Assembly (NCBI GenBank): GCA_015232575.1
Contig: JADFZL010000003.1
Coordinates: forward strand, 192,001 to 256,000
Length of the DNA stretch: 64,000 bases
Reading direction: 5' to 3'
From: Candidatus Rifleibacteriota bacterium
GTDB taxonomy: Bacteria; Muiribacteriota; Ozemobacteria; Ozemobacterales; Ozemobacteraceae
The notes beneath the pieces are model-generated. The model had not been told where the DNA came from. It saw only the letters and a list, made by a program, of their open reading frames with translations, and did no database searches. The translations under genes and the position numbers were made by a program. Every line of letters starts with the position of its first letter. Position 1 is the first letter of the stretch. Of this stretch, positions 1 through 64,000 are shown piece after piece.

Positions 1-1129
1 TTTCAGATACAGGGATCTCCCATGTGGCTTCGAGAGCTGTTTCATGGTCGTCGTGACTGATTCCTGAAAGTTGTTCGAGTTTCATCCAGTGGCTCCCATT
101 TGTGGCCCTTGCGATGCCAAGACCGAGCCGGTCTTTTTTCTTTAATATATTTGTACAATACGCCCCTGCGGTAAGCATTGACTCTACCTGATTTATGTGG
201 GGATTTGCAAATCCCATGCGTATAAATGCGGAAATCCTGCGGTCTGCGTTTCTTTTGCCCTGCCAGAGACGTTTTGAACATATCATGTAGAAACCCTGAT
301 TATTTTTGTTTTTCACAGCATTGCCTGTCGAATCTAATTCGATGAGATCGTCAAATTTTGATGTGTATTTCCAGCCACCGAGGGCAATTTTAAAAAGCGG
401 AGTCTTTTCATCGTCATTTCCGCCTCTGTGAATTCCTGTCTCTGCTGTCATTAGAATTCCGTCTTCTTTTTTCAGAATAATGTGTGTGCCATTGTGATTT
501 TCAGGGTCTCCGGGACAGCCATCGTATATGCCAGTCTGAAAGTAGAAACCATTTTTTCGTTCTTTTTTATAGCGAAGTCCAAGCGATGATACCGGAAATA
601 TTGACGGACCGTTATTCCCTGTCTGGGCAATTTCATAACCCATTCCGAAAGATGAATTAAGAAACAGCCAGCCGACTACTGTACAGTCGAATTCAGAATT
701 CAGATCCTGTAGACCGAATCTGATGTTTCCGCCGTTTTTATCGGTATCTTTTTCCACCCATGCTTCCATAAAAGTATTTTTATCGGGTGAGTCAATATAT
801 GAAATTCCCTGAAGATCGCCTGTGTGATCTGACGGACAGCCGCCTTGCAGAGTAAGATTGTTGATGTAGAATCGGTAATCATTTCCAAATTTTCCGGAAT
901 ATTCAAGTTTGAGCATGGATGGTGTTTCAGTTTTATGATCAATTCCGCCATGTTTGCTGTGAAAAATGTGAGTCATGAATTGACCTGAAAAGCCACCCTT
1001 TTTCTCATCTTCCGGAGATTTCAATGTCTCGACAGATGGCTCTAAAGGCGATGTAGAAGAAGCATTCTGGGAAAAAACAGGCGCTGTCAAAACAATAATT
1101 AAAAAAAATAAATTACAAACAAATCTCAT
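1..1129 (-). CDS. Secreted/outer-membrane porin-like protein (possibly OprB-type), partial; the C-terminus lies beyond the window start
   Basis: ATG at 1129..1127 is followed by a signal-peptide-like N-terminus (MRFVCNLFFLIIVLTAPVFSQ). My manual translation stays open in this frame to position 1. The track's ORFs 42..281 and 700..951 are in other frames. Gly/Tyr/Asn-rich composition is typical of a beta-barrel protein. Confidence 0.4.
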   Translation of the reverse strand, partial: MRFVCNLFFLIIVLTAPVFSQNASSTSPLEPSVETLKSPEDEKKGGFSGQFMTHIFHSKHGGIDHKTETPSMLKLEYSGKFGNDYRFYINNLTLQGGCPSDHTGDLQGISYIDSPDKNTFMEAWVEKDTDKNGGNIRFGLQDLNSEFDCTVVGWLFLNSSFGMGYEIAQTGNNGPSIFPVSSLGLRYKKERKNGFYFQTGIYDGCPGDPENHNGTHIILKKEDGILMTAETGIHRGGNDDEKTPLFKIALGGWKYTSKFDDLIELDSTGNAVKNKNNQGFYMICSKRLWQGKRNADRRISAFIRMGFANPHINQVESMLTAGAYCTNILKKKDRLGLGIARATNGSHWMKLEQLSGISHDDHETALEATWEIPVSE

Positions 1130-1163
1130 AGATCTTCTCCTGATGAAAATATTTTTAAATGAA

Positions 1164-2093
1164 TTAATCCCCGAATTCGGAGGGTTTGATTTTTGATAGA
1201 TAATCGGTCAGCAGACGGTGTTTTCTATTTGCTGATTTTTTTTCTTTCTGATAAAGGCAAAAACAATCTTCTGGCAGTGCCAGTTTTGGAAATATTTCCT
1301 TTAAAAGACCATCATTCAACTCTTTCATTATGCTGTATTTTGGAAGAAGCGCAATTCCGATTCCTTCAACGGCTGCTGTGATCATTCCCCGCACGTGATT
1401 TACAGCAATAATCTGGCTCAGGGTGGGTCTTGATTCATGCGGCAAACTTGAAAGAAAATGTTCCCACCATTTCCCGTCTTTATCGAGAGAAAGAATTGGA
1501 GCAGATTCCAGAAAAGATAAGGTTTTTGATTCTACTGATAACAGAAGTTCAGGGCTGATAACAAGTACATATTTTTCACGGAAAAGCGGTGTTCGCGAGA
1601 TGCCTTTTATTCGATGCTCATTGCAATCAATTATAACATCAAGTTCATCACGAATAAGTGGATTAATCAAATCATGGCTCATGAGAAAATCTATTTCCAT
1701 TCCTGGATTTTTTTCCATAAAAGGTTTTATATGTTTCATAAGGATTGTGCAGCCAAATTCTACATTTGATCCAAGACGTAAATATCCTTTTCCTTTTTCC
1801 TGAAGCATTTTTATGGAATCTGTTGCATCTTCAAGTGAATAGAATGAATTTTCACATGCCTGGTATAGTTGCTTTCCAGCCTCAGTTAGCTTCAGAGACT
1901 TGCCTCTCCTTATAAAAAGCAGAGTGCCCATGAAAGTTTCGATCTTCCTGACCGAATGACTTACAGCAGACTGTGAAATGCAAAGCCGCTCTGCAGCAGA
2001 AGAAAATCCGCCAGTTTGAGCGACTGCAAAAAAAGGCCGCAACGGTGGAATATCAAAAACAGGAGAATTTGAAGTAAGATTCTTTTTCATCAA
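1164..2093 (-). CDS. LysR-family transcriptional regulator
   Basis: N-terminal HTH (LCISQSAVSHSVRKIE) and a LysR substrate-binding-like C-terminus. Confidence 0.8.
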   Translation of the reverse strand: MMKKNLTSNSPVFDIPPLRPFFAVAQTGGFSSAAERLCISQSAVSHSVRKIETFMGTLLFIRRGKSLKLTEAGKQLYQACENSFYSLEDATDSIKMLQEKGKGYLRLGSNVEFGCTILMKHIKPFMEKNPGMEIDFLMSHDLINPLIRDELDVIIDCNEHRIKGISRTPLFREKYVLVISPELLLSVESKTLSFLESAPILSLDKDGKWWEHFLSSLPHESRPTLSQIIAVNHVRGMITAAVEGIGIALLPKYSIMKELNDGLLKEIFPKLALPEDCFCLYQKEKKSANRKHRLLTDYLSKIKPSEFGD

Positions 2094-2278
2094 TATGTTG
2101 AATACACAGAATTAAATAAAGTGAAGAAAATCAGCGGTATTATAACATGCAACCGATTAAATATGAAAAAATGCCGAATAATTTTTCGTCCAAAAAGATT
2201 GATATTCATATTTTAAAAAGGTAAAATAAAAGGAAGATTAGTTTAAATTTTTTGGAAATAAATACAGGAGAGACATTA

Positions 2279-2734
2279 ATGGATATTCAAACTTACAAAA
2301 AGACACTTGAATTAGCTATAAAGAATGAGATTGAAGCAGCTGAATTTTATCAGGGAGTTGCAGAAAAGACGAAAGATTCCAATGTGAAATCTATTTTTTC
2401 AGAATTAGCCGGGGAAGAACGTAAACACCGCACTCAACTTGAAAACTTTCTTAAATCTGGCGAGAAAATTCTGAAAATAAACCCTGTTGAAGACTACAAA
2501 TTTTCAGAAACGCTCGAAAGCCCGAAATTGTCTCTGCAGATGAAACCGGCTGATGCTATTGCTCTGGCGATGAAAAAAGAAGAAGAAGCCATGAATATGT
2601 ACAAGAAGTTTGCAGGTTCATGTGTAGACAAAGAACAGAAAGAAATTTTTGAAAGTCTTTCCCGTATGGAGCAGACCCACAAAACGCGCTTAGAAGGAAT
2701 ATATACTGACATAGCATTCCCGGAAGCCTGGTAA
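2279..2734 (+). CDS. Rubrerythrin-like / ferritin-like diiron domain protein
   Basis: Four-helix ferritin-like pattern with E...ExxH motifs (EERKH, EQTH). Probable start at ATG 2279, 8 nt after AGGAGAG. Confidence 0.6.
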   Translation: MDIQTYKKTLELAIKNEIEAAEFYQGVAEKTKDSNVKSIFSELAGEERKHRTQLENFLKSGEKILKINPVEDYKFSETLESPKLSLQMKPADAIALAMKKEEEAMNMYKKFAGSCVDKEQKEIFESLSRMEQTHKTRLEGIYTDIAFPEAW

Positions 2735-3031
2735 CTCCCCCTTAACCTCATTGCCATGAACTTAAGAATTTTGTCCCATGCTGAAATAATGTTTTGTACT
2801 AACAATCAAAATTAATTCGTGCCTTATTCGGGCTTGATAAATCAAGCCCCTACTGAACCTAGGATGAACGAATTATGCGGAATGCTGAATTCCTAATTAC
2901 GCAAAATCTTAAATGAAGGGGACAAATTTGAGTGTTAACTTTTGGGTGCCTCTCGTCTCGAACGAACGTGATAGATCTCCGTAATTGGGGAATTTCCCCT
3001 TAATTAAAATTTGCAGTAATAAGTTAATGGC

Positions 3032-3090
3032 AACGACCCTTACCTTATTCAAGGCATAACCATGGACAGGGTAAGGGTTGTCGTTTTATG
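3032..3090. terminator. Hairpin AACGACCCTTACC...GGTAAGGGTTGTCGTT followed by TTTTAT
   Basis: 13-bp inverted repeat read directly. The T-run is on the + strand. It overlaps the selD stop codon. Confidence 0.4.
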
Positions 3091-4132
3091 AAACGATGAT
3101 TTTTTTCCCACCAGAATGCAGGACTTTGCCGACTATTGAATTTGTTACTTGTTTTTGGGAAAGCAAGTTGATAAGTAGTGGCAATTCCGATTCAGGAAGG
3201 GAAATCAGCAATCCTCCGGATGTCTGAGGATCGAACAATACATCTATCATATCCAGAGCAATCCCTGGATGAAAATCAATCATTCCCTGGCGGTATTTTT
3301 TATTGCGGTATGCACCGCCAGGTACCATTCCCATCTGTGCATATTCCAGAGCCTCAGGAATTATGGGAAGCGAAGAAGAATCTATTTCGACCGTCACATC
3401 TGAATTTTCAACCATTTCAGCAAGATGCCCCAAAAATCCAAACCCTGTTATATCTGTACATGCATTTGCTGAAACCTGCATCATTGCATGTGATGCTTCT
3501 CTGTTAAGAGTTATCATAATTGTTTCTGCAGTCTTTATTGCTTCGGCAGAAGCCAGATCTGCTTTGAGGGCGGTATTTATGATACCGGTGCCGAGTGGTT
3601 TTGTCAGTACAAGTGAATCACCCGGCTTCATTCCGGAATTTCGAAGAAACTTGTCCGGATGAACAATTCCGGTGACAGAAAGACCGTATTTTATTTCTTT
3701 GTCGGTAATGCTGTGGCCTCCGACAAGTGAAACCTGAGTTTCATTCAGAACGGCCAGACCACCTTTAATGATTTCACGAAGAACGCTCAAATCCAGTCCA
3801 TCAGATGGAAATGCCACTAGATTCATTGCTGTGACAGGTTTGCCGCCCATTGCGTAGACATCGCTTAAAGCATTTGCAGCAGCAATTTTTCCGAAGGTAA
3901 ATGGATCGTCAACAATTGGTGTGAAAAAATCTACCGTTTGTACAAGAGCTATTTCATTTGTAAGCTTAAAGATTCCAGCATCTTCATTGCCTTTGAAGTC
4001 AGCAAGAGTCTGCGGGCTTTTATAATACACAAGTCCGCACAGAGCTTTATCCAGCAACTCTGGATTCAACTTAGCTGCTCAACCGGCAGCGGTAGCCATG
4101 CTTGTAAGTCTAATAATGTTTTTTTCGTTCAT
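3086..4132 (-). CDS. selD: Selenide, water dikinase SelD (selenoprotein; in-frame UGA-Sec at 4081..4079)
   Basis: The track ORF 3086..4069 begins with TTG inside the gene. Manual extension in the same frame gives MNEKNIIRLTSMATAAG-U-AAKLNPELL, where TGA sits at the position of the catalytic Cys/Sec of SelD (E. coli GAGCGCK). ATG at 4132. Confidence 0.85.
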
Positions 4133-4272
4133 TGTATTATCCTTATTATGATATTGTACATCTGATGAAATAAAATAAGTTTGAGAACCCTTACCGCCAA
4201 AAATAATTTAATTGTATATGAATTTCCATTTTAGTTATGCGTGTTTCCGAAAATGATAACATCAATTCAAAC

Positions 4273-4381
4273 GGCCTTGTAACGATTTCATATTCGTTGT
4301 TTTCCAGGGTGCATTACCGTATTTTCTACTTATTCTAACCTTTCGGATATCTCTACCTTCGGTCGAGATGACAATAAATAG
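4273..4381. repeat. Intergenic palindromic repeat (MITE-like family), copy A
   Basis: Shares CCTTGTAACGATTTCA...GTGCATTAC...ATTTTCTAC...ACCTTTCGGA.ATCTCT...GGTCGAGATGACAA.AAATAG with copy B at 5881..6023. Confidence 0.7.
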
Positions 4382-4401
4382 TTCGCCTGGAGGGCGATAA
4401 T

Positions 4402-4638
4402 TTAAACATTCCAGACATGAATTTCTTCGAATTCAACATTGTTATTATTAAAAATTGCTAATGAAGCTTCTTTGTTTTTTGAATCTATGCAAATGGCAAC
4501 TCCGCAATCAGAGCTGAATTCTCTAGGTGTTGGAATAGTTTCGAATGATATGCCAACCGATTTAAGAGCTTTTTCAGCTTTTAATGCAAAATAACTTGAA
4601 TAAAATGTGAAAACAATTTTCACTTTTTGAAAATCCAA
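4402..4638 (-). CDS. DUF3343-family small protein (selenium/sulfur-metabolism associated)
   Basis: 78 aa with a conserved SSDCG motif. Paralogue of 16222..16473. Lies between csd and selD. Confidence 0.6.
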   Translation of the reverse strand: MDFQKVKIVFTFYSSYFALKAEKALKSVGISFETIPTPREFSSDCGVAICIDSKNKEASLAIFNNNNVEFEEIHVWNV

Positions 4639-4699
4639 CTTTCATTTTTTTGCATGTGATTTTACTTTGCTTTTTTAATTTGTGATCTCATGCAAGCAT

Positions 4700-5848
4700 T
4701 CAGGCAAAGATAATCGATTTTAAGGATTCAATAAAGAAAATAATATTTTCTTTCGTTGTGAAAAAGCCTGGGCTTAATCGTACTGTTCCGCCTGGATAGG
4801 TACCTGTAGTTTTGTGTGCCAGTGGAGAACAATGAAGACCAGTTCTCGTCATAATCGAAAATTCTTTATCTAGTTTATGTCCGATTGTTGAAGAATTGAT
4901 TCCGACAACATTAAAGGAAATTGTACCAGTTCTGTCAGCGGAATTATCTGGTCCGTATACTTTTACTTCTTTGATTTCAGAAAGCATATCCAAAGTTAAT
5001 TTTGCAAGAGAAATTTCATGTTCATGGATATTTTCAATGCCGATTTCGTTAATAAAATTTACTCCGGCAGCAAGACCAGCGATTCCCGGGGTATTTGGAG
5101 TTCCACTTTCGAGACTGTCAGGAAGAAACTCAGGTTGAACTTCAAGTTCAGAATTGCTTCCCGTTCCGCCTTGTAAAAGAGATTCTAATTGTATGTTTTT
5201 TCCAATACAGATTCCGCCGATACCCTGTGGGCCAAGCATTGATTTGTGACCTGTAAACGTAAGAATGTCGATAAAATCTTTTTCTATATGAATCGGAATT
5301 AGTCCGGCAGTTTGAGCTGAATCAACCATGAAAGTGATATTTTTTTTTCTGCAGAAAGCGCCAATCATCTTCAGAGGTTGTAATGCTCCGGTAACATTCG
5401 AGGCGTGTGAAACGACGAGAAGCTTTGTTTTTTCAGAAATTTCATTCAAAAAAGATTCATCAGAAAGAATTCCGAATTTATTTGCCTTGAGAACGTTGAT
5501 TTTGATTCCGATTTTTTGCTCAAGATTTCTGAGCGGACGCATGACCGAATTATGTTCAAGTCCTGATACTGAAACGCTATCGCCTGCATTCAACAATCCT
5601 TTTAAGGCAATATTTATTGCGTGCGTAGCATTTGAAGTAAAAACAAGACGCTGCGAATCTGATAATCCGAAAAATGAAGCCAGTTGCTCTCTTGCATTAA
5701 AAATAAGTCTTGCTGCATCAAGCGACATGGCGTGTCCTGACCGACCCGGGTTCCCACCGGTTTGTTGCATGCACCTGCACACAGCATCAATTACAGCTGG
5801 AGGTTTCGGCCAGGACGTAGCGGAATTATCAAGATAAACTAAGTTCAT
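4700..5848 (-). CDS. Class V aminotransferase: cysteine desulfurase / selenocysteine lyase family
   Basis: PLP-enzyme motifs (TGHKSMLGPQGIGG). Resembles the cysteine-desulfurase family commonly adjacent to selD. Likely start ATG 5848 (MNLVYLDNSATS); the track starts at TTG 5878. Confidence 0.75.
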   Translation of the reverse strand: MNLVYLDNSATSWPKPPAVIDAVCRCMQQTGGNPGRSGHAMSLDAARLIFNAREQLASFFGLSDSQRLVFTSNATHAINIALKGLLNAGDSVSVSGLEHNSVMRPLRNLEQKIGIKINVLKANKFGILSDESFLNEISEKTKLLVVSHASNVTGALQPLKMIGAFCRKKNITFMVDSAQTAGLIPIHIEKDFIDILTFTGHKSMLGPQGIGGICIGKNIQLESLLQGGTGSNSELEVQPEFLPDSLESGTPNTPGIAGLAAGVNFINEIGIENIHEHEISLAKLTLDMLSEIKEVKVYGPDNSADRTGTISFNVVGINSSTIGHKLDKEFSIMTRTGLHCSPLAHKTTGTYPGGTVRLSPGFFTTKENIIFFIESLKSIIFA

Positions 5849-5880
5849 TGTATAGGAATTTTCATAATATGAATTCAACC

Positions 5881-6023
5881 CCTTGTAACGATTTCAGATT
5901 CATTGTCTTCCAGAGTGCATTACTGCATTTTGCTGTCATTTCGACCGAAGGGAGAAATCTCGTATTTTCTACCTGATCTGACCTTTCGGAGATATCTCTC
6001 TTTGGTCGAGATGACAAAAATAG
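5881..6023. repeat. Intergenic palindromic repeat (MITE-like family), copy B (full length with TIRs TGTCATTTCGACCGAAGG / CTTTGGTCGAGATGACA)
   Basis: Terminal inverted repeats and internal palindromes read directly. Matches copies A, C and D. Confidence 0.7.
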
Positions 6024-6044
6024 TCCGCTAGAATGGCGTTAATT

Positions 6045-6263
6045 TCACTGATTTTTCAGGAGAAGTTTGAAAGTGTCGTCTGATGAATCAAGCATTTCAA
6101 CTTTCCAACCTTCTTTATTGGACATTCTGGAAACATTCTCAACGGCTGCTTCTGAATCAACAATTACTTCAATTTCGCCCGTTTTCATTTCTCTGATTTT
6201 TTTCAGGGTTATGAGTACTGGTTGTGGGCAGGAAAGCCCTCTGGCATCAATTAATTCAGGCAT
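6045..6263 (-). CDS. yedF: TusA-like sulfur/selenium carrier YedF (short form, CPxP motif)
   Basis: GLSCPQP motif. 72 aa. Adjacent to yedE. Confidence 0.75.
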   Translation of the reverse strand: MPELIDARGLSCPQPVLITLKKIREMKTGEIEVIVDSEAAVENVSRMSNKEGWKVEMLDSSDDTFKLLLKNQ

Positions 6264-7359
6264 TTTTTCCTCCTGTAGATTTTTCTCTCATGAATAACCC
6301 GATAATAAGACAGAATACAAGACCTGCAATAACTGCAGTGGAGCCATTCTTTCCCAAACCATCGGGTGAACTTGCAAGCATGAAGTTATGAGAAAACGCT
6401 GCACCAGTAATCAATCCAAATGAAAATACTGCCGCATCGCCGTCACCTTCACCTGACAGAAACAACTGTCTTCCGGGACATCCACCTGCAAGGCAGAACG
6501 CAAATCCGGAAAGAACCATTCCAAGAAAGTTCCACAAAGAATCGACGTGGGCAATTGGCTGTCCAGACATTCCCGGGTTAAACTTTCCAATCACAAGATT
6601 GAATATGAAAGCAGCAGCTACTAATGACAATATTCCAGAAAATAGGTGGAACTGTTTGAACAAAATTAAATCTCTTATGGCACCCACTGTACAAAATCTG
6701 CTTCTCTGTGCAAGAAAGCCAATCAGCAAGCCAGCTGCAATTGAAAAATATAACGGCGCATGCATTGAGCCGGGTCCTTTAAGACTGTAAAAGATAAAAC
6801 CGCTGCTTTCTTTATCTGCAATTTGAGGATTCATGAAAAGTGCTGCCAGCAAAAGAACCATAAGACCAGGCATTATCAACCCTGTCGGAAAAGACGTTTT
6901 TTCTGATCTTCCAAGTGTGTATCCGCTTCTCAAAAATAAAGTGCCTGCAAAGACGCCGGTAAAGAGTCCGAGGAAACCAATAACAGCGTTAAGATCACCT
7001 GCCGATATTCGCAGAAGAGCTCGCCATGGGCAGCCTAAAAATACAAGTGCTCCGATCATCGCGAAAACTCCAAGCATGAATCGAACCAAAGGGCTTGAGC
7101 CGCCTCTCGGCTTGAATTCAGAAAACAAAAGTGCCGAAAGAAAAGATCCCAGTACAAAACCTGGTATTTCAGGCCTTATGTATTGTACAAGGGCAGCCTT
7201 GTGCAATCCAAGCGCACCGGTTACGTCCCGTAGAAAGCATGCAACGCAGACACCCATGTTTCCAGGGTTTCCCATTTTCTGAAGAAAAACCGCTGTTAAT
7301 CCAATAATAGCACCAACAACGATAATTCCAGTACTCGACGAAAAAAAATTCTTCTTCAA
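6256..7359 (-). CDS. yedE: YedE/YeeE-family membrane protein (putative selenium compound transporter)
   Basis: Polytopic membrane protein with the duplicated YedE-type repeat. Located between selB and yedF. Confidence 0.75.
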   Translation of the reverse strand: MKKNFFSSSTGIIVVGAIIGLTAVFLQKMGNPGNMGVCVACFLRDVTGALGLHKAALVQYIRPEIPGFVLGSFLSALLFSEFKPRGGSSPLVRFMLGVFAMIGALVFLGCPWRALLRISAGDLNAVIGFLGLFTGVFAGTLFLRSGYTLGRSEKTSFPTGLIMPGLMVLLLAALFMNPQIADKESSGFIFYSLKGPGSMHAPLYFSIAAGLLIGFLAQRSRFCTVGAIRDLILFKQFHLFSGILSLVAAAFIFNLVIGKFNPGMSGQPIAHVDSLWNFLGMVLSGFAFCLAGGCPGRQLFLSGEGDGDAAVFSFGLITGAAFSHNFMLASSPDGLGKNGSTAVIAGLVFCLIIGLFMREKSTGGKNA

Positions 7360-7362
7360 CTT

Positions 7363-9321
7363 CTATTCCTCCTGTTTTGGTTTGTTGATATTCGTTTTCA
7401 AAAACCTGAAATCGCCGTCTCTTCTGGTCAAACCTTCAGCATCAAAGTGTGCAAGCAGCAGCAGAGAAATCTTTCTATTTCCATTAACTAAATCTCTGAA
7501 ATCACTGACTTTTATGCCTTCTTTTTGTCCAGAAAGCTTTTCAATCAGTTTATTTCTGCAAGCACTAACAACCGAGGAATGAACATAACTGTCTTCGATT
7601 TTAATTATTTTTCCGGAAGAGACAAAGTGATGAAGTATTGCTTTCAGTTCTTTTTCAGCAATATTTTCTTTGTCAGCCAGAGATTGTATTTGGCTTGAGA
7701 GCGGGGTTTGCATTCCGCATTCCAGGAAGTAATTTTCCATCACCCGAACATTTTTTGCTGTTTTTGGATCAACCTTTCCTGTGTCATCAGCTGCAAACCA
7801 TGTTTTTGAAGATTCACGAAGTTTTTCTTTTTCAACAAGACCATTTAATATAGCCAGAAGGATCTCATCTGAAGATGATTTCTTTTCGAGCTTTAGTGTA
7901 CTTCTTATTTCATCAATGTTAATTCCTTTTTCAGAAAGCGGATTTCTCTTTCTGAAATCTTTAACTGCGGTTAAAATTCCGTTTCTGATATTTTCAAGAC
8001 ATATCTGTGAAACCAGCACCGGAGAGTCTTTTGTGTCGTATCGTACAATTCCTCTTAAAATTCTACTGTCTACTAACCTTAAAATACTATCAATGGAAAT
8101 ATTCAGCTTTTCTGCAATTTCCCTTACCATCATGGGCTTAAGTGATTTTCTTACTTCAAGTGATATAAGTTCAGAAAGTTTATTTTTTGCAACGAGTTCA
8201 AGTTCATTAATTAGTTTTTCAGGTCTTCGCCTGTGATGAAGCGGGGCAGCATCAATTATTTCTCCGCCGCCAATGGTTAAATCACAGGACGAATTTCGTA
8301 TTACAAATTTATCTCCATGTTGAAGGTAGATCGGCGTTTCAAAATGAATTTGTACAAGTGCAGATTCGCCGGTAGTAATTCTATTTTTGTTTATCAGGTG
8401 AATTTTTACCTGATGTTCGTAAGTACCGGTGTGAAAAATTACCTTTGACCAGATTCCAAGTTCACACTTTTTGGCGTACACATTTAATTTCGCATCTGCA
8501 ATGAGCGCATTTTTCAGTATTCTGTCTGATATTATCAGTCCGCGAGAAAATTCAGCTTTTTCAAGTCCGACAAGATTTATTGAAGCTCTGTCGCCAGCTT
8601 GAACTGCATGAACTTCCTCGCCATGTCTTTCCATTCTTCTGACTCTGAGTTCGCGCGGATTCTGGGACAAAAGAAATACATTGTTTTCCTTTTCAATTTT
8701 TCCGCCGATTACTGTTCCGGTTACAATTGTTCCGAAACCGCTTTTGCTGAATATCCGGTCAATGTACATGCGGAAAATGCCCTCAGGTGAACGGCTTTCG
8801 GAAGCTGAATAAATTTTCTGGATGGTATCTTTAAGTTCTGCAATTCCCTGACCGGTTTTTGCAGAGACTTTAATAATGGGGGAATCTTTCAGGAAAGAGT
8901 TACTAAGTAAATCAATAACATCAATTTCGCAGAGTTCAAGGAGTTCGTCATCTACCAGATCTGATTTGGTAAGTAAAACAATGCCTTTTTTTATTCCTAG
9001 GATTTCCATGATCTGGAGGTGTTCGATGGTCTGAGGCATTACGCTGCTGTCGGCAGCTATGACAAGTAGAACAAAGTCAATACCTGCTGCACCGCTGACC
9101 ATTGTATGGATAAAATCACGGTGCCCTGGTACATCAATGATTCCGATTTTTCCGTCATCGGGCATTGGAAGGCTTGCAAAGCCAAGGTGAATGGTGATTC
9201 CGCGCTCTTTTTCTTCTTTGTGCGTATCGCACTCAATGCCAGTGAGAGCCTTGATTAATGCTGTTTTTCCATGATCGACGTGACCCGCCGTTCCCATAAT
9301 GAGGTGTTTCACGTCCGCCAC
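7363..9321 (-). CDS. selB: Selenocysteine-specific elongation factor SelB
   Basis: GTPase motifs (GHVDHGKT, DVPGH, TKSD) plus a long C-terminal winged-helix extension. 652 aa. Confidence 0.9.
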   Translation of the reverse strand: MADVKHLIMGTAGHVDHGKTALIKALTGIECDTHKEEKERGITIHLGFASLPMPDDGKIGIIDVPGHRDFIHTMVSGAAGIDFVLLVIAADSSVMPQTIEHLQIMEILGIKKGIVLLTKSDLVDDELLELCEIDVIDLLSNSFLKDSPIIKVSAKTGQGIAELKDTIQKIYSASESRSPEGIFRMYIDRIFSKSGFGTIVTGTVIGGKIEKENNVFLLSQNPRELRVRRMERHGEEVHAVQAGDRASINLVGLEKAEFSRGLIISDRILKNALIADAKLNVYAKKCELGIWSKVIFHTGTYEHQVKIHLINKNRITTGESALVQIHFETPIYLQHGDKFVIRNSSCDLTIGGGEIIDAAPLHHRRRPEKLINELELVAKNKLSELISLEVRKSLKPMMVREIAEKLNISIDSILRLVDSRILRGIVRYDTKDSPVLVSQICLENIRNGILTAVKDFRKRNPLSEKGINIDEIRSTLKLEKKSSSDEILLAILNGLVEKEKLRESSKTWFAADDTGKVDPKTAKNVRVMENYFLECGMQTPLSSQIQSLADKENIAEKELKAILHHFVSSGKIIKIEDSYVHSSVVSACRNKLIEKLSGQKEGIKVSDFRDLVNGNRKISLLLLAHFDAEGLTRRDGDFRFLKTNINKPKQEE

Positions 9322-10724
9322 CTCTCGAAAACGGCTTTTTCGATGATTGATGCGATATATGGAATATCGTCCTCGTCGATTGTAAGTACATCAAAAACCA
9401 GTTCGCCCTGCCTGAGTATTCCCAGTATAGGCTTTTCAACGTTGAGAAGGTTGTGAAAAACGCGCGTTGCAAAGTCAGAGCGTTTCTGTTGAGACTTTTC
9501 TGACGAAGAAATTACAACGCCGAAACTTTTAATTTCAAGGTCGGGAAGGGTGCCACCGCCGCATTTTCCGGTAGTTTCAATTATTTCGGAAGAAATATTT
9601 TTTTCCTGCAGTTTATCATACAACAGTTTGGCTTTCTGATGGAGCTGTTTGTCGGTAGAATTCAGCATGGCAAATAGAGGAAGATTTTCTGCTATTTTCT
9701 TTTCATCCAGATAACACCTGGCAACGCTTGTCAATGTAGTAATGGTAAGCTTACAGACTCGTAAAGCCCGCATCAGCGGAGCTTTACTTAATCTACCAAC
9801 CAGATCTTTCCGTCCGCAGATTATTCCGGATTGCGGTCCACCGAAAAGTTTGTCGCCGCTGAAGAGAACCAGGTCAACTCCGCTTGATAAGGCGGACTTT
9901 ACATCGGGTTCATTTGAAAGCGGTATATTTTCCGGCTTGTACAAGAGTCCCGAACCGATATCATAAACGACAATCATTCCCCTTTTTTTTGCAAGTTCGA
10001 CAAGATCATCAAGTGACACTTCTTCAGTGAAACCATTGATCGAATAATTCGATTTATGCGCCTTAAATAAAATTTTTGTGTCGGCGGTAATAGCATTTTC
10101 ATAGTCAGAAATTCGTGTTCTGTTTGTTGTTCCGACTTCAATCATTTTTGCGCCTGAAGTTCCCATGATATCAGGAATTCTGAATGAACCGCCTATTTCT
10201 ATTAATTCACCGCGTGAAACAATGACTTCTTTATTTTTTGCAAGAGTACTTAGAGTTAATATGAGTCCGGCAGCGTTATTATTTACCACCAGAGCTTCTT
10301 CTGCGCCGGTAATATACTTTAGAATGGAATTAACATGTACGCTTCGGCTTCCACGGGTACCAGTTTCAAGATTCAATTCAAGGTTGGAATATCCGGACAG
10401 TGTTTCTGTGAGTTCTTCAAATATTCTTTTCCCGATAGGTGCTCGGCCAAGGTTTGTATGAATCAGAATTCCGGTAGCATTTATAACCCTGCGCAGAGAA
10501 GGACTGGATATATCTTTCGATACCTTTATAGCTTCTTCGATAATTTCATCTGAGCCTGGAACATCATCAAACTGATCATCAAGAATGCTTTTTCTAAGGG
10601 AATCAAGTGTTGAACGAAGCGAATGTTTAATTGTTTCAGAACCATATAAAGCGACTGCCGCAGATATTTTTTCATCCTGCAGAAGCTTATCAACGCCCGG
10701 AATCAATCGGAGTTTCTCTTTCAT
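9309..10724 (-). CDS. selA: L-seryl-tRNA(Sec) selenium transferase SelA
   Basis: SelA hallmark NATGILIHTNLGRAP; PLP-enzyme. Likely start ATG 10724 (MKEKLRLIPGV). Overlaps the selB start. Confidence 0.85.
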   Translation of the reverse strand: MKEKLRLIPGVDKLLQDEKISAAVALYGSETIKHSLRSTLDSLRKSILDDQFDDVPGSDEIIEEAIKVSKDISSPSLRRVINATGILIHTNLGRAPIGKRIFEELTETLSGYSNLELNLETGTRGSRSVHVNSILKYITGAEEALVVNNNAAGLILTLSTLAKNKEVIVSRGELIEIGGSFRIPDIMGTSGAKMIEVGTTNRTRISDYENAITADTKILFKAHKSNYSINGFTEEVSLDDLVELAKKRGMIVVYDIGSGLLYKPENIPLSNEPDVKSALSSGVDLVLFSGDKLFGGPQSGIICGRKDLVGRLSKAPLMRALRVCKLTITTLTSVARCYLDEKKIAENLPLFAMLNSTDKQLHQKAKLLYDKLQEKNISSEIIETTGKCGGGTLPDLEIKSFGVVISSSEKSQQKRSDFATRVFHNLLNVEKPILGILRQGELVFDVLTIDEDDIPYIASIIEKAVFERWRT

Positions 10725-10786
10725 ATTTTCCTGAAAATAATTAAATGCAGTCAATTATTGAATGATTGCATTTCAATAAAAATCAT

Positions 10787-10878
10787 CAGAGAGGGCAGGA
10801 ATCGAACCTGCCACAGACGGTATTATCCGCCCGCTACTGGTTTTGAAGACCAGCTGAAACACCAGTCCCGTCCTCTCC
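10787..10878 (-). tRNA. selC: tRNA-Sec (selC), anticodon UCA
   Basis: Reverse complement reads GGAGAGGACGGGACUGGUGUUUCAGCUGGUCUUCAAAACCAGUAGCGGGCGGAUAAUACCGUCUGUGGCAGGUUCGAUUCCUGCCCUCUCUG. It has a CUUCAAA anticodon loop, a long variable arm, a GGUUCGAUUCC T-loop and a ~92-nt length typical of tRNA-Sec. It lies immediately upstream of selA. Confidence 0.85.
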
Positions 10879-10972
10879 ATGCTTGTCTGTTAAGCGGACA
10901 AAATACTAAATGAAAAGAAACAAAAAGTCAACGAGTATTTTAATAATGAATTGAAAGCTGAATCATGGATTA

Positions 10973-12103
10973 TTATTCTGCGTGAATAAATGTTATCAAT
11001 TCATCGGCGTGATGAAGTTCTTTTCCCGAAGCATCATAGACTCTGAATCCATCGGTATAAATGGGTGCACCCGATTTGTCAAGGTCAAACCATAGCACAT
11101 GGTTTCCAACAGTTTCCTCTGTACCATCTGGCAATAATTTCTTCAGTTTCCACTCACGACTCACAGCCACTTGTCTACCTTCTTTTTTTGCGACTTCGAG
11201 AGTGTTTACGAGTTGTCCATGAATGATTTTATTTGAAATATCAATTTCCTGAGATTCCGCACCACCGGCGGTCATAAGTGGTTTTTTGCCAAAAATCAAG
11301 GAGAAAAGATTCAAAAAACCGAAGATTGCGACAACAATTCGATACGGGAACATAATAAGATCTTTCAGTATCTCAATGAAATTAGCTGGTTCCCCGGGTT
11401 TTTTATGCGGACGTTCAATATAGTACAAATTGTTGAGGTGGTCTCCTTTAGGAAGCAGATAATCAATGTCAGGATGCTCTTTGATCGGCTTTATATCACC
11501 ATTTGCAGTATTCAACATATAAATGGCGCAGGACGAACTACTTACAACATGTCCTTCGGGAGAGCGGGCAAGTCCGGATGTCTGATAATAGATGTAAGAG
11601 CCTTGAACCCAAGGATTCTCATCAATACAGTCCCCGGAAGTAATCACCCTGACATCTTTTCCTTCTTCGTTCATTTTAATCAGATGAATTGAAGCGTCAC
11701 GATTTACTTGCGTCGTGATTATCTTATTGTCTTCCTGAAGAAAAAATCCGTGAGGATCAAACTCTTCGCGATGAAACAGCCGAATCTCCTTATTTTCCCT
11801 GGTATCAAAGTAAAAAAGGCCCCGTGCTTTGCTCATTGCTAAAATGTAATACAGGCGTTCTCCAGATTTCCAACAGGCTCTGAATTGAGGGCGACTGGAA
11901 GAAAATTGTTGCTGTCTGGCTCCCCACAAAAGGGACCTTGATACCAAAGCTTCCCCTTCTGAAGCTTCACCAGAAGCCTTCCATGACTGTTTCTCCCATT
12001 GCTTTTTCTCAATTTCTGCTTTTTCAATTGCGAAAGAGCTCAGAATCTCAGTATCGCTAGAATTCAGAATTTGAAAAAGGGAATTGTTTTTGATTACATA
12101 CAT
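10973..12103 (-). CDS. Hypothetical protein (376 aa)
   Basis: Long ORF with no recognisable motifs; possibly a beta-propeller-like fold. Confidence 0.4.
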   Translation of the reverse strand: MYVIKNNSLFQILNSSDTEILSSFAIEKAEIEKKQWEKQSWKASGEASEGEALVSRSLLWGARQQQFSSSRPQFRACWKSGERLYYILAMSKARGLFYFDTRENKEIRLFHREEFDPHGFFLQEDNKIITTQVNRDASIHLIKMNEEGKDVRVITSGDCIDENPWVQGSYIYYQTSGLARSPEGHVVSSSSCAIYMLNTANGDIKPIKEHPDIDYLLPKGDHLNNLYYIERPHKKPGEPANFIEILKDLIMFPYRIVVAIFGFLNLFSLIFGKKPLMTAGGAESQEIDISNKIIHGQLVNTLEVAKKEGRQVAVSREWKLKKLLPDGTEETVGNHVLWFDLDKSGAPIYTDGFRVYDASGKELHHADELITFIHAE

Positions 12104-12271
12104 GATTTACAACCTGACATTGAAATTGTTTTTTTCGAACCATCCAATTTGTGGTTTTCCCTCCCAAAAAAAAGACAACATGGGTCTTTAAAGAAAAAAC
12201 TGTGATTGTAAATAAATTTTCAAAAAAGACAATTGCTGTTGCGCTCATCAGCTAACGGTTGACATCTATTT

Positions 12272-12550
12272 TCATACCTTCCTTGCTTTACTTCGAAATT
12301 TGGGTGTTAGAAGCGGGATTAAGCATCGTAAAGCCCTATTCACAGATTCTGAATCCGGAAAATAGGTTAGAATATCTGGTTCAATAATTACTGCTCCTTC
12401 CTTTGGAAGCACCTCTTTTAAAACAGTAATACCGTCAGCCTCATGAACAGTTATAGTATAACCAGCTTGCATGGCTCTATGATGCTTGCCACGCACTCCA
12501 CCTGTAAAATCATATTCATCGCGGATTTTTGTATCCTCTATTTCCGTCAT
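12272..12550 (-). CDS. Putative BrnA-like antitoxin (partner of BrnT)
   Basis: 92-aa ORF starting at an ATG immediately after the BrnT TAA stop (TAAATG). This is the classic brnT-brnA order. Confidence 0.5.
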   Translation of the reverse strand: MTEIEDTKIRDEYDFTGGVRGKHHRAMQAGYTITVHEADGITVLKEVLPKEGAVIIEPDILTYFPDSESVNRALRCLIPLLTPKFRSKARKV

Positions 12551-12835
12551 TTAAATACTCCTTTCTTCATAAAATCTTCGCTCTGATGGGGTTGCCTTAC
12601 GGCAACTGATGATGCGTATTTGCGACTTGCGTTCAGTATAAACTACGACCAGCACGCGATTTTTGTCAGAGTCACCGATGTCAATAAGTCGCTGCTCAAC
12701 TTCCGAGTGATCAGGATCGGTCATCGTTATTGAAAAAGGATCAAGAAAGACCGTGGTCGCTTCATCAAAACCAACCCCGTGCTTTTTGAGATTCTTTTTG
12801 GCCTTTTCTCCATCCCATTCAAAGTTAATTTTCAT
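12551..12835 (-). CDS. brnT: BrnT-family toxin (DUF497, RelE/ParE-fold ribonuclease)
   Basis: 94 aa. The WDxxKxxxNxxKHGV N-terminus is characteristic of BrnT. Confidence 0.7.
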   Translation of the reverse strand: MKINFEWDGEKAKKNLKKHGVGFDEATTVFLDPFSITMTDPDHSEVEQRLIDIGDSDKNRVLVVVYTERKSQIRIISCRKATPSERRFYEERSI

Positions 12836-13265
12836 ATCAATACCTTAAAATTTTTCGGCTTTATTTCTTAATTGGAGCATCTGACAAAGCGGTCTATCCT
12901 TTTTACCAATGGGCCATAATCCTAAATTCTGATTCAAGATTTATTTTAATATTATAATCCTGGTGGAAAAAAGAATCAAGCAACTTGTTGTGAGACGCGA
13001 GCAAACGGAGCGACCTGTTGTATGAATACGGCTCTTTGGTCTCCAACCCTGGAACAATTGAAAGATGCTTATCATTGAAGGTGTATATTTAAACTCCGAG
13101 TCCAAAAACTGAGATTGAAATTTTCTGGACAAGAAGTTATACTATCGACGATCTGACCAACCTAAAGGTATTTTCCTGCCACTGAAATCAGCTTCGTTCA
13201 ACAAAAGCTAATAGTTAGCCTATCCGATGAAGTTTACGAATGTAGTTTAATAAAAGGAGGTTAGT

Positions 13266-13517
13266 ATGCCAAATGAAGCTAAAGTCTATCAACAGGATTT
13301 GATCAAGGAGATCAAATCTATTCCTCCAGAATATTTTCCCAATCTGTTACAAATGATTCGGATTTTTCGAGAAACTGCATTTTTCAACTCATTATCTCAA
13401 AAAAAAACAAGCATTAAACAAAATCGGTATCCATTGAGAGGTCTCCCATTTAAATATTTTGAACCAATGGAAGCCGTTGCCATTGATGATTGGGAGACAC
13501 TTTTAGATCGTACTTGA
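13266..13517 (+). CDS. Small hypothetical protein, possibly an orphan antitoxin-like protein
   Basis: 83 aa; RBS AAGGAGG upstream. No partner gene is evident. Confidence 0.3.
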   Translation: MPNEAKVYQQDLIKEIKSIPPEYFPNLLQMIRIFRETAFFNSLSQKKTSIKQNRYPLRGLPFKYFEPMEAVAIDDWETLLDRT

Positions 13518-13602
13518 CGTGATACCAGGTGAAAAAAAACATATGTAAAACGTAAAGTAACTGGACTAGCGTTTCTGTGAATGAACAAGCGCCTGTGATG
13601 AA

Positions 13603-13938
13603 ATGATCATTCACAATGGTCGGAAAGTTTTGAAAATGAAAATTATTTTGGCTCTTTCTGGTACAATTCATGGGTATTTTGCTGGTCTTCTTTCAACAGT
13701 GCTTTTTTTTGTATATCTTAAGAAGAAGGTTGAGCCGGTTGCGTTTATTATGGGACTTATGACAATAGCGCTCGTATACGGTTTTTGCTTTGTAATTTCC
13801 TTCGCTCTTGTTAAAGGCGGAAGCAGTCTATTTGGTTTTCAAAGCATGAATAATCAGGAGATTTTAAAATATACGGGTTGTTTTTTTCTTCCGGTGTGTT
13901 GCATTTTCAGCATCTACATTCATTTTTTTGGTAAGTAA
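13603..13938 (+). CDS. Small membrane protein, hypothetical
   Basis: Three predicted hydrophobic helices. Confidence 0.35.
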   Translation: MIIHNGRKVLKMKIILALSGTIHGYFAGLLSTVLFFVYLKKKVEPVAFIMGLMTIALVYGFCFVISFALVKGGSSLFGFQSMNNQEILKYTGCFFLPVCCIFSIYIHFFGK

Positions 13939-13945
13939 TCATCAG

Positions 13946-15133
13946 TTAGTTCCAGAGCCAACCTTTTTTTTCCCAAAGCTCGTGCATGAAATCCTGCCAG
14001 GGATAGATGCGAATGTTTTCTTCTTCTAAATGTCGGCAATGTGGTTCACAGGAAACTACAATCAGCTTCTTGACGACTTGTTCGGAACCCAGCTTTTTGA
14101 GACCATCTAAGTGGCGATTTGTAATTCGTTCGCTCGCTTTTACTTCGATACCCCAGCGTTTGCCTACGATGAAGTCCACTTCAACTTCACCTTTTTCAGT
14201 GCGCCAGAGACCGATTTCTGTCTGAGGTTCGAAATAGTCTAAAAAAGCACGTAATTCTAAAAAAATGAAGTGTTCAAAAAAAGATCCGAAATCAGAACTT
14301 GCTGGAACAATTTTTTCCAATCTGCGCAGGAATCTTACGACTCCCATGTCAGAAAGATAAAACTTCGAAGAACCAGCAGATTTCCGTTTGACTGAGGCAC
14401 GAAATGGTTGCAATTCAAAGCCCAGCATAGTGTCTTTGAGAATCTGAAAATAGTTACTCACGGTTTGTCGGTTTATGCCAGTATCGCTTGCAATTGATGA
14501 ATAATTCAATATTTGCCCATTGCAGGAAGCTGCAACCTCCAAAAATCGTGCAAATGATGGTAGATTTCTTACAAGTCCTTCTGCAGCAATTTCCTCGGTA
14601 AGATATTGTCCGACGTATGATGCAAGATCTTCATCCGGTAAGCGTGAAAGATAGTGTGGCGGAAGAGTGCCATTGTGAATTGCGTGTTTCAGATCAAAAT
14701 TGGGTAGTTCAGAACACGAGAATCCATGTAAATGACGCATTCTCGCACGTCCACCCAACAGATTAGAACCCGCTCGCTTTAGTTTGCGAGCGCTGGAACC
14801 AGACATTATAAATCTTGTATTCTTATTCTCAATCAGCCAGTGAATTTCATCCAGAAGTTCCGGAATTTTCTGTATTTCGTCAATAATTACCAGGCCGCTT
14901 TCGTTATTCGATGCCGCGAGACGCTCTCTAAGAAGAGTTGGGTTCCGCTGGAATTCAAGAAATTCTGCCCGATCAAGTAAATCAACGAATAAAACAGGCT
15001 TTTCGCTCAGTTGATGTTTAAGAAAAGATGATTTACCTGCTTGTCGCGGTGCAAAAAGAAAACAAGACCTGTCAAAAATAAGATCATCAATATTCAAGGA
15101 TCTTTTATAATAGGTTTTATTATTATTTCCCAT
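13946..15133 (-). CDS. AAA+ ATPase of the DUF4143 (COG1373) family
   Basis: Walker A (APRQAGKS), Walker B (LVIIDEIQ) and the C-terminal DUF4143-like region. Confidence 0.7.
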   Translation of the reverse strand: MGNNNKTYYKRSLNIDDLIFDRSCFLFAPRQAGKSSFLKHQLSEKPVLFVDLLDRAEFLEFQRNPTLLRERLAASNNESGLVIIDEIQKIPELLDEIHWLIENKNTRFIMSGSSARKLKRAGSNLLGGRARMRHLHGFSCSELPNFDLKHAIHNGTLPPHYLSRLPDEDLASYVGQYLTEEIAAEGLVRNLPSFARFLEVAASCNGQILNYSSIASDTGINRQTVSNYFQILKDTMLGFELQPFRASVKRKSAGSSKFYLSDMGVVRFLRRLEKIVPASSDFGSFFEHFIFLELRAFLDYFEPQTEIGLWRTEKGEVEVDFIVGKRWGIEVKASERITNRHLDGLKKLGSEQVVKKLIVVSCEPHCRHLEEENIRIYPWQDFMHELWEKKGWLWN

Positions 15134-15421
15134 TCTTTCTCCGTAAATATTAACATCATTTATGCAATCTATGTTAGCGCTTTTTCCGAAAAAATGCTAA
15201 CATAAATGTTAAAATAGTTAAAAAAAATAACAATTTATGTTAATCTTTTGATTGCAAGTGTTTGTTAAATTTGGATTATCAATGTAAGTTTGCATTTTTA
15301 CAGAGTTCCATGAGGGACTTTTGACTTTCCTGAAAAAGGATGATAAATTTTTTAGAAGAGCGTTAGGCTTTTCTGTATAATAATTTATTGTAAAAGAAAT
15401 CATCAGAAAAAGGACATTATT

Positions 15422-15631
15422 ATGAAATACGGTGCTAGAAACAAAATTGAGGCTAAAGTAAAGACGATTCAAAAAGGAGATATTATGTCTCTGGTCAAGT
15501 TTGACAATATTTCGGCGGCTGAAATGGCTTCTGTTCTCACAACCGAATCTGTTGAATACATGAATTTAAAGCCAGGCGACAAGATTGAGCTGGTAATAAA
15601 AGCAATTCATGTATTGCCAGTAAAAGAATAG
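15422..15631 (+). CDS. mop: TOBE-domain molybdopterin-binding (Mop-like) protein
   Basis: 69 aa. SARNxxxxxV-type TOBE fold start (GARNKIEAKV). Confidence 0.7.
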   Translation: MKYGARNKIEAKVKTIQKGDIMSLVKFDNISAAEMASVLTTESVEYMNLKPGDKIELVIKAIHVLPVKE

Positions 15632-15632
15632 C

Positions 15633-16247
15633 ATGGCAAAAACCGTTGATGCACGCGGATTAGCTTGTCCTCAGCCCGTTCTTCTGGCGAAAAAAGCCAT
15701 TGAGGAAAATGAGGAAGTCAAAATTCTTGTTGACAACGAGACAGCGGTTGAAAACATCCTCAGAATTGCTGCCAAAATGAACTGCAAGGTTCAAGTGAGT
15801 GAATCGCAGGGAAACACTCGGGAAGTAATGATAAAACGATCAACTGAAACATCTGTTTCAGTTATTGCTGAATCTGAAAAAGCGTGTATTGCAGATTCTG
15901 TGAAAAACAAGCGTAAGGTAGTGATTGTTTTGTCAGATAATTGTATGGGTAGGGGCGACGATCAATTAGGGGATATTCTGATTCGAAGTTTTCTGCATAC
16001 GATTTCAGAAATGTCTGTTAAACCAGCAAAGATAATATGCTACAATGCAGGTGTAAAGCTCGCAGCAAAGGGTTCGTCCGTAATTGATGACCTTCGCCGA
16101 CTGTCGGAAGTTGGGGTAGAAATTCTTGTTTGCGGAACCTGCGTTAAATTTTATGATATTGCCGATCAGATTGGTGTGGGGATTATTTCAAATATGTATG
16201 ATATTGCTGATTCTCTAACAAATGCAGATCATGTCCTCAAACCTTGA
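15633..16247 (+). CDS. yedF: Selenium metabolism protein YedF (long form: TusA-like N-domain + DsrE-like C-domain)
   Basis: N-terminal GLACPQP TusA motif and a C-terminal DsrE/DsrF-like domain. ~200 aa, matching the selenium-associated YedF architecture. Confidence 0.7.
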   Translation: MAKTVDARGLACPQPVLLAKKAIEENEEVKILVDNETAVENILRIAAKMNCKVQVSESQGNTREVMIKRSTETSVSVIAESEKACIADSVKNKRKVVIVLSDNCMGRGDDQLGDILIRSFLHTISEMSVKPAKIICYNAGVKLAAKGSSVIDDLRRLSEVGVEILVCGTCVKFYDIADQIGVGIISNMYDIADSLTNADHVLKP

Positions 16248-16473
16248 CTTGCACGATGATGCTTTTGTCGTGTTTCTATTTCAGTCTATTACCAGCACTT
16301 TAAAAGCAGAAAAGATTCTCAAAAATACAAATATACCACATAAGCTGATTCCAGTTCCGCGCCATTTAAGTTCTGATTGCGGTGTATGTCTCCGAATAGA
16401 CAAGAATCAAAGAGAAAATGTAATCCTAGTCTTAAAAGGTTTTGTTGAGTGGGAAAAAGAAGAAGTTCTCTAA
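16222..16473 (+). CDS. DUF3343-family small protein (second copy)
   Basis: SSDCGV motif. Paralogue of 4402..4638. Confidence 0.6.
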   Translation: MQIMSSNLDLHDDAFVVFLFQSITSTLKAEKILKNTNIPHKLIPVPRHLSSDCGVCLRIDKNQRENVILVLKGFVEWEKEEVL

Positions 16474-16493
16474 GAGCGTTTGAAACATATCTT

Positions 16494-16544
16494 AAACAAA
16501 AACGCACAGGAATGAAACCTATTTCGTGTGCGTTTTTGTTTTAA
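16494..16544. terminator. Bidirectional intrinsic terminator (AACGCACA...TGTGCGTT flanked by A-run and T-run)
   Basis: Inverted repeat with flanking homopolymer runs, lying between the convergent DUF3343 (+) and fdhA-Cys (-) genes. Confidence 0.6.
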
Positions 16545-16553
16545 TGAAAAATG

Positions 16554-19235
16554 CTACGCTTTTTCCAGTTTACATGCGCAGACTTTGAATTCCGGGATCT
16601 TTGCTTCCGGGTCGAGTGCATTTATGGTCAGTTTATTGGCAGGGGCCTCTGAAAAATGGAAAGGCACAAAAGCCGTACCCTTGGGAATTCGATCTGTTAC
16701 GAAAGCTTTTGTTGTTATGTTTCCTCTGCGTGTTGTGACTTTTATGTTATCACTGTTAGATATTCCCAGACCTTTGGCATCTTCGACTGAAATCATTACG
16801 TGTGGACCTGCGAGATTATTCAGTCCCTCGGATTTTCTTGTCATGGTTCCGGTGTGGAAGTGCTGTAGAACTCTTCCTGTTGTAAGATAAACCGGATAAT
16901 CATTGTCAGGTATTTCTGCGGGGTTTTTGAATGGAATCGGAAACATTGCACCTTTGCCCCTGGTAAATTTTCCAATATGCAAAACAGGGGTTCCCGGATG
17001 CTCTTTTGTTGGACATGGCCAATGCAGGCCATTTCCAGCAAGCCGTCTGTAATCCATTCCTGCGTAGCTTGGAGTGCACTTTGCTAATTCATTAAAAATA
17101 TCTTCTGCTGAGTTATATTTCCAATTGTGACCCATTTTATTGGCCAGAAGTTGATGAATCTGCCAGTCATCCTTTGCTTCTCCGGGTGGCTCAACAGCCT
17201 TATATAATACTTGTACCCTTCTTTCTGTGTTGGTAAATGTACCAAGCTTTTCCGGCCACGTGGTAGCAGGAAGTACAACATGTGCAAGTTTTGCTGTTTC
17301 TGTAAGGAAAATATCTTGTACAACAAGAAAATCAAGTTTATTAAGACCAGCTTCGACATGATGAAGATCAGGGTCACTAAGCATTGGATTTTCACCCATG
17401 ATGTAGAAAGCCTTCATTTCACCGTTGTAAGCTTTGTCGATTGCTGTTGTAAGGGTCAATCCGTTTTCGGCACTAAGTTGACAACCCCAGAATTTTTCAA
17501 ATTTTTCTTTAATTTCGGGAAGGATAACTTTTTGATACCCTGTGTAAACAACAGGCAAAGCTCCAACATCGCAGGCGCCCTGGACATTTGATTGTCCTCG
17601 GAGAGGGTTAACTCCTCCGCCAATTTTTCCCATATTACCACAAAGCATTTGGAGGTTTGCACACGATTTTACATTATCCACACCTGTGGTATGTTGCGTA
17701 ATACCCATAGAATAGTATATTGCAGCTGTACCTGCTTTTCCAAACATCTGAGCAATTGCCTCAAGAGTTTTTGCAGGAATGCCAGAAATCTGTTCGACAT
17801 ACTCTGGAGAATATTTTTCAACCTCTGCTTTCAGTGCTTCATATCCTTCACATCTTTCGGCAATAAATTCTTTGTCTTCCCAACCGTTCTTTATGATGAC
17901 ATTCATAATTCCGTTAAGAACCGCAACATCTGTCCCAGGTCTTTGTGAAGCGTATATTTTTGCATAATTTGCCATTTTTATTCGTTTGGGATCAATAACA
18001 ATTATCTTCATTCCATCTTTTGCTGCTTTTTTGAGACGCGCACCAATAACCGGGTGTGTTTCGGAGGTATCTGAGCCGATAATAAGTGCAACATCACTTC
18101 TACCTATTCCAGCATAATCATTTGTCATTGCACCCGAACCAAAAGATAATGCCAGACCGGCAACTGTTGATGCATGGCACAATCGGGCACAATGATCAAC
18201 ATTGTTTGTACCGATTACGGTTCTGATGAATTTTTGAAAAGTATAGTTTTCTTCATTCGTTACTTTAGCGGATGAAAAGCCCATTATTGAGTTTGCACCA
18301 TTCTTTTGCTTAATATCAGTTAGCCTCGTTGCAATTATATCAAGAGCTTCATCCCAGGAGGCTTTTCTGAATGATCCGTCGTCAGTTTTGATCAGTGGAG
18401 TTGTCAATCTATCCTTATGATCAACAAAATCGTAGCCAAAACGTCCCTTTACACACAGCATACCGTTGTTAGACGGTGAGCCTTCCAAACCATTTACACG
18501 AACGATTTTGTTCTGTTTTGCATCAACATGAATTTCCATCTGACATCCAACACCGCAATAAGGGCAGACGCTGACGACTTTTTTTGTGTCCCAGTAACGC
18601 GCCATTCCTTTGGCTTTATTTTCTGTTATTGCACCCACGGGACAAATTTGAGAACATTCACCACACTGAACACAACTAGAATCACCCATTTTCTTGTCGT
18701 CATCAAAAATGACTTCTGTTCTGTGTCCCCTGTATCCAAAATTCAAAACATCGTTTGTAACAGTATTTTGACAGGCAGAAACACATCTTCCACAAGCGAT
18801 GCATTTGTTGCGATTAACCTGAAGAAATTCGGAACTATCATCAATATTCGGTTCAAAATCTGCATAATTCAGTGATGGCTTTTCAATGCCGAGATAATAA
18901 GCCGCATCCTGAAGTTCGCACTTTCCATTTTGCTGGCAGGCGATACAATCATGCGTTCCATTCGAAAGTAGAAGATCAATAACAAGTTTCTGCCCTTCCA
19001 AAGCTTTTTGTGATTTTGTCTGAATATTCATTCCTTCTTTAACAATCACAGAGCAGGATGTCTGAAGTCCTTTCATTCCTTCAACTTCCACGACACATGC
19101 ACGACATTTCCCTGCAACGCCCACCTTTTCGTGATAGCATAGAGAGGGAATATAAACTCCGTTTTTTCTTGCTGCCAGAAGAATGGTTTGTCCATCTTCA
19201 ACATTCAGTTTTTTTCCATTAATGAAAATTTGCAT
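16554..19235 (-). CDS. fdhA: Formate dehydrogenase catalytic subunit, Cys-containing paralogue (N-terminal 2Fe-2S/4Fe-4S NuoG-like module + Mo/W-bisPGD domain)
   Basis: 893 aa. N-terminal ferredoxin-like Cys clusters and the molybdopterin oxidoreductase core. The active-site segment reads VDHCARLCHASTVAGL, with Cys where the paralogue has UGA. RBS GGAGGAA. Confidence 0.85.
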   Translation of the reverse strand: MQIFINGKKLNVEDGQTILLAARKNGVYIPSLCYHEKVGVAGKCRACVVEVEGMKGLQTSCSVIVKEGMNIQTKSQKALEGQKLVIDLLLSNGTHDCIACQQNGKCELQDAAYYLGIEKPSLNYADFEPNIDDSSEFLQVNRNKCIACGRCVSACQNTVTNDVLNFGYRGHRTEVIFDDDKKMGDSSCVQCGECSQICPVGAITENKAKGMARYWDTKKVVSVCPYCGVGCQMEIHVDAKQNKIVRVNGLEGSPSNNGMLCVKGRFGYDFVDHKDRLTTPLIKTDDGSFRKASWDEALDIIATRLTDIKQKNGANSIMGFSSAKVTNEENYTFQKFIRTVIGTNNVDHCARLCHASTVAGLALSFGSGAMTNDYAGIGRSDVALIIGSDTSETHPVIGARLKKAAKDGMKIIVIDPKRIKMANYAKIYASQRPGTDVAVLNGIMNVIIKNGWEDKEFIAERCEGYEALKAEVEKYSPEYVEQISGIPAKTLEAIAQMFGKAGTAAIYYSMGITQHTTGVDNVKSCANLQMLCGNMGKIGGGVNPLRGQSNVQGACDVGALPVVYTGYQKVILPEIKEKFEKFWGCQLSAENGLTLTTAIDKAYNGEMKAFYIMGENPMLSDPDLHHVEAGLNKLDFLVVQDIFLTETAKLAHVVLPATTWPEKLGTFTNTERRVQVLYKAVEPPGEAKDDWQIHQLLANKMGHNWKYNSAEDIFNELAKCTPSYAGMDYRRLAGNGLHWPCPTKEHPGTPVLHIGKFTRGKGAMFPIPFKNPAEIPDNDYPVYLTTGRVLQHFHTGTMTRKSEGLNNLAGPHVMISVEDAKGLGISNSDNIKVTTRRGNITTKAFVTDRIPKGTAFVPFHFSEAPANKLTINALDPEAKIPEFKVCACKLEKA

Positions 19236-19262
19236 AAATTCCTCCAGTATTGTTATTTAATA

Positions 19263-19305
19263 ATGAAAAAAGACAAAACGGCATTAAGCATGCAGTTTTG
19301 TCTTT
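19263..19305 (-). promoter_or_regulatory. Terminator-like hairpin in the 5' leader of fdhA(Cys), ~30 nt upstream of its RBS (possible attenuator)
   Basis: The minus-strand RNA reads AAAGACAAAAC-ugcaugcuuaaugcc-GUUUUGUCUUUUUUCAUUAUU, an 11-bp stem plus U-run. The upstream ~600 nt is non-coding. Confidence 0.45.
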
Positions 19306-19912
19306 AAATTTTTTTGACAAAAAAGAACTACAAATACGAAAAAGTATTACTTTTTGTTTATTGGCGAGACCCGCCGTTTCGATAAGGTGATTCATAGCTT
19401 ACACCTTATAAAAACAGCATTTTTCAAGAACAACCTTACATTATTATTATGAAACATTTATATTGTACACAGAACAAAAGATTGAAGACATTAAAGTTAC
19501 CAGCGCAGAGGAGAGGTAACCGGTAATGATCTTTCCAATTTATTGTTGTCGCCTGCTTTACTAAGTTAAAACCTCTTATTAACTGAAATCTCTTTAATAG
19601 AATCGCAATTTTCATATTGTATAAACAGATTCAAAAGTGTATGTACGAATTTTATAACCCGAATTTACGGAAAAGTCAAATTATCTGATCATCTTTTCAT
19701 GCAATTCGTATTACCACATTCCCTGTTACAGGTATCATTGATTCATCAAATAATTCAATCTGGAAAAAACTTTTTATAAACCTATCATGTAGTTCGTCAG
19801 ATTGTGCCTGAGACCGCGTTAGAAGAAGATTGTTGTACTCTACGGCTGAAAAGGTATTCTAAATAACCCATGATGATAGAAACTCTGAATAAAAAATTAA
19901 GCATTTAATTGA

Positions 19913-19950
19913 AAAAAACACAGGAAGTGCTTTCCTTCCTGTGTTTTTTA
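19913..19950. terminator. Bidirectional intrinsic terminator downstream of fdhA(Sec)
   Basis: AAAAAACACAGGAAG-tgcttt-CTTCCTGTGTTTTTT. Confidence 0.65.
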
Positions 19951-19971
19951 AACTAATGGCTAATGAAAATA

Positions 19972-22656
19972 CTATGCTTTTTCCAGTTTACATGCGCAGA
20001 CCTTGTATTCCGGTATTTTTGCTTCCGGATCAAGTGCGTTAATGGTTAGTTTGTTGGCAGGAGCTTCGATGAAGTGGAAAGGCATAAAAGCAGTTCCTTT
20101 AGGAATTCGCTTTGTAACGAAAGCCTTAGTGGTAACGCTGCCGCGGCGGGTTGTTACTTTAACGGTTCCACTGTTTGAAACGCCTAGTTCAACGGCATCT
20201 TCTACTGAAATCATTACATGAGGTCCGGCAAGATTATTCAATCCTTCGGATTTTCTTGTCATGGTTCCGGTGTGGAAGTGCTGTAGAATTCTTCCGGTTG
20301 TCAGATAAACCGGATAGTCTTTGTCGGGTAATTCAGCGGGATCTTTGAATGGAATTGGGAATAATGTCCCTTTTCCCTTGGTGAATTTACCAATATGAAG
20401 AACAGGAGTACCAGGGTGTTCTTTTGTTGGACATGGCCAATGCAGACCTTTTCCTTCAAGTCTTTTGTAATCTAATCCGGCATAGCTCGGAGTGCATTTG
20501 GTCAATTCATCAAAGATATCTTCTGCGGTATTATATTTCCAGTTGTGACCCATTTTATTGGCCAGAAGTTGATGAATCTGCCAGTCATCTTTTGCTTCCC
20601 CGGGTGGTTCAACGGCTTTGTGCAACAATTGTACACGGCGTTCAGTATTAGTGAAGGTACCAAGTTTTTCGGGCCATGTACTGGCAGGAAGTACAACATG
20701 TGCCATTTTAGCTGTTTCCGTAAGGAAAATGTCTTCGACAACCAGGAAATCAAGCTTTTTGAGGGCTTCTTCAACATGGTGAAGATCTGGATCACTCAGC
20801 ATCGGATTTTCACCCATAATGTAGAATGACTTTACTTCTCCCTTGCCAGCTTTGTCTATGGCAACTGTAAGCGTTAATCCATTTTCAGCACTGAGCTGAC
20901 AACCCCAGAACTTTTCGAACTTTTCCTTGATTTCAGGAAGTGTAACTTTCTGATAAGCAGTGTAAACGACTGGAAGTCCGCCAACGTCACATGCGCCCTG
21001 GACGTTTGACTGTCCACGCAGCGGATTAACACCACCACCAACTTTACCCATATTGCCACAAATCATTTGCAGATTTGCACAAGATTTAACATTGTCAACA
21101 CCAGTGGTGTGCTGGGTAATGCCCATTGCGTAATAAATCGCTGCTGACTTTGCTTTTCCAAACATTTCTGCAATTGCTTCGAGGGTTTTTGCCGGGATAC
21201 CAGAAATCTTCTCAACGTGCTCAGGAGTGTATTTTTCTACTTCTGCTTTCAACGCTTCAAAACCTTCACATCTTTCAGCGATGAATTCTTTGTCTTCCCA
21301 GCCATTCTTGATGATTACATGCATAATTCCGTTAAGAACAGCAACATCTGTACCTGGTCTCTGAGCGGCATAGATTTTGGCGTAATCTGCCATTTTAATT
21401 TGTTTGGGATCAATAACAATTATTTTCAACCCATGTTTTGATGCCTTTTTCAAGCGGGCAGCAATTACCGGATGGGCTTCAGATGTATCGGAACCAATTA
21501 TTAGAGCAACTTCACTTTTACCAACTCCTGCGATATCATTTGTCATAGCTCCAGAACCAAAAGATGCGGCCAGACCGGCCACAGTGGAGCTGTGTCATAA
21601 TCGCGCACAGTGATCGACGTTATTCGTCCCTATCACTGTGCGAAAGAACTTTTGAAAAGTGTAGTTTTCTTCGTTTGTAACTTTTGCTGAAGAAAAACCC
21701 ATTAAAGAATTTGGACCATGTTTTTGTTTAATTTCAGAAAACTTTGTCGCTACTAATTCAATTGCTTCATCCCATGAAGCTTTTCTGAAAGAGCCATCAT
21801 TGTTTCTGATTAAAGGTGTAGTAAGTCTTTCCTTGTGATCTACAAAGTCATATCCAAAGCGGCCTTTTACACAAAGCATACCGTAATTGGATGGGGCGCT
21901 TTCAACGCCGTTGACCCGGACAATCTTGTTGATTTTCCGGTCGACATGAATTTCCATCTGGCAACCTACACCACAATAAGGACAAACTGAAGTCACTTTG
22001 TCAGTTTCCCAGTAACGCGCCATTCCTTTTGCTTTTTTCTCAGTTATTGCGCCAACTGGACAAATCTGAGAACATTCACCACACTGGACACAGGTGGAAT
22101 CACCCATCTTCTTGTCATCATCAAAAATGACTTCAGTGTTGTGTCCTCTGTAACCAAAATTCAAAACATCGTTTGTAACAGTATTCTGACATGCAGAAAC
22201 GCATCTTCCACAAGCGATGCACTTGTTTCGATCGACCTGAATAAATTCTGAGCTGTCATCAAGATTCGGTTCAAAATCAGCATAGTTCAATGAAGGTTTT
22301 TCAATGCCAAGATAATATGCGGCATCCTGAAGTTCGCACTTGCCGTTTTGCTGACAGGCAATACAATCGTGCGTTCCATTAGAAAGCAGAAGATCAATAA
22401 CAAGTTTCTGACCATCCACAGCTTTCTGGGATCTCGTCTGAATCTTCATTCCCTCTTTCACAATTACTGAACAGGATGTCTGAAGACCTTTCATCCCTTC
22501 AACCTCTACTACGCAGGCTCGGCATTTCCCTGCCACGCCAACCTTCTCATGGTAACAAAGAGAAGGAATATAAATTCCATTTTTCCTTGCGGCCTGAAGA
22601 ATGGTTTGCCCTTCTTCAGCCTGCAATTGCTTGTCATTGATGGTAATTAGCATCAA
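19972..22656 (-). CDS. fdhA: Formate dehydrogenase catalytic subunit, selenocysteine-containing (UGA-Sec at 21597..21595); the track shows it as two ORFs
   Basis: ORFs 21595..22656 and 19972..21582 are in the same frame, separated only by TGA. The joined translation VDHCARL-U-HSSTVAGLAAS aligns with the Cys paralogue's VDHCARL-C-HASTVAGL. A SECIS-like structure follows the UGA. Confidence 0.85.
21541..21594 (-). ncRNA. SECIS-like stem-loop immediately 3' of the fdhA UGA
   Basis: The RNA reads CACAG-CUCCA-CUGUG, then a 7-bp stem AGCUCCA...UGGAGCU enclosing GGCC-GGUCU-GGCC. The equivalent region of the Cys paralogue lacks this complementarity. Confidence 0.5.
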
Positions 22657-22763
22657 TCCCTCCTTTGAAGAATTTTCAAAAATTCACCTGTAAGTTATAA
22701 AATCAATATTTACCAGCTTAAAGAATAATTCTAACGCAATTTCGACATCGATCACCTGTTCGC

Positions 22764-23450
22764 TTAGGATATACAGCCTGTCAGATCAGATTTCGAAAGA
22801 GCATATTTAAAAAATACTGACCTTGTGTTAAAAGAACCGCTATCTGAATTATCGACTGCAAAATTATAATCTTGTGGTACATTTATATTGAAAAGTATTT
22901 TTTCCCAGTCCATGTCAGAATTGCGAGCATCATATTCTTTGACTGAAACTTCAGAAAAAATAGACCTGATTGAAAACAATCCTGCACTTATAGCTTTATG
23001 CGTTGCAGGGAGACAATTCGTTGAATAAAGCGAAAACAATGGATTCAAACCACCGATAGTTCTTGGAATCACAACATCCATTTTTTCAGAAATACTCAGA
23101 AGAAAGGACGCAGCAGATTCTGAAATAAATGGCATGTCACAACCTGCAAGAAGAGCATAATCAGTATTTACATGATCAAGCCCGGTCATAAGCCCTCCCA
23201 GAGGTCCAGTGCAGAGGCGATCTTCAATGAAGTTAAAACCATCATTTTCTGGAAACTTTTCTCCTTCTGGAAAGCCAACAATATGAACTCTCTGGGTAAA
23301 ACAGGCAAGTTTCTTTGCGACATATAACCACATAGGAAAGCCTTGCCAGGACAGGAACTGTTTTTTTCTCCCCATTCTGATACTTTGTCCACCGACAAGC
23401 AAAAGTGCTTCAATTGGCAATCGGCAGTTTTTTTCATTTGTATCAGTCAC
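22764..23450 (-). CDS. mobA: Molybdenum cofactor guanylyltransferase MobA-like
   Basis: LLVGGQSIRMG motif typical of MobA. 228 aa. Confidence 0.7.
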   Translation of the reverse strand: MTDTNEKNCRLPIEALLLVGGQSIRMGRKKQFLSWQGFPMWLYVAKKLACFTQRVHIVGFPEGEKFPENDGFNFIEDRLCTGPLGGLMTGLDHVNTDYALLAGCDMPFISESAASFLLSISEKMDVVIPRTIGGLNPLFSLYSTNCLPATHKAISAGLFSIRSIFSEVSVKEYDARNSDMDWEKILFNINVPQDYNFAVDNSDSGSFNTRSVFFKYALSKSDLTGCIS

Positions 23451-23533
23451 TTGTTTTGTCCATCACTTTAATATTTCGAGTTACAGAAAATTCTAACATA
23501 ATCAATAATTAGTGTCAAAAAAGAACCCGGAGC

Positions 23534-24331
23534 TCATGAAACGCGCCATGAATGTGTATAAACGTTGAACCGTTCTCCTCTTGTAAAACCAATGGTAGTA
23601 AGATTAAGTGAATCAGCAAGCTGCAATGCTCCGGAAGTTGGTGCTGAAGGAGAAATTAGTATGGGAAATTTACCTCTGACCGCTTTTGTAACAATTTCTG
23701 TGCTGATTCTTCCTGTTTCCAGCATTATCGCTTTTGAATCTGATGGCCATCTGTTTTGCAGTTGCCACCCCAGAACCTTATCAACAGCATTGTGTCTGCC
23801 TATATCATCACAGACGAAAAGAATGTTATCGTTTTCAGCAATGGCAGCTGAGTGAACTCCGCCCGTTTTCCTGAAAGTAGATGATGCATTCTGAAGTTTT
23901 TTAACCAGTGAAAGAACTACATCTGAAGATATTCTTACATCAGATTCTATTTTCTGAAAAAATTTTGAATATATCGGAGAAACGGTAGTTAAACATCTAC
24001 CACAGCCTGTTGCGACAGATCGTACTGAATTAAAAAGATTTCCCTGTAAGCCTTCTTTCAGTATAATCTCAATCGAATTTGTCCGTTCGGAATAATTAAC
24101 ACTGTTAACGTCGCTCAAATTTTCTATTATACATTCACTGAAAAGAAATCCCAGTGCAAGCTGTTCTATGTAAGTCGGATTATATATAAGACGTGCAATT
24201 TCATTTCCGTTTACAAAAACAGCTAAAATACTTTCTTTTATTATCAGATCATCAATTTGAGAAAATTTTCCATTTTCAAATTTTTTTGCCTGATAATTCT
24301 CTATTGCAAATTCACTGCATTTTTCAACCAT
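23534..24331 (-). CDS. fdhD: Formate dehydrogenase accessory sulfurtransferase FdhD
   Basis: FdhD family signature (GGVHSAA...DIGRHNAVDK). Confidence 0.8.
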   Translation of the reverse strand: MVEKCSEFAIENYQAKKFENGKFSQIDDLIIKESILAVFVNGNEIARLIYNPTYIEQLALGFLFSECIIENLSDVNSVNYSERTNSIEIILKEGLQGNLFNSVRSVATGCGRCLTTVSPIYSKFFQKIESDVRISSDVVLSLVKKLQNASSTFRKTGGVHSAAIAENDNILFVCDDIGRHNAVDKVLGWQLQNRWPSDSKAIMLETGRISTEIVTKAVRGKFPILISPSAPTSGALQLADSLNLTTIGFTRGERFNVYTHSWRVS

Positions 24332-24357
24332 TACATGAAGCCCTTGTCGTTAAGGTT

Positions 24358-24402
24358 TTCCCCTCTCAAGCTGCCTAATGGTGAGCTTTCTTGAGAGGGG
24401 AA
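24358..24402 (-). other. Perfect 13-bp inverted repeat (TTCCCCTCTCAAG...CTTGAGAGGGGAA) between fdhB and fdhD
   Basis: Read directly. There is no U-run, so it is more likely an intra-operon stabiliser or processing hairpin than a terminator. Confidence 0.5.
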
Positions 24403-24413
24403 TGTGAAAATAC

Positions 24414-26132
24414 TTATTTAATCAATGCTTCAAATTCATGTCTGAACTTTTGGACCATCGCTTCGATTGGCATTGCAAAAGCATCACCAAGCGGACATAG
24501 AGTAAGCCCTTTTATTTTTCCGCACATTTTTAGAATTGTGTCAATATCAGACTTTGAGCCGTTACCATGAAGAATTCTCTTGATAAGAGCTTTTACTGTG
24601 CTGGAACCTTCGCGACATGGTGTGCATTGACCGCAGGATTCGTGTGCATAGAATTCAATAGTGCGATATGCAACTTCGGGAATCGAAACAGTATCATTAA
24701 TAACCATGATTCCGCCAGAACCAAGCATTGTTCCTGCCTTCTGGCAACTGTCATAATCCATCTTCAATTCGTTAATTTCGGAAGCAGTCAAGATCGGTAC
24801 AGAAAGACCACCAACGATTACACCTTTAATTTTGCCTTTTACTCCGCCTGCTGCATCAAGAATTTTCTTAAGCGGTGTTCCAAGTGGGAATTCAAATGCT
24901 CCCGGTTTATTTACATGGCCACTTACACCATAAATTTTGGGGCCGTAATTACCGACAGTTCCGATCTTTTTGAATTCATCTGCGCCTTTTTCAATGATAA
25001 CCGGTACCAGAGCCAAAGATTCGACATTGTTGATAATGGTTGGACATCCATATAGGCCCTGAATTGCAGGGAAAGGTGGCTTGAGTCTTGGATTTCCACG
25101 ATTTCCTTCAAGGGATTCCATAAGCGCGGTTTCATCACCACAAACATAAGATCCTGCGCCTTTGTGAACTATAATTTCAACGTGCTTCAATAATCCGGCA
25201 TCTTTTGCCTGTTTAACTGCTTTTTCAAGAATATCGGCTATCCACCTGAATTCGCCACGTATGTATATGAAAGATTTTTTTGAACCTATAGCGTATGCTG
25301 ATATAGCGATGCCTTCAATAAGAAGATGCGGATCATATTCCATTATCTGTCGATCTTTGAATGTGCCCGGCTCTCCTTCATCTGCGTTGCAAATCAAATA
25401 AACTGGTTTTGTGTTATTCTTTGGAAGAAAGCTCCATTTCAAGCCTGTCGGAAAACCTGCTCCACCTCGACCTCTAAGCTGTGCATCTTTTACCATGGAA
25501 ACAATTTCAGCGGGTTCAATCGTCAGGGCTTTTTTCAAAGCCTCATATCCGCCATTTTTTTGATATACAGCCAAGTCAGTTGCTTTCTTATTTCCGCGAT
25601 TTTTAAGAAGGACATTACATTCAGATGCAAAAACCGATTCATCAACCTTTTCAGGGACTTTTCCCTTCCTGAGTTCTGCGATGATTTTATCAATTTTTTC
25701 GGTTGTCATGTTTTCATAGTAGATATCATTGATTTGTACAACCGGGCATGTCCCGCATGAGCCCAAATCCTGAACTTCTGTCAAAGTAAAAAGTCCGTCA
25801 GAAGTTGTTTCTCCGGGTTTTATTCCAAGTGAAGTCTTGAGGTGATTTAAGATTTTGTCGGAACCAGCCAGAAATGCAGGAATGTTGACATCAACCTGAA
25901 TATGAAATTTTCCGATTGGTTTGGTATTAAACATTGTGTAAAAAGTGGCAACCCCAAACGCTTTTCCTTCTGTAACGCCAATCTGGGTTGCAACTTCCTG
26001 TATCATTTCAGCTGACAGATGATTTCCGTTATCTCTCTGTGCAAGATCTAAAGCCGGTATCAATGCAGAAATACGGCTTGGGTAGCTATTTGCAATTGAA
26101 TCTATCTTTTCTCTAACGCTTGTATTCATCAA
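24414..26132 (-). CDS. fdhB: Formate dehydrogenase NAD(P)H-binding subunit (fused NuoE-like thioredoxin-like 2Fe-2S + NuoF-like FMN/NAD/4Fe-4S)
   Basis: 572 aa with NuoE-like N-terminal and NuoF-like core motifs (GRGGAGFPTG, CGQCTPCREG). Confidence 0.8.
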   Translation of the reverse strand: MMNTSVREKIDSIANSYPSRISALIPALDLAQRDNGNHLSAEMIQEVATQIGVTEGKAFGVATFYTMFNTKPIGKFHIQVDVNIPAFLAGSDKILNHLKTSLGIKPGETTSDGLFTLTEVQDLGSCGTCPVVQINDIYYENMTTEKIDKIIAELRKGKVPEKVDESVFASECNVLLKNRGNKKATDLAVYQKNGGYEALKKALTIEPAEIVSMVKDAQLRGRGGAGFPTGLKWSFLPKNNTKPVYLICNADEGEPGTFKDRQIMEYDPHLLIEGIAISAYAIGSKKSFIYIRGEFRWIADILEKAVKQAKDAGLLKHVEIIVHKGAGSYVCGDETALMESLEGNRGNPRLKPPFPAIQGLYGCPTIINNVESLALVPVIIEKGADEFKKIGTVGNYGPKIYGVSGHVNKPGAFEFPLGTPLKKILDAAGGVKGKIKGVIVGGLSVPILTASEINELKMDYDSCQKAGTMLGSGGIMVINDTVSIPEVAYRTIEFYAHESCGQCTPCREGSSTVKALIKRILHGNGSKSDIDTILKMCGKIKGLTLCPLGDAFAMPIEAMVQKFRHEFEALIK

Positions 26133-26500
26133 GAATATTCTCCTGTTAAAATTCTGCCAATTCGAAAAAAAAGAACAAAGTTAAACCCATTGATTTTCAT
26201 TCACCACTCAGCATAATAATAATGAAAATAACTTTGTGAAATTTATCATAAATTGGATATTTTTTCTATCAGTTTCTTACATATTATTTTTTTTCCCGAT
26301 ATATCCCTTATATTTTTATTGACAAATACAAATGTTTCGTGTGAAAATACAAAAATAATACCATTCAGCAAAAATGATTGAAAACAGTGAAAATGCCTTT
26401 TGCACAATTATTTTTAGGTGATATCAGCACCTGAGAAAAAGTGCGAATTTCGTTTTTGTTTTTTGAAATAAAAGAAAACACAAAAAGGAGTTTTGCAGGT

Positions 26501-26887
26501 ATGGGAAAAAAAATTCTTCTTGTTGATGACGATGTTGATTTTGTAAACCTGAACAGAGAAATACTTGAAAATGCGGGTTATTCCGTTTCTTTTGCATATA
26601 ATGGTGAAGAAGGTATGAAGGCAATTAAAGCTTCAAAACCAGATCTTCTCGTTCTAGATGTAATGATGACAACAATAGTTGAGGGATTTGATTTTGCAGA
26701 TAAACTTCAGGAAATCCCGGAATTCAAAGATATTCCTGTCATTATGCTGACCGGAATGACAAAAACTCCTCAATTCCCCGAAAGTTTCCAGAAAGTCCTC
26801 GGAAGAACATGGACAGCTGCTGCATATCTTGAAAAACCAGTGAAACCAGAAAAACTTGTCAGTGAAGTTAAGAAAATCCTGGGTTGA
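26501..26887 (+). CDS. Stand-alone response-regulator receiver domain protein (CheY-like)
   Basis: KILLVDDD...LLVLDVMM receiver motifs. Start ATG 26501 after AAAAGGAG; the track ORF starts earlier. Confidence 0.75.
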   Translation: MGKKILLVDDDVDFVNLNREILENAGYSVSFAYNGEEGMKAIKASKPDLLVLDVMMTTIVEGFDFADKLQEIPEFKDIPVIMLTGMTKTPQFPESFQKVLGRTWTAAAYLEKPVKPEKLVSEVKKILG

Positions 26888-27315
26888 TTTTTTAACAGAA
26901 TACCTGGTATTTTTTGTAAGACTCTCAGCCTTAGCTTTGGCTGAGAGTTTTTATTTGCTCGAAATTTCTCGGTTTTCTGGCAGAACGAAAGTCAATCGAA
27001 AAATACCTGTTTTTTTCCAAAGAGTGGCAATTCATTAACTTCTTAATTGTCCAAGAGTGCTTTTAGCAGTGATAACATACCGAGATCCCATTTTCTCCGA
27101 ACTATCTGTTGGATGCTAAATTTATTAGAAGCAGCATGATTAGTGGCATAGATTTTGTGATTGTGTTTCTAAAAACCATAAGTCTTAGAAAGAAATGAAC
27201 CAATAAATACCAATACTAACTATTCCTAACCAAAAGTACTTGAAATTTATATAGCCTTGGCATATAATCCTTATGATGTTTTAATAAAATATCGTATTCA
27301 AACCATGAGGAATAT

Positions 27316-27915
27316 ATGCATAAAAAAGTCATTTTTCAGGTTTTATGTCTTTCTTTGTTAAATAATCGTTTTAATTCTTACTACAAACCCCCAAAACAAA
27401 ATATTGCAGCCCTTTCATTGACGTTTTTCATTAATTTCTGTTTTTTTATGTTGTCACCGTCTTTTGCTGATCAACCCGATGAGAGAAATCTAAACACACG
27501 ACGACATCACTCTGCAAGCGCATCTGCTTCAGAAATATCAAATTTTGGAAAATCTGAAAAAAGCGATTATTGTGTTGTACTTGAATTTAATAGCAGCGAA
27601 ATTGCATCCTTTTCAGCAGACGATCTTGATAAATTTCCCAGGAAAACTTTTGAATGCCCAGAGGCTGGTAAATCTCTGTGTGGATCATCATTAAAGGGAA
27701 TTCTATCTTCAGCCGGAATCAAAGAATTTAAAGAAGTTACAATAAGCGGTTTTTCAAAAGGCAGAATGTTCACTGCTGAAATCACTCTTAAATCTGAAGA
27801 GATCGATGAAAATGTAATTCTTGCATTAAGTAACAGAAGAACGGCAAAACTTGCAAGTCCTAAAATTCCATTCAAGAACTGGATAATTGACGTGGAGAGG
27901 ATTTCGGTCAAATGA
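27316..27915 (+). CDS. Hypothetical secreted protein
   Basis: Hydrophobic N-terminus. Its stop overlaps the next start (ATGA). Confidence 0.4.
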   Translation: MHKKVIFQVLCLSLLNNRFNSYYKPPKQNIAALSLTFFINFCFFMLSPSFADQPDERNLNTRRHHSASASASEISNFGKSEKSDYCVVLEFNSSEIASFSADDLDKFPRKTFECPEAGKSLCGSSLKGILSSAGIKEFKEVTISGFSKGRMFTAEITLKSEEIDENVILALSNRRTAKLASPKIPFKNWIIDVERISVK

Positions 27916-28676
27916 GCGAAATAGTCTATATTGGGGTTGATGATACCGATGTTCTGGGAAGCCCTGGAACTGGAAAGATCGCCAGGGGAATTGCGGAAAT
28001 GCTTTTTGAGAAAGGTTTGGCGAAATCGCTTGGCGTAAGTCGTCATCAGCTTCTCGTCGATCCGAGGGTTAAATACACTTCGCATAACAGTTGCAAAGGA
28101 ATTGCAGTAATTACAGATAACTTTCCCGTTGTGCTGGTAAAACCATGTTCTGATTATATTAAAGACCATTTTCAGCCGGGTTCAGATCCGGGTCTGTGTA
28201 TATGCTCTGAAAAAAATATTACACCAGAGATACTTGCATACTCAGTAAAAGCCGAGACTGAATTCATTCAGAAAGACGAGGCTTACACATTAGTTTCCGG
28301 AAAGGATATTTTCCTCACAGAGCTTGGCGGTGACGGTGGTGGAGTGATCGGAGCTCTTGCCGCTGTTGGTTTGCGGGCTGGCGGAAACAATGGCAGACTT
28401 GTTGACATCAGAGGAGTGCGGGACATTTCTGGAAAAATTTCTGTGATGGAAATAAAATTCAGAACTGATATTGTCGCTGTCTCTGATATTGATGGAAACG
28501 AACTTTCTAACTTAGAAATAGTTGAAAGCCTTTCTTGGATACGCCCAAATCTTGTTAATGGAAAGCCAGTGCTGAAGGTAATACTTTCAGAAGAGTTGAC
28601 AAACGTAGAAGGCAAAAGAATCTGGATTCCGGCTGAAAGAGAAATGAAAATGACAAAAGGAGATAAAAATGAGTAA
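27912..28676 (+). CDS. Hypothetical protein with a TiaS-kinase-like (IGxDDTD...) N-terminal domain
   Basis: N-terminal YIGVDDTDVLGSPGTG...LLVDPRVKYTSHN resembles the IGIDDTDS...NPNVPFKTRGN signature of the TiaS kinase-type domain, as I recall it. Gly-rich LGGDGGGVIGALAAVG segment. Confidence 0.3.
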   Translation: MSEIVYIGVDDTDVLGSPGTGKIARGIAEMLFEKGLAKSLGVSRHQLLVDPRVKYTSHNSCKGIAVITDNFPVVLVKPCSDYIKDHFQPGSDPGLCICSEKNITPEILAYSVKAETEFIQKDEAYTLVSGKDIFLTELGGDGGGVIGALAAVGLRAGGNNGRLVDIRGVRDISGKISVMEIKFRTDIVAVSDIDGNELSNLEIVESLSWIRPNLVNGKPVLKVILSEELTNVEGKRIWIPAEREMKMTKGDKNE

Positions 28677-29271
28677 AAAAACCAGAGCTATTTCTATTTC
28701 GGAAGTAATTTTCGAAGAAGCAAAAGATTTCAATACCAAAACATATCACTTATTTGTGATTGTTGCTGGTCTTATTGTATCAGGGTTGGTTACTGCTTTT
28801 GCAAAAAAATTGACGTTCCATCTTGGCATACCTGGCCACAGCGCTATTTTATGGCTTGGTTCAATGATTGCTTGCCGGAACATAATCGGAAATAAAGGTG
28901 CTGGGACGCTTATCGGAATCAGCACAGCACTATGGGGTGTTCCGATGGGACTGAACAATGCAGTAATATATAACATTGGTTTGTACGGCGCTGCTGGTAT
29001 TGTTCTGGACCTCATTGCAATGGTTCCGCAGATTAATACTTCTAAGGTCACCAGTGCAGTACTTTCTGGAATAGCTGCACACGCAATGAAATTCTGCTTT
29101 TTAGTTTGCAGCACTCTCAGCAGCACAGTGATAAAGAAATTTGTATTATTTGGATTCCTTCAGTCGGCTTTTCTGCATGTATTTTTTGGCGCTATCGCAG
29201 GCCTTACAGGAATATTAGGGTATTCAATTTTCCAACAACTTTTTCAAAAGAAAAGAACGTCTGATCAATAA
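28669..29271 (+). CDS. Hypothetical integral membrane protein
   Basis: About five hydrophobic helices. Start overlaps the previous gene. Confidence 0.4.
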   Translation: MSKKTRAISISEVIFEEAKDFNTKTYHLFVIVAGLIVSGLVTAFAKKLTFHLGIPGHSAILWLGSMIACRNIIGNKGAGTLIGISTALWGVPMGLNNAVIYNIGLYGAAGIVLDLIAMVPQINTSKVTSAVLSGIAAHAMKFCFLVCSTLSSTVIKKFVLFGFLQSAFLHVFFGAIAGLTGILGYSIFQQLFQKKRTSDQ

Positions 29272-29380
29272 TTAGTAGGAAGTCGTATACGAAGCATCCT
29301 GCCGCGTTTGTCTTAAGCGGCTGGAAGTCGCTTCTACTTTTGTATGCAAAATCATAAATATGTGGGCAAATTTGCATGTT

Positions 29381-29432
29381 ACTGAGAGATCTCATAAATG
29401 CATGATTTCTCCTTTCGGTCGAAATGACATAG
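29381..29432. repeat. Intergenic palindromic repeat (MITE-like family), copy C (partial, inverted orientation)
   Basis: Reverse complement TGTCATTTCGACCGAAAGGAGAAATCATGCATTTATGAGATCTCTCAGT matches the left half of copy D. Confidence 0.6.
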
Positions 29433-29599
29433 TTATGGCTCCTTTATTATGATTTGCTGTGCTAGTTTTTGCATTATATGACATCGGCGCCTTAATTTAT
29501 TGGCAGATAGGGCAAGGTTGAGAAAAAATTATTGAGGCGAAACTTTGTAAGTATTGTTTTAAAAATTATAATATTCAAGGTTAATTAAGGAGAAAGTTA

Positions 29600-31876
29600 A
29601 TGTTTCGGGTCATTCTTGTTTCAATTTTTTCAGTTTTTATTGTATTTCCGGGAATTCTTTCAGCGGCAGATGAAGAAAATTATTCCGGGCGTTACACTCT
29701 GGACGAAATAGTTATAGAAGAAAGTCGTCCGGAACTCGAAAGCAATGGCAGAATGAGAACGATTTATTCTGAAGAATTGCGCGAAAGAGGAGTGAGGACT
29801 CTGGATGAAGCGCTTAAACTGATTCCTGGCCTGCTTATAAGAACAGGTGCCGGTGGAGTTCCAAGAATTGATATCCGCGGATACAAAGCCAGGCATGTTC
29901 TGCTTCTTCTGGACGGCGTTTCCTTAAATTCAACTTATGACGGACAGCTTGATCCGAGAATTATTCCAGTTGAGATTATTAAAAAAATTAAAGTCACCTA
30001 CGGAAGCGGATCTTCACAATATGGTTCAGGTGCACTTGGTGGAGTAATTAACATAATTACCAGGCGTGGTGAAGCCAAAAATGAAGTTCGATTACAGGAA
30101 GAAGTCGGAACTGGACTTAAACACTATGGAAGTTTCAATGCTTCGGGCAAAGATGGCGACTTCGATTATTTCCTTGGAGTAACCAATAAGCAGCGTGATG
30201 GCCTGGAACTTTCTGATTCGTTTTCACCAACAAATGCTGAAAATGGTGGAAAACGTGAAAACAGCGATTTCAGGAACTCTTCTCTCTTTCTTCGAATTGG
30301 ATTAACTCCGTCTGAAAAATGGCAGTGGGGCTTAACTCTGGCCCGAATGACCTCTGACTACGGGTTATCACCATTAACTATTGATAACAGCTCTGATATT
30401 TTTGCAAACAAAATCAAATATGAGAGAGTTGATAATTCTGACAGTCATATCTTTCAGCTTACAACTTCTTATGATTGCGCTGGTCCATGGGAGTTCAGAT
30501 TGTGGTTTTTTCAGAATTCTCAGATAGAGGAAACCAACGGCTACGACAACGCAAAATATGAAGGTATGTCTGACCCGGCAATAAAAGGTACATATCATCA
30601 GGGTTCAAAGGTTCTTATTCGTGGCGGAACAGTTCAGGCTGACAGAGCTATGGGAAATGACAGCTATCTTACAGTAAGTCTTTCGACAAAACATGATGAA
30701 TGGAATGCTGCTGGAAAAATCAGAGACGTTCAGGTAAATTCAAGTCTTCTTGGAAGTATCATGTCCGCAGGCGGTAAAGGCACTGGTGGCGGAAGCGGCG
30801 GTGGCGGTGGAAGTTCAGGAACTGGAGCAGACGACGGTTCAAGTGGTATGACGGGAACGACTGGAACCACGGAAACTACAGATGGAGATTCTGTCTCAGG
30901 AACTGATACTGGTGTAACTACTGAAAGCTCGAATACTGGTACAGATACATCTTCTGGCACAGGCACTGGTGGCGGCGGTGGAAAAGGAACCGGAGCTGGA
31001 ACAGAAAAAAACACAGTAAAACAGTATGATATTCGCAACTTTGAAAACATTCAAAGCCAGGAAATAAATACTCTTGCTCTGGAATATAACTGCAAACCGA
31101 TAGATAAATTGAACCTTTCCGTTAGCGGCAATTTGTGCAATGCCAGCAGTGATAAGCGTGATGATGAATCTCAAGGTGAATTCAGCCTTGGTTTTTCACG
31201 TGATCTTTCTGAAAAAACCCTTCTTCATGGAGTATTGGCACGCAAGATAAGATTTCCCACTGTTCAGCAGTTGTATGATGAAACAGGTGGCAATCTGAAT
31301 CTTAAAACGGAATGCTCAATGAACTACGAACTCGGAGTATTGCATGAAATGTTCAAAAACAGCCGTTTCGGCGTTACATTATTTCAGAGTGCTGTTGATA
31401 ATTACATTGAAAAACAAGATAGTACAAGTAGATATGAAAATTTCGACGAATATCTGTTTAAAGGTGTTGAGTTTTCCCTGAATCATAAATTTAATTCACC
31501 ATTAACTCTTGAGACAACGCTTTCACTTATGGACTCAGAAGATCAAACTTCAAACAGCGGTCGTGATGAACTTCAATACAGACCCAAAGTGAAATGTACT
31601 CTTTCAGGTACTTATAATTTCCACAATGGAAGTCTTGTACATCTCGAAATGCTTCATCTGAACGGACAGCACTATTATTCGCGCACATTGCCGCTTCAAA
31701 AGGCGTCTTTAAATAATATTACTGTTACAAATTTGCGCGTATCTAAACCGATCAGATATTACAGTCTGGTTATCTATGCCGGAGCTGATAACGTTTTCGA
31801 TCAGAATTACGAAACTGCATACGGAGTTCCGGCTGCCGGAAGATTCGCTTACACAGGAATTCAGGCAACTTTCTGA
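29600..31876 (+). CDS. TonB-dependent outer-membrane receptor with an internal Gly/Ser/Thr-rich insertion
   Basis: Signal peptide, plug domain (IPGLLIRTGAGGVPRIDIRGY), and a C-terminal aromatic terminus (AYTGIQATF). Low-complexity insert GKGTGGGSGGGGGSSGTGADDGSSGMTGTTGTTETT... at roughly 30760..31010. Confidence 0.8.
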   Translation: MFRVILVSIFSVFIVFPGILSAADEENYSGRYTLDEIVIEESRPELESNGRMRTIYSEELRERGVRTLDEALKLIPGLLIRTGAGGVPRIDIRGYKARHVLLLLDGVSLNSTYDGQLDPRIIPVEIIKKIKVTYGSGSSQYGSGALGGVINIITRRGEAKNEVRLQEEVGTGLKHYGSFNASGKDGDFDYFLGVTNKQRDGLELSDSFSPTNAENGGKRENSDFRNSSLFLRIGLTPSEKWQWGLTLARMTSDYGLSPLTIDNSSDIFANKIKYERVDNSDSHIFQLTTSYDCAGPWEFRLWFFQNSQIEETNGYDNAKYEGMSDPAIKGTYHQGSKVLIRGGTVQADRAMGNDSYLTVSLSTKHDEWNAAGKIRDVQVNSSLLGSIMSAGGKGTGGGSGGGGGSSGTGADDGSSGMTGTTGTTETTDGDSVSGTDTGVTTESSNTGTDTSSGTGTGGGGGKGTGAGTEKNTVKQYDIRNFENIQSQEINTLALEYNCKPIDKLNLSVSGNLCNASSDKRDDESQGEFSLGFSRDLSEKTLLHGVLARKIRFPTVQQLYDETGGNLNLKTECSMNYELGVLHEMFKNSRFGVTLFQSAVDNYIEKQDSTSRYENFDEYLFKGVEFSLNHKFNSPLTLETTLSLMDSEDQTSNSGRDELQYRPKVKCTLSGTYNFHNGSLVHLEMLHLNGQHYYSRTLPLQKASLNNITVTNLRVSKPIRYYSLVIYAGADNVFDQNYETAYGVPAAGRFAYTGIQATF

Positions 31877-31959
31877 TTTTTTTGATTGTGCAAAAATAAT
31901 ATTTCCTCACACAACCCTCTCTGCTGAAAATAAAAAGGGTAGGGAAGTGTGAGGTTTTT

Positions 31960-32838
31960 CTACTTCAGCGATTGCGGTTTCCAGGAAATACTGCCCATTG
32001 TAGAATAGTCGTATCCTGCAAATTTTCCTGATTGATTGTTCAGAGAAGCCGGGTCGAAGAAATTAATGAGTTCCCGTATTTTATGGGTTTCCCAGAGATC
32101 AACAGGAATGATCATATCAAAGGGTTCATTGAATACTGGAATGTAATGAAGGTTGAGAATTTCTGCTACGTGTCGAATTCCAAATGATGCATCAGCTTCC
32201 TCTGAACATACTTTCGACCCTGCAGAAATGTGTGATTGAGCTTCAATACAATTTTGTCTGTCATCAACCACAAGCCCATTCTCTTTCATAAGAAAATCTA
32301 TCAGAATACGAGTGCCAGAACCTTTGTTGCGAGTGGCGAATTTCAGCTTGCGATCAAATATATCTTTGAAATTCTTAATTTTATGAGGATTATCCGGAGG
32401 AAGAAAAAGTCCCTGCTCTCGTGTAAATAATTTTAATACAACGAATTCTTCCCGATTCAGATAACGGTCAAGATACCAGTGCGAATGCTTTCCCTCAAGA
32501 TCAAGAATATGAACACAGCAAACAGCAGCCCGACCCATTTTAAGCAACTGTAAACCGTTTATGCTTCCTACTGAAGCATAAAAAACGGTGTTTTTGGACG
32601 TTTTATTGTAATTATCAATAATGACTTTAAGTAAAACATCATCGCTTCCTGCAATTAGAATATTCTGTTCGGAAGCCGTATTTTCACGGATCCAGCGATC
32701 TATTATCTCTCTGCTGAAAACCAGTTTTCCTCCAATTCTTGTAAACGGAATTTCATTATCTTTGACTAATTGATAGACCTTTTTCTCATTTATGTTCAGA
32801 TAAGAAGCAATGTCTTTTGCAGAAAGAATCTCCATCAT
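31960..32838 (-). CDS. HTH (excisionase/MerR-like) + periplasmic-binding-protein-like domain transcriptional regulator (possible oxyanion-responsive)
   Basis: N-terminal DIASYLNINEKKVYQLVKDNEIPFTRIGGKLVF HTH, and a C-terminal PBP-like fold as in ModE-type or tungstate-type regulators. Confidence 0.5.
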   Translation of the reverse strand: MMEILSAKDIASYLNINEKKVYQLVKDNEIPFTRIGGKLVFSREIIDRWIRENTASEQNILIAGSDDVLLKVIIDNYNKTSKNTVFYASVGSINGLQLLKMGRAAVCCVHILDLEGKHSHWYLDRYLNREEFVVLKLFTREQGLFLPPDNPHKIKNFKDIFDRKLKFATRNKGSGTRILIDFLMKENGLVVDDRQNCIEAQSHISAGSKVCSEEADASFGIRHVAEILNLHYIPVFNEPFDMIIPVDLWETHKIRELINFFDPASLNNQSGKFAGYDYSTMGSISWKPQSLK

Positions 32839-33059
32839 TTTCCCCCTTCAGTCGGAATACTGCTTTATTAGAACTTATCCTATCAGTCATGACCTGTATT
32901 TTCAAGTATTTAGTTGATGCTATATCTGTTAATTCTGCATTAATCATTTTTCTATTTGTTTTTAATCAGCGGAATTAGTGGAAAATCAAAAATAGTGGTA
33001 TAATGTGAGCCATTAACCACATGTTTTATGAATTTATTAACAAATAAAAGATTTTATAA

Positions 33060-36000
33060 ATGAGAGGTTTTATGATTATGAGAAAGAATATATTCTTTTT
33101 TCTTTTTCTTTTATTGCTCCCTATTACATGTTTGATTATTTTGGGTTGTAGTGGCGGTGGCAGTGATGCAACCGGAGTCGGAGGTTTAAATACGGTTGGT
33201 CCAGTTGAGGAAGGACCGATTGTACAACGCTTAAATTTTTTTGCTAAAGACTTAGCTGAAGGAAATTTAATAGCTGCACAGTCTCATTTCTCTCCAACCT
33301 TTCGTTCAAATTCCTCTGGACAATTGCAGTCTCTTGCTGTTTACGACTTTGGAAGGAAAATTGGATCAAGTACTGATAACACCTTATTTCTCTTTGAAAT
33401 CGCACCTGGTGGAATAACTCAGCTTTCCACTGTTGATGCTACTGTCAAAGCCAATTTTATAATGAATGATTCCACCCGGATCGTGCTGGTCTTTCAGATG
33501 ATAAAGCATTACGGTGATTGGCTGATTGACGATATAAAAGTAACGATTTCTTCGGGTGAAAGTTTTCCTGCCAGCACTTTTTTTCCTATTCAATCTGGCG
33601 ATTACTGGAAATTTCAGATAAGCGATTCGAGAATAGGCGAAATTCGAGATTTTACAATTACTGTTTCTTCGGAATCACGCGTTATTGATGGCAAAAGAGT
33701 TGTGTATCTGGAATGTTCATCAGCTGTAAGGCAATCTGTCGGGGTTTCTTCGAGAGCATCTATTCTCAATCCTGGTGGAATTAACCGTTTAACATGGGGT
33801 TTCTCAAATGACGGTGGTTTGTGGAATTATGGTGCCCTTTCTGATTCATCCTATTCATTCAATGATGGAAAACCTCTGAAAATTCTTGACGAGCAATTCA
33901 GAGCCGGAGATATCGCAACCTGGACTGTCAGTGAAAAATTCGGGAACCTTGTTTATACAAAACAAATCGTAATACAGGTTAAACAGCCAGTACTAATTAA
34001 TTCAGTATTTGGTTCAGTTAAGGCTTTAACAATACGCTTTGTATGGCACTATCTAAATGGTATGTCACCTGATGGTGTTTTGGCAGGCGGAGAAGAATGG
34101 TATTTACGTGAGAATTTTGGACTTATCGGCTTTATGGAGTTTGATCCCGATTCAGGAGAAAGCTTGACTAAATCTGAATGTGTAGATGTGAAGATTGATG
34201 GAGTTGTCCAGAATCAAGTTGCGATGGTTCTCATGAAAACTACACTTCCTGAAAGCATTTCTGGACAATCTTATTCAAACCCCTTCACAGTAATAGGCGG
34301 TGTACCGCCGTTTTCTTTCCGGATTGCATCTGGAACCCTTCCTGATGGTATAACCCTGCTTGACTCAGGTGTTCTTTCCGGAATTCCGCTTTCAGGAGGA
34401 AAATATAACATTTCTATAAATGTAACAGATTCATCTGGACTCTCTGATTATGAAGATTTCGAACTCTCGGTAATACCAATGAAAATATCCTGTGTTCTTC
34501 CATTGACAGCATTTCTGAGTGAGAGTTGGAACCAGAAACTAACAGTGGTAGGTGGTGTTCAGCCTGTTACCTGGAAAATTTCCTCTGGAGCACTTCCGAC
34601 TGGTTTAAAGATAGTTCAGCCTGATATTATATCTGGTATCATTACAGCTACGGGGACATTTGAATTTACCTTGAAAGCTTCTGATGCAAATAGTTTTGCA
34701 GTTGAAAAAGAATATACTGTCCAGGTAAGCGATGACCTGGTCATTACTGCTGAGATTCCCTCTTCAGTGACTGTAAATTCCCTTATAAATGGTAAGTATA
34801 TTTCTTCTGGCGGAAATCCTCCATATTTTTACAGCATCCAGGAAGGAACTCTTCCAAAAGGTGTTGTTTTGTCTAATGCCGGTGTTTTGTCAGGAATTCC
34901 TGTTGAAAGTGGAATTTTCAACTTTGTTGTGAGGGTTTTGGATTCCAAAGACAGGACAGCTCAAACTACATCTATTCTTAAAGTTCAATCACCTGAAGAA
35001 AATTCCCTTATTATTTCGACATCTTCTATCGCTCAGCAGACCAACATTTTTGCGTCTTTCACTGCATCTTTATCAGCAAGTGGAGCGGCGGGAGGATTGC
35101 ATTGGGAAAAGTTGTCTGGTAATATTCCGCCAGGCATGACTCTTCTGCCAAATGGCTCTCTTACGGGTGTTCCAACGAGCGTTGGCTCATATTCGTTTGT
35201 TGTCAAAGCAACTGATTCACTTGGAAAATCTGGAACTGCAGAAATTAAATTAAATGTGGTTAACGATTTAAACGTAATAGCGTCAATTCCGACAACTGGC
35301 CAGGTAAACTCTTCTTTTTCAGGTTCGTTTAATGCCAGTGGTGGATTTCCGCCTTATTTGTTTCACATTTCAAGCGGAAATCTTCCGTCTGGACTAGCTT
35401 TGAGTGCAGATGGTAAGATTTCAGGTACTCTTACGGCCGAGGGCAATTATACATTTTCAGTTACAGTAACTGATTCAAAAGGTTTATTAGCAATTAATAA
35501 TGCTTCAGTACAAGTTATTCCGGCTAATCCAGCACCTGTTCCCAATCCTGATCCTGTACCTGAGGCTACTTTTTCAATCGTTATTTCATCAGTAATTCCA
35601 ACCGCAAATCTTTGTGCAACGTACAGCGCAAATCTGCAATTCCTGAATGGTTCAGCTCCAATTTCTTCGACAATTTCTTCAGGAAGCCTGCCGGATGGAA
35701 TAACTCTTTCCGATAACTGCTTATCTGGTATTCCGATTACTTCTGGAACATATTTCTTTGAAATTATTGCTTCAGATACTCTTGGAAAAATTGCCACCGC
35801 TACTTTTTCAATTCAGGTTAGTAACTCTACTAATCCAAATCCTCCCATAATTTCAATAGCAGCAACTTTGAGTAACACCCCGGAGAATCCAACGAATCAG
35901 ACAACCGCATCAATAACAGTAGGCGGAATAGACGTTGTAAAGTATTCTTACAGTCTTAACGATGGAACATGGAGCCCTGAAACACCCATTTCAACTATTT

Positions 36001-37934
36001 TGAATCTGACAAATCTCACATCTTCCGAACATTATCTTGAAGTAATCGGTATAGATGCACTTGGCAATATGCAAAGTAAAGAATCAGCAACAACATTCAC
36101 CTGGACCATTGATACAACTGCAAAAGTTGCAGTATTAAGTAATAAGCCTGCAAATCCGACGAATATAGCTTCAACAGCAATAACAGTTGGTGGAACAGGC
36201 GTTGTAAAGTATTCTTACAGCCTCGACAATGGTACATGGAGTCCTGAAACACCAATTTCCACGGTAGTGAATCTATCAAGTCTCGCTTCCGGTGAACATT
36301 CACTGAAAGTAATCGGCATAGATGCCATTGGAAATATACAAAGTAAGGAATCAGCGACAACATTCACCTGGACCATAGATACAGCTGCAAAAGTTGCAGT
36401 ATTAAACAATAAGCCGGCTAATCCGACAAATCAGACATCCGTATCAATAGCAGTCGGCGGAACAGGTGTTGTAAAGTATTCGTACAGTCTCGACAATAGC
36501 ACATGGAGCCCTGAAATTCCCGTCTCCACACCCTTGGATCTTTCTGGTCTGTCGTCCTCAGAACATTCTCTGAAAGTTATCGGTATAGACGCTCTTGGTA
36601 ACATCCAAAGTAAAGAATCATCAACCTCATTTATCTGGACTATCGACACGGCAGCAAAATTAGCGGTATTAAGCAATATGCCCAGTAATATTACAAAGCA
36701 GACATCCGTAGAAATATCTGTAGGTGGAACGGGCGTTGTAAGGTATTCTTACAGCCTTGACAATGGCACTTGGAGCGCAGAAATTCCGGTTTCTACTTTA
36801 TTAAGCTTGACAAACCTTGCACATGGAAATCATAAGCTTCTTGTTTTGGGTATAGACGAGTTAAATAATTGGCAATCACAAAGTAATCCAACCAATTTTG
36901 AATGGAAAATTGATACCGTTCAGCCAGCGGTTGTTTTATCTGATGACCATGATGATTCAATTGTTTGTGATTCAGACATGGTAACAATAACCGGAACGTT
37001 TGCTGATACAGATGAAATAGATGAAGTGAATCCTCCGACAATTTCAATCGGCAATATTATAACTGGCGCAGCCATGGATAAAACAGATAATCTTCACTGG
37101 ACTTACGTTTGGAATGTACCAACTGCTAATAATGGAAATCATGCAGTATCAGTCAATGCAAAAGATAGATCAGGAAATTCTTGTACCGCTGCTACTGGCA
37201 GGATCTTATACACCATAGACAATAACCTTCCAGCGTCTCCCATAATCAATGCTAATGCCATTAATGAGAATTTGTCCGGGCGCGGCAATAAAAAGGACAC
37301 TATAAACACCAAACTGAAATCAGATTTTAGTAACTTCAAAGTAAACATAGCAAATACAAATCCCGGAAACAAAGCTGGAACATTGTTTATTAAATTGACC
37401 GATTCTGCTTTACCATCTCATAGTTATACCACTTCAGGGGAAGCAATTTCAGAAAACGCTCCGGCCGCAGATATCGGAAAATTTTCTCCAAATGCTCTGA
37501 ATAATTTTGCTGATGGCGACCTGAACATTGAAGCCTGGATTATTGATGCGGTTGGAAATGAATCGAACCATACTATAGTGAAAAAAACATCGGCGTTAAG
37601 TACTACACCTCCAGTAGTTACTGCACCAACGAACATTCCACAAAAGCTGAAAAAGGGCGATGTTTCTACATCAACAGTTCGTTCGTCGAAGCCTGGAAAT
37701 ATCTACCTCATCAGGAAAGGTGAAACTGCAATTATTCAGGCTGAGATTGACGTTGCAATTGCATCCTGGAAGGCTTTTTTAGGAAAAGCAGATGCGTCAC
37801 CAAATGTTCCTTATACCATCGTCATTCCACCTGATTTGCTTTCCGGAGTATATGATATTATCGCTGTGGATGATGTTGGAAATGTTTCATCGACTGCGAA
37901 TGGCTGGTTGACCGTTGATGGAGATGTCTTTTGA
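33060..37934 (+). CDS. Giant cell-surface lipoprotein / adhesin-like protein with putative-Ig (He_PIG-like) repeats and tandem ~90-aa repeats
   Basis: 1,624 aa. Lipobox (LIILGC). Repeated PPFSFRIASGTLPDGITL...GIP motifs. Five tandem repeats (VVKYSYSLDNGTWSPE...IGIDALGNIQSKES...WTIDT) seen also as ~270-bp DNA repeats at roughly 35850..36900. Confidence 0.75.
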   Translation: MRGFMIMRKNIFFFLFLLLLPITCLIILGCSGGGSDATGVGGLNTVGPVEEGPIVQRLNFFAKDLAEGNLIAAQSHFSPTFRSNSSGQLQSLAVYDFGRKIGSSTDNTLFLFEIAPGGITQLSTVDATVKANFIMNDSTRIVLVFQMIKHYGDWLIDDIKVTISSGESFPASTFFPIQSGDYWKFQISDSRIGEIRDFTITVSSESRVIDGKRVVYLECSSAVRQSVGVSSRASILNPGGINRLTWGFSNDGGLWNYGALSDSSYSFNDGKPLKILDEQFRAGDIATWTVSEKFGNLVYTKQIVIQVKQPVLINSVFGSVKALTIRFVWHYLNGMSPDGVLAGGEEWYLRENFGLIGFMEFDPDSGESLTKSECVDVKIDGVVQNQVAMVLMKTTLPESISGQSYSNPFTVIGGVPPFSFRIASGTLPDGITLLDSGVLSGIPLSGGKYNISINVTDSSGLSDYEDFELSVIPMKISCVLPLTAFLSESWNQKLTVVGGVQPVTWKISSGALPTGLKIVQPDIISGIITATGTFEFTLKASDANSFAVEKEYTVQVSDDLVITAEIPSSVTVNSLINGKYISSGGNPPYFYSIQEGTLPKGVVLSNAGVLSGIPVESGIFNFVVRVLDSKDRTAQTTSILKVQSPEENSLIISTSSIAQQTNIFASFTASLSASGAAGGLHWEKLSGNIPPGMTLLPNGSLTGVPTSVGSYSFVVKATDSLGKSGTAEIKLNVVNDLNVIASIPTTGQVNSSFSGSFNASGGFPPYLFHISSGNLPSGLALSADGKISGTLTAEGNYTFSVTVTDSKGLLAINNASVQVIPANPAPVPNPDPVPEATFSIVISSVIPTANLCATYSANLQFLNGSAPISSTISSGSLPDGITLSDNCLSGIPITSGTYFFEIIASDTLGKIATATFSIQVSNSTNPNPPIISIAATLSNTPENPTNQTTASITVGGIDVVKYSYSLNDGTWSPETPISTILNLTNLTSSEHYLEVIGIDALGNMQSKESATTFTWTIDTTAKVAVLSNKPANPTNIASTAITVGGTGVVKYSYSLDNGTWSPETPISTVVNLSSLASGEHSLKVIGIDAIGNIQSKESATTFTWTIDTAAKVAVLNNKPANPTNQTSVSIAVGGTGVVKYSYSLDNSTWSPEIPVSTPLDLSGLSSSEHSLKVIGIDALGNIQSKESSTSFIWTIDTAAKLAVLSNMPSNITKQTSVEISVGGTGVVRYSYSLDNGTWSAEIPVSTLLSLTNLAHGNHKLLVLGIDELNNWQSQSNPTNFEWKIDTVQPAVVLSDDHDDSIVCDSDMVTITGTFADTDEIDEVNPPTISIGNIITGAAMDKTDNLHWTYVWNVPTANNGNHAVSVNAKDRSGNSCTAATGRILYTIDNNLPASPIINANAINENLSGRGNKKDTINTKLKSDFSNFKVNIANTNPGNKAGTLFIKLTDSALPSHSYTTSGEAISENAPAADIGKFSPNALNNFADGDLNIEAWIIDAVGNESNHTIVKKTSALSTTPPVVTAPTNIPQKLKKGDVSTSTVRSSKPGNIYLIRKGETAIIQAEIDVAIASWKAFLGKADASPNVPYTIVIPPDLLSGVYDIIAVDDVGNVSSTANGWLTVDGDVF

Positions 37935-38025
37935 ATGATTTCGTATCTGCTCAATGATGCGAAGCTCTGTATAATAGCGCCTTACGGTTAGTACCGCAAA
38001 TCTTAATAAAGTGGTCATTAAACAA

Positions 38026-38089
38026 TGTCATTTCGACCGAAGGAAGAAATCTCGCATTATGAGATTTCTTACGTTCATTCGAGATGACA
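38026..38089. repeat. Intergenic palindromic repeat (MITE-like family), copy D
   Basis: TGTCATTTCGACCGAAGGAAGAAATCTCGCATTATGAGATTTCTTACGTTCATTCGAGATGACA, with terminal and internal inverted repeats. Confidence 0.7.
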
Positions 38090-38266
38090 GCCCGCCCCAA
38101 GGTTAATACGCAAATTTGTCCAATTATTTACTATTTTGTTTATTTAGTGCGTTTCAAATTCCAATTTTTTTGGCTGTTAGTGTAGTACAGAAATCGATGG
38201 ATAATTGGCGCAACGAATTGCCCACTTATACACAGATTTATTAAGTAAAATTTATTAAGTAAAAAA

Positions 38267-38334
38267 AAGAACGCATCTATGCGCTTTTTTATAAAACAAA
38301 CCTGCGGAAGTATATCTTCCGCAGGTTTGTTTTA
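38267..38334. terminator. Tandem hairpins forming a bidirectional terminator (GAACGCATCTATGCGCTTTTTT; AAAACAAACCTGCGGAAG-tatat-CTTCCGCAGGTTTGTTTT)
   Basis: Perfect 18-bp stem flanked by A-run and T-run, lying between convergent genes. Confidence 0.7.
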
Positions 38335-38351
38335 TAAGAATAAAATATTGG

Positions 38352-39260
38352 TTATTCGTTCAAGCTAACTACCACTGGCGCATCGCCAGTTGGTTCGTTT
38401 ATAAGTTCGTAAGTCTGACCACAGACTTCCCATGGTCCTGTGTTTCCCCAGCCGTTATCTTTGGCTCTCGAGAGTTCAAACCATGTTTTGATAATTTCAT
38501 ATCGGCGGGAAGTTTTGGTAAATATCTTTTTTCCAACAACAAATGACACTTTGAATACAATTGTTGGAACACCATTTACGTTAGATGTAATCTGGCCTTT
38601 TTCCTGAAGGTTGCTGATTTTTCCCTGTGCAAACATTTGTCTGAGAAGGTTGAGAATGTCGAGAGTAACATTCAGTTCTACTGTGAAACTGGATACATAA
38701 GTTTCTTCTGTGTCCTGACTGAAAAAACCCTTGGATTCTCTTGAAACTTCTCTGCCCTTGCGATATTTGTATCCTGGTTCAGTGTATCCATAACCAGGAA
38801 AATATTCACGGAATTCCTCTTCTGAAAGTGGCAATCTTGCATTCGAATTTCCAGCCATTCCAGACATGAAAATATCTGATTTAAAAGTTCCAAGGGCTTT
38901 GTACAAAGCCTGTCTGGAAATAGCGTCCATTGATTTGTAAATAGCGCTTACCAGCTGAATAGCTTCTCTACCAGGTTCATCGACAAGTGAAACGAGTGTT
39001 TTTCCGAGATCGACACTCTGTTTGTCAAATACCTGCATTGCAACAATATATTTTTCCATATTTTCTGTAGTTGGGTTTCCGGCATAATTTTCGTAGGTCT
39101 CACAGACGACCCATCGTTGATGGAAAATCTGAAAAACTCTTTTTTGAAGCCCAAAATGCTTACTGTTTGGAGCCAGTCCATCAAAAGAAAGTTCTGATGC
39201 AACGGCTGCCTGAAGACAAAAGAATAAACCTATAATAAAAGCTACCCGATAAAGTTTCAT
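38352..39260 (-). CDS. Hypothetical secreted protein (302 aa)
   Basis: Signal peptide (MKLYRVAFIIGLFFCLQAAVA). No known motifs. Confidence 0.4.
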   Translation of the reverse strand: MKLYRVAFIIGLFFCLQAAVASELSFDGLAPNSKHFGLQKRVFQIFHQRWVVCETYENYAGNPTTENMEKYIVAMQVFDKQSVDLGKTLVSLVDEPGREAIQLVSAIYKSMDAISRQALYKALGTFKSDIFMSGMAGNSNARLPLSEEEFREYFPGYGYTEPGYKYRKGREVSRESKGFFSQDTEETYVSSFTVELNVTLDILNLLRQMFAQGKISNLQEKGQITSNVNGVPTIVFKVSFVVGKKIFTKTSRRYEIIKTWFELSRAKDNGWGNTGPWEVCGQTYELINEPTGDAPVVVSLNE

Positions 39261-39576
39261 ACTCTAGTACTCCTTACATAATCAAATATGGGTATTATCA
39301 TCATGATAATTGTACTTAATGGCTTTTTCAATGGCTGCATTAGATACAAGTTGTGATTGCTTCGAATCGGCCTGGATTAACGAGTAGGCAGAGATAATTC
39401 CTCAGTTGTTTCATAAATTATGCAAACCAGAATATTGCCGTTTTAAAAAACTGTAAAAATCTATAAAAAAGCTCTCTTTTCAACTGAAGATAATAATTAT
39501 AATGACAAAAATATGCTAATAATTTATAATCCGCCTCGAAGACAATTCAAAAATTAAAGTTCAAGAGAAATCCAGA

Positions 39577-40362
39577 ATGAACGTAAATCAATCAGATGAT
39601 AATTACAGCTCTGAATCAGGCGATGGCTTTCAAATCCTTTATCAGGACGAATGGTATGTTGCAATTCATAAACCTTCTAAATGGCTTGTTCATCCTACAA
39701 AAATTTCACCAGAAGGAAGAAGAATCATATTGCCGGTTCTCCGCAATCAGCTTGGTCAGCGCATTTTCCCTGTCCATCGCCTTGACTGCGGAACATCAGG
39801 GGTTATTGTTTTTGCATTAAGCTCTGAGGCAGCCGGAGAACTATCTGCTAAGTTTGAAAAACGTGAAGTAGACAAAACCTATCTGGCAGTGGTCAGAGGA
39901 TGGTTGTCTCCAACAGAAGGATCAATTGACAGGGATCTTGCCCCTGAACCAGGTAAATCAGTTCAAAAAGCTGTCACGAATTATAGTACAATAGCTCAAA
40001 TTGAATTGCCTGTTGCAGTCCACCCTCATTCTACAAGTCGTTATTCTTTGCTGGAAGCCAAACCATACACAGGTCGACGTCAACAGATTCGACGCCATTT
40101 TTCCGGAATATCACATCCGATTATTGGTGACACATCACATGGAGATCAACGCCACAACCGTGTTTTTAAAGAAATGTACCAATCAGAAAGTCTTTTATTA
40201 ATGGCAATTGAAATAAGTTTTATTCACCCATTTCTGAACAGGCTTTTGATTATTTCAAGTCCCCCAGATTTGGCAACAAACACAATTCTGAAGAAAGCTT
40301 TCAGATGTGATAATTATCTTGATAAGCGCTTTTCTGATGCAAAATTCGTTTTTTCTAACTAA
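39577..40362 (+). CDS. RluA-family pseudouridine synthase (TruC-like)
   Basis: HRLDCGTSGVIVFA catalytic motif and KPSKWLVHP. Confidence 0.75.
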   Translation: MNVNQSDDNYSSESGDGFQILYQDEWYVAIHKPSKWLVHPTKISPEGRRIILPVLRNQLGQRIFPVHRLDCGTSGVIVFALSSEAAGELSAKFEKREVDKTYLAVVRGWLSPTEGSIDRDLAPEPGKSVQKAVTNYSTIAQIELPVAVHPHSTSRYSLLEAKPYTGRRQQIRRHFSGISHPIIGDTSHGDQRHNRVFKEMYQSESLLLMAIEISFIHPFLNRLLIISSPPDLATNTILKKAFRCDNYLDKRFSDAKFVFSN

Positions 40363-40547
40363 TTCAGCGCATTAATGAGAATGAGCCGATATAAACGGCT
40401 GATTATTTAATAGAGACAATAATTCGTTGAAAATCCAGACAGATCTATTCCTGTTATAAAGTCATTTCCATAGTTTCCGTCTTGAAAAAAAAACTTTATG
40501 ATGTTACTCTGAGTTGTTGTAAAGTCCAATTTTCCCGGGTGATATAG

Positions 40548-43271
40548 TTGAACGATGAGATTCTGAAAAAAATATCAACTGTTCTGGAACAGCCTGACGA
40601 GTATTTTTCTCATACTGGCGCCCTGTTTTTTCTTGGTTATATTAATGAACAACCTGATTTTTTTACTGTTGTTTCGTCACGTCGCAGGCGCAGTAAAGTT
40701 ATTGATAACACTCAGATACACTTTGTATTTTTCCCAAAGACAAAAATTCATCATATAAACAGAATTGAATACAGTGGCGTTCAAATCAGCGTTTCGAATC
40801 TTGAGAAATCGCTTTGTGACATTTTTGATTATATGGAATTCTCACCGGTTATTGAAAAAATTGTTGAACTTGTTGCTAAACTTCCTCTTAATGTCAACGA
40901 ACTTTTGAATATGGCGAAGTTTTCTGATTCTGCCCTGAAAAGAATTTCATTTGTACTCGGACTTACCGGAAAAATTTGTTCAGCAGATCTTCCCTTTGAT
41001 GAAATGACACGCGCACCAGTGTTTTTATGTACAAGAGAAAAAGAATCTGAACAAATCTGGGACAAAAGATTTTTTCTTAAATACCCTTTGAAAATTCTTT
41101 CGACAGGTCTATCACCAGCCGAAACTGAATTAGACAGTGGTCTTTTTGAATGGCTCGAATTGTGGTCTTTTGAATTCTTCAGGCAGTATTTTTTCGATAA
41201 AAAGTATTGTCCAATTCGTGGAGAACCTTCTTCTGAAAATCTTATTACCGAATTTACCGGAGAATTCATTTCACATCTAACACCCGAAGAGCTTGAAACA
41301 TTGCTGGAATCGCAGATCGATTTGTTCTATGAGAAGCAGCTTATTCAAAGGAAACGAGTTTATCCGATATTTTTTAATCGATTTTTACAGTCGAATTTTC
41401 ATTTACTTAATCATCGAAAAGATGAAATCATTCATTTTGTCCGAAAAAATTTGTTTTCTAATGATTTAAAGCGCTGTGAAAACTCACTTTACATTGCCTC
41501 AGTTTTTAAAATGGAAAAAGAACTTCTGGAATGTCTCAATCACCGTGGTTATGAACTTCTGAACTGTGGCAGGGACCGCATTGTCAAGAAAGTAATTGAG
41601 GATTTGAGAAAAAGACAATTTGATCTTCCATTTCTTTTATATACGATAGCTGCAAGAATTTATGCCAATCAGGGACGCTATGATGATGCAATAACAATCC
41701 TTGAAGAAGGAAAAATTAAATTTGAAAAGCTTGAAGATTCCTGGCTTGCTTTGGGTGAAATAGCTTATGCTTCTGCTAATCTTTACAGGATGATGCTCAA
41801 ATTTGAGACTGCTTTTTCGCAACTATTTATTGCAAAAGAGTGTTTTACACAGAAAAACGATATTCGCGGTCTTGGAATGGTCGAATCTTCTATCGGTAGT
41901 TTGTACTTCGTAAGAGGAAATCCTTTAGAAGCCCGTGAACACTATCTGAAATCTCTTACTATGATGAAAAAGATCGGAAACCGAGCTGCTCAGGCTGCAA
42001 TTATCGGAAATCTGGGTATTATTGAATATGATTCAGGAAGATATGACAGAGCTAATAACCTTCTATTGAGAGCAATTTCGCTGCAGAAATCTTCGAAAAA
42101 TAATTTGAGCCTGAGCAATCTTATGCTTACCAGGGGAAAAACCCTGCTGCAGATGGGTTATCTTAACCGGGCTTTCAGACTTCTCAAGGAAACATACAGA
42201 TTAAAGCAGGAAATCAGCCATTTACCAGGATTACATGAAACTTATGCTTTTCTTGGATGGGTCTGTGAGTTGCTCGGAAATAAGGCCGCATCAGTATCCT
42301 GGTGGAATCTTGTACCGGACGATACAAAGGTGGCAAATGATCCAAGAGTGTTCTATATGGTTAAAACTCTGCGCGGTTTTATGAAAATCTTTTCCGGAAA
42401 TCTTACTGAAGCGCAAAATCATTTTGAAAACCTCAGAAAAATATCTCTCGAAATGGATTTACCACCACTTGGAACCGAAGCAGCAATTTTTGGAATTCTA
42501 CTTAACCGGGTAAGATTGAGAAATTCGTTTTCAGATATTTCATACGATTTTCCTTATAAACAGCTATCCAAAAAGACCGAATATCAGACAGCATGTTCAC
42601 AACGCGCATTAAATGCAATTCTAACTGAATTGTCAAAACCCTCGTCCGAAATTGACAACCTCATTGTTACTAATTCAATTCAACAGTTTCTTGAAAATAG
42701 TGCCTATGATGTATTCTGGGGATTCTATGCTGAAAAACTCATTTTTTTGAATCTCGAACCTGCAAAGAAATTCCTTCGCATTCATTTCATAAAAAGTTCA
42801 AAATATATTCTTGACCACTATAAAAAAGTAATTCCGGGATTCGCGAAAATACTAACTGGCATTTCGAAATATACCACAGATGAAGTTGCAGTACAAGGTC
42901 AATCCAATGCAGATTTGCAGATTAGTAAAGAAGAAAAAGATAATACGATATTATTTAATTGCGAAACCGGAAAATTGTCATATAGAAATTATTCTCAGAT
43001 AATTAAACCCGGATCAATTCCCAACAGGATTTTTTCAAATCTGATACTCGCTTTTCCAAATTCAATAGAAATTGGGGATCTGTTTCAATCTGTCTGGGGA
43101 TTCGAATTTGATTCTGAGTCTGACCCACCGGCTGTAAAAAGTTCTCTATCACGACTAAGAAAAATTGTTGCCTCGGTTAATAACGGAATAAAGATAAAGG
43201 TAAAGGGAATTTCTTCTTCGAAAGGCAAAATAGCTGTTAAATTTCCATGCCGATGGTACGCAAATATGTAA
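40548..43271 (+). CDS. Large TPR-repeat protein with a C-terminal OmpR/PhoB-type winged-helix DNA-binding domain
   Basis: 907 aa. The central TPR-like helical repeats and the C-terminal wHTH are each inferred from the protein sequence; the C-terminus DLFQSVWGFEFDSESDPPAVKSSLSRLRKIV fits a trans_reg_C-type domain. Confidence 0.5.
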   Translation: MNDEILKKISTVLEQPDEYFSHTGALFFLGYINEQPDFFTVVSSRRRRSKVIDNTQIHFVFFPKTKIHHINRIEYSGVQISVSNLEKSLCDIFDYMEFSPVIEKIVELVAKLPLNVNELLNMAKFSDSALKRISFVLGLTGKICSADLPFDEMTRAPVFLCTREKESEQIWDKRFFLKYPLKILSTGLSPAETELDSGLFEWLELWSFEFFRQYFFDKKYCPIRGEPSSENLITEFTGEFISHLTPEELETLLESQIDLFYEKQLIQRKRVYPIFFNRFLQSNFHLLNHRKDEIIHFVRKNLFSNDLKRCENSLYIASVFKMEKELLECLNHRGYELLNCGRDRIVKKVIEDLRKRQFDLPFLLYTIAARIYANQGRYDDAITILEEGKIKFEKLEDSWLALGEIAYASANLYRMMLKFETAFSQLFIAKECFTQKNDIRGLGMVESSIGSLYFVRGNPLEAREHYLKSLTMMKKIGNRAAQAAIIGNLGIIEYDSGRYDRANNLLLRAISLQKSSKNNLSLSNLMLTRGKTLLQMGYLNRAFRLLKETYRLKQEISHLPGLHETYAFLGWVCELLGNKAASVSWWNLVPDDTKVANDPRVFYMVKTLRGFMKIFSGNLTEAQNHFENLRKISLEMDLPPLGTEAAIFGILLNRVRLRNSFSDISYDFPYKQLSKKTEYQTACSQRALNAILTELSKPSSEIDNLIVTNSIQQFLENSAYDVFWGFYAEKLIFLNLEPAKKFLRIHFIKSSKYILDHYKKVIPGFAKILTGISKYTTDEVAVQGQSNADLQISKEEKDNTILFNCETGKLSYRNYSQIIKPGSIPNRIFSNLILAFPNSIEIGDLFQSVWGFEFDSESDPPAVKSSLSRLRKIVASVNNGIKIKVKGISSSKGKIAVKFPCRWYANM

Positions 43272-43384
43272 TCCACCTTTTAATCTTTTATTTGCGGGTA
43301 AATATAATTGAATTGTGGTAATTATATTTGTTTTTTTTTCCATGTCATGGTAATTTAAAAAAAATATTGCTGGAGGAGAAAAGA

Positions 43385-44032
43385 ATGAATTTAATCGAAA
43401 AGTTGCCAGAGTTACCGCTTTTTCAGGATTTTTCAAGAGACGAAATCAAAACTCTCGCCGGATTAATGCAAGTTATTGAGGCAAAAGAAAAAGAAGTAAT
43501 TTTTGATGAAAAATCTCCCACTTCGGCTGTATATTTTATTTTATCCGGGCGTGTAAGTATATATAAAATGCTTCACGGCGCGGCAAATTTTTTGACAATT
43601 CTTGAAAAGGGTGATCTTTTTGGAGAGGTAGCTTTTGTTGATCAAAAAGCCAGATCTGCGAGTGCATCGGCACTTGATGATGTAAAACTTGCAAAGTTTG
43701 CTTATGAGCATTTTGAAGTTATTCAGAAACAGGCACCGGTCGTCGGAATGAAACTGGTCGTTCTTCTCATGCGTGAACTGGCAAGAAAATTCCGTGCTGT
43801 AAATGCAGGACTTGATCTGAAATCACTTGAACATACAATTAATGAACTTATTGTCATGAAACAGCAGGTTAAAGTAACAACTTCTGATACAGAATATATC
43901 TGTTCTATTTTGTATTTTGACCGTGTTTCAAATAATCCATTTCTGAAAATCGATTATAAGAGTCAAACAATTCTCCTGCCGTTTTCACAGATAAAATCGA
44001 TCATTCTTCCTAATCAATATGGAAAATTCTAA
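43385..44032 (+). CDS. Cyclic-nucleotide-binding (CAP-effector-like) domain protein
   Basis: cNMP-binding-like beta-roll motifs (GDLFGEVAFVD...RSASA). Start ATG 43385 after GGAGGAG. Confidence 0.6.
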   Translation: MNLIEKLPELPLFQDFSRDEIKTLAGLMQVIEAKEKEVIFDEKSPTSAVYFILSGRVSIYKMLHGAANFLTILEKGDLFGEVAFVDQKARSASASALDDVKLAKFAYEHFEVIQKQAPVVGMKLVVLLMRELARKFRAVNAGLDLKSLEHTINELIVMKQQVKVTTSDTEYICSILYFDRVSNNPFLKIDYKSQTILLPFSQIKSIILPNQYGKF

Positions 44033-44043
44033 GCCATCATAAA

Positions 44044-45114
44044 ATGTCAGAAAATCGCCTTTACGAACTTTTAAAGTTGACTTATGAACATAAGGCATCT
44101 GATCTCCATCTCAAAGTTGGACAGAGTCCAGCGGTCAGAATAGATGGTTCCGTTGCTTATGTTGATGGAATTAAGTTTTCCCGTCGTGATTTTGATGGAA
44201 TTCTTGAGTCACTTCTTTTGCCTGATCAGATAGCTGAATTCAATGATACCTGCGAACTCGATTTTGCTTATGCTCTTGAGGGCGTATGCAGATTCAGAGT
44301 TAATCTTTATAAAGATATCAACGGAATTGGAGCGGCTTTCAGAATTATTCCGCAGAAAATTCTTACTTTCGACGAAGTCGGATTGCCTGCAGCAGGGCAG
44401 AAACTCATTGAACAGCCGAACGGACTTATTCTTGTAACAGGTCCGACAGGTGCAGGAAAAACATCAACGCTTGCGGCGTTTATAAACTATGTTAATTCGC
44501 ATGCAAAAAGACATATTGTTACTCTTGAAGACCCGGTTGAGTACCAGTTTGATGATGAAATGTGCATTATTAATCAACGCCAGATTGGTATTGACTGTCC
44601 AAGTTTTTATGATGGGCTTCTGACAGTCCTTCGCCAGGACCCTGACATTATTGTAGTCGGAGAAATGCGCGAGCCTCGCACAATAGCTCTAACGCTCAAT
44701 GCAGCAGAAACAGGAAAACTTGTACTTTCCACTCTTCATACTACATCGGCTGTTCAGACAGCAGAGAGAATAATAAATGTCTTCCCTGAAAATCAACAGA
44801 ATCAGGTGCTGCATCAGCTTTCCATGGTTCTGCGCGGTGTCATTTCGCAGACACTGCTTCCTAAAAGAGGCGGCGGACGAGTTGCAGCGTTCGAAGTACT
44901 TTTGAATACTTCGGCTGTACGTGCAATAATAGCTGAGGGAAAGATACATCTGCTGCCGTCGGTTCTTGAGACCAGCAGCGAAGTTGGAATGGTTACGCTT
45001 GAGACATCCATGCTCAATCTGATTAAAAGCGGCCTGGTCAATCCGGAAGATGCCATGGCACTGGCACCGAACCCTGTTCTGATGAGGAAAATGCTCGATG
45101 GAATCACGGAATAA
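44044..45114 (+). CDS. pilT: PilT-family type IV pilus retraction ATPase
   Basis: Walker A (GPTGAGKTST) and PilT N-terminal motif (ASDLHLKVGQSPAVRIDG). Confidence 0.85.
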   Translation: MSENRLYELLKLTYEHKASDLHLKVGQSPAVRIDGSVAYVDGIKFSRRDFDGILESLLLPDQIAEFNDTCELDFAYALEGVCRFRVNLYKDINGIGAAFRIIPQKILTFDEVGLPAAGQKLIEQPNGLILVTGPTGAGKTSTLAAFINYVNSHAKRHIVTLEDPVEYQFDDEMCIINQRQIGIDCPSFYDGLLTVLRQDPDIIVVGEMREPRTIALTLNAAETGKLVLSTLHTTSAVQTAERIINVFPENQQNQVLHQLSMVLRGVISQTLLPKRGGGRVAAFEVLLNTSAVRAIIAEGKIHLLPSVLETSSEVGMVTLETSMLNLIKSGLVNPEDAMALAPNPVLMRKMLDGITE

Positions 45115-46153
45115 ATATTTAAGAATTTATAACCTTTTCGAAGTTGCGGTAACGAAAAAAGCATCAGATTTGCATTTGAAAGCCGGCAGTCCGCCAGTTC
45201 TCAGAATTGGAGGGCGCCTCGAAATGCTGAACGAAGAACCTTTAACCGCACAGGAAATGCCAAATCTCTTTCTGCCGGTTCTGGAAGTTGGCTGTCAGGG
45301 AAGCCTGCGATTTAAGCACGAAGCTAATTTCATCATACCGTATGAAAAAAAATGGAGAATAAGAGCGTGTATTTACCGTCAGCGTGGCGCATTGTCAGGG
45401 GCTTTTAGATTTATTCCCAATAAAATTCCTTCAGTTGATTCGCTTTCACTTCCCCCTAAGCTCAAAGAAATGGCTCTCAGACCCCGCGGAATCTTCCTTG
45501 TGACCGGACCTGCAAACTCGGGAAAATCACATACGCTTGCCGCAATGGTAAATGAAATCAATCGAAATTCATGTCGCCATGTTATTACAATTGAAGATCC
45601 GATAGAGTTTGTACATTTGCCAAAACGTTCTATTTTTACTCAACGTGAAATAGGAAGTACTACAAAAAGTTATCATGCTTCGCTCATGCACGCTCTACGT
45701 CAGGACCCTGACGTAATTCTCGTTGGGGAAATGAGAGATCTTGAAACCATCGAAATGGCTCTTACTGCGGCAGAAACAGGGCATCTTGTACTTTCCACAC
45801 TTCACACAGTCGGCGCCGTAGAAACTGTTGACCGAATTGTGAATGTATTTCCCGGGCACAGACAGGATGAAATTCGAGCTATGCTTTCTCTTTCGCTTAA
45901 CGGGCTTATTTCGCAGATACTTCTTCCGGGAAAAAAGAAAAATGAGCGCGTTATGGCTTATGAATTCATGGTACCCAATTCTGCAATGAGAAATCTTATT
46001 CGTGAAAAGAAAACTAATCAGCTAAAATCGGCACTGATGCTTGCCCGAAAAGACGGCTGTATTACATTGAAAGACAACCTGAGTGAACTTGTAACTGACG
46101 GTCGGGTTGATCCAAAACTTGTTAACAATATTCTCAAGGAGATCGTAGAATGA
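45098..46153 (+). CDS. Second PilT/PilU-family ATPase paralogue
   Basis: GPANSGKSHT Walker A and ASDLHLKAGSPPVLRIGG. Overlaps the pilT stop. Confidence 0.8.
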   Translation: MESRNKYLRIYNLFEVAVTKKASDLHLKAGSPPVLRIGGRLEMLNEEPLTAQEMPNLFLPVLEVGCQGSLRFKHEANFIIPYEKKWRIRACIYRQRGALSGAFRFIPNKIPSVDSLSLPPKLKEMALRPRGIFLVTGPANSGKSHTLAAMVNEINRNSCRHVITIEDPIEFVHLPKRSIFTQREIGSTTKSYHASLMHALRQDPDVILVGEMRDLETIEMALTAAETGHLVLSTLHTVGAVETVDRIVNVFPGHRQDEIRAMLSLSLNGLISQILLPGKKKNERVMAYEFMVPNSAMRNLIREKKTNQLKSALMLARKDGCITLKDNLSELVTDGRVDPKLVNNILKEIVE

Positions 46154-48309
46154 TTCAGCAGCATGAAGAAATCGAACCTTTTCGGCTGATCAAAGCCGGA
46201 AGAAGGCTTTTAAAGCCCGCTTCAGAAATAATGTTTTCGTTTCTTCAGAATGCATCAGAAGAAACAAAGTTTCAGGCTGCCATAAATATCGGTAAAATTG
46301 GAGATCCGGTTTCGCAGGAAATTCTTTCAGAATTTCTGGATTTATTCCCCGACAGGCCTGAACCTATAACTGCGATTGGTTTTTTAAAGGACAGTTCGCC
46401 CGTTCCAAAACTTATTAAGCTTCTCTCAACGCAGGATTACCAATTCAAAGAAGAAATTGTACGAGTTCTCGGAGAGATTGCCGATCCGCAGGCTGAAGCA
46501 ACTTTGAAAGAGCTGCTTCACGATGTTGAACGCATGGTGCGTTATTATGCTGCATGGGCGCTTTACCGGCTTGGCGGAAGAGATGTTGTACAAAGTCTCT
46601 GTTCACTTCTTTCAGATCCCGATGAGTGGATCGTAGTAAATGCTCTTGAAATCTTATCAAGATTGAAAGATCCTGAAGCAATTCCTTCGCTTGTTGGACA
46701 ATACAAAATTGCGAGAGATCCAAGATTAAAAGCGATTATCATTTCATCCCTCGGAGCATTTGCTGACGGGCATCTGCTTCCTATTTTCGAGGAAGGGTTG
46801 AAATCTTTTGATTTTCGAATTCAGGCAAACGCTGTAGAAGCAATTTCCAATCTTAAAATATCTCCGCTTGAAGTTAAACGGAAGATAAAAAAGTTTATTT
46901 CACATTCAAATAATCGTCTGAGAGCCAACACTGCTATTGCAATCTTTCGCTCTGATCCGGCAAAAGCTCTTCAGGAAGTTGAAGAAATGATTTTGAGCAA
47001 TGACCTTCCGACACGAAGATCAGCGGCCTATGTTCTTTCAAAAGTTAATCTGGAAAAACGCAGTGAGCTGATTGGAAGACTGCTTGCCGACTCAGCATTC
47101 GGTGTGCGAAAAATGGCATTAAAAGCCGCTCTGTCTTTGTCTTCCGAAGTAGGAACAGGTCGAATTATCCCACTTCTCAAAGATAAAAATCAGTGGGTCA
47201 GAAAAGAAGCAGTAGATTGTTCAAGGAAAATTGATGATATTGATCCGATACCATTTATTGATGCTTTCAAAAGTGAAAACTCGCCGCCCGTTCTGGAAAG
47301 CATGCTGGATTTATTTGTTGAAAGAAGAGTAAAAGCATCTGTTCCGCTTATTCTTGCCAAAATCAAGGGAAAGCCAGAAGAAGGTCTTGCTAAACTGTTG
47401 TACTCACTCGGAAAACTTAATGCAAAAGATGAGCTTCTCGAAGCAGGGAAATTTTTTGCGGCAGACGATCTCAACGTCATGAAAGAGTATTACATTGCGC
47501 TTCTGTTTAATGGTGAAATGGGTGTTTTTCAAACCGTGACAGATTTTCTTGCAGGCAGAAAACGCGAAGATGACCGAATTGCCGCAATGAATCTGGTCGG
47601 TGACATAGGGTTGTTTTTGAGAAATACAGAAAATTTTTCTGGAATTCTGTCACAGGCGCTTTTCCTGGAAGCAAAAAAGGACATGGCAGATATTGTTGAA
47701 TTTGCTGAGCCTGAAGTTGTTTCACCTTCAACAATGTCCGTAGAAAAAGGCATTGAATTGTTTTCTGCCGGTAAGTTCAAAGAAGCTGAGAAATATTTTA
47801 TTTCTCTTCTGAAAAACAATCCGCTTGATTCAGAGGCATTATTCCATTTTTCAAATACTCTTATTAAACTGGGAAAATACCCTGAAGCTGTTCAGAATCT
47901 CGATAATCTTATTCATATTATGCCCAGTCATTTTTCAGGAAGGCTTCTCATCGGGCAGTTGTACTTTCAGCTTAGAAACTGGGACAAACTTGTTGAAGAA
48001 TATGAAAAGTTGAAGCTTCAGATTCCGGAAACGGAAAAAAAGTCTGTAAGTCAGGTCTATGGTGCTCTGGGTCTGGCATATTTCAATCAGAAAAGATATC
48101 AGAAAGCCGTTGAAAATCTCAAAAAAGCTCTTGAAATCAATCCATCTGATATGAGTTCTTCCTACCATCTGGCTCTTGCATTTATAAGCCTGAAACAAAA
48201 CGATTCAGCTTTAAAAATCCTGAAAAAGCTTAAAAGCAGCCTGCCACCCGACAGCCGCATTCTAAAAAATGTCGAAGATCTCCTCATAAAGCTCGAAGAA
48301 GAAAGCTAA
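46150..48309 (+). CDS. HEAT-repeat (PBS-lyase-like) protein with C-terminal TPR repeats
   Basis: Repeated xxRxxAxxALGxIGDPxA-type HEAT units, and C-terminal TPR-like helices. Confidence 0.55.
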   Translation: MIQQHEEIEPFRLIKAGRRLLKPASEIMFSFLQNASEETKFQAAINIGKIGDPVSQEILSEFLDLFPDRPEPITAIGFLKDSSPVPKLIKLLSTQDYQFKEEIVRVLGEIADPQAEATLKELLHDVERMVRYYAAWALYRLGGRDVVQSLCSLLSDPDEWIVVNALEILSRLKDPEAIPSLVGQYKIARDPRLKAIIISSLGAFADGHLLPIFEEGLKSFDFRIQANAVEAISNLKISPLEVKRKIKKFISHSNNRLRANTAIAIFRSDPAKALQEVEEMILSNDLPTRRSAAYVLSKVNLEKRSELIGRLLADSAFGVRKMALKAALSLSSEVGTGRIIPLLKDKNQWVRKEAVDCSRKIDDIDPIPFIDAFKSENSPPVLESMLDLFVERRVKASVPLILAKIKGKPEEGLAKLLYSLGKLNAKDELLEAGKFFAADDLNVMKEYYIALLFNGEMGVFQTVTDFLAGRKREDDRIAAMNLVGDIGLFLRNTENFSGILSQALFLEAKKDMADIVEFAEPEVVSPSTMSVEKGIELFSAGKFKEAEKYFISLLKNNPLDSEALFHFSNTLIKLGKYPEAVQNLDNLIHIMPSHFSGRLLIGQLYFQLRNWDKLVEEYEKLKLQIPETEKKSVSQVYGALGLAYFNQKRYQKAVENLKKALEINPSDMSSSYHLALAFISLKQNDSALKILKKLKSSLPPDSRILKNVEDLLIKLEEES

Positions 48310-48315
48310 CCGCAA

Positions 48316-48500
48316 AATTCAATCTTGTCTCTTGTCTGTAAATCCTAATCCACGAACTGCTTTAAATCGTAAATCTCATTCAATCTTTCTTGTATTTAAA
48401 TCTTAATCCGCGAACATCTATTAATCCTAAATCTCATTCAATCTTCACTCTTGTCTTTAATCTTAATCCACGAAATCTGCGAAATCTGCGAAATCTGCGG
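48316..48500. repeat. Direct-repeat array: ~60-bp unit x3 (TCATTCAATCTT...AATCTTAATCCRCGAA...) plus 9-bp CGAAATCTG x3
   Basis: Read directly in the intergenic region between convergent genes. Confidence 0.6.
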
Positions 48501-48558
48501 ACAGCTTTCAATCTTGAATCTTTAATCTCAAATTGGAATAATCAGTAGTTAGAGCGAC

Positions 48559-51396
48559 TCATGAAAGTACAGTTTTCTCTTCTCTTGCGATAATCACGAC
48601 TGTGAAGTCATCTGGTTGGGGCTTCTTTGACAATGTATGTTCATGATTATCAAGATAGTCATCACAGGCTATTTCTATAGGTAATGGTTTTCTTGAAGCA
48701 AGGTAATCCTGGAATTTTTCAAACTGGTCTTCGTTGATTTCTATATGCATAGACTCTACAAGTCCGTCAGTGTACAACACAATTCTTCCGCCCGGTTCGA
48801 GTGAAAATGATTTTGGAAACAAGCGTAATTTCTCTTTCGAGCCTAACGGGAATCCCCCTGCTTCAATCATTTGAATCTTACCATTCTTTTCAATATGAAA
48901 TGGAAATGGGTGACCGCCATTATAAACAGAAACTTCGTTTGTTTGCGAATCTATCCAGACAAAAGTTGCAGTCATAAGAAGCTGTTTGTGGAAATTCTGA
49001 AGAATTGTTTTATTCAGAATAGAAATTACCTCGCCAGGTTTTTCGCCAGCCTGAGTTCTTTCCTGAACAACTCCTTTTGCCATTGCCATTACAAGAGCAG
49101 CAGGAACGCCGTGTCCGGTAACATCTCCGATCAGAACAAGCAGATAGCGGTTTTCGACCGTAAGATAGTCAAAGTAGTCGCCTCCAAGCTGGCTGGCCGG
49201 TCGCGATTTTCCAAAAACAGAATATTCACCGATTTTAAGAACATTTGCAGGGAACAATTGTGACTGTACTTCTTTTGCAACACTGACTTCATAAAGGCTT
49301 TCAAGCATGTGATTAAACATTTTTGTCAGATTGCCAAGCTCATCTGCTTCGAATACAGGAAGTTCAAATCGATATTCTCTTCTTTCAATAGCTTGTACGC
49401 CACCAGAAAGATTATCAATTGGTTTAAGCAGTTTCTGAGAGAGTAAAATGCCCAGAAATACGCTTATTGAAATACAAATTACAGCAAATCCAATTAATAA
49501 TCGTCTTGTCCTGAGGATTCCTGCATTAATTTTAGAGTCATCCTGCAGAGCTATCAGTGAACACGATTTCATGTCTTTCGGTTTAATTCCGGTATAGAAT
49601 AGTGTTTTCGAAGACGTAAAATCTTTTCGGTTAATTGTTGTACGCAAGAGTTCAATCCATTGCCCAATAAAATGAACCGCATTCGGAAATTCTCTGGAGG
49701 TAGAAGCTTTCCAGCTATTATCAGAGCTTAAAGCAAACACTTTCATACCTTTTGGAATAGCTTTTTTTGTTTTTACAAGGTTTTCCACATATATTTTTTC
49801 GACCTCATTTATCAGCCAATGCATTTCAATAAGATGAGTTACTTTTTTCTGATTGTTATATAAAGGCTTCAGATAAATCCAGGAACGGTTGTTTGAGAAC
49901 TGATAATCTTGAAGTTTTCCAAGTCCTCCTACAAGAAGGGAAATTATGTTTACTCCACCAAAAGAGCTTAAAAGTTCTGCTTTTAAAGCAGTTTTGAGGT
50001 TATCAGGTTCATTGTTCAAGTATGATGCAAGCGTCTTCATTACCTCACCCGAAGTTTTCGATCCTCTGGAGTTACTGATATCATTACCTTTTCCATCGAA
50101 ACAAAACTCAAATTTTCCACTTGCATTGTAAACGCTTAATCGATCAACTTGCATTTTTATTCCAAAAGATTTGAGTTTATTTTTTGCTGAAATTAAATCG
50201 TGTGTAATCAGTTGATCAAAGATTTTTATTGATTTATTTATCTTATTTTGAAATTTGTATCTCAAAACAGGAAAATTTGAATCAATGTGTCTGAGCGTAC
50301 GTTCTGCCTTTTCAAGACTTTTATTTATCTGAAAATCATATTCTTTATCAAGATAGTCCCAGCCGATTGAAAAAATTACCAGCAAAGGCAGCAAGCTGGC
50401 GTAAAAGAAAAGAATCATCAAGCGCCATTTAATTGAAAAATAGGTTTTTTCTCTGCCGAAATTAATAATTGCCGAAACTGATATTAAAAAGGCAAAAAGA
50501 ATAGTTGCGAAAACAGAAAGAATAATTCGGTAACGAAAAGTTTGATTAAAAATGTCTGTATTAAATGAAACCCACAGTATTGAAGAGCTTTTCAACCTGG
50601 AAAAAGACATAAGTGTATTTTGAAATCGAAAAGATGTATTTGGATTTTTCTCAATCAGTTTAAGTGCTTTTGCTAATGGTCCTGAAGATGTTACTGTATC
50701 ACTGATAGCAGATAAACCAACACTTACTGAAGCATTCTGTTTTGTACTCTGAAAGAATTTGATTTTATCTTTGACTGCCATTTCAGTCCAGTCCTGGGGT
50801 GTGTTAAAATGAACAAAAACACCACCATTGCTGGAAATAGAGTAAAAGAACCAGTGATTCTTTTCTTGATCGTTAACTTTTAATACCTCTTGAGAATACT
50901 TTGGAAACCTATCGGGTGATGTATCTTGACCGATATAAGATTTCAGAAATTTCCAGTCCTTTTCAAAGGGCTCAGGATTGTTTAACGTTTTTTCACATAA
51001 GTCTTTGTATAACGTCTTCAAGACGAATTTTGGAGGATTGGACTCTGAAACTTCAGGAATTACTTCACCTCTGGAATTTACTGCGTAAATAGTACAAACA
51101 TCTGGAAAACGAGATTTTATGTCATTTTTTGCTTTTGCAGAAAACAAATATTTTCCATGAAATATTTGTTCTGAAAATTTTTGAAAAACAAATTCGAGAT
51201 AGTCTAAAGTATCTTCCCGTTTTCTTAAGTTGAGAAGAATCTTTTCCTGAAGAAGAAAACTTGATTCTAAGGATTTTTTTTCCAGATCATCAAATCTTGT
51301 CCTTAATCCATAGACTGCAAGCATAATGGGTAATGCAAAAAAAATTAATGCAGAAAAACACCAGAGAATTCGTTTTTTTAGAGTAGGAAAAATCAT
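48559..51396 (-). CDS. Membrane sensor with HAMP domain and PP2C/SpoIIE-type serine phosphatase domain (RsbU-like)
   Basis: 945 aa. N-terminal TM and sensor region, HAMP linker, and C-terminal GDVTGHGVPAALVMA PP2C motif. Confidence 0.75.
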   Translation of the reverse strand: MIFPTLKKRILWCFSALIFFALPIMLAVYGLRTRFDDLEKKSLESSFLLQEKILLNLRKREDTLDYLEFVFQKFSEQIFHGKYLFSAKAKNDIKSRFPDVCTIYAVNSRGEVIPEVSESNPPKFVLKTLYKDLCEKTLNNPEPFEKDWKFLKSYIGQDTSPDRFPKYSQEVLKVNDQEKNHWFFYSISSNGGVFVHFNTPQDWTEMAVKDKIKFFQSTKQNASVSVGLSAISDTVTSSGPLAKALKLIEKNPNTSFRFQNTLMSFSRLKSSSILWVSFNTDIFNQTFRYRIILSVFATILFAFLISVSAIINFGREKTYFSIKWRLMILFFYASLLPLLVIFSIGWDYLDKEYDFQINKSLEKAERTLRHIDSNFPVLRYKFQNKINKSIKIFDQLITHDLISAKNKLKSFGIKMQVDRLSVYNASGKFEFCFDGKGNDISNSRGSKTSGEVMKTLASYLNNEPDNLKTALKAELLSSFGGVNIISLLVGGLGKLQDYQFSNNRSWIYLKPLYNNQKKVTHLIEMHWLINEVEKIYVENLVKTKKAIPKGMKVFALSSDNSWKASTSREFPNAVHFIGQWIELLRTTINRKDFTSSKTLFYTGIKPKDMKSCSLIALQDDSKINAGILRTRRLLIGFAVICISISVFLGILLSQKLLKPIDNLSGGVQAIERREYRFELPVFEADELGNLTKMFNHMLESLYEVSVAKEVQSQLFPANVLKIGEYSVFGKSRPASQLGGDYFDYLTVENRYLLVLIGDVTGHGVPAALVMAMAKGVVQERTQAGEKPGEVISILNKTILQNFHKQLLMTATFVWIDSQTNEVSVYNGGHPFPFHIEKNGKIQMIEAGGFPLGSKEKLRLFPKSFSLEPGGRIVLYTDGLVESMHIEINEDQFEKFQDYLASRKPLPIEIACDDYLDNHEHTLSKKPQPDDFTVVIIAREEKTVLS

Positions 51397-51400
51397 TCCG

Positions 51401-53770
51401 TCAGGGAACCTGAATGTCCAGACATTGTCCTCGAATTTGCTCTGATTCGTTAATTCTGTACGGAAGGTAACTTATTTTCAATTTTGTACCAACTGGTACA
51501 TTTTTAAAAAATATGCCCGGTTTAGGAGAGAGAAAATATATTTTGCCGTCTGTTCCTTTAAGGCTCAGCCAGTCTCGGTTGACTTCCAGCACCTCACCAG
51601 TTATATATTGTACAACAGATATCAGTTGATTTCCTAATAGTCTCCCCTCAGGGGTTTTTACCGCTGGAATTAATAGAAAAAGCTGATATCCAAACGCTAC
51701 CAAAGCAATATACAAAAATATCTTTGAGTTTTCCGAAAAAAAATATTTTACTTGAGGAAGTAAACTTTCAACATAATTGTAAAAGCTTTTTTGAACAGAT
51801 TCTTTCGAAAGAGTTTTAACGCTGTAATCTGCAGGTGGTGTCTTTTTTCTTGCTTCGGCTTCTTGGAAACGTTTTTCAAGGATTTCCTCTGATTCTTTCC
51901 AGGTTGCGATTGATATCTGCTGGGTTTGATGAAGAATAGTATAGTTTTCCATACGGGTGTTATAAACTTTTTTTGCATCATCAAGATTCGATTTATTTAT
52001 TAAATGCTTTTCCAGAGAGTAAAGAACAAAAAGGTTTTCTGAATCCGGATTAGAATTGAAAAAAAACAGGGCAGTGGAAAAAGGTTCTGCAGAGTCACAA
52101 ACCCTCAGATAATCATATAAAATGTCTCTGATTGCAACAAAATCAAAATGAATCAAGCAAATCAGAGCTGCTTTATGAGAATCTATATCTCGTTTATTAA
52201 GCATTGCTCTTACAGATGACAATGCCTGTTGCTTGTCTCTTGAGTTAAGAATCTTTATAGCAGTACCTTTTACTCTTGGAAGATCGCTCTGAAGAAATTT
52301 TCCGAGAAAGGGAAAAAGCCAGTCAAAATCGTATTCTCCAAGGTATTCCATGGCTGAAATTGCCAGTTGTTGATTTTTGGATTGTACAACATCTCTTGCT
52401 ACCGCAACATGTTCCTTCAATTTAAGGCGTATTGCTGTCTTAAGCGCGATTGCCTGTAAATCAGGAAGGCTCTTCTGGTCTGTCAGGATATTTTTCAAAA
52501 TTTGTAATTCATCTTGATTTGCACCTTTTGACCATGAAACTATTTTTCGCGCTTTTTCATCATGTGACAGATTATTAAAATCAGTAGGTTTTTCCTCAAG
52601 GGGTTTCTGGTCAGGGGCTTTTTGGTCATTTTCAAAGCACCCGGAAATATATTCACGCGCTTTATCTGATATTTGCCATTGAAGAGCTTCAGTAAGGATC
52701 TCTTTTACTAATGGGTCGTCTTTTTTTTCTTTAACCCATGAATCAACTTCAAGAAGCGCACTTGAATCGCTGTCAAAAGAAGAAAGTAATTCTCTCAGCC
52801 AGAAAACAATTTTGCGCCGTTTAATCCAGTGTTTAAGGCGCTCATAATACTCAGAAAACGAATCCCCCAATATTCCTGATTTTTCTATGTTAATACAGCA
52901 GTTTTTTAGAAGTACCTGAAGAATCTTTTTCTTATTTTCAGAAGAAGATTCTAAAATTTCCCATAATCTAAATGGCATTTCAGGGTCAGGGTTGTTTTCT
53001 ATTAGAACTCCGAATCTTAAAAGCACTTCAGTATCATCAACCATCGCCAGAGCGCGCAGAACCATTGGTTTTATGCTTGAGAAAGGGAAAAATATTGAAT
53101 TTTGGATTCCGGCAATAATAGATTCGGTTAGTCCGCTTTCAAGCAAAAGTCCGAGATGGTTCAATGCTTCTTCATTATCTATTTTTGACAATCCAATTAT
53201 CGCCAGAGTGCGGATTCTCAGTTCGTGGTGAACAAGTAATTTAGGAAGATCACGCCGGAGACTTTCAGGGGCTTTTTTTATCAGAAGTTCTATTGTTGCC
53301 ATTCTGAGGGAAAGCGATTCGGCGATAAGATGTCTGGAAGCAAGTCTCAACGCATCAACAGGAAAAACATTTATAAAAGTTCTAAAGAGTGAAACAAGAA
53401 CAGCAGGGTCTTTTTCTGACTTTAAAAGATGGGGGAGTTCAGAAGAAAACTCTTTGAGCTGCTCTGGTTTTATTGAATCCATGAGTAAAACTTTGCTACG
53501 ACTATCTGCATTTTCAAAGCGCAGAAGGAATTCTTCTCTGGTAAGTATCCCTTTATCGGCTTTGCCAGAACAGCGTTTTTCAATGAGGAGAAATGCAAGT
53601 TCAAGCTGTCTGAGGCACTCTGAGTCTTTTTCTACCTCTTTACGGGAAGAAAGAAGCTCAAGGAACTTTGAGGAAGGAGGTTCCTGAATAATATTCTCAA
53701 TTGCCTGAAGTCTTATTGATTTGTCCTTAGACCATAATTCCATTTTCAGCGCTTGGTCAGCCATTCTCAT
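51401..53770 (-). CDS. HEAT-repeat protein with C-terminal TM segment, co-transcribed with the PP2C phosphatase
   Basis: 789 aa. Helical repeats inferred from the protein sequence, one hydrophobic helix near residue 690, and a 4-nt gap to the downstream gene. Confidence 0.45.
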   Translation of the reverse strand: MRMADQALKMELWSKDKSIRLQAIENIIQEPPSSKFLELLSSRKEVEKDSECLRQLELAFLLIEKRCSGKADKGILTREEFLLRFENADSRSKVLLMDSIKPEQLKEFSSELPHLLKSEKDPAVLVSLFRTFINVFPVDALRLASRHLIAESLSLRMATIELLIKKAPESLRRDLPKLLVHHELRIRTLAIIGLSKIDNEEALNHLGLLLESGLTESIIAGIQNSIFFPFSSIKPMVLRALAMVDDTEVLLRFGVLIENNPDPEMPFRLWEILESSSENKKKILQVLLKNCCINIEKSGILGDSFSEYYERLKHWIKRRKIVFWLRELLSSFDSDSSALLEVDSWVKEKKDDPLVKEILTEALQWQISDKAREYISGCFENDQKAPDQKPLEEKPTDFNNLSHDEKARKIVSWSKGANQDELQILKNILTDQKSLPDLQAIALKTAIRLKLKEHVAVARDVVQSKNQQLAISAMEYLGEYDFDWLFPFLGKFLQSDLPRVKGTAIKILNSRDKQQALSSVRAMLNKRDIDSHKAALICLIHFDFVAIRDILYDYLRVCDSAEPFSTALFFFNSNPDSENLFVLYSLEKHLINKSNLDDAKKVYNTRMENYTILHQTQQISIATWKESEEILEKRFQEAEARKKTPPADYSVKTLSKESVQKSFYNYVESLLPQVKYFFSENSKIFLYIALVAFGYQLFLLIPAVKTPEGRLLGNQLISVVQYITGEVLEVNRDWLSLKGTDGKIYFLSPKPGIFFKNVPVGTKLKISYLPYRINESEQIRGQCLDIQVP

Positions 53771-54195
53771 TTTTCCCGCAAGATTATATTAAACGTTCCC
53801 AGATAGTTTATCATATTTTTTTTGAAGATAACAACAATCTTTTTTGTACTGAATAAAGCATATAATTAAGGTTTGAATATGATGCAACAACTTAAAATCG
53901 AAGACTATTGAAGGCAATATCAGTAAACATAGTTTTCTTGTTGAAAATTATGTTTTTTTGACACTGTGGTAAATTCGCTGAATCAAGTAATTCCCTTTAT
54001 CGATTGGGTATTATCATGTTCTGTCTATTATTACGAAAAAACAGATTGGAAGTTAATGTGCTCATTATGTTGCATAAGACAAGAATTTCCTTTTGAAAAA
54101 TAACTTGATTATGATATCATGAAAATAATTAGCAGATTAATTATTGTATTAATTTGATGCATGCAGTTTCTATCGTAAAAACAGGAGATATTTTG

Positions 54196-54552
54196 ATGGA
54201 CAGTTTCAAAATTGCCGAAAGTGAATTGAATGGTATTTCAATATTAACCTTTGATGGATACTGTGCAAAAGAGGGCGGAGCTGCTCTCAAAGATAAAACA
54301 CACGAAATTTTGCAGAAAGAGAAATGTCGAATAATACTTGATTTCACCAAATGCTCAATTATAAGCAGTCCTGGAATTGCTGCGATTCTTGAAGTAGTTA
54401 TGGAAGTTATTGACGATTGCAAGGGAGAACTATGCATCGTAGGACTGGACAAATCCAAGAAGCATTTTCTTCAGATGACCGGCGTTATTCCACTGGCCAA
54501 AACTGCTGCAACTGTAGAAGAAGCTTGTGTGCTGGTTAAAACAAAGAGTTAA
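54196..54552 (+). CDS. STAS-domain anti-sigma-factor antagonist (SpoIIAA/RsbV-like)
   Basis: ~118 aa STAS fold. Start ATG 54196; the track ORF starts earlier. Confidence 0.6.
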   Translation: MDSFKIAESELNGISILTFDGYCAKEGGAALKDKTHEILQKEKCRIILDFTKCSIISSPGIAAILEVVMEVIDDCKGELCIVGLDKSKKHFLQMTGVIPLAKTAATVEEACVLVKTKS

Positions 54553-54660
54553 AAATAACCTGTGAAAAATATTTTGAATTTTTTAAAAATATTCTTAAAT
54601 TTGTAATATTTAAGAATTCTTAACCGTTATATTACTGAAAACAAAATTAAGGAGGCAGTC

Positions 54661-55752
54661 ATGAAAAAGTTGATGCGTTTTTTTGTAGTGGTTGTACTAA
54701 CTTCAACCTTGGCTCTTAATCTTACCGGCTGTGCCCAGTTAATGCTTCTTGCTCCGTTAATTCAGGCCATAGGTACAACAGTTGCTGGTATAGGATGCAT
54801 CATGGCAGCAACCGGTGATTCGAGAGGTGCAAAACTTCAACAGGCGGGCGCAGGAATGTCTCTGACTGCTGGTGGAGCAATGGCTGTAAATAATGCCTAT
54901 ACTAATCTAACAACCACTTCTGCAAAGCCAGTTGGCGCTGCTGTTGTCGTTCCGACGGTCACCGGAGATCCTGATAGTAATAATGTGACCTACGGAGGCA
55001 CTGCTACCGTAGTTTCATCCTCAAATCCCACGACCTCTAATGCTAACTCAGCAAACTCTTTTACTGGTCAAGGCCTCCGAGCGCCAGCAAACGCTTTTGG
55101 CACTTCGTATGGCAACACCACCCCAAATAGTACTTTCGTTTCTGGAGAAAATAATTTAACACCGGTTGTCACTCCGTCGAATACTCCTTCTTCATTGCCG
55201 ACTTCCTCTTTTACTGGTCAAGGCCTCAATCCTTCAAACAGTGGTATTGGACTTAATCCTTCAAATAGTGGTCAAGGTCTACGTGCACCAGCAAATGCTT
55301 TTGGCAGTTCGCTTGGGAATACCACCCCAAATAGTACTTTCGTTTCTGGAGAAAATAATTTAACACCGGAAGTCACTCCTTCGAATACTCCTTCTCCATT
55401 GCCGACTCCCTCTAATAGTGGACAAGGACTCAACCCTTCAAACAATGGTCTTGGTCTCAATCCATCATACAATGGTCTGGGCCTTAATTTACCAGCAAAT
55501 GCTTTAGGCACTTTAAGGTCTGAGCCAATTGCGCAATTATCCGCGATTGTAACTCCCTCAATAAATCAAACTGTCCAACAGGGAGATTTATTCGGAAATG
55601 GTGCTGCCAGAATAGCTGAATCATTTACCAGAGCAGCAAATGCAGGAAATATTACTGCACAGGATTTTGTACGAACTGCAACTTCCCTGAACCAGGTAAG
55701 AACTATCCTGTCAGGAAAATATAAGCCAAATTCCTCTGGCAACGGACTATGA
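54661..55752 (+). CDS. Lipoprotein with Ser/Thr/Asn/Pro-rich internal repeats
   Basis: Lipobox (LTGCAQ). Duplicated ~50-aa unit (FTGQGLRAPANAFG...NTTPNSTFVSGENNLTP). The C-terminus is homologous to the N-terminal part of 59484..60656. Confidence 0.55.
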   Translation: MKKLMRFFVVVVLTSTLALNLTGCAQLMLLAPLIQAIGTTVAGIGCIMAATGDSRGAKLQQAGAGMSLTAGGAMAVNNAYTNLTTTSAKPVGAAVVVPTVTGDPDSNNVTYGGTATVVSSSNPTTSNANSANSFTGQGLRAPANAFGTSYGNTTPNSTFVSGENNLTPVVTPSNTPSSLPTSSFTGQGLNPSNSGIGLNPSNSGQGLRAPANAFGSSLGNTTPNSTFVSGENNLTPEVTPSNTPSPLPTPSNSGQGLNPSNNGLGLNPSYNGLGLNLPANALGTLRSEPIAQLSAIVTPSINQTVQQGDLFGNGAARIAESFTRAANAGNITAQDFVRTATSLNQVRTILSGKYKPNSSGNGL

Positions 55753-55912
55753 AACTATAAGCAATTTAACTGGTCCTGGGGTCTTTAATATCAACGCTCA
55801 TTGAAAGATTACTATTCTTTACCATCTAAAAACGTAAGCGTTCCAGTTTCATTATAAACAGGGACTCATCGGTGTATTTTCTTACAGCAGAAGCAAATTC
55901 GGGGAATAGATT

Positions 55913-56455
55913 ATGCAGGACCAGGAAATAATTGAAGCAGTAATAGGTGGACAGAAACAGCCCTTTAAGATCCTTGTAGATAAGTATCTTCCGATGGTCA
56001 GGGCTTTTTTTCGTTCGATGGGCGTTCCAACAGAACTGATAGACGATACTATACAGGAAACGTTTATTAAAGTATATTTGAACCTTAATAAATATCGTCC
56101 TGTTCGCCCTTTTTCTGCTTGGCTTCTGCGAGTTGCCCGTAACACAATGATCGACAATATTCGAAAGACTCAGAATCACAGAAATCTTGAGCATGAACTT
56201 TCAAAAACTTGTAAAACTATAACTACTTCAATTGAACCATCTGTACAATCCGAAGAATCAGATTATCAGTATCTGCTTGAGAATCTTAGCGATTCGGACA
56301 AATTATTAATTGAACTCAGATTACTACAAAAACTTTCGTTTCAGGAAATTTCCGAAATTTTGGAAGTTACCGAAAATTCACTCAGAGTAAGAATTCATCG
56401 CCTTCTTCAAAAGATGCGCAGAGATATCGAGTCTGTAGAACGGAGCGTGCAATGA
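55913..56455 (+). CDS. ECF (sigma-70 family, sigma-24-like) RNA polymerase sigma factor
   Basis: Region 2 and region 4 motifs (FSAWLLRVARNTMIDNIRK; LSFQEISEILEVTENSLRVRIHR). Confidence 0.8.
   Translation: MQDQEIIEAVIGGQKQPFKILVDKYLPMVRAFFRSMGVPTELIDDTIQETFIKVYLNLNKYRPVRPFSAWLLRVARNTMIDNIRKTQNHRNLEHELSKTCKTITTSIEPSVQSEESDYQYLLENLSDSDKLLIELRLLQKLSFQEISEILEVTENSLRVRIHRLLQKMRRDIESVERSVQ

Positions 56456-64000: not shown

Follow-up and report, generated by a model that had tools for sequence, protein, structure and literature searches.

Among the bacterial formate dehydrogenases (FDHs) that carry selenocysteine (Sec) is the product of the fdhF gene of Escherichia coli, in which codon 140 is TGA, followed by CAC, within CARV-U-HGPSVAGL; E. 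coli SelB requires a bulged U in the upper stem of the SECIS element. The SECIS of Moorella thermoacetica fdhA has reportedly been crystallized with SelB, and in Methylobacterium extorquens FDH1 we take the ligand to be Cys. Formate dehydrogenase is the most widespread selenoprotein family in bacteria (PMC9312934), and the bacterial SECIS has been generalized as a stem of 6-8 bp with a conserved loop G approximately 20 nt past the UGA (PMC4605307). The genome of Treponema primitia encodes Sec and Cys isoenzymes, fdhF(Sec) and fdhF(Cys); selenium scarcity induces the Cys copy and leads to a Sec transcript that ends prematurely near the SECIS, and an attenuator that acts upon ribosome stalling at the UGA has been proposed (PMC3892789).

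We analyzed a 64,000-nt stretch of DNA from a Candidatus Rifleibacteriota bacterium (hereinafter, the window), for which the initial annotation had proposed that two neighboring open reading frames (ORFs) represent a single selenoprotein gene. Comparative sequence analysis makes it almost certain that 19972..22653 on the minus strand is one FDH alpha-subunit gene, fdhA(Sec), the UGA codon 353 of which is decoded as Sec. The gene and its recoding elements are the following.

19972..22653, minus strand: fdhA(Sec), formate dehydrogenase alpha subunit, 893 codons, with the stop codon TAG at 19974..19972
21595..21597, minus strand: UGA codon 353, predicted Sec codon at the Mo/W ligand position, placed by alignment to the Sec/Cys ligands of FDHs
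21565..21583, minus strand: apical SECIS hairpin UGUGGCC-GGUCU-GGCCGCA, from the minimum-energy fold and sequence comparison
21547..21591, minus strand: full SECIS region with an outer 7-bp stem, from the minimum-energy fold

The internal TGA (21597..21595) is preceded by an open stretch of 352 codons and followed by one of 540 codons, and both the upstream ORF (21598..22653) and the downstream open frame (19972..21594) are in frame with it. This TGA is the only one in the translation; there are no further stops, and no frameshift was found between the two ORFs, which share a frame and are split by the TGA as had been noted. The listed second ORF begins at GTG 21582 because the ORF tool requires a start codon; the four preceding codons, CAC AGC TCC ACT, are also open. 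Translation likely starts at ATG 22653 rather than at TTG 22656; the ATG is preceded by GGAGG, and the equivalent Met starts the paralog as well as three orthologs (L001-L003). The N-terminal part of the protein consists of a 2Fe-2S domain and a NuoG-like 4Fe-4S domain and is followed by the Mo/W-bis-PGD catalytic domain, with PF04879, the 4Fe-4S start of the catalytic module, matching residues 220-274 (E = 2.4e-18). The single-gene reading withstood comparison with the NCBIfam profile TIGR01591: the joined protein matches in one stretch (residues 223-889, profile positions 2-671 of 672) with 862.2 bits, above the cutoff of 666.25, whereas the halves alone score 173.9 and 660.0 bits, both under the cutoff.

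The alignment with FDHs that had been suggested as a check of the joined ORF runs end to end, in a single stretch, over solved alpha subunits: 6tg9_A (residues 3-890), 7vw6_A (6-890) and 1aa6_A (219-891). The full-length alignments with the alpha subunits of M. extorquens FDH1 (7vw6/7e5z; 739 bits) and R. capsulatus FdsABG (6tg9; 674 bits) extend over the NuoG-like N-terminus. The catalytic domain is 40% identical to that of E. coli fdhF over 546 residues; the window protein differs from FDH-H in the presence of an extra 220-residue N-terminal 2Fe-2S/NuoG-like domain and in its likely partner, which is a NuoEF-type subunit instead of hydrogenase 3. The predicted enzyme is a cytoplasmic formate dehydrogenase dependent on Mo or W.

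The TGA falls on the Sec/Cys metal ligand of the solved FDHs, in agreement with the original placement of a UGA-Sec codon at this position. Codon 353 aligns with Cys386 of R. capsulatus FdsA (6tg9_A), the ligand being followed by His in both proteins, and with an X, likewise followed by His, in the F420-dependent FDH 9t1s_L; by offset in an equal-length match, it corresponds to residue 140 of 1aa6_A, which is Sec140 of E. coli FDH-H. The U353-H354 pair is the Sec/Cys ligand with the catalytic His and the counterpart of Sec140-His141 of FDH-H, such that, as in fdhF, the UGA occupies the homologous codon and precedes His, whereas the R. capsulatus enzyme has Cys386 where the window gene has Sec. 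Conservation extends to Arg333 of FDH-H, the counterpart of which is Arg546 within the motif GVNPLRGQSNVQG (BLASTP; position 193 in both query and subject). The joined peptide NNVDHCARL-U-HSSTVAGLAAS matches NNVDHCARL-C-HASTVAGLALS of the Cys-containing paralog, as initially reported. The TGA at codon 353 recurs in 55 other bacterial loci (28 of 28 from genomes and 27 of 30 from metagenomes), and the codon is TGC or TGT in 50 archaeal (Methanomicrobiales) loci and three bacterial ones; homologs have Cys or Sec at the aligned position, with no case of Trp or Gly. Among the top 120 database homologs of the N-terminal fragment, nearly all are 349-370 aa long, with three exceptions of 380-565 aa; the 349-370 aa proteins are evidently gene calls that end at the same codon as the fdhA TGA.

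Directly downstream of the UGA, the SECIS-like stem that had been predicted proved to be the positional homolog of the fdhF element and is kept in 51 Sec-type orthologs; the enclosed GGCC-GGUCU-GGCC hairpin appears both in the minimum-energy fold and in the RNAalifold consensus. The GGUCU loop occupies 21576..21572 and the conserved 6-bp core 21582..21566; the spacing from the UGA to the stem is 11 nt for the 7-bp stem or 12 nt for the conserved core, and the loop Gs lie 19 and 20 nt past the UGA. With 6-7 bp and this placement of the loop Gs, the hairpin fits the bacterial SECIS generalization (PMC4605307). The GGUC(U) loop at the same codon offset and the 11 nt between UGA and upper stem are shared with fdhF; the differences are a regular, G-C-rich stem of 6-7 bp, a loop of 5 nt rather than 4 nt, and a U.G wobble that replaces the bulged U of E. 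coli. Among the 51 Sec-type sequences, no bulged U was found in the upper stem, the U of column 23 forming a U.G wobble in 45 and a U-A pair in 6. The bulged U is a trait of the E. coli element, not of bacterial SECIS elements generally, and the window SECIS is, in our estimation, presumably closer to that of M. thermoacetica fdhA.

The fold of 21535..21600 (-21.9 kcal/mol, z = -2.07, with 5 of 200 shuffles as good) beats shuffled sequences only modestly, and it is the comparative evidence that lifts the hairpin above chance. The apical pairs 22-38 to 27-33 are kept in all 51 distinct Sec-type sequences, and the loop is GGUCU in 50 of them. Pair 27-33 is C-G in 37 sequences and A-U in 14, whereas pair 24-36 is G-C in 32, A-U in 12 and G-U in 7; the compensatory C-G/A-U swaps are at synonymous third positions. 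The switch at 27-33 follows the phylogeny and therefore may represent just one or two events; that at 24-36 is found in several unrelated clades. The covariation score of the hairpin is 0.251 compared to 0.127 for shuffled alignments, is reached by none of 500 shuffles and beats all slid registers, and RNAalifold independently finds the hairpin with six consensus pairs, two of these with compensatory changes.

Cys-type genes encoding the same V-A-G-L-A peptide form pairs 27-33 and 24-36 in only 14 and 19 of 51 cases, respectively, and use the Gly codon GGU in 18 of 51, against 28 of 29 Sec-type genes in the same comparison and 50 of 51 in the enlarged Sec set. The apical hairpin is part of the minimum-energy fold in 42 of 51 Sec genes but in only 7 of 54 Cys genes, even though the Cys-type set has the higher G+C content. 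The archaeal Cys-type genes that encode the same peptide do not keep the hairpin pairs; three bacterial Cys-type loci (L095, L096 and L101) retain the full hairpin and are presumably recent Sec-to-Cys conversions. Taken as a whole, the comparison indicates that the hairpin is under selection at synonymous sites.

The pairings outside the apical hairpin are more variable. Folding of 21535..21600 on the minus strand, as had been suggested, gives as the minimum-energy structure the apical hairpin enclosed by a 7-bp outer stem, AGCUCCA (21591..21585) with UGGAGCU (21553..21547). Over all orthologs, only 66.5% of cells are paired in this stem, which is therefore lineage-specific; it is retained mainly among the 23 sequences with AGC for Ser355, and other clades surround the apical hairpin with different pairings. 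Thus, of the outer stem described initially, its place in the minimum-energy fold stands, but it is not conserved outside the close clade. The additional CACAG/CUGUG helix of the initial annotation was rejected: it is not in the minimum-energy fold, shows no covariation (68.3% of cells paired compared to 68.0% in shuffles of a 29-sequence alignment) and cannot coexist with the other two helices because it shares bases with both. The Rfam model RF01989 (SECIS_3) matches 21542..21600 over its whole length of 59 nt, with 43.6 bits and a local E-value of 6.6e-9; this score is below the SECIS_3 gathering score of 63, so that the element falls outside the family as Rfam delimits it, SECIS_3 being absent from the gathering-threshold scan of the whole window. 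The SECIS_3 consensus resembles the window element in its UGAC start and its GGCC-AGUCU-GGCC-like apical hairpin; the score owes much to shared coding sequence, and in the lower stem several of the consensus pairs do not form.

Analysis of the genomic context revealed the genes for Sec decoding and for FDH maturation and partner subunits in the same window.

10786..10879, minus strand: selC, tRNA-Sec with anticodon UCA (RF01852, 58.6 bits, gathering 47; ARAGORN)
9309..10754, minus strand: selA, selenocysteine synthase (PF03841; TIGR00474, 533 bits, cutoff 268)
7363..9321, minus strand: selB, Sec-specific elongation factor (PF00009, PF25461, PF09107; TIGR00475, 338 bits, cutoff 242)
3086..4132, minus strand: selD, selenophosphate synthetase, with an in-frame TGA at 4081..4079
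24414..26132, minus strand: fdhB, a NuoE-NuoF fusion with 2Fe-2S, FMN/NAD(H) site and 4Fe-4S (Pfam, NCBIfam)
23534..24331, minus strand: fdhD, sulfurtransferase that sulfurates the FDH cofactor (PF02634; TIGR00129, 193 bits, cutoff 141)
22764..23450, minus strand: mobA-like molybdenum cofactor guanylyltransferase (PF12804; the NF011056 match is under cutoff)

With selA, selB, selC and selD all present, the Sec-decoding trait is complete, and the machinery lies about 10 kb from fdhA(Sec), in a selenium island that consists of a LysR regulator, selD(Sec), a cysteine desulfurase, yedE, selB, selA, selC and yedF. SelB carries a C-terminal winged-helix SECIS-binding domain predicted by Pfam profiles, and the part of SelD past the TGA matches TIGR00476 with 360 bits, which exceeds the curated cutoff. 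FdhB is likely the diaphorase partner of FdhA: its matches in the PDB are NuoF chains and the FDH beta subunits 7e5z_B and 6tg9_B, a NuoF-like beta subunit is common to the solved NAD-dependent FDHs, and at 572 aa the window protein has the length of 7e5z_B.

From the homologous E. coli and Moorella systems, we infer the following mechanism of decoding. With the UGA in the ribosomal A site, the mRNA just downstream would fold into the hairpin with the 6-bp core and the GGUCU loop; the C-terminal winged-helix domains of SelB would bind this hairpin, and SelB would then deliver Sec-tRNA(Sec), itself made by selC, SelA and SelD. The selenol of the inserted Sec would be the protein ligand of the Mo/W center, beside the conserved His354 and Arg546, and electrons from formate would pass from the N-terminal NuoG-like Fe-S clusters to FdhB and on to NAD(P)+ or a similar acceptor.

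A second copy of the gene lies in tandem with fdhA(Sec).

16554..19235, minus strand: fdhA(Cys), the paralog with TGC at 18179..18177 (TIGR01591, 878 bits)
18150..18162, minus strand: SECIS remnant UGCC-GGUCU-GGCA in fdhA(Cys), by alignment and pairing
19913..19949, minus strand: intrinsic-terminator-like hairpin with a U run, directly past the fdhA(Sec) stop

The two copies align without gaps and are 87.5% identical at the amino acid level and 80% identical at the nucleotide level. Of the 7 apical pairs, 4 persist in the fdhA(Cys) remnant, together with an unchanged loop; the remainder of the upper stem is lost, with pairs 23-37 (U.U) and 21-39 (A.A) broken, and the outer stem is gone. The Cys gene had been described as lacking the complementarity, which holds for the outer stem but not for the 4-bp remnant with the same loop. 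Judging from these sequences, fdhA(Cys) arose by duplication, has exchanged TGA for TGC and is in the course of losing the hairpin. By analogy with T. primitia, it is most likely a selenium-independent back-up enzyme. The two organisms share the presence of Sec and Cys FDH paralogs in one genome, here both under purifying selection; the window, which comes from another phylum, differs in that the FDH is a NuoG-fused FdhA rather than the FDH-H type and the two genes lie one after the other, with a terminator and a 736-nt leader between them.

The arrangement could also be read as that of a pseudogene, with a nonsense mutation having inactivated fdhA(Sec) and the adjoining paralog being the working enzyme; the functional-looking Cys copy is located immediately downstream, and gene callers divide such genes in two. 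This possibility appears very improbable given that 55 other bacterial loci carry TGA at this codon, that the gene contains no more stops or frameshifts, that compensatory synonymous changes maintain the hairpin and that the Sec machinery is encoded nearby. Moreover, the 540 codons after the TGA experience purifying selection equal to that on the 352 codons before it (dN/dS of about 0.05, namely, 0.044 upstream and 0.051 downstream in the comparison with the paralog), and the downstream part yields 0.064 in the comparison with the ortholog L002; by these measures, fdhA(Sec) is not decaying.

The ORF finder lists two ORFs, which could be separate genes for an Fe-S subunit (21598..22653) and for a catalytic subunit initiated at GTG 21582, and some FDH-like enzymes have separate Fe-S subunits. 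The break, however, falls inside both the Pfam Molybdopterin domain (profile positions 1-81 before the TGA and 97-352 after it) and TIGR01591 (around profile position 130), and the Cys paralog and all solved homologs are continuous across it. The product of the second gene would be devoid of the metal ligand and the catalytic His, and GTG 21582 lies inside the hairpin stem and is not preceded by a Shine-Dalgarno sequence; we accord this reading next to no probability.

Hardly any more credible is a genome-wide reassignment of UGA to Trp or Gly (codes 4 or 25), without a Sec-specific mechanism, although the closest genomes come from poorly known candidate phyla and some candidate phyla recode UGA. 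Of the 38 reading frames in the window that stay open for 200 codons or more, 18 end in TGA, one of the 18 being the fdhA Sec codon; TGA is the commonest ordinary stop and terminates selA, fdhD and yedE, among others. A scan for in-frame TGA between long open stretches produced only two convincing cases, fdhA and selD, and the window encodes a dedicated tRNA-Sec as well as SelA and SelB; the absence of Trp and Gly at the aligned position in homologs also argues against reassignment. A sequencing or assembly error that turned TGC into TGA, one base apart, can be practically dismissed, as TGA is found at codon 353 in 55 independent assemblies and the hairpin is complete as in TGA genes, whereas the Cys copy in the window has a degraded one.

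The favored reading, a Sec-decoding fdhA(Sec) followed by a Cys-encoding duplicate, leaves the region between the two genes to be considered. The hairpin at 19913..19949 (-25.9 kcal/mol, z = -5.75, with none of 200 shuffles as good), which a consensus scan did not list, separates fdhA(Sec) from the 736-nt leader of fdhA(Cys). Within the leader, the hairpin GGCG-GGUCU-CGCC (19375..19363) combines an all G-C stem with the SECIS loop and lies 16 nt past a UGA that is in frame with a short ORF and shares bases with the AUG at which a second ORF, of 58 codons, begins (RBS AAGGUG). Approximately 60 nt past this hairpin and approximately 25 nt before the fdhA(Cys) RBS, lies another hairpin with a U run that resembles a terminator (about 19301..19262). 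It is conceivable, if highly improbable, that the leader is a selenium sensor built from SECIS parts. Under this scenario, abundant SelB loaded with Sec-tRNA(Sec) would bind the element, or Sec-dependent read-through would occur there, and either event would alter the folding or translation of the leader and turn the selenium-free enzyme off; this extends the idea of the SECIS-like repressor that exists in the 5' UTR of E. coli selAB.

Hairpins of at least 4 bp with a GGUCU loop occur five times in the whole window; the FDH genes account for two of them, and another two, which include G.U pairs, lie inside unrelated genes. By this count, the leader hairpin does not stand out statistically; the minimum-energy fold of the leader favors a 16-bp hairpin that competes with it. 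No GGUCU hairpin was found upstream of the three bacterial Cys-type loci. A permissive Rfam search of 19200..20000 returned only chance-level matches, with no Moco or other riboswitch, and when the leader was compared with the window by short-word BLAST, no motif in common with other intergenic regions was found. Searches of genomes (tblastn) and metagenomes for relatives with a Cys paralog and leader produced only single-copy loci, with identities of no more than 85%; the search of the protein database detected no full-length close Cys-type ortholog, and the exact-protein look-up gave no match. By analogy with T. primitia, the genuine SECIS and the following UCUUUUGG may double as an attenuator upon ribosome stalling at the UGA.

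In general, fdhA(Sec) is a gene of the commonest and best-known kind among bacterial selenoproteins, and the current understanding of Sec decoding is unchanged by the findings in the window. The two ORFs should be annotated together as a single selenoprotein gene, and selD (3086..4132) should be handled likewise; otherwise, the FDH of the organism seems broken and its SelD truncated. The same peptide motif encoded with the hairpin in Sec-type genes and without it in archaeal Cys-type genes provides a natural control. In a lineage near Riflebacteria-like MAGs, a compact selenium island is found beside a Sec/Cys pair of NAD-type FDHs, and the half-decayed SECIS of fdhA(Cys) appears as a snapshot of Sec-to-Cys conversion after duplication.

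The FDH alpha gene fdhA(Sec), which the initial annotation had read as a single selenoprotein gene listed as two ORFs, indeed comprises one frame on the minus strand interrupted by TGA alone, at 21597..21595. The frame is open for 352 codons upstream of the TGA, from ATG 22653, which is preceded by GGAGG (the ORF tool gives TTG 22656 instead), and continues for 540 codons past it to TAG 19974..19972; the start of the second ORF is placed at GTG 21582 only because the tool requires a start codon. Translation and alignment of 19972..22653 revealed no frameshift between the two ORFs; it is the presence of such a frameshift that had been named as incompatible with a selenoprotein gene. The single-gene interpretation is supported.

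The predicted domains (Pfam) are, in order, 2Fe-2S, NuoG-type, 4Fe-4S and Molybdopterin, the last of which is split by the TGA (profile positions 1-81 before, 97-352 after). The possibility that the TGA separates two genuine genes is excluded given that the break falls within this single domain and no ribosome-binding site precedes GTG 21582. When the TGA is translated as X, the whole product matches NCBIfam TIGR01591 (formate dehydrogenase subunit alpha) in one stretch at 862 bits, above the cutoff of 666; the separate fragments reach 174 and 660 bits. In the PDB, single-stretch alignments were obtained with Rhodobacter capsulatus FdsA (6tg9_A, residues 3-890), the Methylobacterium extorquens tungsten FDH (7vw6_A, residues 6-890) and Escherichia coli FDH-H (1aa6_A, residues 219-891). 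Focused searches place the X on the Sec/Cys ligand residue, as had been anticipated: it aligns with Cys386 of FdsA and with the X in the motif NNVDHCARLxHSATV of 9t1s_L, an F420-dependent FDH; in FDH-H it maps to residue 140, as read from the offset within a match of equal length. The E. coli K-12 fdhF sequence has TGA at codon 140, in the motif CARV-U-HGPSVAGL. The equivalent of the catalytic Arg333 is retained, within GVNPLRGQSNVQG.

The codon at this position was compared across homologous loci; the genome search returned 80 loci, 2 of them not usable, and the bacterial ones belong to Riflebacteria-like organisms, Delongbacteria, Cloacimonadota and many Desulfobacterota.

Codon at the Sec position
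Bacterial genomes, one per species: 28 loci, TGA in 28/28
Methanomicrobiales genomes, one per species: 50 loci, TGC or TGT in 50/50
Bacterial metagenome contigs: 30 loci, TGA in 27/30, Cys codon in 3/30

Among the best 120 protein-database homologues of the N-terminal fragment, nearly all are 349-370 aa long and are gene calls ending at the same codon (the three exceptions have 380-565 aa). Decay into a pseudogene is excluded by this conservation of the TGA across orthologues and by a dN/dS of about 0.05 on both sides of it. Genome-wide UGA recoding is likewise excluded: of 38 reading frames that stay open for 200 codons or more, 18 terminate at TGA (a figure that counts the fdhA Sec codon), and convincing in-frame TGAs occur in fdhA and selD only.

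The minimum-energy fold of 21535..21600 consists of two helices (-21.9 kcal/mol, z = -2.07), namely the previously proposed 7-bp stem AGCUCCA/UGGAGCU as the outer helix and an apical hairpin with a GGUCU loop:

21583..21565, minus strand: apical hairpin UGUGGCC-GGUCU-GGCCGCA

The folding energy of the single sequence is unremarkable by itself; the comparative data are decisive. RNAalifold on 29 genome-derived sequences recovers exactly the 6-bp apical hairpin, two of its pairs covarying, and the covariation score of the named structure (0.251) exceeds those of all slid registers and of shuffled alignments (0.127; 0/500 reach 0.251). When metagenome loci were added, yielding 51 distinct Sec-type sequences, all six apical pairs formed in 51/51 and the GGUCU loop was present in 50/51. 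At pair 27-33 of the alignment, 37 sequences have C-G and 14 have A-U; pair 24-36 is G-C in 32, A-U in 12 and G-U in 7. These counts do not represent independent events: the 27-33 split mostly tracks clades. At 24-36, the switch between G-C and A-U is seen repeatedly, in Cloacimonadota, in Desulfobacterales and in several groups of metagenome loci. The variable pair positions fall on the third bases of Val, Ala, Leu and Ala codons and are therefore not dictated by the protein. As a natural control, in Cys-type genes encoding the same V-A-G-L-A those two pairs form in just 14/51 and 19/51, and GGU is used for Gly in 18/51. The apical hairpin lies within the minimum-energy fold of 42/51 Sec genes versus 7/54 Cys genes, despite the higher G+C content of the Cys set. 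Not all the pairings originally suggested withstand this comparison. The CACAG/CUGUG helix overlaps both real helices and is without comparative support, and the outer 7-bp stem, although present in the fold, occurs mostly within the clade in which Ser355, two residues after the UGA, is encoded by AGC; in other clades, the hairpin is enclosed by different pairings.

The upper stem starts 11 nt past the UGA, in line with a published generalisation (PMC4605307): a stem of 6-8 bp whose loop carries a conserved G some 20 nt downstream of the UGA. In a codon-for-codon alignment with E. coli fdhF, the loop GGUC(U) has the identical offset from the UGA, but the element has a U.G wobble in place of the bulged U, and its loop is a pentaloop. 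The match to Rfam SECIS_3 is full-length at 43.6 bits, below the gathering score of 63, with much of the score supplied by shared coding sequence.

The window encodes a complete Sec machinery, and a compact selenium island (1164..16473) adjoins the FDH genes.

Selenium-related and adjacent genes
1164..2093: LysR regulator; weak match, below cutoff, to the selenium-metabolism LysR model NF040786
3086..4132, minus strand: selD, start ATG 4132, in-frame TGA at 4081..4079
4700..5878: TIGR01977 cysteine desulfurase
6256..7359: yedE
7363..9321: selB, with the SECIS-binding winged helix
9309..10754: selA
10786..10879: tRNA-Sec
15422..15631: Mop molybdenum-pterin-binding domain protein (TIGR00638 below cutoff)
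15633..16247: yedF
16222..16473: 83-aa ORF overlapping the yedF end, no family hit

Judging by its sequence, selD is a predicted second selenoprotein gene split by an in-frame TGA: the motif TAAG-U-AAKLNP occupies the SelD Cys17/Sec position, the hairpin AUCCAG-AGUUG-CUGGAU begins 13 nt past the UGA, and the region downstream of the TGA matches TIGR00476 at 360 bits. Two small adjoining ORFs (92 and 94 aa; 12272..12835, minus strand), flanked by the selenium genes and by a gene for an AAA/DUF4143 ATPase, may represent a BrnT/BrnA-type toxin-antitoxin pair. Upstream of fdhA(Sec) are fdhB (a NuoE-NuoF fusion), fdhD and a mobA-like gene, a set resembling the structurally solved NAD-dependent FDHs of alpha/beta type. 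Of the sigma-70-like promoter matches in the region, the best (TTGACA-17-TAGAAT with TG, 11/12, consensus match only; 23490..23518, minus strand) falls in the interval from fdhD to the mobA-like gene; the mobA-like gene and fdhA(Sec) may thus be transcribed from a promoter of their own. Three consecutive overlapping ORFs (199, 254 and 200 aa; 27316..29271, plus strand) without Pfam matches precede a TonB-dependent receptor gene (29600..31876).

The tandem paralogue fdhA(Cys) (16554..19235) aligns with fdhA(Sec) without gaps (87.5% amino acid and 80% nucleotide identity) and has TGC (18179..18177) at the homologous codon. Contrary to the initial annotation, it does not lack the hairpin complementarity altogether: UGCC-GGUCU-GGCA is retained at 18162..18150, and pairs 23-37 and 21-39 and the outer stem are gone, partly via a Ser355-to-Ala change. 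Both the SECIS hairpin (21565..21583, minus strand) and this remnant (18150..18162, minus strand) are flagged as terminator-like in a consensus scan because UCUUUUGG (Ser-Phe-Gly) comes next; the U-rich tail is not conserved among orthologues. In Treponema primitia, the SECIS has been proposed to act as a transcription barrier when selenium is limiting (PMC3892789). Since the two copies are closer to one another than to any orthologue found (the best, locus L001, is 79% identical on one half and 85% on the other) and a tandem copy is absent from every other genome and metagenome locus found, the duplication and the TGA-to-TGC change took place within this lineage. Three bacterial metagenome loci (L095 2806, L096 6362, L101 6057) carry Cys-type fdhA (TGT/TGC) with a complete 7-bp hairpin and GGUCU loop, which look like fossil SECIS elements from recent Sec-to-Cys conversion.

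A strong terminator-like hairpin follows fdhA(Sec), and fdhA(Cys) has its own 736-nt leader. Within this leader, a hairpin built from G-C pairs alone and bearing the SECIS loop (GGCG-GGUCU-CGCC; 19363..19375, minus strand) is located 16 nt downstream of a UGA; this UGA shares its frame with a short ORF (ATG 19457) and also overlaps the start codon (AUG) of an ORF of 58 codons. The hairpin is followed by a terminator-like hairpin with U6 (about 19262..19301, minus strand), some 25 nt ahead of the ribosome-binding site of fdhA(Cys). The minimum-energy fold of the leader prefers a competing 16-bp hairpin, and no homologous leader was found for comparison. This SECIS-like hairpin and terminator, which may have arisen by chance, are the sole lead toward anything new. 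Among bacterial selenoprotein families, FdhA is the most widespread (PMC9312934); its SECIS is the textbook example, and the gene described here is of low interest beyond its correct annotation. By analogy with T. primitia (PMC3892789), the Cys enzyme would most likely serve as a selenium-independent back-up.

Follow-up and report, generated by a model that had tools for sequence, protein, structure and literature searches.

A conserved gene trio encoding a TiaS-kinase-like protein in a tungsten and molybdenum cofactor context

Our understanding of how cells take up and discriminate scarce tungsten (W) or molybdenum (Mo), and of how they deliver it into pyranopterin cofactors, is incomplete. 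Three ABC importers, all PBP-dependent, are the entry routes known so far. The window analyzed here, a stretch of 64,000 nucleotides from a Candidatus Rifleibacteriota bacterium, raises a related question: what would a relative of the kinase domain of TiaS, the tRNA(Ile2) 2-agmatinylcytidine synthetase, do when encoded between an exported and a membrane protein? The three genes overlap and are translationally coupled:

27316..27915, forward strand: orfA, protein that is exported or anchored in the membrane; its C-terminal domain (residues about 85-199) has a mini SUOX/PruR fold, a fold that binds Moco/pterin
27912..28676, forward strand: orfB, cytoplasmic protein with a TiaS-TCKD-like ATP-utilising domain (residues 1-160) and a beta-rich C-terminal domain
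28669..29271, forward strand: orfC, polytopic membrane protein, ECF S-component-like

Both its sequence and its predicted fold (AF2 pLDDT 92) identify orfB as a stand-alone bacterial homologue of the TCKD kinase domain of TiaS (PDB 3amt, 3amu, 3au7, 4rvz, 3u02; Pfam PF22641), as the initial annotation had proposed. Homology is detectable over about 150-170 residues, and the two proteins have in common an IGxDDTD motif, a D/NPG motif, GxIGALAAVG and a threonine aligned with Thr18 of TiaS. Residues D8, D9, D11 and T18 of TiaS align with D10, D11, D13 and T20 of orfB, all four of which are invariant in 40 homologues. In TiaS the DDxD motif reportedly binds metal and ATP, and Thr18 is said to be autophosphorylated. 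By analogy, orfB, which keeps the Mg/ATP-binding DDTD motif, presumably binds ATP and Mg. Its chemistry may nevertheless differ from that of TiaS because the KTRGNG motif is replaced by YTSHNS, invariant in the orfB family. The C-terminal domain is beta-rich, unlike TiaS. A Cys-x-Cys pair considered as a conserved metal site is absent from distant members and was de-emphasised.

The best NCBIfam match of orfB was methanogenesis marker protein 11 (TIGR03280; 8.8e-9, 34.9 bits, cut-off 255.8 bits), covering model positions 135-283 only. This C-terminal half has a TCKD-like domain in common with orfB. Marker 11, likewise uncharacterised, is confined to methanogens and carries in addition an N-terminal half that orfB does not have. 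Literature searches returned no published description of the orfB family or of the orfABC module, in line with the earlier remark that bacterial stand-alone versions of the domain are uncharacterised.

The trio is a conserved, translationally coupled unit. A single-sequence search with orfB returned 6,567 proteins and a profile search about 1,160 clusters at 50% identity, the module being found across anaerobic phyla including Dehalococcoidia, Bacteroidota, syntrophs and methanogens. We compared 81 orfB loci from more than 10 phyla. orfC was adjacent to orfB in 44 of them and within 3 kb in 59, orfA accompanied orfB in 29, and some transporter component was present in 74. A TonB-dependent receptor adjoined orfB or orfC in 35 of the 81, nearly always on the same strand. 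Elsewhere orfB has no orfA or orfC beside it and lies within a tupABC-like operon or behind a BtuF-FecCD system. The coupling described in the initial annotation was confirmed; the two checks that it had set out, structural similarity to the TiaS kinase domain and co-occurrence of the genes, both came out positive.

With at least five hydrophobic segments, orfC appears from its family relations to be an ECF S-component-like membrane protein. Among ECF systems (NikMN(KL)QO/CbiMNQO and YkoEDC) it resembles the YkoE-type S component: PF09819 was matched by 11 of 43 orfC-family members (best 2.4e-8), the window's own orfC having no match to this model, and the orfC profile had no sequence match in the PDB. 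Some phyla have EcfT and a fused EcfAA' encoded together with orfC. The arrangement EcfAA' fusion-EcfT-orfA-orfC occurs in about 16 loci, preceded by orfB in Anaerolineae and Spirochaetota (orfB-EcfAA'-EcfT-orfA-orfC; EcfAA' matched TIGR04520 at 2.6e-85 and EcfT PF02361 at 3.8e-22). Accessory extracytoplasmic proteins of Ni ECF systems parallel orfA. Unlike ECF transporters, however, most orfC lineages, the window's trio among them, have neither EcfT nor EcfA nearby, and the orfABC module always includes the cytoplasmic TiaS-like enzyme; none of the known ECF systems serves W/Mo species or Moco-type pterins. A parallel in logic is the PnuC-NadR "facilitator plus kinase trap" of vitamin uptake, where a small membrane carrier is likewise consistently paired with an ATP-using enzyme of the cytoplasm. 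The protein families are unrelated, so that the analogy is of logic only, but such a pairing suggests metabolic trapping.

What had been described as a secreted partner is exported or membrane-anchored and, more precisely, carries a predicted ligand-binding domain of the SUOX Moco-domain fold. Like PruR proteins, orfA is a small, exported, Cys-less SUOX-fold protein. The agreement lies in the fold alone: the orfA profile had no sequence-level match to SUOX/PruR proteins of the PDB (7rkb, 7kp2, 2blf, 1xdq, 1sox), and the pterin-sandwich residues of PruR (PW/N-x-Y/W; PW motif, N102/Y104/W160) have no sequence-level alignment by which to be mapped onto it. The orfA domain is also shorter (about 115 residues, vs about 140 in PruR/SUOX domains). 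No cysteine was conserved in alignments of 27 or 40 sequences, so that orfA has no Mo-ligating cysteine, and its N-terminus has no twin-arginine motif. SUOX molybdoenzymes, in contrast, have this cysteine, a full Moco domain with dimerisation or heme domains, and Tat export. Nor is orfA part of a PruR-DcpA system, because the partner genes differ: PruR is paired with a DcpA-type c-di-GMP enzyme, orfA with a transporter and a kinase-like protein. A single-sequence search returned only orfA itself and its homologues needed a profile search; a Bacteroidota lipoprotein, c6, considered as an analogue, showed no relation by hhalign.

The surroundings of the trio in the window are as follows:

19972..26132, reverse strand: neighbouring W/Mo enzyme cluster (FDH, MobA-like, FdhD, NuoEF-like)
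19972-22656, reverse strand: Sec-containing formate dehydrogenase alpha, TGA codon 354
22764-23450, reverse strand: MobA-like
23534-24331, reverse strand: FdhD
24414-26132, reverse strand: NuoEF-like
26501..26887, forward strand: single-domain response-regulator receiver (PF00072, 5.7e-21), outside the module
26918-26951: terminator between the receiver gene and orfA
27240..27268, forward strand: predicted sigma-70-like promoter of orfABC, TTGAAA-17-TATAAT, 11/12 consensus match, best in the region
27308-27313: GAGGAA ribosome-binding site for orfA
29315..29333, forward strand: weak terminator-like hairpin after orfC, 8-bp stem, poor T tail, from a consensus scan only
29600..31876, forward strand: TonB-dependent outer-membrane receptor, BtuB/heme-type (plug domain 1.6e-20)
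31960..32838, reverse strand: TunR-like regulator, HTH_17 + PBP_like (PF12727 2.6e-45, HTH_17 5e-13)

The trio is thus flanked by a Sec-formate dehydrogenase/MobA/FdhD cluster, whose products are likely consumers of the cofactor, and by a TonB receptor and a TunR-like regulator. The receptor is likely the outer-membrane entry step; it matched the TonB-B12 model at 9.1e-48, under the cut-off, and stayed below all equivalog cut-offs. Orthologues of the regulator lie divergent from orfA in other Riflebacteria (L005, L006, L019). NF011068 ("molybdopterin biosynthesis protein", C-terminal domain) matched it at 9.6e-48; its PBP domain is of the type found fused to MoeA. The receiver gene had been read as linked to the trio. 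This link does not stand, as a terminator and the predicted promoter (48 nt 5' of the orfA ATG, a consensus match only) lie between the genes and the receiver is not conserved next to orfB in other loci. Rfam searches of 26000-33500, run at the gathering threshold and again with E allowed up to 1, gave no riboswitch (Moco, cobalamin or other) upstream of orfA. A shared TunR-like operator, sought through inverted repeats and k-mers in the window and Riflebacteria promoters, yielded only AT-rich TTGTAA-like strings, which were not enriched (7 found vs 8.2 expected).

The W/Mo context extends well beyond this genome. Genes for TupABC, WtpABC, TunR-like or ModE-N proteins, AOR, MoaA/C, MoeA, MobB, FdhD or XdhC occurred in 40 of the 81 loci. 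AOR was adjacent in 6, an XdhC-type AOR maturation factor in 2 and a ModE-repressor domain in 8. In one locus orfABC is followed by SUOX-like lipoproteins, WtpA, WtpB and WtpC (L008; WtpA 314 bits, over the 242.75 cut-off), in another by a WtpC-like gene, MoaA and MoaC (L003), and in a third, next to MobB/MobA, by NifS-FdhD-MoeA-MoeA (L004). TupABC, WtpABC and ModABC, with their TunR/ModE regulators, have genomic neighbourhoods in common with orfABC, and presumably also a regulon and the physiological purpose of supplying W/Mo enzymes. They are neighbours and not components: these systems belong to the type I ABC importers and use binding proteins of the PBP fold, and orfA, orfB and orfC match none of their families. 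The tungsten storage protein Tub, a TOBE protein, is likewise unrelated to the module (PMC11980592).

Genomic context and predicted structure together suggest that orfABC is probably the core of an uptake module linked to W/Mo cofactors, in which a TiaS-like protein would carry out an ATP-dependent step in the cytoplasm. Its substrate would preferably be a pterin-bound or chelated W/Mo species, such as a Moco/Wco-like cofactor or precursor, because pterins are the only ligands known for the orfA fold and because the transporters associated with orfB (ECF, BtuCDF-type, TonB) all handle cofactor-sized ligands. We regard such a pterin or cofactor-salvage version as possible but tentative. The complete route for salvage of a W/Mo pyranopterin cofactor or precursor in bacteria and some archaea is more tentative again. 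The TonB-dependent receptor would let a scarce W/Mo-containing ligand into the periplasm, where the Sec-type exported, Cys-less mini SUOX/PruR-fold domain of PruR-like orfA may bind it. ECF-type orfC, alone or with EcfT/EcfAA', could then carry it across the inner membrane, a role to which its family relation and the EcfT/EcfAA' genes in the same operon in other phyla point. In the cytoplasm orfB might re-activate the incoming species with ATP, by phosphorylation or adenylylation, and so trap it in a form ready for assembly of the MoeA/MobA/FdhD type, with formate dehydrogenase or AOR as the recipient; adjacency suggests that expression would be under a TunR-like or ModE-like regulator. Against this route, the orfB substrate need not equal the orfC cargo, given the loci in which orfB stands without these partners, and free Moco is very labile.

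As a substrate, free tungstate would suit the TupABC/WtpABC neighbours no less well than a pterin. orfABC could be an alternative high-affinity route for tungstate (or molybdate), in which orfA (or, in Gammaproteobacteria, a TupA-like protein) would bind the oxyanion, orfC conduct it, and orfB activate or sequester it with ATP for W-selective insertion by MoeA, through an adenylyl- or phospho-tungstate-like intermediate or by a loading step that uses ATP, like that of the Mo storage protein. Several arrangements speak for this: orfB inside TunR-TupA-orfB-TupB-WtpC-like (L030; the third component also given as TupC) and directly beside TupA-like genes in 13 loci, TBDR-orfB-orfC-TupA-like in Gammaproteobacteria (L032, L067, L071), WtpABC downstream of orfABC, the orphan, TOBE-bearing WtpC-like ATPase after orfC in L003, and an amino-acid-kinase-family (MoSto superfamily) neighbour in 5 loci. 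MoaA/MoaC/MoeA in several loci imply that de novo pterin synthesis exists, so that salvage is not obligatory and metal may be limiting, and conserved Lys/Arg residues of orfA (K119, R148, K150, R174, K178, R187) could bind an anion. Yet a second tungstate importer within a TupABC or WtpABC operon would be redundant, a TonB receptor is not normally needed for a small anion, and neither an ECF S component nor a BtuCDF-type importer nor a SUOX-fold domain is known to handle a free oxyanion. We hold this route as doubtful, on a par with the complete salvage route.

Two further readings are far less probable. The initial annotation had envisaged an envelope-associated nucleotide-dependent modification system, in which orfB with orfA and orfC would modify an envelope or secreted component under control of the receiver. 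A TiaS-kinase homologue coupled to exported and membrane proteins would fit, but orfB has no membrane segment or signal and so cannot reach the envelope, the receiver gene is transcribed separately, and the fold of orfA is one that binds ligands. Nothing points to envelope biogenesis among the neighbours, which are transporter and W/Mo cofactor genes (ECF-type S component, EcfT/EcfAA', TonB receptors, BtuF/FecCD, TupABC/WtpABC, TunR-/ModE-type regulators, AOR, MoaA/MoaC/MoeA/MobB/FdhD/XdhC) and indicate uptake or processing tied to cofactor metabolism. None of the three proteins matched a defence or modification family in PADLOC, and a defence-system reading was dropped. We consider envelope modification very unlikely, and slightly more so a bacterial TiaS-like tRNA modifier (cytidine C2 activation) with an incidental gene order. 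TiaS is the sole detectable relative of orfB, but at 254 aa (TiaS, about 420 aa) orfB is without the FLD, OB and zinc-ribbon domains, which in TiaS serve to bind tRNA and agmatine. The alignment spans orfB residues 4-155 only, Pfam gave just one weak TCKD match and no further TiaS domain, and the score against the TiaS equivalog NF040849 was 23.9 bits, below the cut-off of 600. In addition, TiaS is tied to translation, whereas bacterial orfB is tied to transporters and W/Mo genes, in an order with transporter genes conserved across more than 10 phyla.

The favored uptake module would join a periplasmic domain of the cofactor-binding fold to a carrier of the vitamin type and to an ATP-using enzyme, the one known relative of which acts in tRNA modification. 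Should the module import or activate a W/Mo species, it would represent a new step or new route in W/Mo cofactor biology and a second chemistry for the TiaS fold. Its genes could then be used as genetic markers, both of W/Mo limitation where oxygen is absent and of cofactor cross-feeding within communities, e.g., among organohalide respirers or gut Bacteroidales. Were the salvage version true, the module would provide the first Moco/Wco transporter of any prokaryote, and the TiaS kinase fold would have its first function outside tRNA.

Among the best-scoring 150 orfB relatives of an exhaustive search, nearly all had 225-270 aa, and some were shorter and apparently partial. Inspection of the six longest (301-428 aa) for domain fusions (Rosetta stones) revealed no recognisable added domain; some of these resemble wrongly called ORFs, and a short Cys-rich tail is present in two.

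The product of orfB, the middle gene of the orfABC trio, is a homologue of the TiaS kinase domain (TCKD), as the initial annotation had proposed. The four ORFs described there lie at exactly the positions reported, and the region is organized as follows:

26501..26887 (+), receiver, CheY-like single-domain protein (PF00072, 5.7e-21)
26918-26951, terminator with a 13-bp stem
27240-27268, sigma-70-like promoter (11/12 match)
27316..27915 (+), orfA, exported or anchored protein
27912..28676 (+), orfB, TiaS-like protein, 100% identical to HQM10_06010 of a Candidatus Riflebacteria MAG
28669..29271 (+), orfC, polytopic membrane protein

OrfB was marginal against Pfam (TiaS_TCKD, 0.081) and matched methanogenesis marker 11 (8.8e-9) and TiaS (1.3e-5) in NCBIfam. 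TiaS was the sole phmmer match among all PDB sequences (~1e-4) and the only one to a 40-sequence family profile (3u02, 1.6e-8; 3au7, 4.9e-7). AlphaFold predicted the structure with confidence (pLDDT 92, pTM 0.89), and Foldseek ranked TiaS entries at the top (5e-11, probability 1.0). TiaS residues D8, D9, D11 and T18, which in the work of Terasaka et al. (2011) and Osawa et al. (2011) reportedly bind Mg-ATP and of which T18 is said to be autophosphorylated, align with D10, D11, D13 and T20 of OrfB, all four invariant across the family. Other invariant motifs are GTG, RxQLL, TSHNS, GSDPG, GxIGALA and GNxGR; an invariant YTSHNS takes the place of the TiaS KTRGNG motif. Orthology with TiaS was rejected: OrfB has no FLD, OB or zinc-ribbon domains, and its score of 23.9 falls short of the cut-off of 600. 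In some distant relatives (P0358 and P0364, 301-316 aa) the C-terminus is a Cys-rich tail (…SCFNCRLRRWT…CC), which could be a zinc-binding element recalling the TiaS zinc ribbon.

The family is large, with 6,567 proteins retrieved by single-sequence search (E <= 0.001, counted among representatives of 90%-identity clusters) and 1,164 cluster representatives (50% identity) by profile search. Among the 150 representatives with the highest scores, almost every protein is 225-270 aa long, and we saw no informative fusion. Where the 120 best matches had a source name it was always "hypothetical protein"; most had none.

Translational coupling is evident, with ATGA common to the orfA stop and orfB start (…GTC AAA TGA / ATG AGC…), an 8-nt orfB/orfC overlap, and Shine-Dalgarno-like sequences before both downstream starts. 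OrfA has a strong hydrophobic segment (residues 30-48, SFA at its end), OrfC at least five such segments and OrfB none. The suggested link between receiver and trio was not borne out. The terminator, a spacer of ~430 nt and the promoter intervene, and BLAST of the receiver against 80 related loci gave only four weak matches, elsewhere in the loci and in much larger proteins, so that no comparable receiver recurs beside orfB. Long antisense ORFs lie at 27567-28169 (-), over orfA/orfB, and 28283-28615 (-), over orfB; their apparent conservation across loci (clusters 30 and 2) mirrors that of the sense-strand coding sequence and does not indicate genes.

OrfA had no match in Pfam, NCBIfam or PDB sequence searches; a profile search found 1,313 relatives. 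Its model (pLDDT >90 over residues 85-199) matches the SUOX fold, which binds Moco, and the PruR proteins, which bind pterins in the periplasm:

2blf, SorA, 12.5
2xts, SoxC, 12.4
1xdq, YedY, 12.0
7rkb, PruR, 11.9
7kp2, PruR, 11.3
next unrelated fold, 5.6 or less

PruR is small, exported and devoid of a conserved Mo-ligating cysteine (PMC11194511), traits that OrfA shares. OrfA shows no twin-arginine signal, so any ligand must be acquired outside the cell. In the OrfC family, 11 of 43 members match PF09819 (YkoE-type ECF S component; best 2.4e-8), the window's own OrfC not being among them.

Gene neighbourhoods were compared in one genome per species (80 loci, 81 with the window) by clustering and counting ORFs. 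They came from Riflebacteria, Dehalococcoidia, Anaerolineae, Bacteroidota, Spirochaetota, Gammaproteobacteria, Syntrophomonadaceae, Methanobacterium and others. The proposed co-occurrence of the three genes held: orfC lay near orfB (same strand, <=3 kb) in 59/81 loci, directly adjacent in 44, and orfA in 29/81. A TonB-dependent receptor was found in 35/81 and any transporter component in 74/81. Five layouts recur:

orfA-orfB-orfC, optionally with TonB receptor and TunR-like regulator, in Riflebacteria and Dehalococcoidia
orfB-EcfAA' fusion (TIGR04520, 2.6e-85)-EcfT (PF02361)-orfA-orfC, in Anaerolineae and Spirochaetota
ModE-repressor-domain protein (TIGR00637, 1e-18)-orfB-orfC-lipoprotein-TonB receptor-T9SS-tailed protein, in Bacteroidota
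TonB receptor-orfB-orfC-TupA-like, in Gammaproteobacteria
FecCD-ABC ATPase-Peripla_BP_2-orfB (one to three copies), in Syntrophomonadaceae, Dehalococcoidales and Methanobacterium

For the last, genes called independently in an isolate, Dehalogenimonas sp. THU2, confirmed the arrangement. In Syntrophomonadaceae (L040 5992-8263, L070, L064, L074), two or three tandem orfB paralogues lie 3' of a FecCD-ABC-BtuF-type importer, followed in L040 by an XdhC-family AOR maturation factor.

At least one tungsten/molybdenum (W/Mo)-linked gene lay <=6 kb from orfB in 40/81 loci. For 12 kb chosen at random we would roughly expect a few per cent, a figure estimated by us rather than computed as a control. 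In locus L030 orfB is within a transporter operon, TunR-like-TupA (7.9e-72)-orfB-TupB-WtpC-like. In L008, orfABC precedes two Cys-less SUOX-like lipoproteins and WtpA-WtpB-WtpC (WtpA 314 bits, cut-off 242.75); L003 reads orfABC-WtpC-like-MoaA-MoaC, and L004 has MobA/MobB, then orfABC-NifS-FdhD-MoeA-MoeA. Aldehyde:ferredoxin oxidoreductase (AOR) adjoins in six loci (1e-95); two loci have an XdhC-type AOR maturation factor, and five an amino-acid-kinase-family protein (superfamily of the ATP-dependent Mo storage protein). The last, which recurs beside orfB, is a divergent, UMP-kinase-like protein (PF00696; L011, L012, L050, L057, L078; e.g. L050 4474-5352). The L003 ATPase (7141-8187, directly 3' of orfC) is an orphan, full-length with TOBE domains (403 bits); no permease or binding-protein gene lies nearby, MoaA and MoaC coming next. 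The Dehalococcoidales lipoproteins between orfC and the WtpABC tungstate transporter (L007 8003-9583, L008 7349-8990, L009 4874-6337 (-), L010 4191-5720) consist of Cys-less SUOX-like (PF00174) domains, two or three in tandem, and may likewise bind ligands of this class outside the cytoplasm.

The window fits this pattern:

16554-19235 (-), formate dehydrogenase alpha paralogue, Cys at the Sec position (HCARLCHAS)
19972-22656 (-), Sec-containing formate dehydrogenase alpha, in-frame TGA at codon 354 (HCARL[U]HSSTVAGL), 5' of the trio and divergent
29600-31876 (+), TonB receptor
31960..32838 (-), HTH_17+PBP_like (TunR-like) regulator

The TGA, a selenocysteine codon, interrupts what is a single gene. 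The Cys paralogue and MobA-like, FdhD and NuoEF-like genes are likewise upstream and divergent, and the receptor and regulator lie downstream; in other Riflebacteria, orthologues of the regulator are divergent from orfA. Selenocysteine machinery clusters at 7363-10879 (-), with SelB (7363-9321), SelA (9309-10754) and tRNA-Sec (10787-10879, Rfam 58.6 bits).

An envelope-associated nucleotide-dependent modification system, as initially suggested, is not supported; a W/Mo-cofactor-linked uptake and ATP-activation module is the better-supported reading of orfABC. The homologies and folds, the translational coupling, the conserved gene order and the W/Mo neighbourhoods are shown here; we further infer that the TonB receptor would admit a scarce W/Mo species, which OrfA would bind and OrfC, alone or with an ECF module, would carry inward. 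OrfB would then phosphorylate or adenylylate it at the cost of ATP, which would trap the species and prime it for assembly of the MoeA/MobA/FdhD type. PnuC-NadR combines a carrier with a kinase trap, and Ni/Co ECF systems use extracytoplasmic accessory proteins; in its logic the orfABC pairing resembles both.

As ligand we favour a pterin-bound or chelated W/Mo form (Moco/Wco-like or a precursor), because pterins are the sole known ligands of the OrfA fold, because ECF, BtuCDF-type and TonB systems deal with ligands of cofactor size, and because another importer of free tungstate next to TupABC or WtpABC would be redundant. A free oxyanion remains a strong alternative, given that tupABC-like operons enclose orfB, TupA-like proteins replace OrfA in Gammaproteobacteria and de novo MoaA/MoaC/MoeA genes are close by.

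No model in Pfam, NCBIfam (June 2026) or PADLOC covers OrfA, OrfB or OrfC, and a full-text literature search found no description of the family; on Moco uptake it retrieved work on nematodes only. Tub, which stores tungsten, is a TOBE protein and unrelated (PMC11980592). The parts are of known kinds (S component, SUOX-fold binder, TonB receptor, TCKD fold); what is new is that they occur in combination and that a TiaS-like enzyme is associated with W/Mo. There is a real, if minor, chance that the module is the first prokaryotic route of W/Mo-cofactor salvage.

The window's TonB receptor carries, inside the barrel region (residues ~385-470), a Gly/Ser/Thr-rich low-complexity insert of ~90 residues (GGKGTGGGSGGGGGSSGTG…). 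Just past the TunR-like regulator, 33060-37934 (+) encodes a 1624-aa protein built of He_PIG / Big_13 / Y_Y_Y Ig-like repeats.

Follow-up and report, generated by a model that had tools for sequence, protein, structure and literature searches.

A three-gene operon core encoding two PilT-type ATPases (PilT_A and PilT_B) and a protein of HEAT and TPR repeats is present throughout Candidatus Riflebacteria, an uncultured phylum, and is specific to it. The trio was analyzed in a 64-kb window, the whole stretch of DNA studied from one Candidatus Riflebacteria genome, in which it is preceded on the same strand by genes for a 907-aa TPR/winged-helix protein and for a cNMP-binding protein (Table 1). 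The reading that we favor, at a probability of roughly 0.55, is that the conserved trio encodes a filament-retraction motor pair together with a phylum-specific solenoid adaptor, that a larger cluster has been split in this genome, and that any cNMP input is species-level at most.

Gene organization and conservation of the trio

Five tightly spaced genes on one strand had been put forward as a single module in a preliminary description of this DNA. All five were confirmed as + strand ORFs, and the domain calls were upheld for four proteins, namely TPR repeats in the 907-aa protein, the cNMP_binding domain, the pair of PilT ATPases, and HEAT_2 plus TPR repeats in the 719-aa protein. The 907-aa gene is separated by 113 nt from the cNMP gene, which starts with the ATG at 43385, just downstream of a GGAGGAG sequence, and ends 11 nt before pilT_A, a gap consistent with the two genes probably being co-transcribed. 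The genes pilT_A and pilT_B overlap by 17 nt. The pilT_B stop and the HEAT/TPR start overlap by 4 nt (ATGA), through which the HEAT/TPR gene is, as read from the sequence, translationally coupled to pilT_B. A promoter and terminator scan of the window gave counts at background level.

Table 1. Positions of the genes discussed, counted from the first nucleotide of the 64-kb window
Feature	Position	Strand	Basis
907-aa TPR/winged-helix protein gene	40548..43271	+	ORF, TPR_12 match and family profile
cNMP-binding protein gene, 215 aa	43385..44032	+	cNMP_binding (PF00027), E=3e-17
pilT_A, 356 aa	44044..45114	+	TIGR01420, 415.7 bits
pilT_B, 351 aa	45098..46153	+	TIGR01420, 395.3 bits
HEAT/TPR solenoid protein gene, 719 aa	46150..48309	+	HEAT_2, E=5.5e-48, and C-terminal TPR families
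Prepilin-type ORF, 153 aa	60820..61281	+	Motif scan; PilV (TIGR02523) match below cutoff
Prepilin-type ORF, 252 aa	61278..62036	+	Motif scan; N_methyl, 21.6 bits

When species-representative genomes were scanned with the HEAT/TPR protein as query, 47 loci of the Riflebacteria type were found. Of 43 evaluable Riflebacteria loci, 42 have the order pilT_A-pilT_B-HEAT/TPR, and the 4-nt overlap is kept by 43 of the 48 species-level loci, which agrees with the earlier proposal of a coupling between the second pilT gene and the HEAT/TPR gene. In the closest relative (L004) the PilT proteins are 87% identical to those of the window, and because the trio is all that these two loci have in common, every flank being different, the three genes are taken to be the real unit. 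Linkage of pilT_A, pilT_B and the HEAT/TPR gene is overwhelmingly beyond chance; that of the five-gene set is not, since the 907-aa and cNMP genes adjoin pilT in none of the 47 other species-level loci. The proposed five-gene neighbourhood is therefore conserved as regards the trio but not as regards the cNMP and 907-aa genes, and the five do not stand as one module. Lack of linkage between the HEAT/TPR gene and pilT had been named as grounds for abandoning the original proposal; as the linkage is kept phylum-wide, those grounds fall away for this gene. No description of a PilT pair with a HEAT/TPR protein as a unit was found among searchable papers, and a literature search on pili in Riflebacteria, including Ozemobacter and Rifleibacterium, found nothing relevant.

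Two PilT-type ATPases with intact motifs

PilT_A, a predicted hexameric ATPase, and PilT_B both score above the curated cutoff of the pilT_fam model TIGR01420 (319.1 bits; scores in Table 1), with residues 6-344 of PilT_A aligning to model positions 2-341 of 343 and residues 10-338 of PilT_B to positions 2-330. Residues essential to the family are the Walker A Lys, the Asp box acids, the Walker B Glu and the His-box His (PMC5065972), all of which are present in PilT_A and PilT_B of the window. The motifs of PilT_A are GPTGAGKTST (Walker A), IVTLEDPVEY (Asp box), DPDIIVVGEMRE (Walker B) and LVLSTLHT (His box), and those of PilT_B are, in the same order, GPANSGKSHT, VITIEDPIEF, DPDVILVGEMRD and LVLSTLHT. 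The catalytic motifs are intact across 45 PilT_A and 44 PilT_B orthologues. These comparisons show PilT_A and PilT_B to be, by prediction, PilT-type ATPases in which every residue for ATP binding and hydrolysis is kept.

The two proteins are 39% identical to each other. The AIRNLIRE motif, typical of PilT proper, is near-canonical in PilT_B (AMRNLIRE) and variant in PilT_A (AVRAIIAE). The solved structures nearest to PilT_A are those of PilT from Aquifex, Geobacter and Pseudomonas, at about 305 bits against 225 bits for the PilU structure 9n32, and those nearest to PilT_B are likewise PilT, at 300 bits against 215 bits for 9n32. A PilU-like nature of the second ATPase, suggested earlier, was thus not borne out (about 300 bits to PilT structures compared with about 220 to PilU), and neither protein falls within the PilU subfamily, both scoring higher to PilT. 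Nor are they of the PilB/GspE extension-ATPase type, which is marked by N-terminal extension domains and a tetracysteine zinc motif, as neither has an N-terminal extension (356 and 351 aa); matches of the GspE and PilB models to the two proteins are confined to the core, at residues 119-250, and fall far under the cutoffs of these models.

A predicted two-lobed solenoid encoded behind pilT_B

The HEAT_2 match to the 719-aa protein covers six stretches, and TPR families match residues 530-705. An AF2 model with a mean pLDDT of 91.3 consists of an all-helical solenoid (residues 10-512), a low-confidence linker (516-525) and a TPR domain (531-718), so that a helical solenoid in two lobes is predicted with high confidence. 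The invariant residues of its HEAT part fall at 106-330. By inspection, the N-terminus (MIQQHEEIEPFRLIKAGRRLL...) lacks a hydrophobic segment, and its first 40 residues include no Cys; with no signal peptide apparent, the protein is predicted to be cytoplasmic. A TPR pilotin lipoprotein of the PilF/PilW/Tgl type was considered and rejected, since inspection found neither signal peptide nor lipobox and the model is that of a soluble solenoid. The PilW model scores 52.8 bits on this protein against a cutoff of 154. Near-full-length homologues number about 80, at 39-72% identity, and all those with a name come from Riflebacteria/Ozemobacteraceae MAGs. A Foldseek search with the model returned generic solenoids only, with no pilus-specific match and no clue beyond 'scaffold'. 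We propose that the HEAT/TPR protein is a putative adaptor or scaffold for the PilT motors.

The trio is part of a larger cluster in most relatives

Two further PilT paralogues, PilT_C and PilT_D, are encoded downstream of the trio, as a continuation of the same predicted transcription unit, in 39 of 41 evaluable loci, the only exceptions being the window and L004, both of which are without the second half of the cluster. Catalytic motifs are degenerate in 42 PilT_C and 42 PilT_D sequences: the Walker B Glu and the His-box His are both gone from PilT_C, whilst Walker A GK is replaced by GI in PilT_D. The signature of PilT_C is SPSGxGKT...DSxNY and that of PilT_D is GPxRSGIS. Alignment shows this loss of catalytic residues to be a conserved pattern, and the two proteins are accordingly described below as predicted dead paralogues.

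Where there is downstream room, the ATPase genes are followed by pilin1 in 34 of 41 loci and by pilin2 in 32 of 41. The pilin1 product passes N_methyl and carries [GA]F[TL]L[IV]E in 34 of 34 loci, and pilin2 is a non-canonical pilin-like gene following it; one locus (L005) has two further prepilins. Pilin1 resembles GspG, with a T2SSG match (E=0.005) that is below the Pfam cutoff. We know of no use of a retraction ATPase by T2SS pseudopili. In 35 of 50 loci a gene for a second HEAT/TPR paralogue adjoins the cluster, and this gene has RecG and a RecD2-like helicase as its conserved neighbours. A HEAT-repeat protein of the window (HEAT789, 51401-53770, minus strand) was tried as an orthologue of this second HEAT/TPR protein and set aside for want of significant similarity.

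RecG is likewise syntenic in 27 loci, and gene order within a single phylum may in part reflect shared ancestry.

Pilus-type genes in the window and elsewhere in the phylum

Among ORFs of at least 150 aa in the 64-kb window, none encodes an assembly ATPase, platform protein, prepilin peptidase, alignment complex component or secretin. The earlier statement that no pilB, pilC or pilM-Q genes are present is thus true of ORFs of this size in the window, but two prepilin-type ORFs do occur there, 12.5 kb downstream of the trio. These overlap each other and encode proteins of 153 aa (N-terminus ...AFSLIEVLIAVVF) and 252 aa (N-terminus ...AFTLMEIMVVAII). The PilV match to the 153-aa ORF has E=6.3e-7 and is below the model cutoff, and the N_methyl score of the 252-aa ORF compares with a cutoff of 21.2 bits. 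No homologue of either was found in the other loci, the genes after pilin2 included, and the two may be filament subunits of this organism. Genes for an alignment complex, secretin, platform protein, assembly ATPase or prepilin peptidase were likewise not found in about 50 related clusters, so far as these were scanned, prepilin-type genes being the one such component to occur.

A PilB/GspE-type ATPase with an MshEN domain and CxxC...CxxC was found in Ca. Ozemobacter. Its 109-aa C-terminal fragment gave three short matches, to unrelated lineages, in the protein database, and only generic relatives, at no more than 42% identity, in metagenomes.

The preliminary description had drawn from the absence of nearby pilus genes a possible non-pilus use of the ATPases. 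This is a weak inference because tandem pilT genes are normally found apart from the rest of the pil genes (PMC6762196, PMC5065972), and prepilin genes continue the cluster in 34 of 41 evaluable relatives.

The two upstream genes are local neighbours

The 215-aa cNMP-binding protein has invariant phosphate-binding-cassette residues (G80, E81, R90 and A92) across 29 homologues. Its AF2 model (pLDDT 81.6) contains a CRP-like domain followed, at residues 148-207, by a C-terminus of one helix and five beta strands, and the top Foldseek matches are GlxR and CRP. No helix-turn-helix (HTH), the C-terminal DNA-binding domain of CRP/FNR transcription factors, was detected, either as a match to HTH_Crp_2 or in the model, and a profile of the C-terminus had no match in PDB or Pfam beyond a faint bPH_8. 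The description 'CAP-like' consequently holds for the nucleotide-binding domain and C-helix but not for the remainder, where a small five-strand beta domain stands and no HTH is present. Its homologues, at 52-69% identity, are spread across Riflebacteria and stand in unrelated contexts, the gene lying away from pilT in Ca. Rifleibacterium and Ca. Ozemobacter and beside pilT in none of 47 other species-level loci. A shared ancestral cNMP neighbourhood between the window and locus L054 was rejected, since the pseudouridine synthases encoded upstream, at 24% identity, are paralogues and the two neighbourhoods share no other feature. The cNMP gene is a species-specific upstream neighbour, outside the conserved unit. 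In one rumen Riflebacteria MAG (L045), an unrelated cNMP_binding + AAA_31 protein is encoded directly upstream of pilT_A. This independent case and the 11-nt gap before pilT_A are the reasons why cyclic nucleotide control, as suggested in the preliminary description, is possible in the species of the window, but it is not phylum-wide.

TPR repeats occupy residues 365-573 of the 907-aa protein (TPR_12, E=3.9e-20 at 447-514). An OmpR/PhoB-type winged helix at its C-terminus, as originally called, does not reach the threshold when the single sequence is searched (Trans_reg_C, E=0.061 and 13.8 bits against a cutoff of 26.2) but is significant with a profile of 28 family C-termini, which matches the ToxR DNA-binding domain best (E=3.8e-6) and, more weakly (E 0.006-0.98), PhoB-family, SaeR, RpaA, PcoR and WalR chains. 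The C-terminal OmpR/ToxR-type winged helix is therefore a real prediction at profile level only. SARP/AfsR regulators have an N-terminal winged helix and then a BTAD, whereas the winged helix here is C-terminal and no BTAD match was obtained; the single sequence matches AfsR at E=1.1, and the AfsR model aligns only with the TPR part (32 bits against a cutoff of 1430). The family consists of proteins of about 900 aa, with 55 representatives at E<1e-30, and none of its members is present in 50 other Riflebacteria loci. A 923-aa TPR protein encoded near pilT in the closest relative was ruled out as an orthologue by tblastn and the family HMM. The 907-aa protein is an unrelated neighbour of the trio.

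Comparison with known systems

Tandem pilT paralogues apart from other pil genes are common (PMC6762196; PMC5065972). The trio resembles the pilT-pilU pair of type IVa pili in Pseudomonas aeruginosa and Vibrio cholerae in having two adjacent ATPase-intact genes away from assembly genes. It differs in that both ATPases of the window are about 80 bits nearer to PilT than to PilU, neither being PilU-like, and in that the protein with the AIRNLIRE-type motif is encoded second, rather than first as in pilT-pilU; neither a HEAT/TPR partner gene nor dead paralogues are described for pilT-pilU systems in searchable papers. Four or five PilT-family genes per genome are described for Myxococcus xanthus and Geobacter sulfurreducens, with several of the paralogues placed outside the pil cluster and a fine-tuning role proposed for them (PMC5065972; PMC13584747). 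All four Geobacter paralogues keep the Walker A Lys, Walker B Glu and His-box His (PMC5065972), unlike PilT_C and PilT_D of Riflebacteria, and the Riflebacteria pilT genes form one cluster together with HEAT/TPR genes.

HEAT and PilT domains are joined in single proteins in metagenomic sequences of a lineage other than Riflebacteria (P0111, 832 aa; P0120, 835 aa), each followed immediately by a second PilT gene. These have the same components as the trio, but the HEAT part is N-terminal, giving the reverse order, and there is no TPR lobe. In P0120, the one fusion examined, the fused PilT carries Asn in place of the His-box His. Between the HEAT repeats of the window protein and those of the fusions, the similarity is generic to such repeats (E about 1e-6 to 1e-7). 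The fusions lend further support to the HEAT-PilT coupling first noted in this DNA.

SgmX of Myxococcus is a cytoplasmic TPR regulator reported to act on the extension ATPase PilB. The HEAT/TPR protein would be comparable as another large helical-repeat protein of the cytoplasm with a proposed part in recruiting or activating the ATPase of a pilus motor; SgmX, however, acts on the extension motor, is encoded apart from it and has no HEAT lobe. Pilus ATPases are controlled by c-di-GMP via MshEN, PilZ and FimX, and pilus genes by cAMP via Vfr and SYCRP1. A nucleotide-sensing protein encoded beside a pilus motor gene, suggesting ligand control of filament dynamics, is a likeness to such systems, but the known cAMP regulators are CRP-type with an HTH whereas the cNMP protein of the window has none and its pilT linkage is found in one species.

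Proposed function and alternative explanations

If the trio is a retraction motor pair with an adaptor, PilT_A and PilT_B would be the working motors in the depolymerisation of a type IV filament or pseudopilus composed of pilin1/pilin2-like subunits. The HEAT/TPR protein, made in a fixed ratio with PilT_B, would bind the ATPase rings, perhaps with one lobe on the motor and the other on a partner, and might in this way bring the motors to the assembly platform, position them there or gate them. PilT_C and PilT_D, the predicted dead paralogues, may act as regulatory or structural rings. In the window genome and its nearest relative the cluster would have been split, leaving the active trio alone at the window locus; there it appears to have landed 11 nt behind a cNMP gene, making cAMP or cGMP input possible although not of ancestral design.

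An alternative view is that PilT_A and PilT_B are ordinary tandem retraction ATPases serving a canonical type IVa pilus whose genes lie elsewhere, as pilT-pilU does in Pseudomonas or Vibrio, and that the HEAT/TPR gene shares their operon but has an unrelated role. The frequency of tandem pilT paralogues away from pil genes (PMC6762196; PMC5065972), the closeness of both proteins to solved PilTs, the PilB/GspE-type ATPase of Ca. Ozemobacter, the generic character of HEAT and TPR repeats and the lack of a pilus-specific match in the fold search are all consistent with it. We nevertheless regard it as unlikely, given that the 4-nt overlap is kept in 43 of 48 loci though the HEAT/TPR protein has diverged to 39-50% identity, that the trio travels as a block where the cluster breaks, that a second HEAT/TPR paralogue lies beside the cluster, and that HEAT-PilT fusions exist in another lineage.

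Two other explanations have poorer prospects. That all five genes form a module in which the winged-helix/TPR protein is the regulator and the cNMP protein the sensor of cAMP or cGMP, with a PilT/HEAT complex as the target of both, is improbable: neither gene adjoins pilT in 47 other loci, among them the relative with 87% identical PilTs, the cNMP protein is conserved as a stand-alone protein in unrelated contexts, and the 907-aa gene is followed by a 113-nt gap, with no operator or shared promoter found (promoter scan not above background). Against these observations can be set the single strand, the tight spacing and the 11-nt cNMP-pilT_A gap, the conserved cNMP-binding residues, the protein encoded directly upstream of pilT_A in L045, and a winged helix that is real at profile level. 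Very doubtful, too, is a non-pilus assembly of PilT rings, HEAT/TPR protein and dead paralogues acting in protein or DNA translocation or envelope remodelling, as the ATPase genes have canonical prepilin genes immediately behind them in 34 of the 41 loci that offer downstream room, with more in L005, and PilT_A and PilT_B are typical PilTs by sequence and motifs; such a role would accord with the absence of platform, secretin or peptidase genes from about 50 clusters, with a set of four PilT paralogues that is unusual in including two pseudo-ATPases, and with the conservation of RecG and a RecD2-like helicase beside the second HEAT/TPR gene. The retraction motor pair with a solenoid adaptor is accordingly the reading that we retain. 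A more ambitious version is put forward tentatively, as something less than likely: an undescribed cytoplasmic Riflebacteria motor-control complex of active PilT_A/PilT_B rings, dead PilT_C/PilT_D rings and two HEAT/TPR solenoids might time and place the retraction of a GspG-like filament, the window representing the minimal active core newly brought under a cNMP sensor.

Pilus biology has yet to settle by what means retraction ATPases reach the pilus base and are switched against the extension motor. The proposed cyclic nucleotide link to pilT is a species-level rearrangement and not a design principle. Across the phylum a solenoid is coupled to an active PilT, and most members also keep two dead PilT paralogues; together these point to dedicated adaptor and pseudo-enzyme parts of the retraction machinery, components that to our knowledge are not known in the model organisms studied so far. 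As candidates, the adaptor and the pseudo-enzymes are directly testable by heterologous expression.

Organization and conservation of the pilT-linked genes

The five plus-strand ORFs between positions 40548 and 48309 were recovered with the same coordinates as in the preliminary description. The 907-aa protein gene is separated from the cNMP-binding protein gene by 113 nt and the latter from pilT_A by 11 nt, with overlaps of 17 nt between pilT_A and pilT_B and 4 nt (ATGA) between pilT_B and the HEAT/TPR gene. The best cNMP start is the ATG at 43385, preceded by GGAGGAG, and the resulting 215-aa product is identical to a deposited protein.

Coordinates of features in the window and in related loci
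Feature	Position	Strand	Remarks
tRNA-SeC	10786-10879	minus	
Formate dehydrogenase alpha paralogue	16554-19235		uninterrupted
Formate dehydrogenase alpha gene	19972-22656	minus	in-frame TGA 21595-21597; VDHCARL-U-HSSTVAGL
907-aa protein	40548-43271	+	TPR repeats, residues 365-573
cNMP-binding protein, 215 aa	43385-44032	+	
PilT_A, 356 aa	44044-45114	+	curated PilT/PilU family model, 416 bits (cutoff 319)
PilT_B, 351 aa	45098-46153	+	curated PilT/PilU family model, 395 bits (cutoff 319)
HEAT/TPR protein, 719 aa	46150-48309	+	six HEAT_2 stretches, C-terminal TPR block
STAS anti-sigma antagonist	54154-54552		ECF sigma and FecR genes come next
Prepilin-type ORF	60820-61281		
Prepilin-type ORF	61278-62036		
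PilT_C and PilT_D	L001 12218-14325		equivalent positions, 42 loci
HEAT-PilT fusion (~830 aa) and immediately following PilT	L003 10001-13583; L136 4157-7720		

In an alignment-based scan, with each species represented by one genome, 47 loci of this type were found, and the ORFs of all loci were classified by BLAST against reference proteins before arrangements were counted. Adjacency of pilT_A, pilT_B and the HEAT/TPR gene (the trio) was seen in 42 of 43 evaluable loci, but neither the cNMP gene nor a member of the 907-aa family was found beside pilT in any other locus. The overlap of the pilT_B stop and HEAT/TPR start was exactly 4 nt in 43/48 loci, bearing out the proposed translational coupling of the HEAT/TPR gene to the second ATPase; two of the remaining five had a 1-nt overlap and the others were ORF-calling artefacts. 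A Candidatus Riflebacteria MAG contains a protein 100% identical to the window HEAT/TPR protein, which has approximately 80 near-full-length homologues (39-72% identity), every named one from Riflebacteria or Ozemobacteraceae.

Of 41 loci with sufficient sequence downstream, 39 have two further PilT paralogues, C and D, after the trio, and pilin1 and pilin2 were present in 34 and 32 of the same 41. A second HEAT/TPR paralogue (approximately 800 aa) lies within the locus in 35/50 cases, mostly divergent upstream and accompanied by a 61-aa ORF and recG. Among these, the C/D/pilin half was missing only from the window and from L004, its nearest relative, which has PilT proteins 87% identical to the window's. 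The two have only the trio in common (tblastx), so the trio is the unit kept when the cluster breaks. In locus L001 (3034-7793) and 27 others the second HEAT/TPR gene, 61-aa ORF, recG and an RsmD-like methyltransferase gene form a conserved co-directional block, which adjoins the pilT cluster in either orientation.

Intact and degenerate PilT ATPases

The features described as required for PilT activity (PMC5065972), namely Walker A lysine, Asp box, Walker B glutamate and His-box histidine, are all retained in PilT_A and PilT_B. Against solved structures both scored approximately 300 bits with PilT and 220 bits with PilU, arguing against a PilU assignment for the second ATPase. PilT_B carries the motif AMRNLIRE, the PilT_A counterpart being AVRAIIAE. 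In other species the catalytic residues of PilT_C and PilT_D are degenerate, with the same pattern across 42 loci each: PilT_C lacks the His-box histidine and has SPSGxGKT, ENP for EDP and DS for Walker B GE, and PilT_D has GI for Walker A GK, GD for GE and Q for the histidine. Judged by sequence, these look like pseudo-ATPases held under selection across the phylum. A cluster in which dead PilT paralogues are conserved together is not known from any described system.

The HEAT/TPR, cNMP and 907-aa proteins

The HEAT/TPR protein, modelled with 51 homologues (mean pLDDT 91.3), is predicted to fold as a helical solenoid (residues 10-512) joined by a short linker of low confidence to a TPR lobe (531-718). 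Foldseek returned generic solenoids only (SF3b, karyopherins, designed alpha-Rep proteins), which fits a binding scaffold and nothing more specific. By inspection the window protein has no signal peptide or lipobox and so is not a PilF/PilW-type pilotin, the label that JGI annotation gives some of its homologues.

The cNMP protein had been described as CAP-like, and its nucleotide-binding domain and C-helix do resemble CRP and GlxR, with invariant phosphate-binding-cassette residues, but the predicted C-terminus comprises one helix and five strands rather than an HTH, and this domain had no known match. Homologues (52-69% identity, nearly all 215 aa) occur across the phylum, those in Ca. Rifleibacterium and Ca. 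Ozemobacter in unrelated gene contexts. In L045, from a rumen Riflebacteria MAG, a different protein (483 aa, 6403-7854) with cNMP_binding and AAA_31 (ParA/MinD-like) domains is encoded 29 nt upstream of pilT_A, so that a cNMP domain is found next to these motors in a second, independent case.

The 907-aa protein belongs to a family of approximately 900-aa proteins (55 cluster representatives at E<1e-30) with a conserved N-terminal region of no assigned type, TPR repeats, a C-terminal ToxR/OmpR-like winged helix and no receiver domain. The winged helix reported earlier was sub-threshold in the single sequence but was recovered with a profile of 28 family C-termini (ToxR E=3.8e-6; other OmpR-family DNA-binding domains weaker). 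Most likely this regulator has no relation to the trio beyond adjacency.

Filament-related genes

Pfam scans of all ORFs of at least 150 aa outside the five-gene set detected no pilB, pilC or pilM-Q genes, as previously noted, and also no pilD or gsp genes anywhere in the 64 kb, but a motif scan found two prepilin-type ORFs where no other pilus genes had been reported. One gave a PilV-like match (E=6e-7) and the other an N_methyl score of 21.6 bits (cutoff 21.2); their N-termini are AFSLIE and AFTLME. They lie in a cluster (57209-62036) with a 721-aa protein bearing an N-terminal membrane helix and a 390-aa lipoprotein with HExxH; this may be a minor-pilin set, and no homologues of it were found in related loci. 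The N-terminus of pilin1 in relatives is that of a canonical prepilin ([GA]F[TL]L[IV]E, 34/34 loci), and the protein passes N_methyl and gives a weak T2SSG match; pilin2 is without Glu5, and locus L005 has two additional prepilins. A PilB/GspE-type ATPase that carries an MshEN domain and a CxxC...CxxC motif is encoded in Ca. Ozemobacter sibiricus.

Other neighbourhoods in the window

A selenocysteine island (3086-22656) comprises a SelD-like gene, SelB, SelA and tRNA-SeC beside a formate dehydrogenase alpha gene, with FdhD, MobA-like and NuoF-like genes nearby. Two repeats separate the convergent HEAT/TPR and PP2C genes (48310-48558): a 58-nt unit present in 2.6 copies (48317-48474) and CGAAATCTG in 3.2 copies (48471-48499). 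Positions 48559-54552 hold a possible partner-switching set. On the minus strand, the gene for a 945-aa HAMP and SpoIIE (PP2C) phosphatase starts 4 nt past the end of that for a 789-aa HEAT-repeat protein, which has a membrane segment at its C-terminus and is unrelated to the HEAT/TPR protein encoded with pilT; the STAS anti-sigma antagonist also belongs to the set.

Interpretation

A single five-gene signalling/motor module, as initially proposed, is improbable, given that only the trio is conserved. A non-filament use of the ATPases, suggested by the missing pil genes, is the least probable reading: in model organisms tandem pilT paralogues are usually remote from other pil genes (PMC6762196, PMC5065972), so that a lack of assembly genes around the trio is no evidence for it, and the window itself has prepilin-type ORFs. 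That an ordinary pilT pair is followed by an unrelated operon passenger is unlikely, though less so.

The papers searched contained no link between bacterial PilT ATPases and HEAT-repeat partners. In two proteins from metagenomes (832 and 835 aa) N-terminal HEAT repeats are fused to PilT, and each is followed by a second PilT. These domain fusions independently support a partnership of HEAT and PilT proteins, the HEAT similarity being at repeat level only. The fusion loci, L003 and L136, have adjacent Sortilin/BNR proteins and come from a different lineage; in L136 a PilZ-domain gene (faint match) lies upstream.

The best reading, with a probability of about 0.55, is that pilT_A, pilT_B and the HEAT/TPR gene form a conserved unit in which PilT_A and PilT_B are working motors of the PilT type that would serve a type IV filament or pseudopilus, and the solenoid, produced in step with PilT_B, would be a dedicated adaptor or scaffold of both ATPases. 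Of this, motor identity, conservation, coupling and the pattern of degeneracy are established, and a physical interaction between PilT and HEAT/TPR proteins and a regulatory role are inferred. The components are of known kinds, and the ancestral, larger cluster would additionally have included a second solenoid, filament subunits and a pair of dead PilT rings. In this species the trio has come to lie 11 nt downstream of a conserved cNMP sensor, which may provide a local input.
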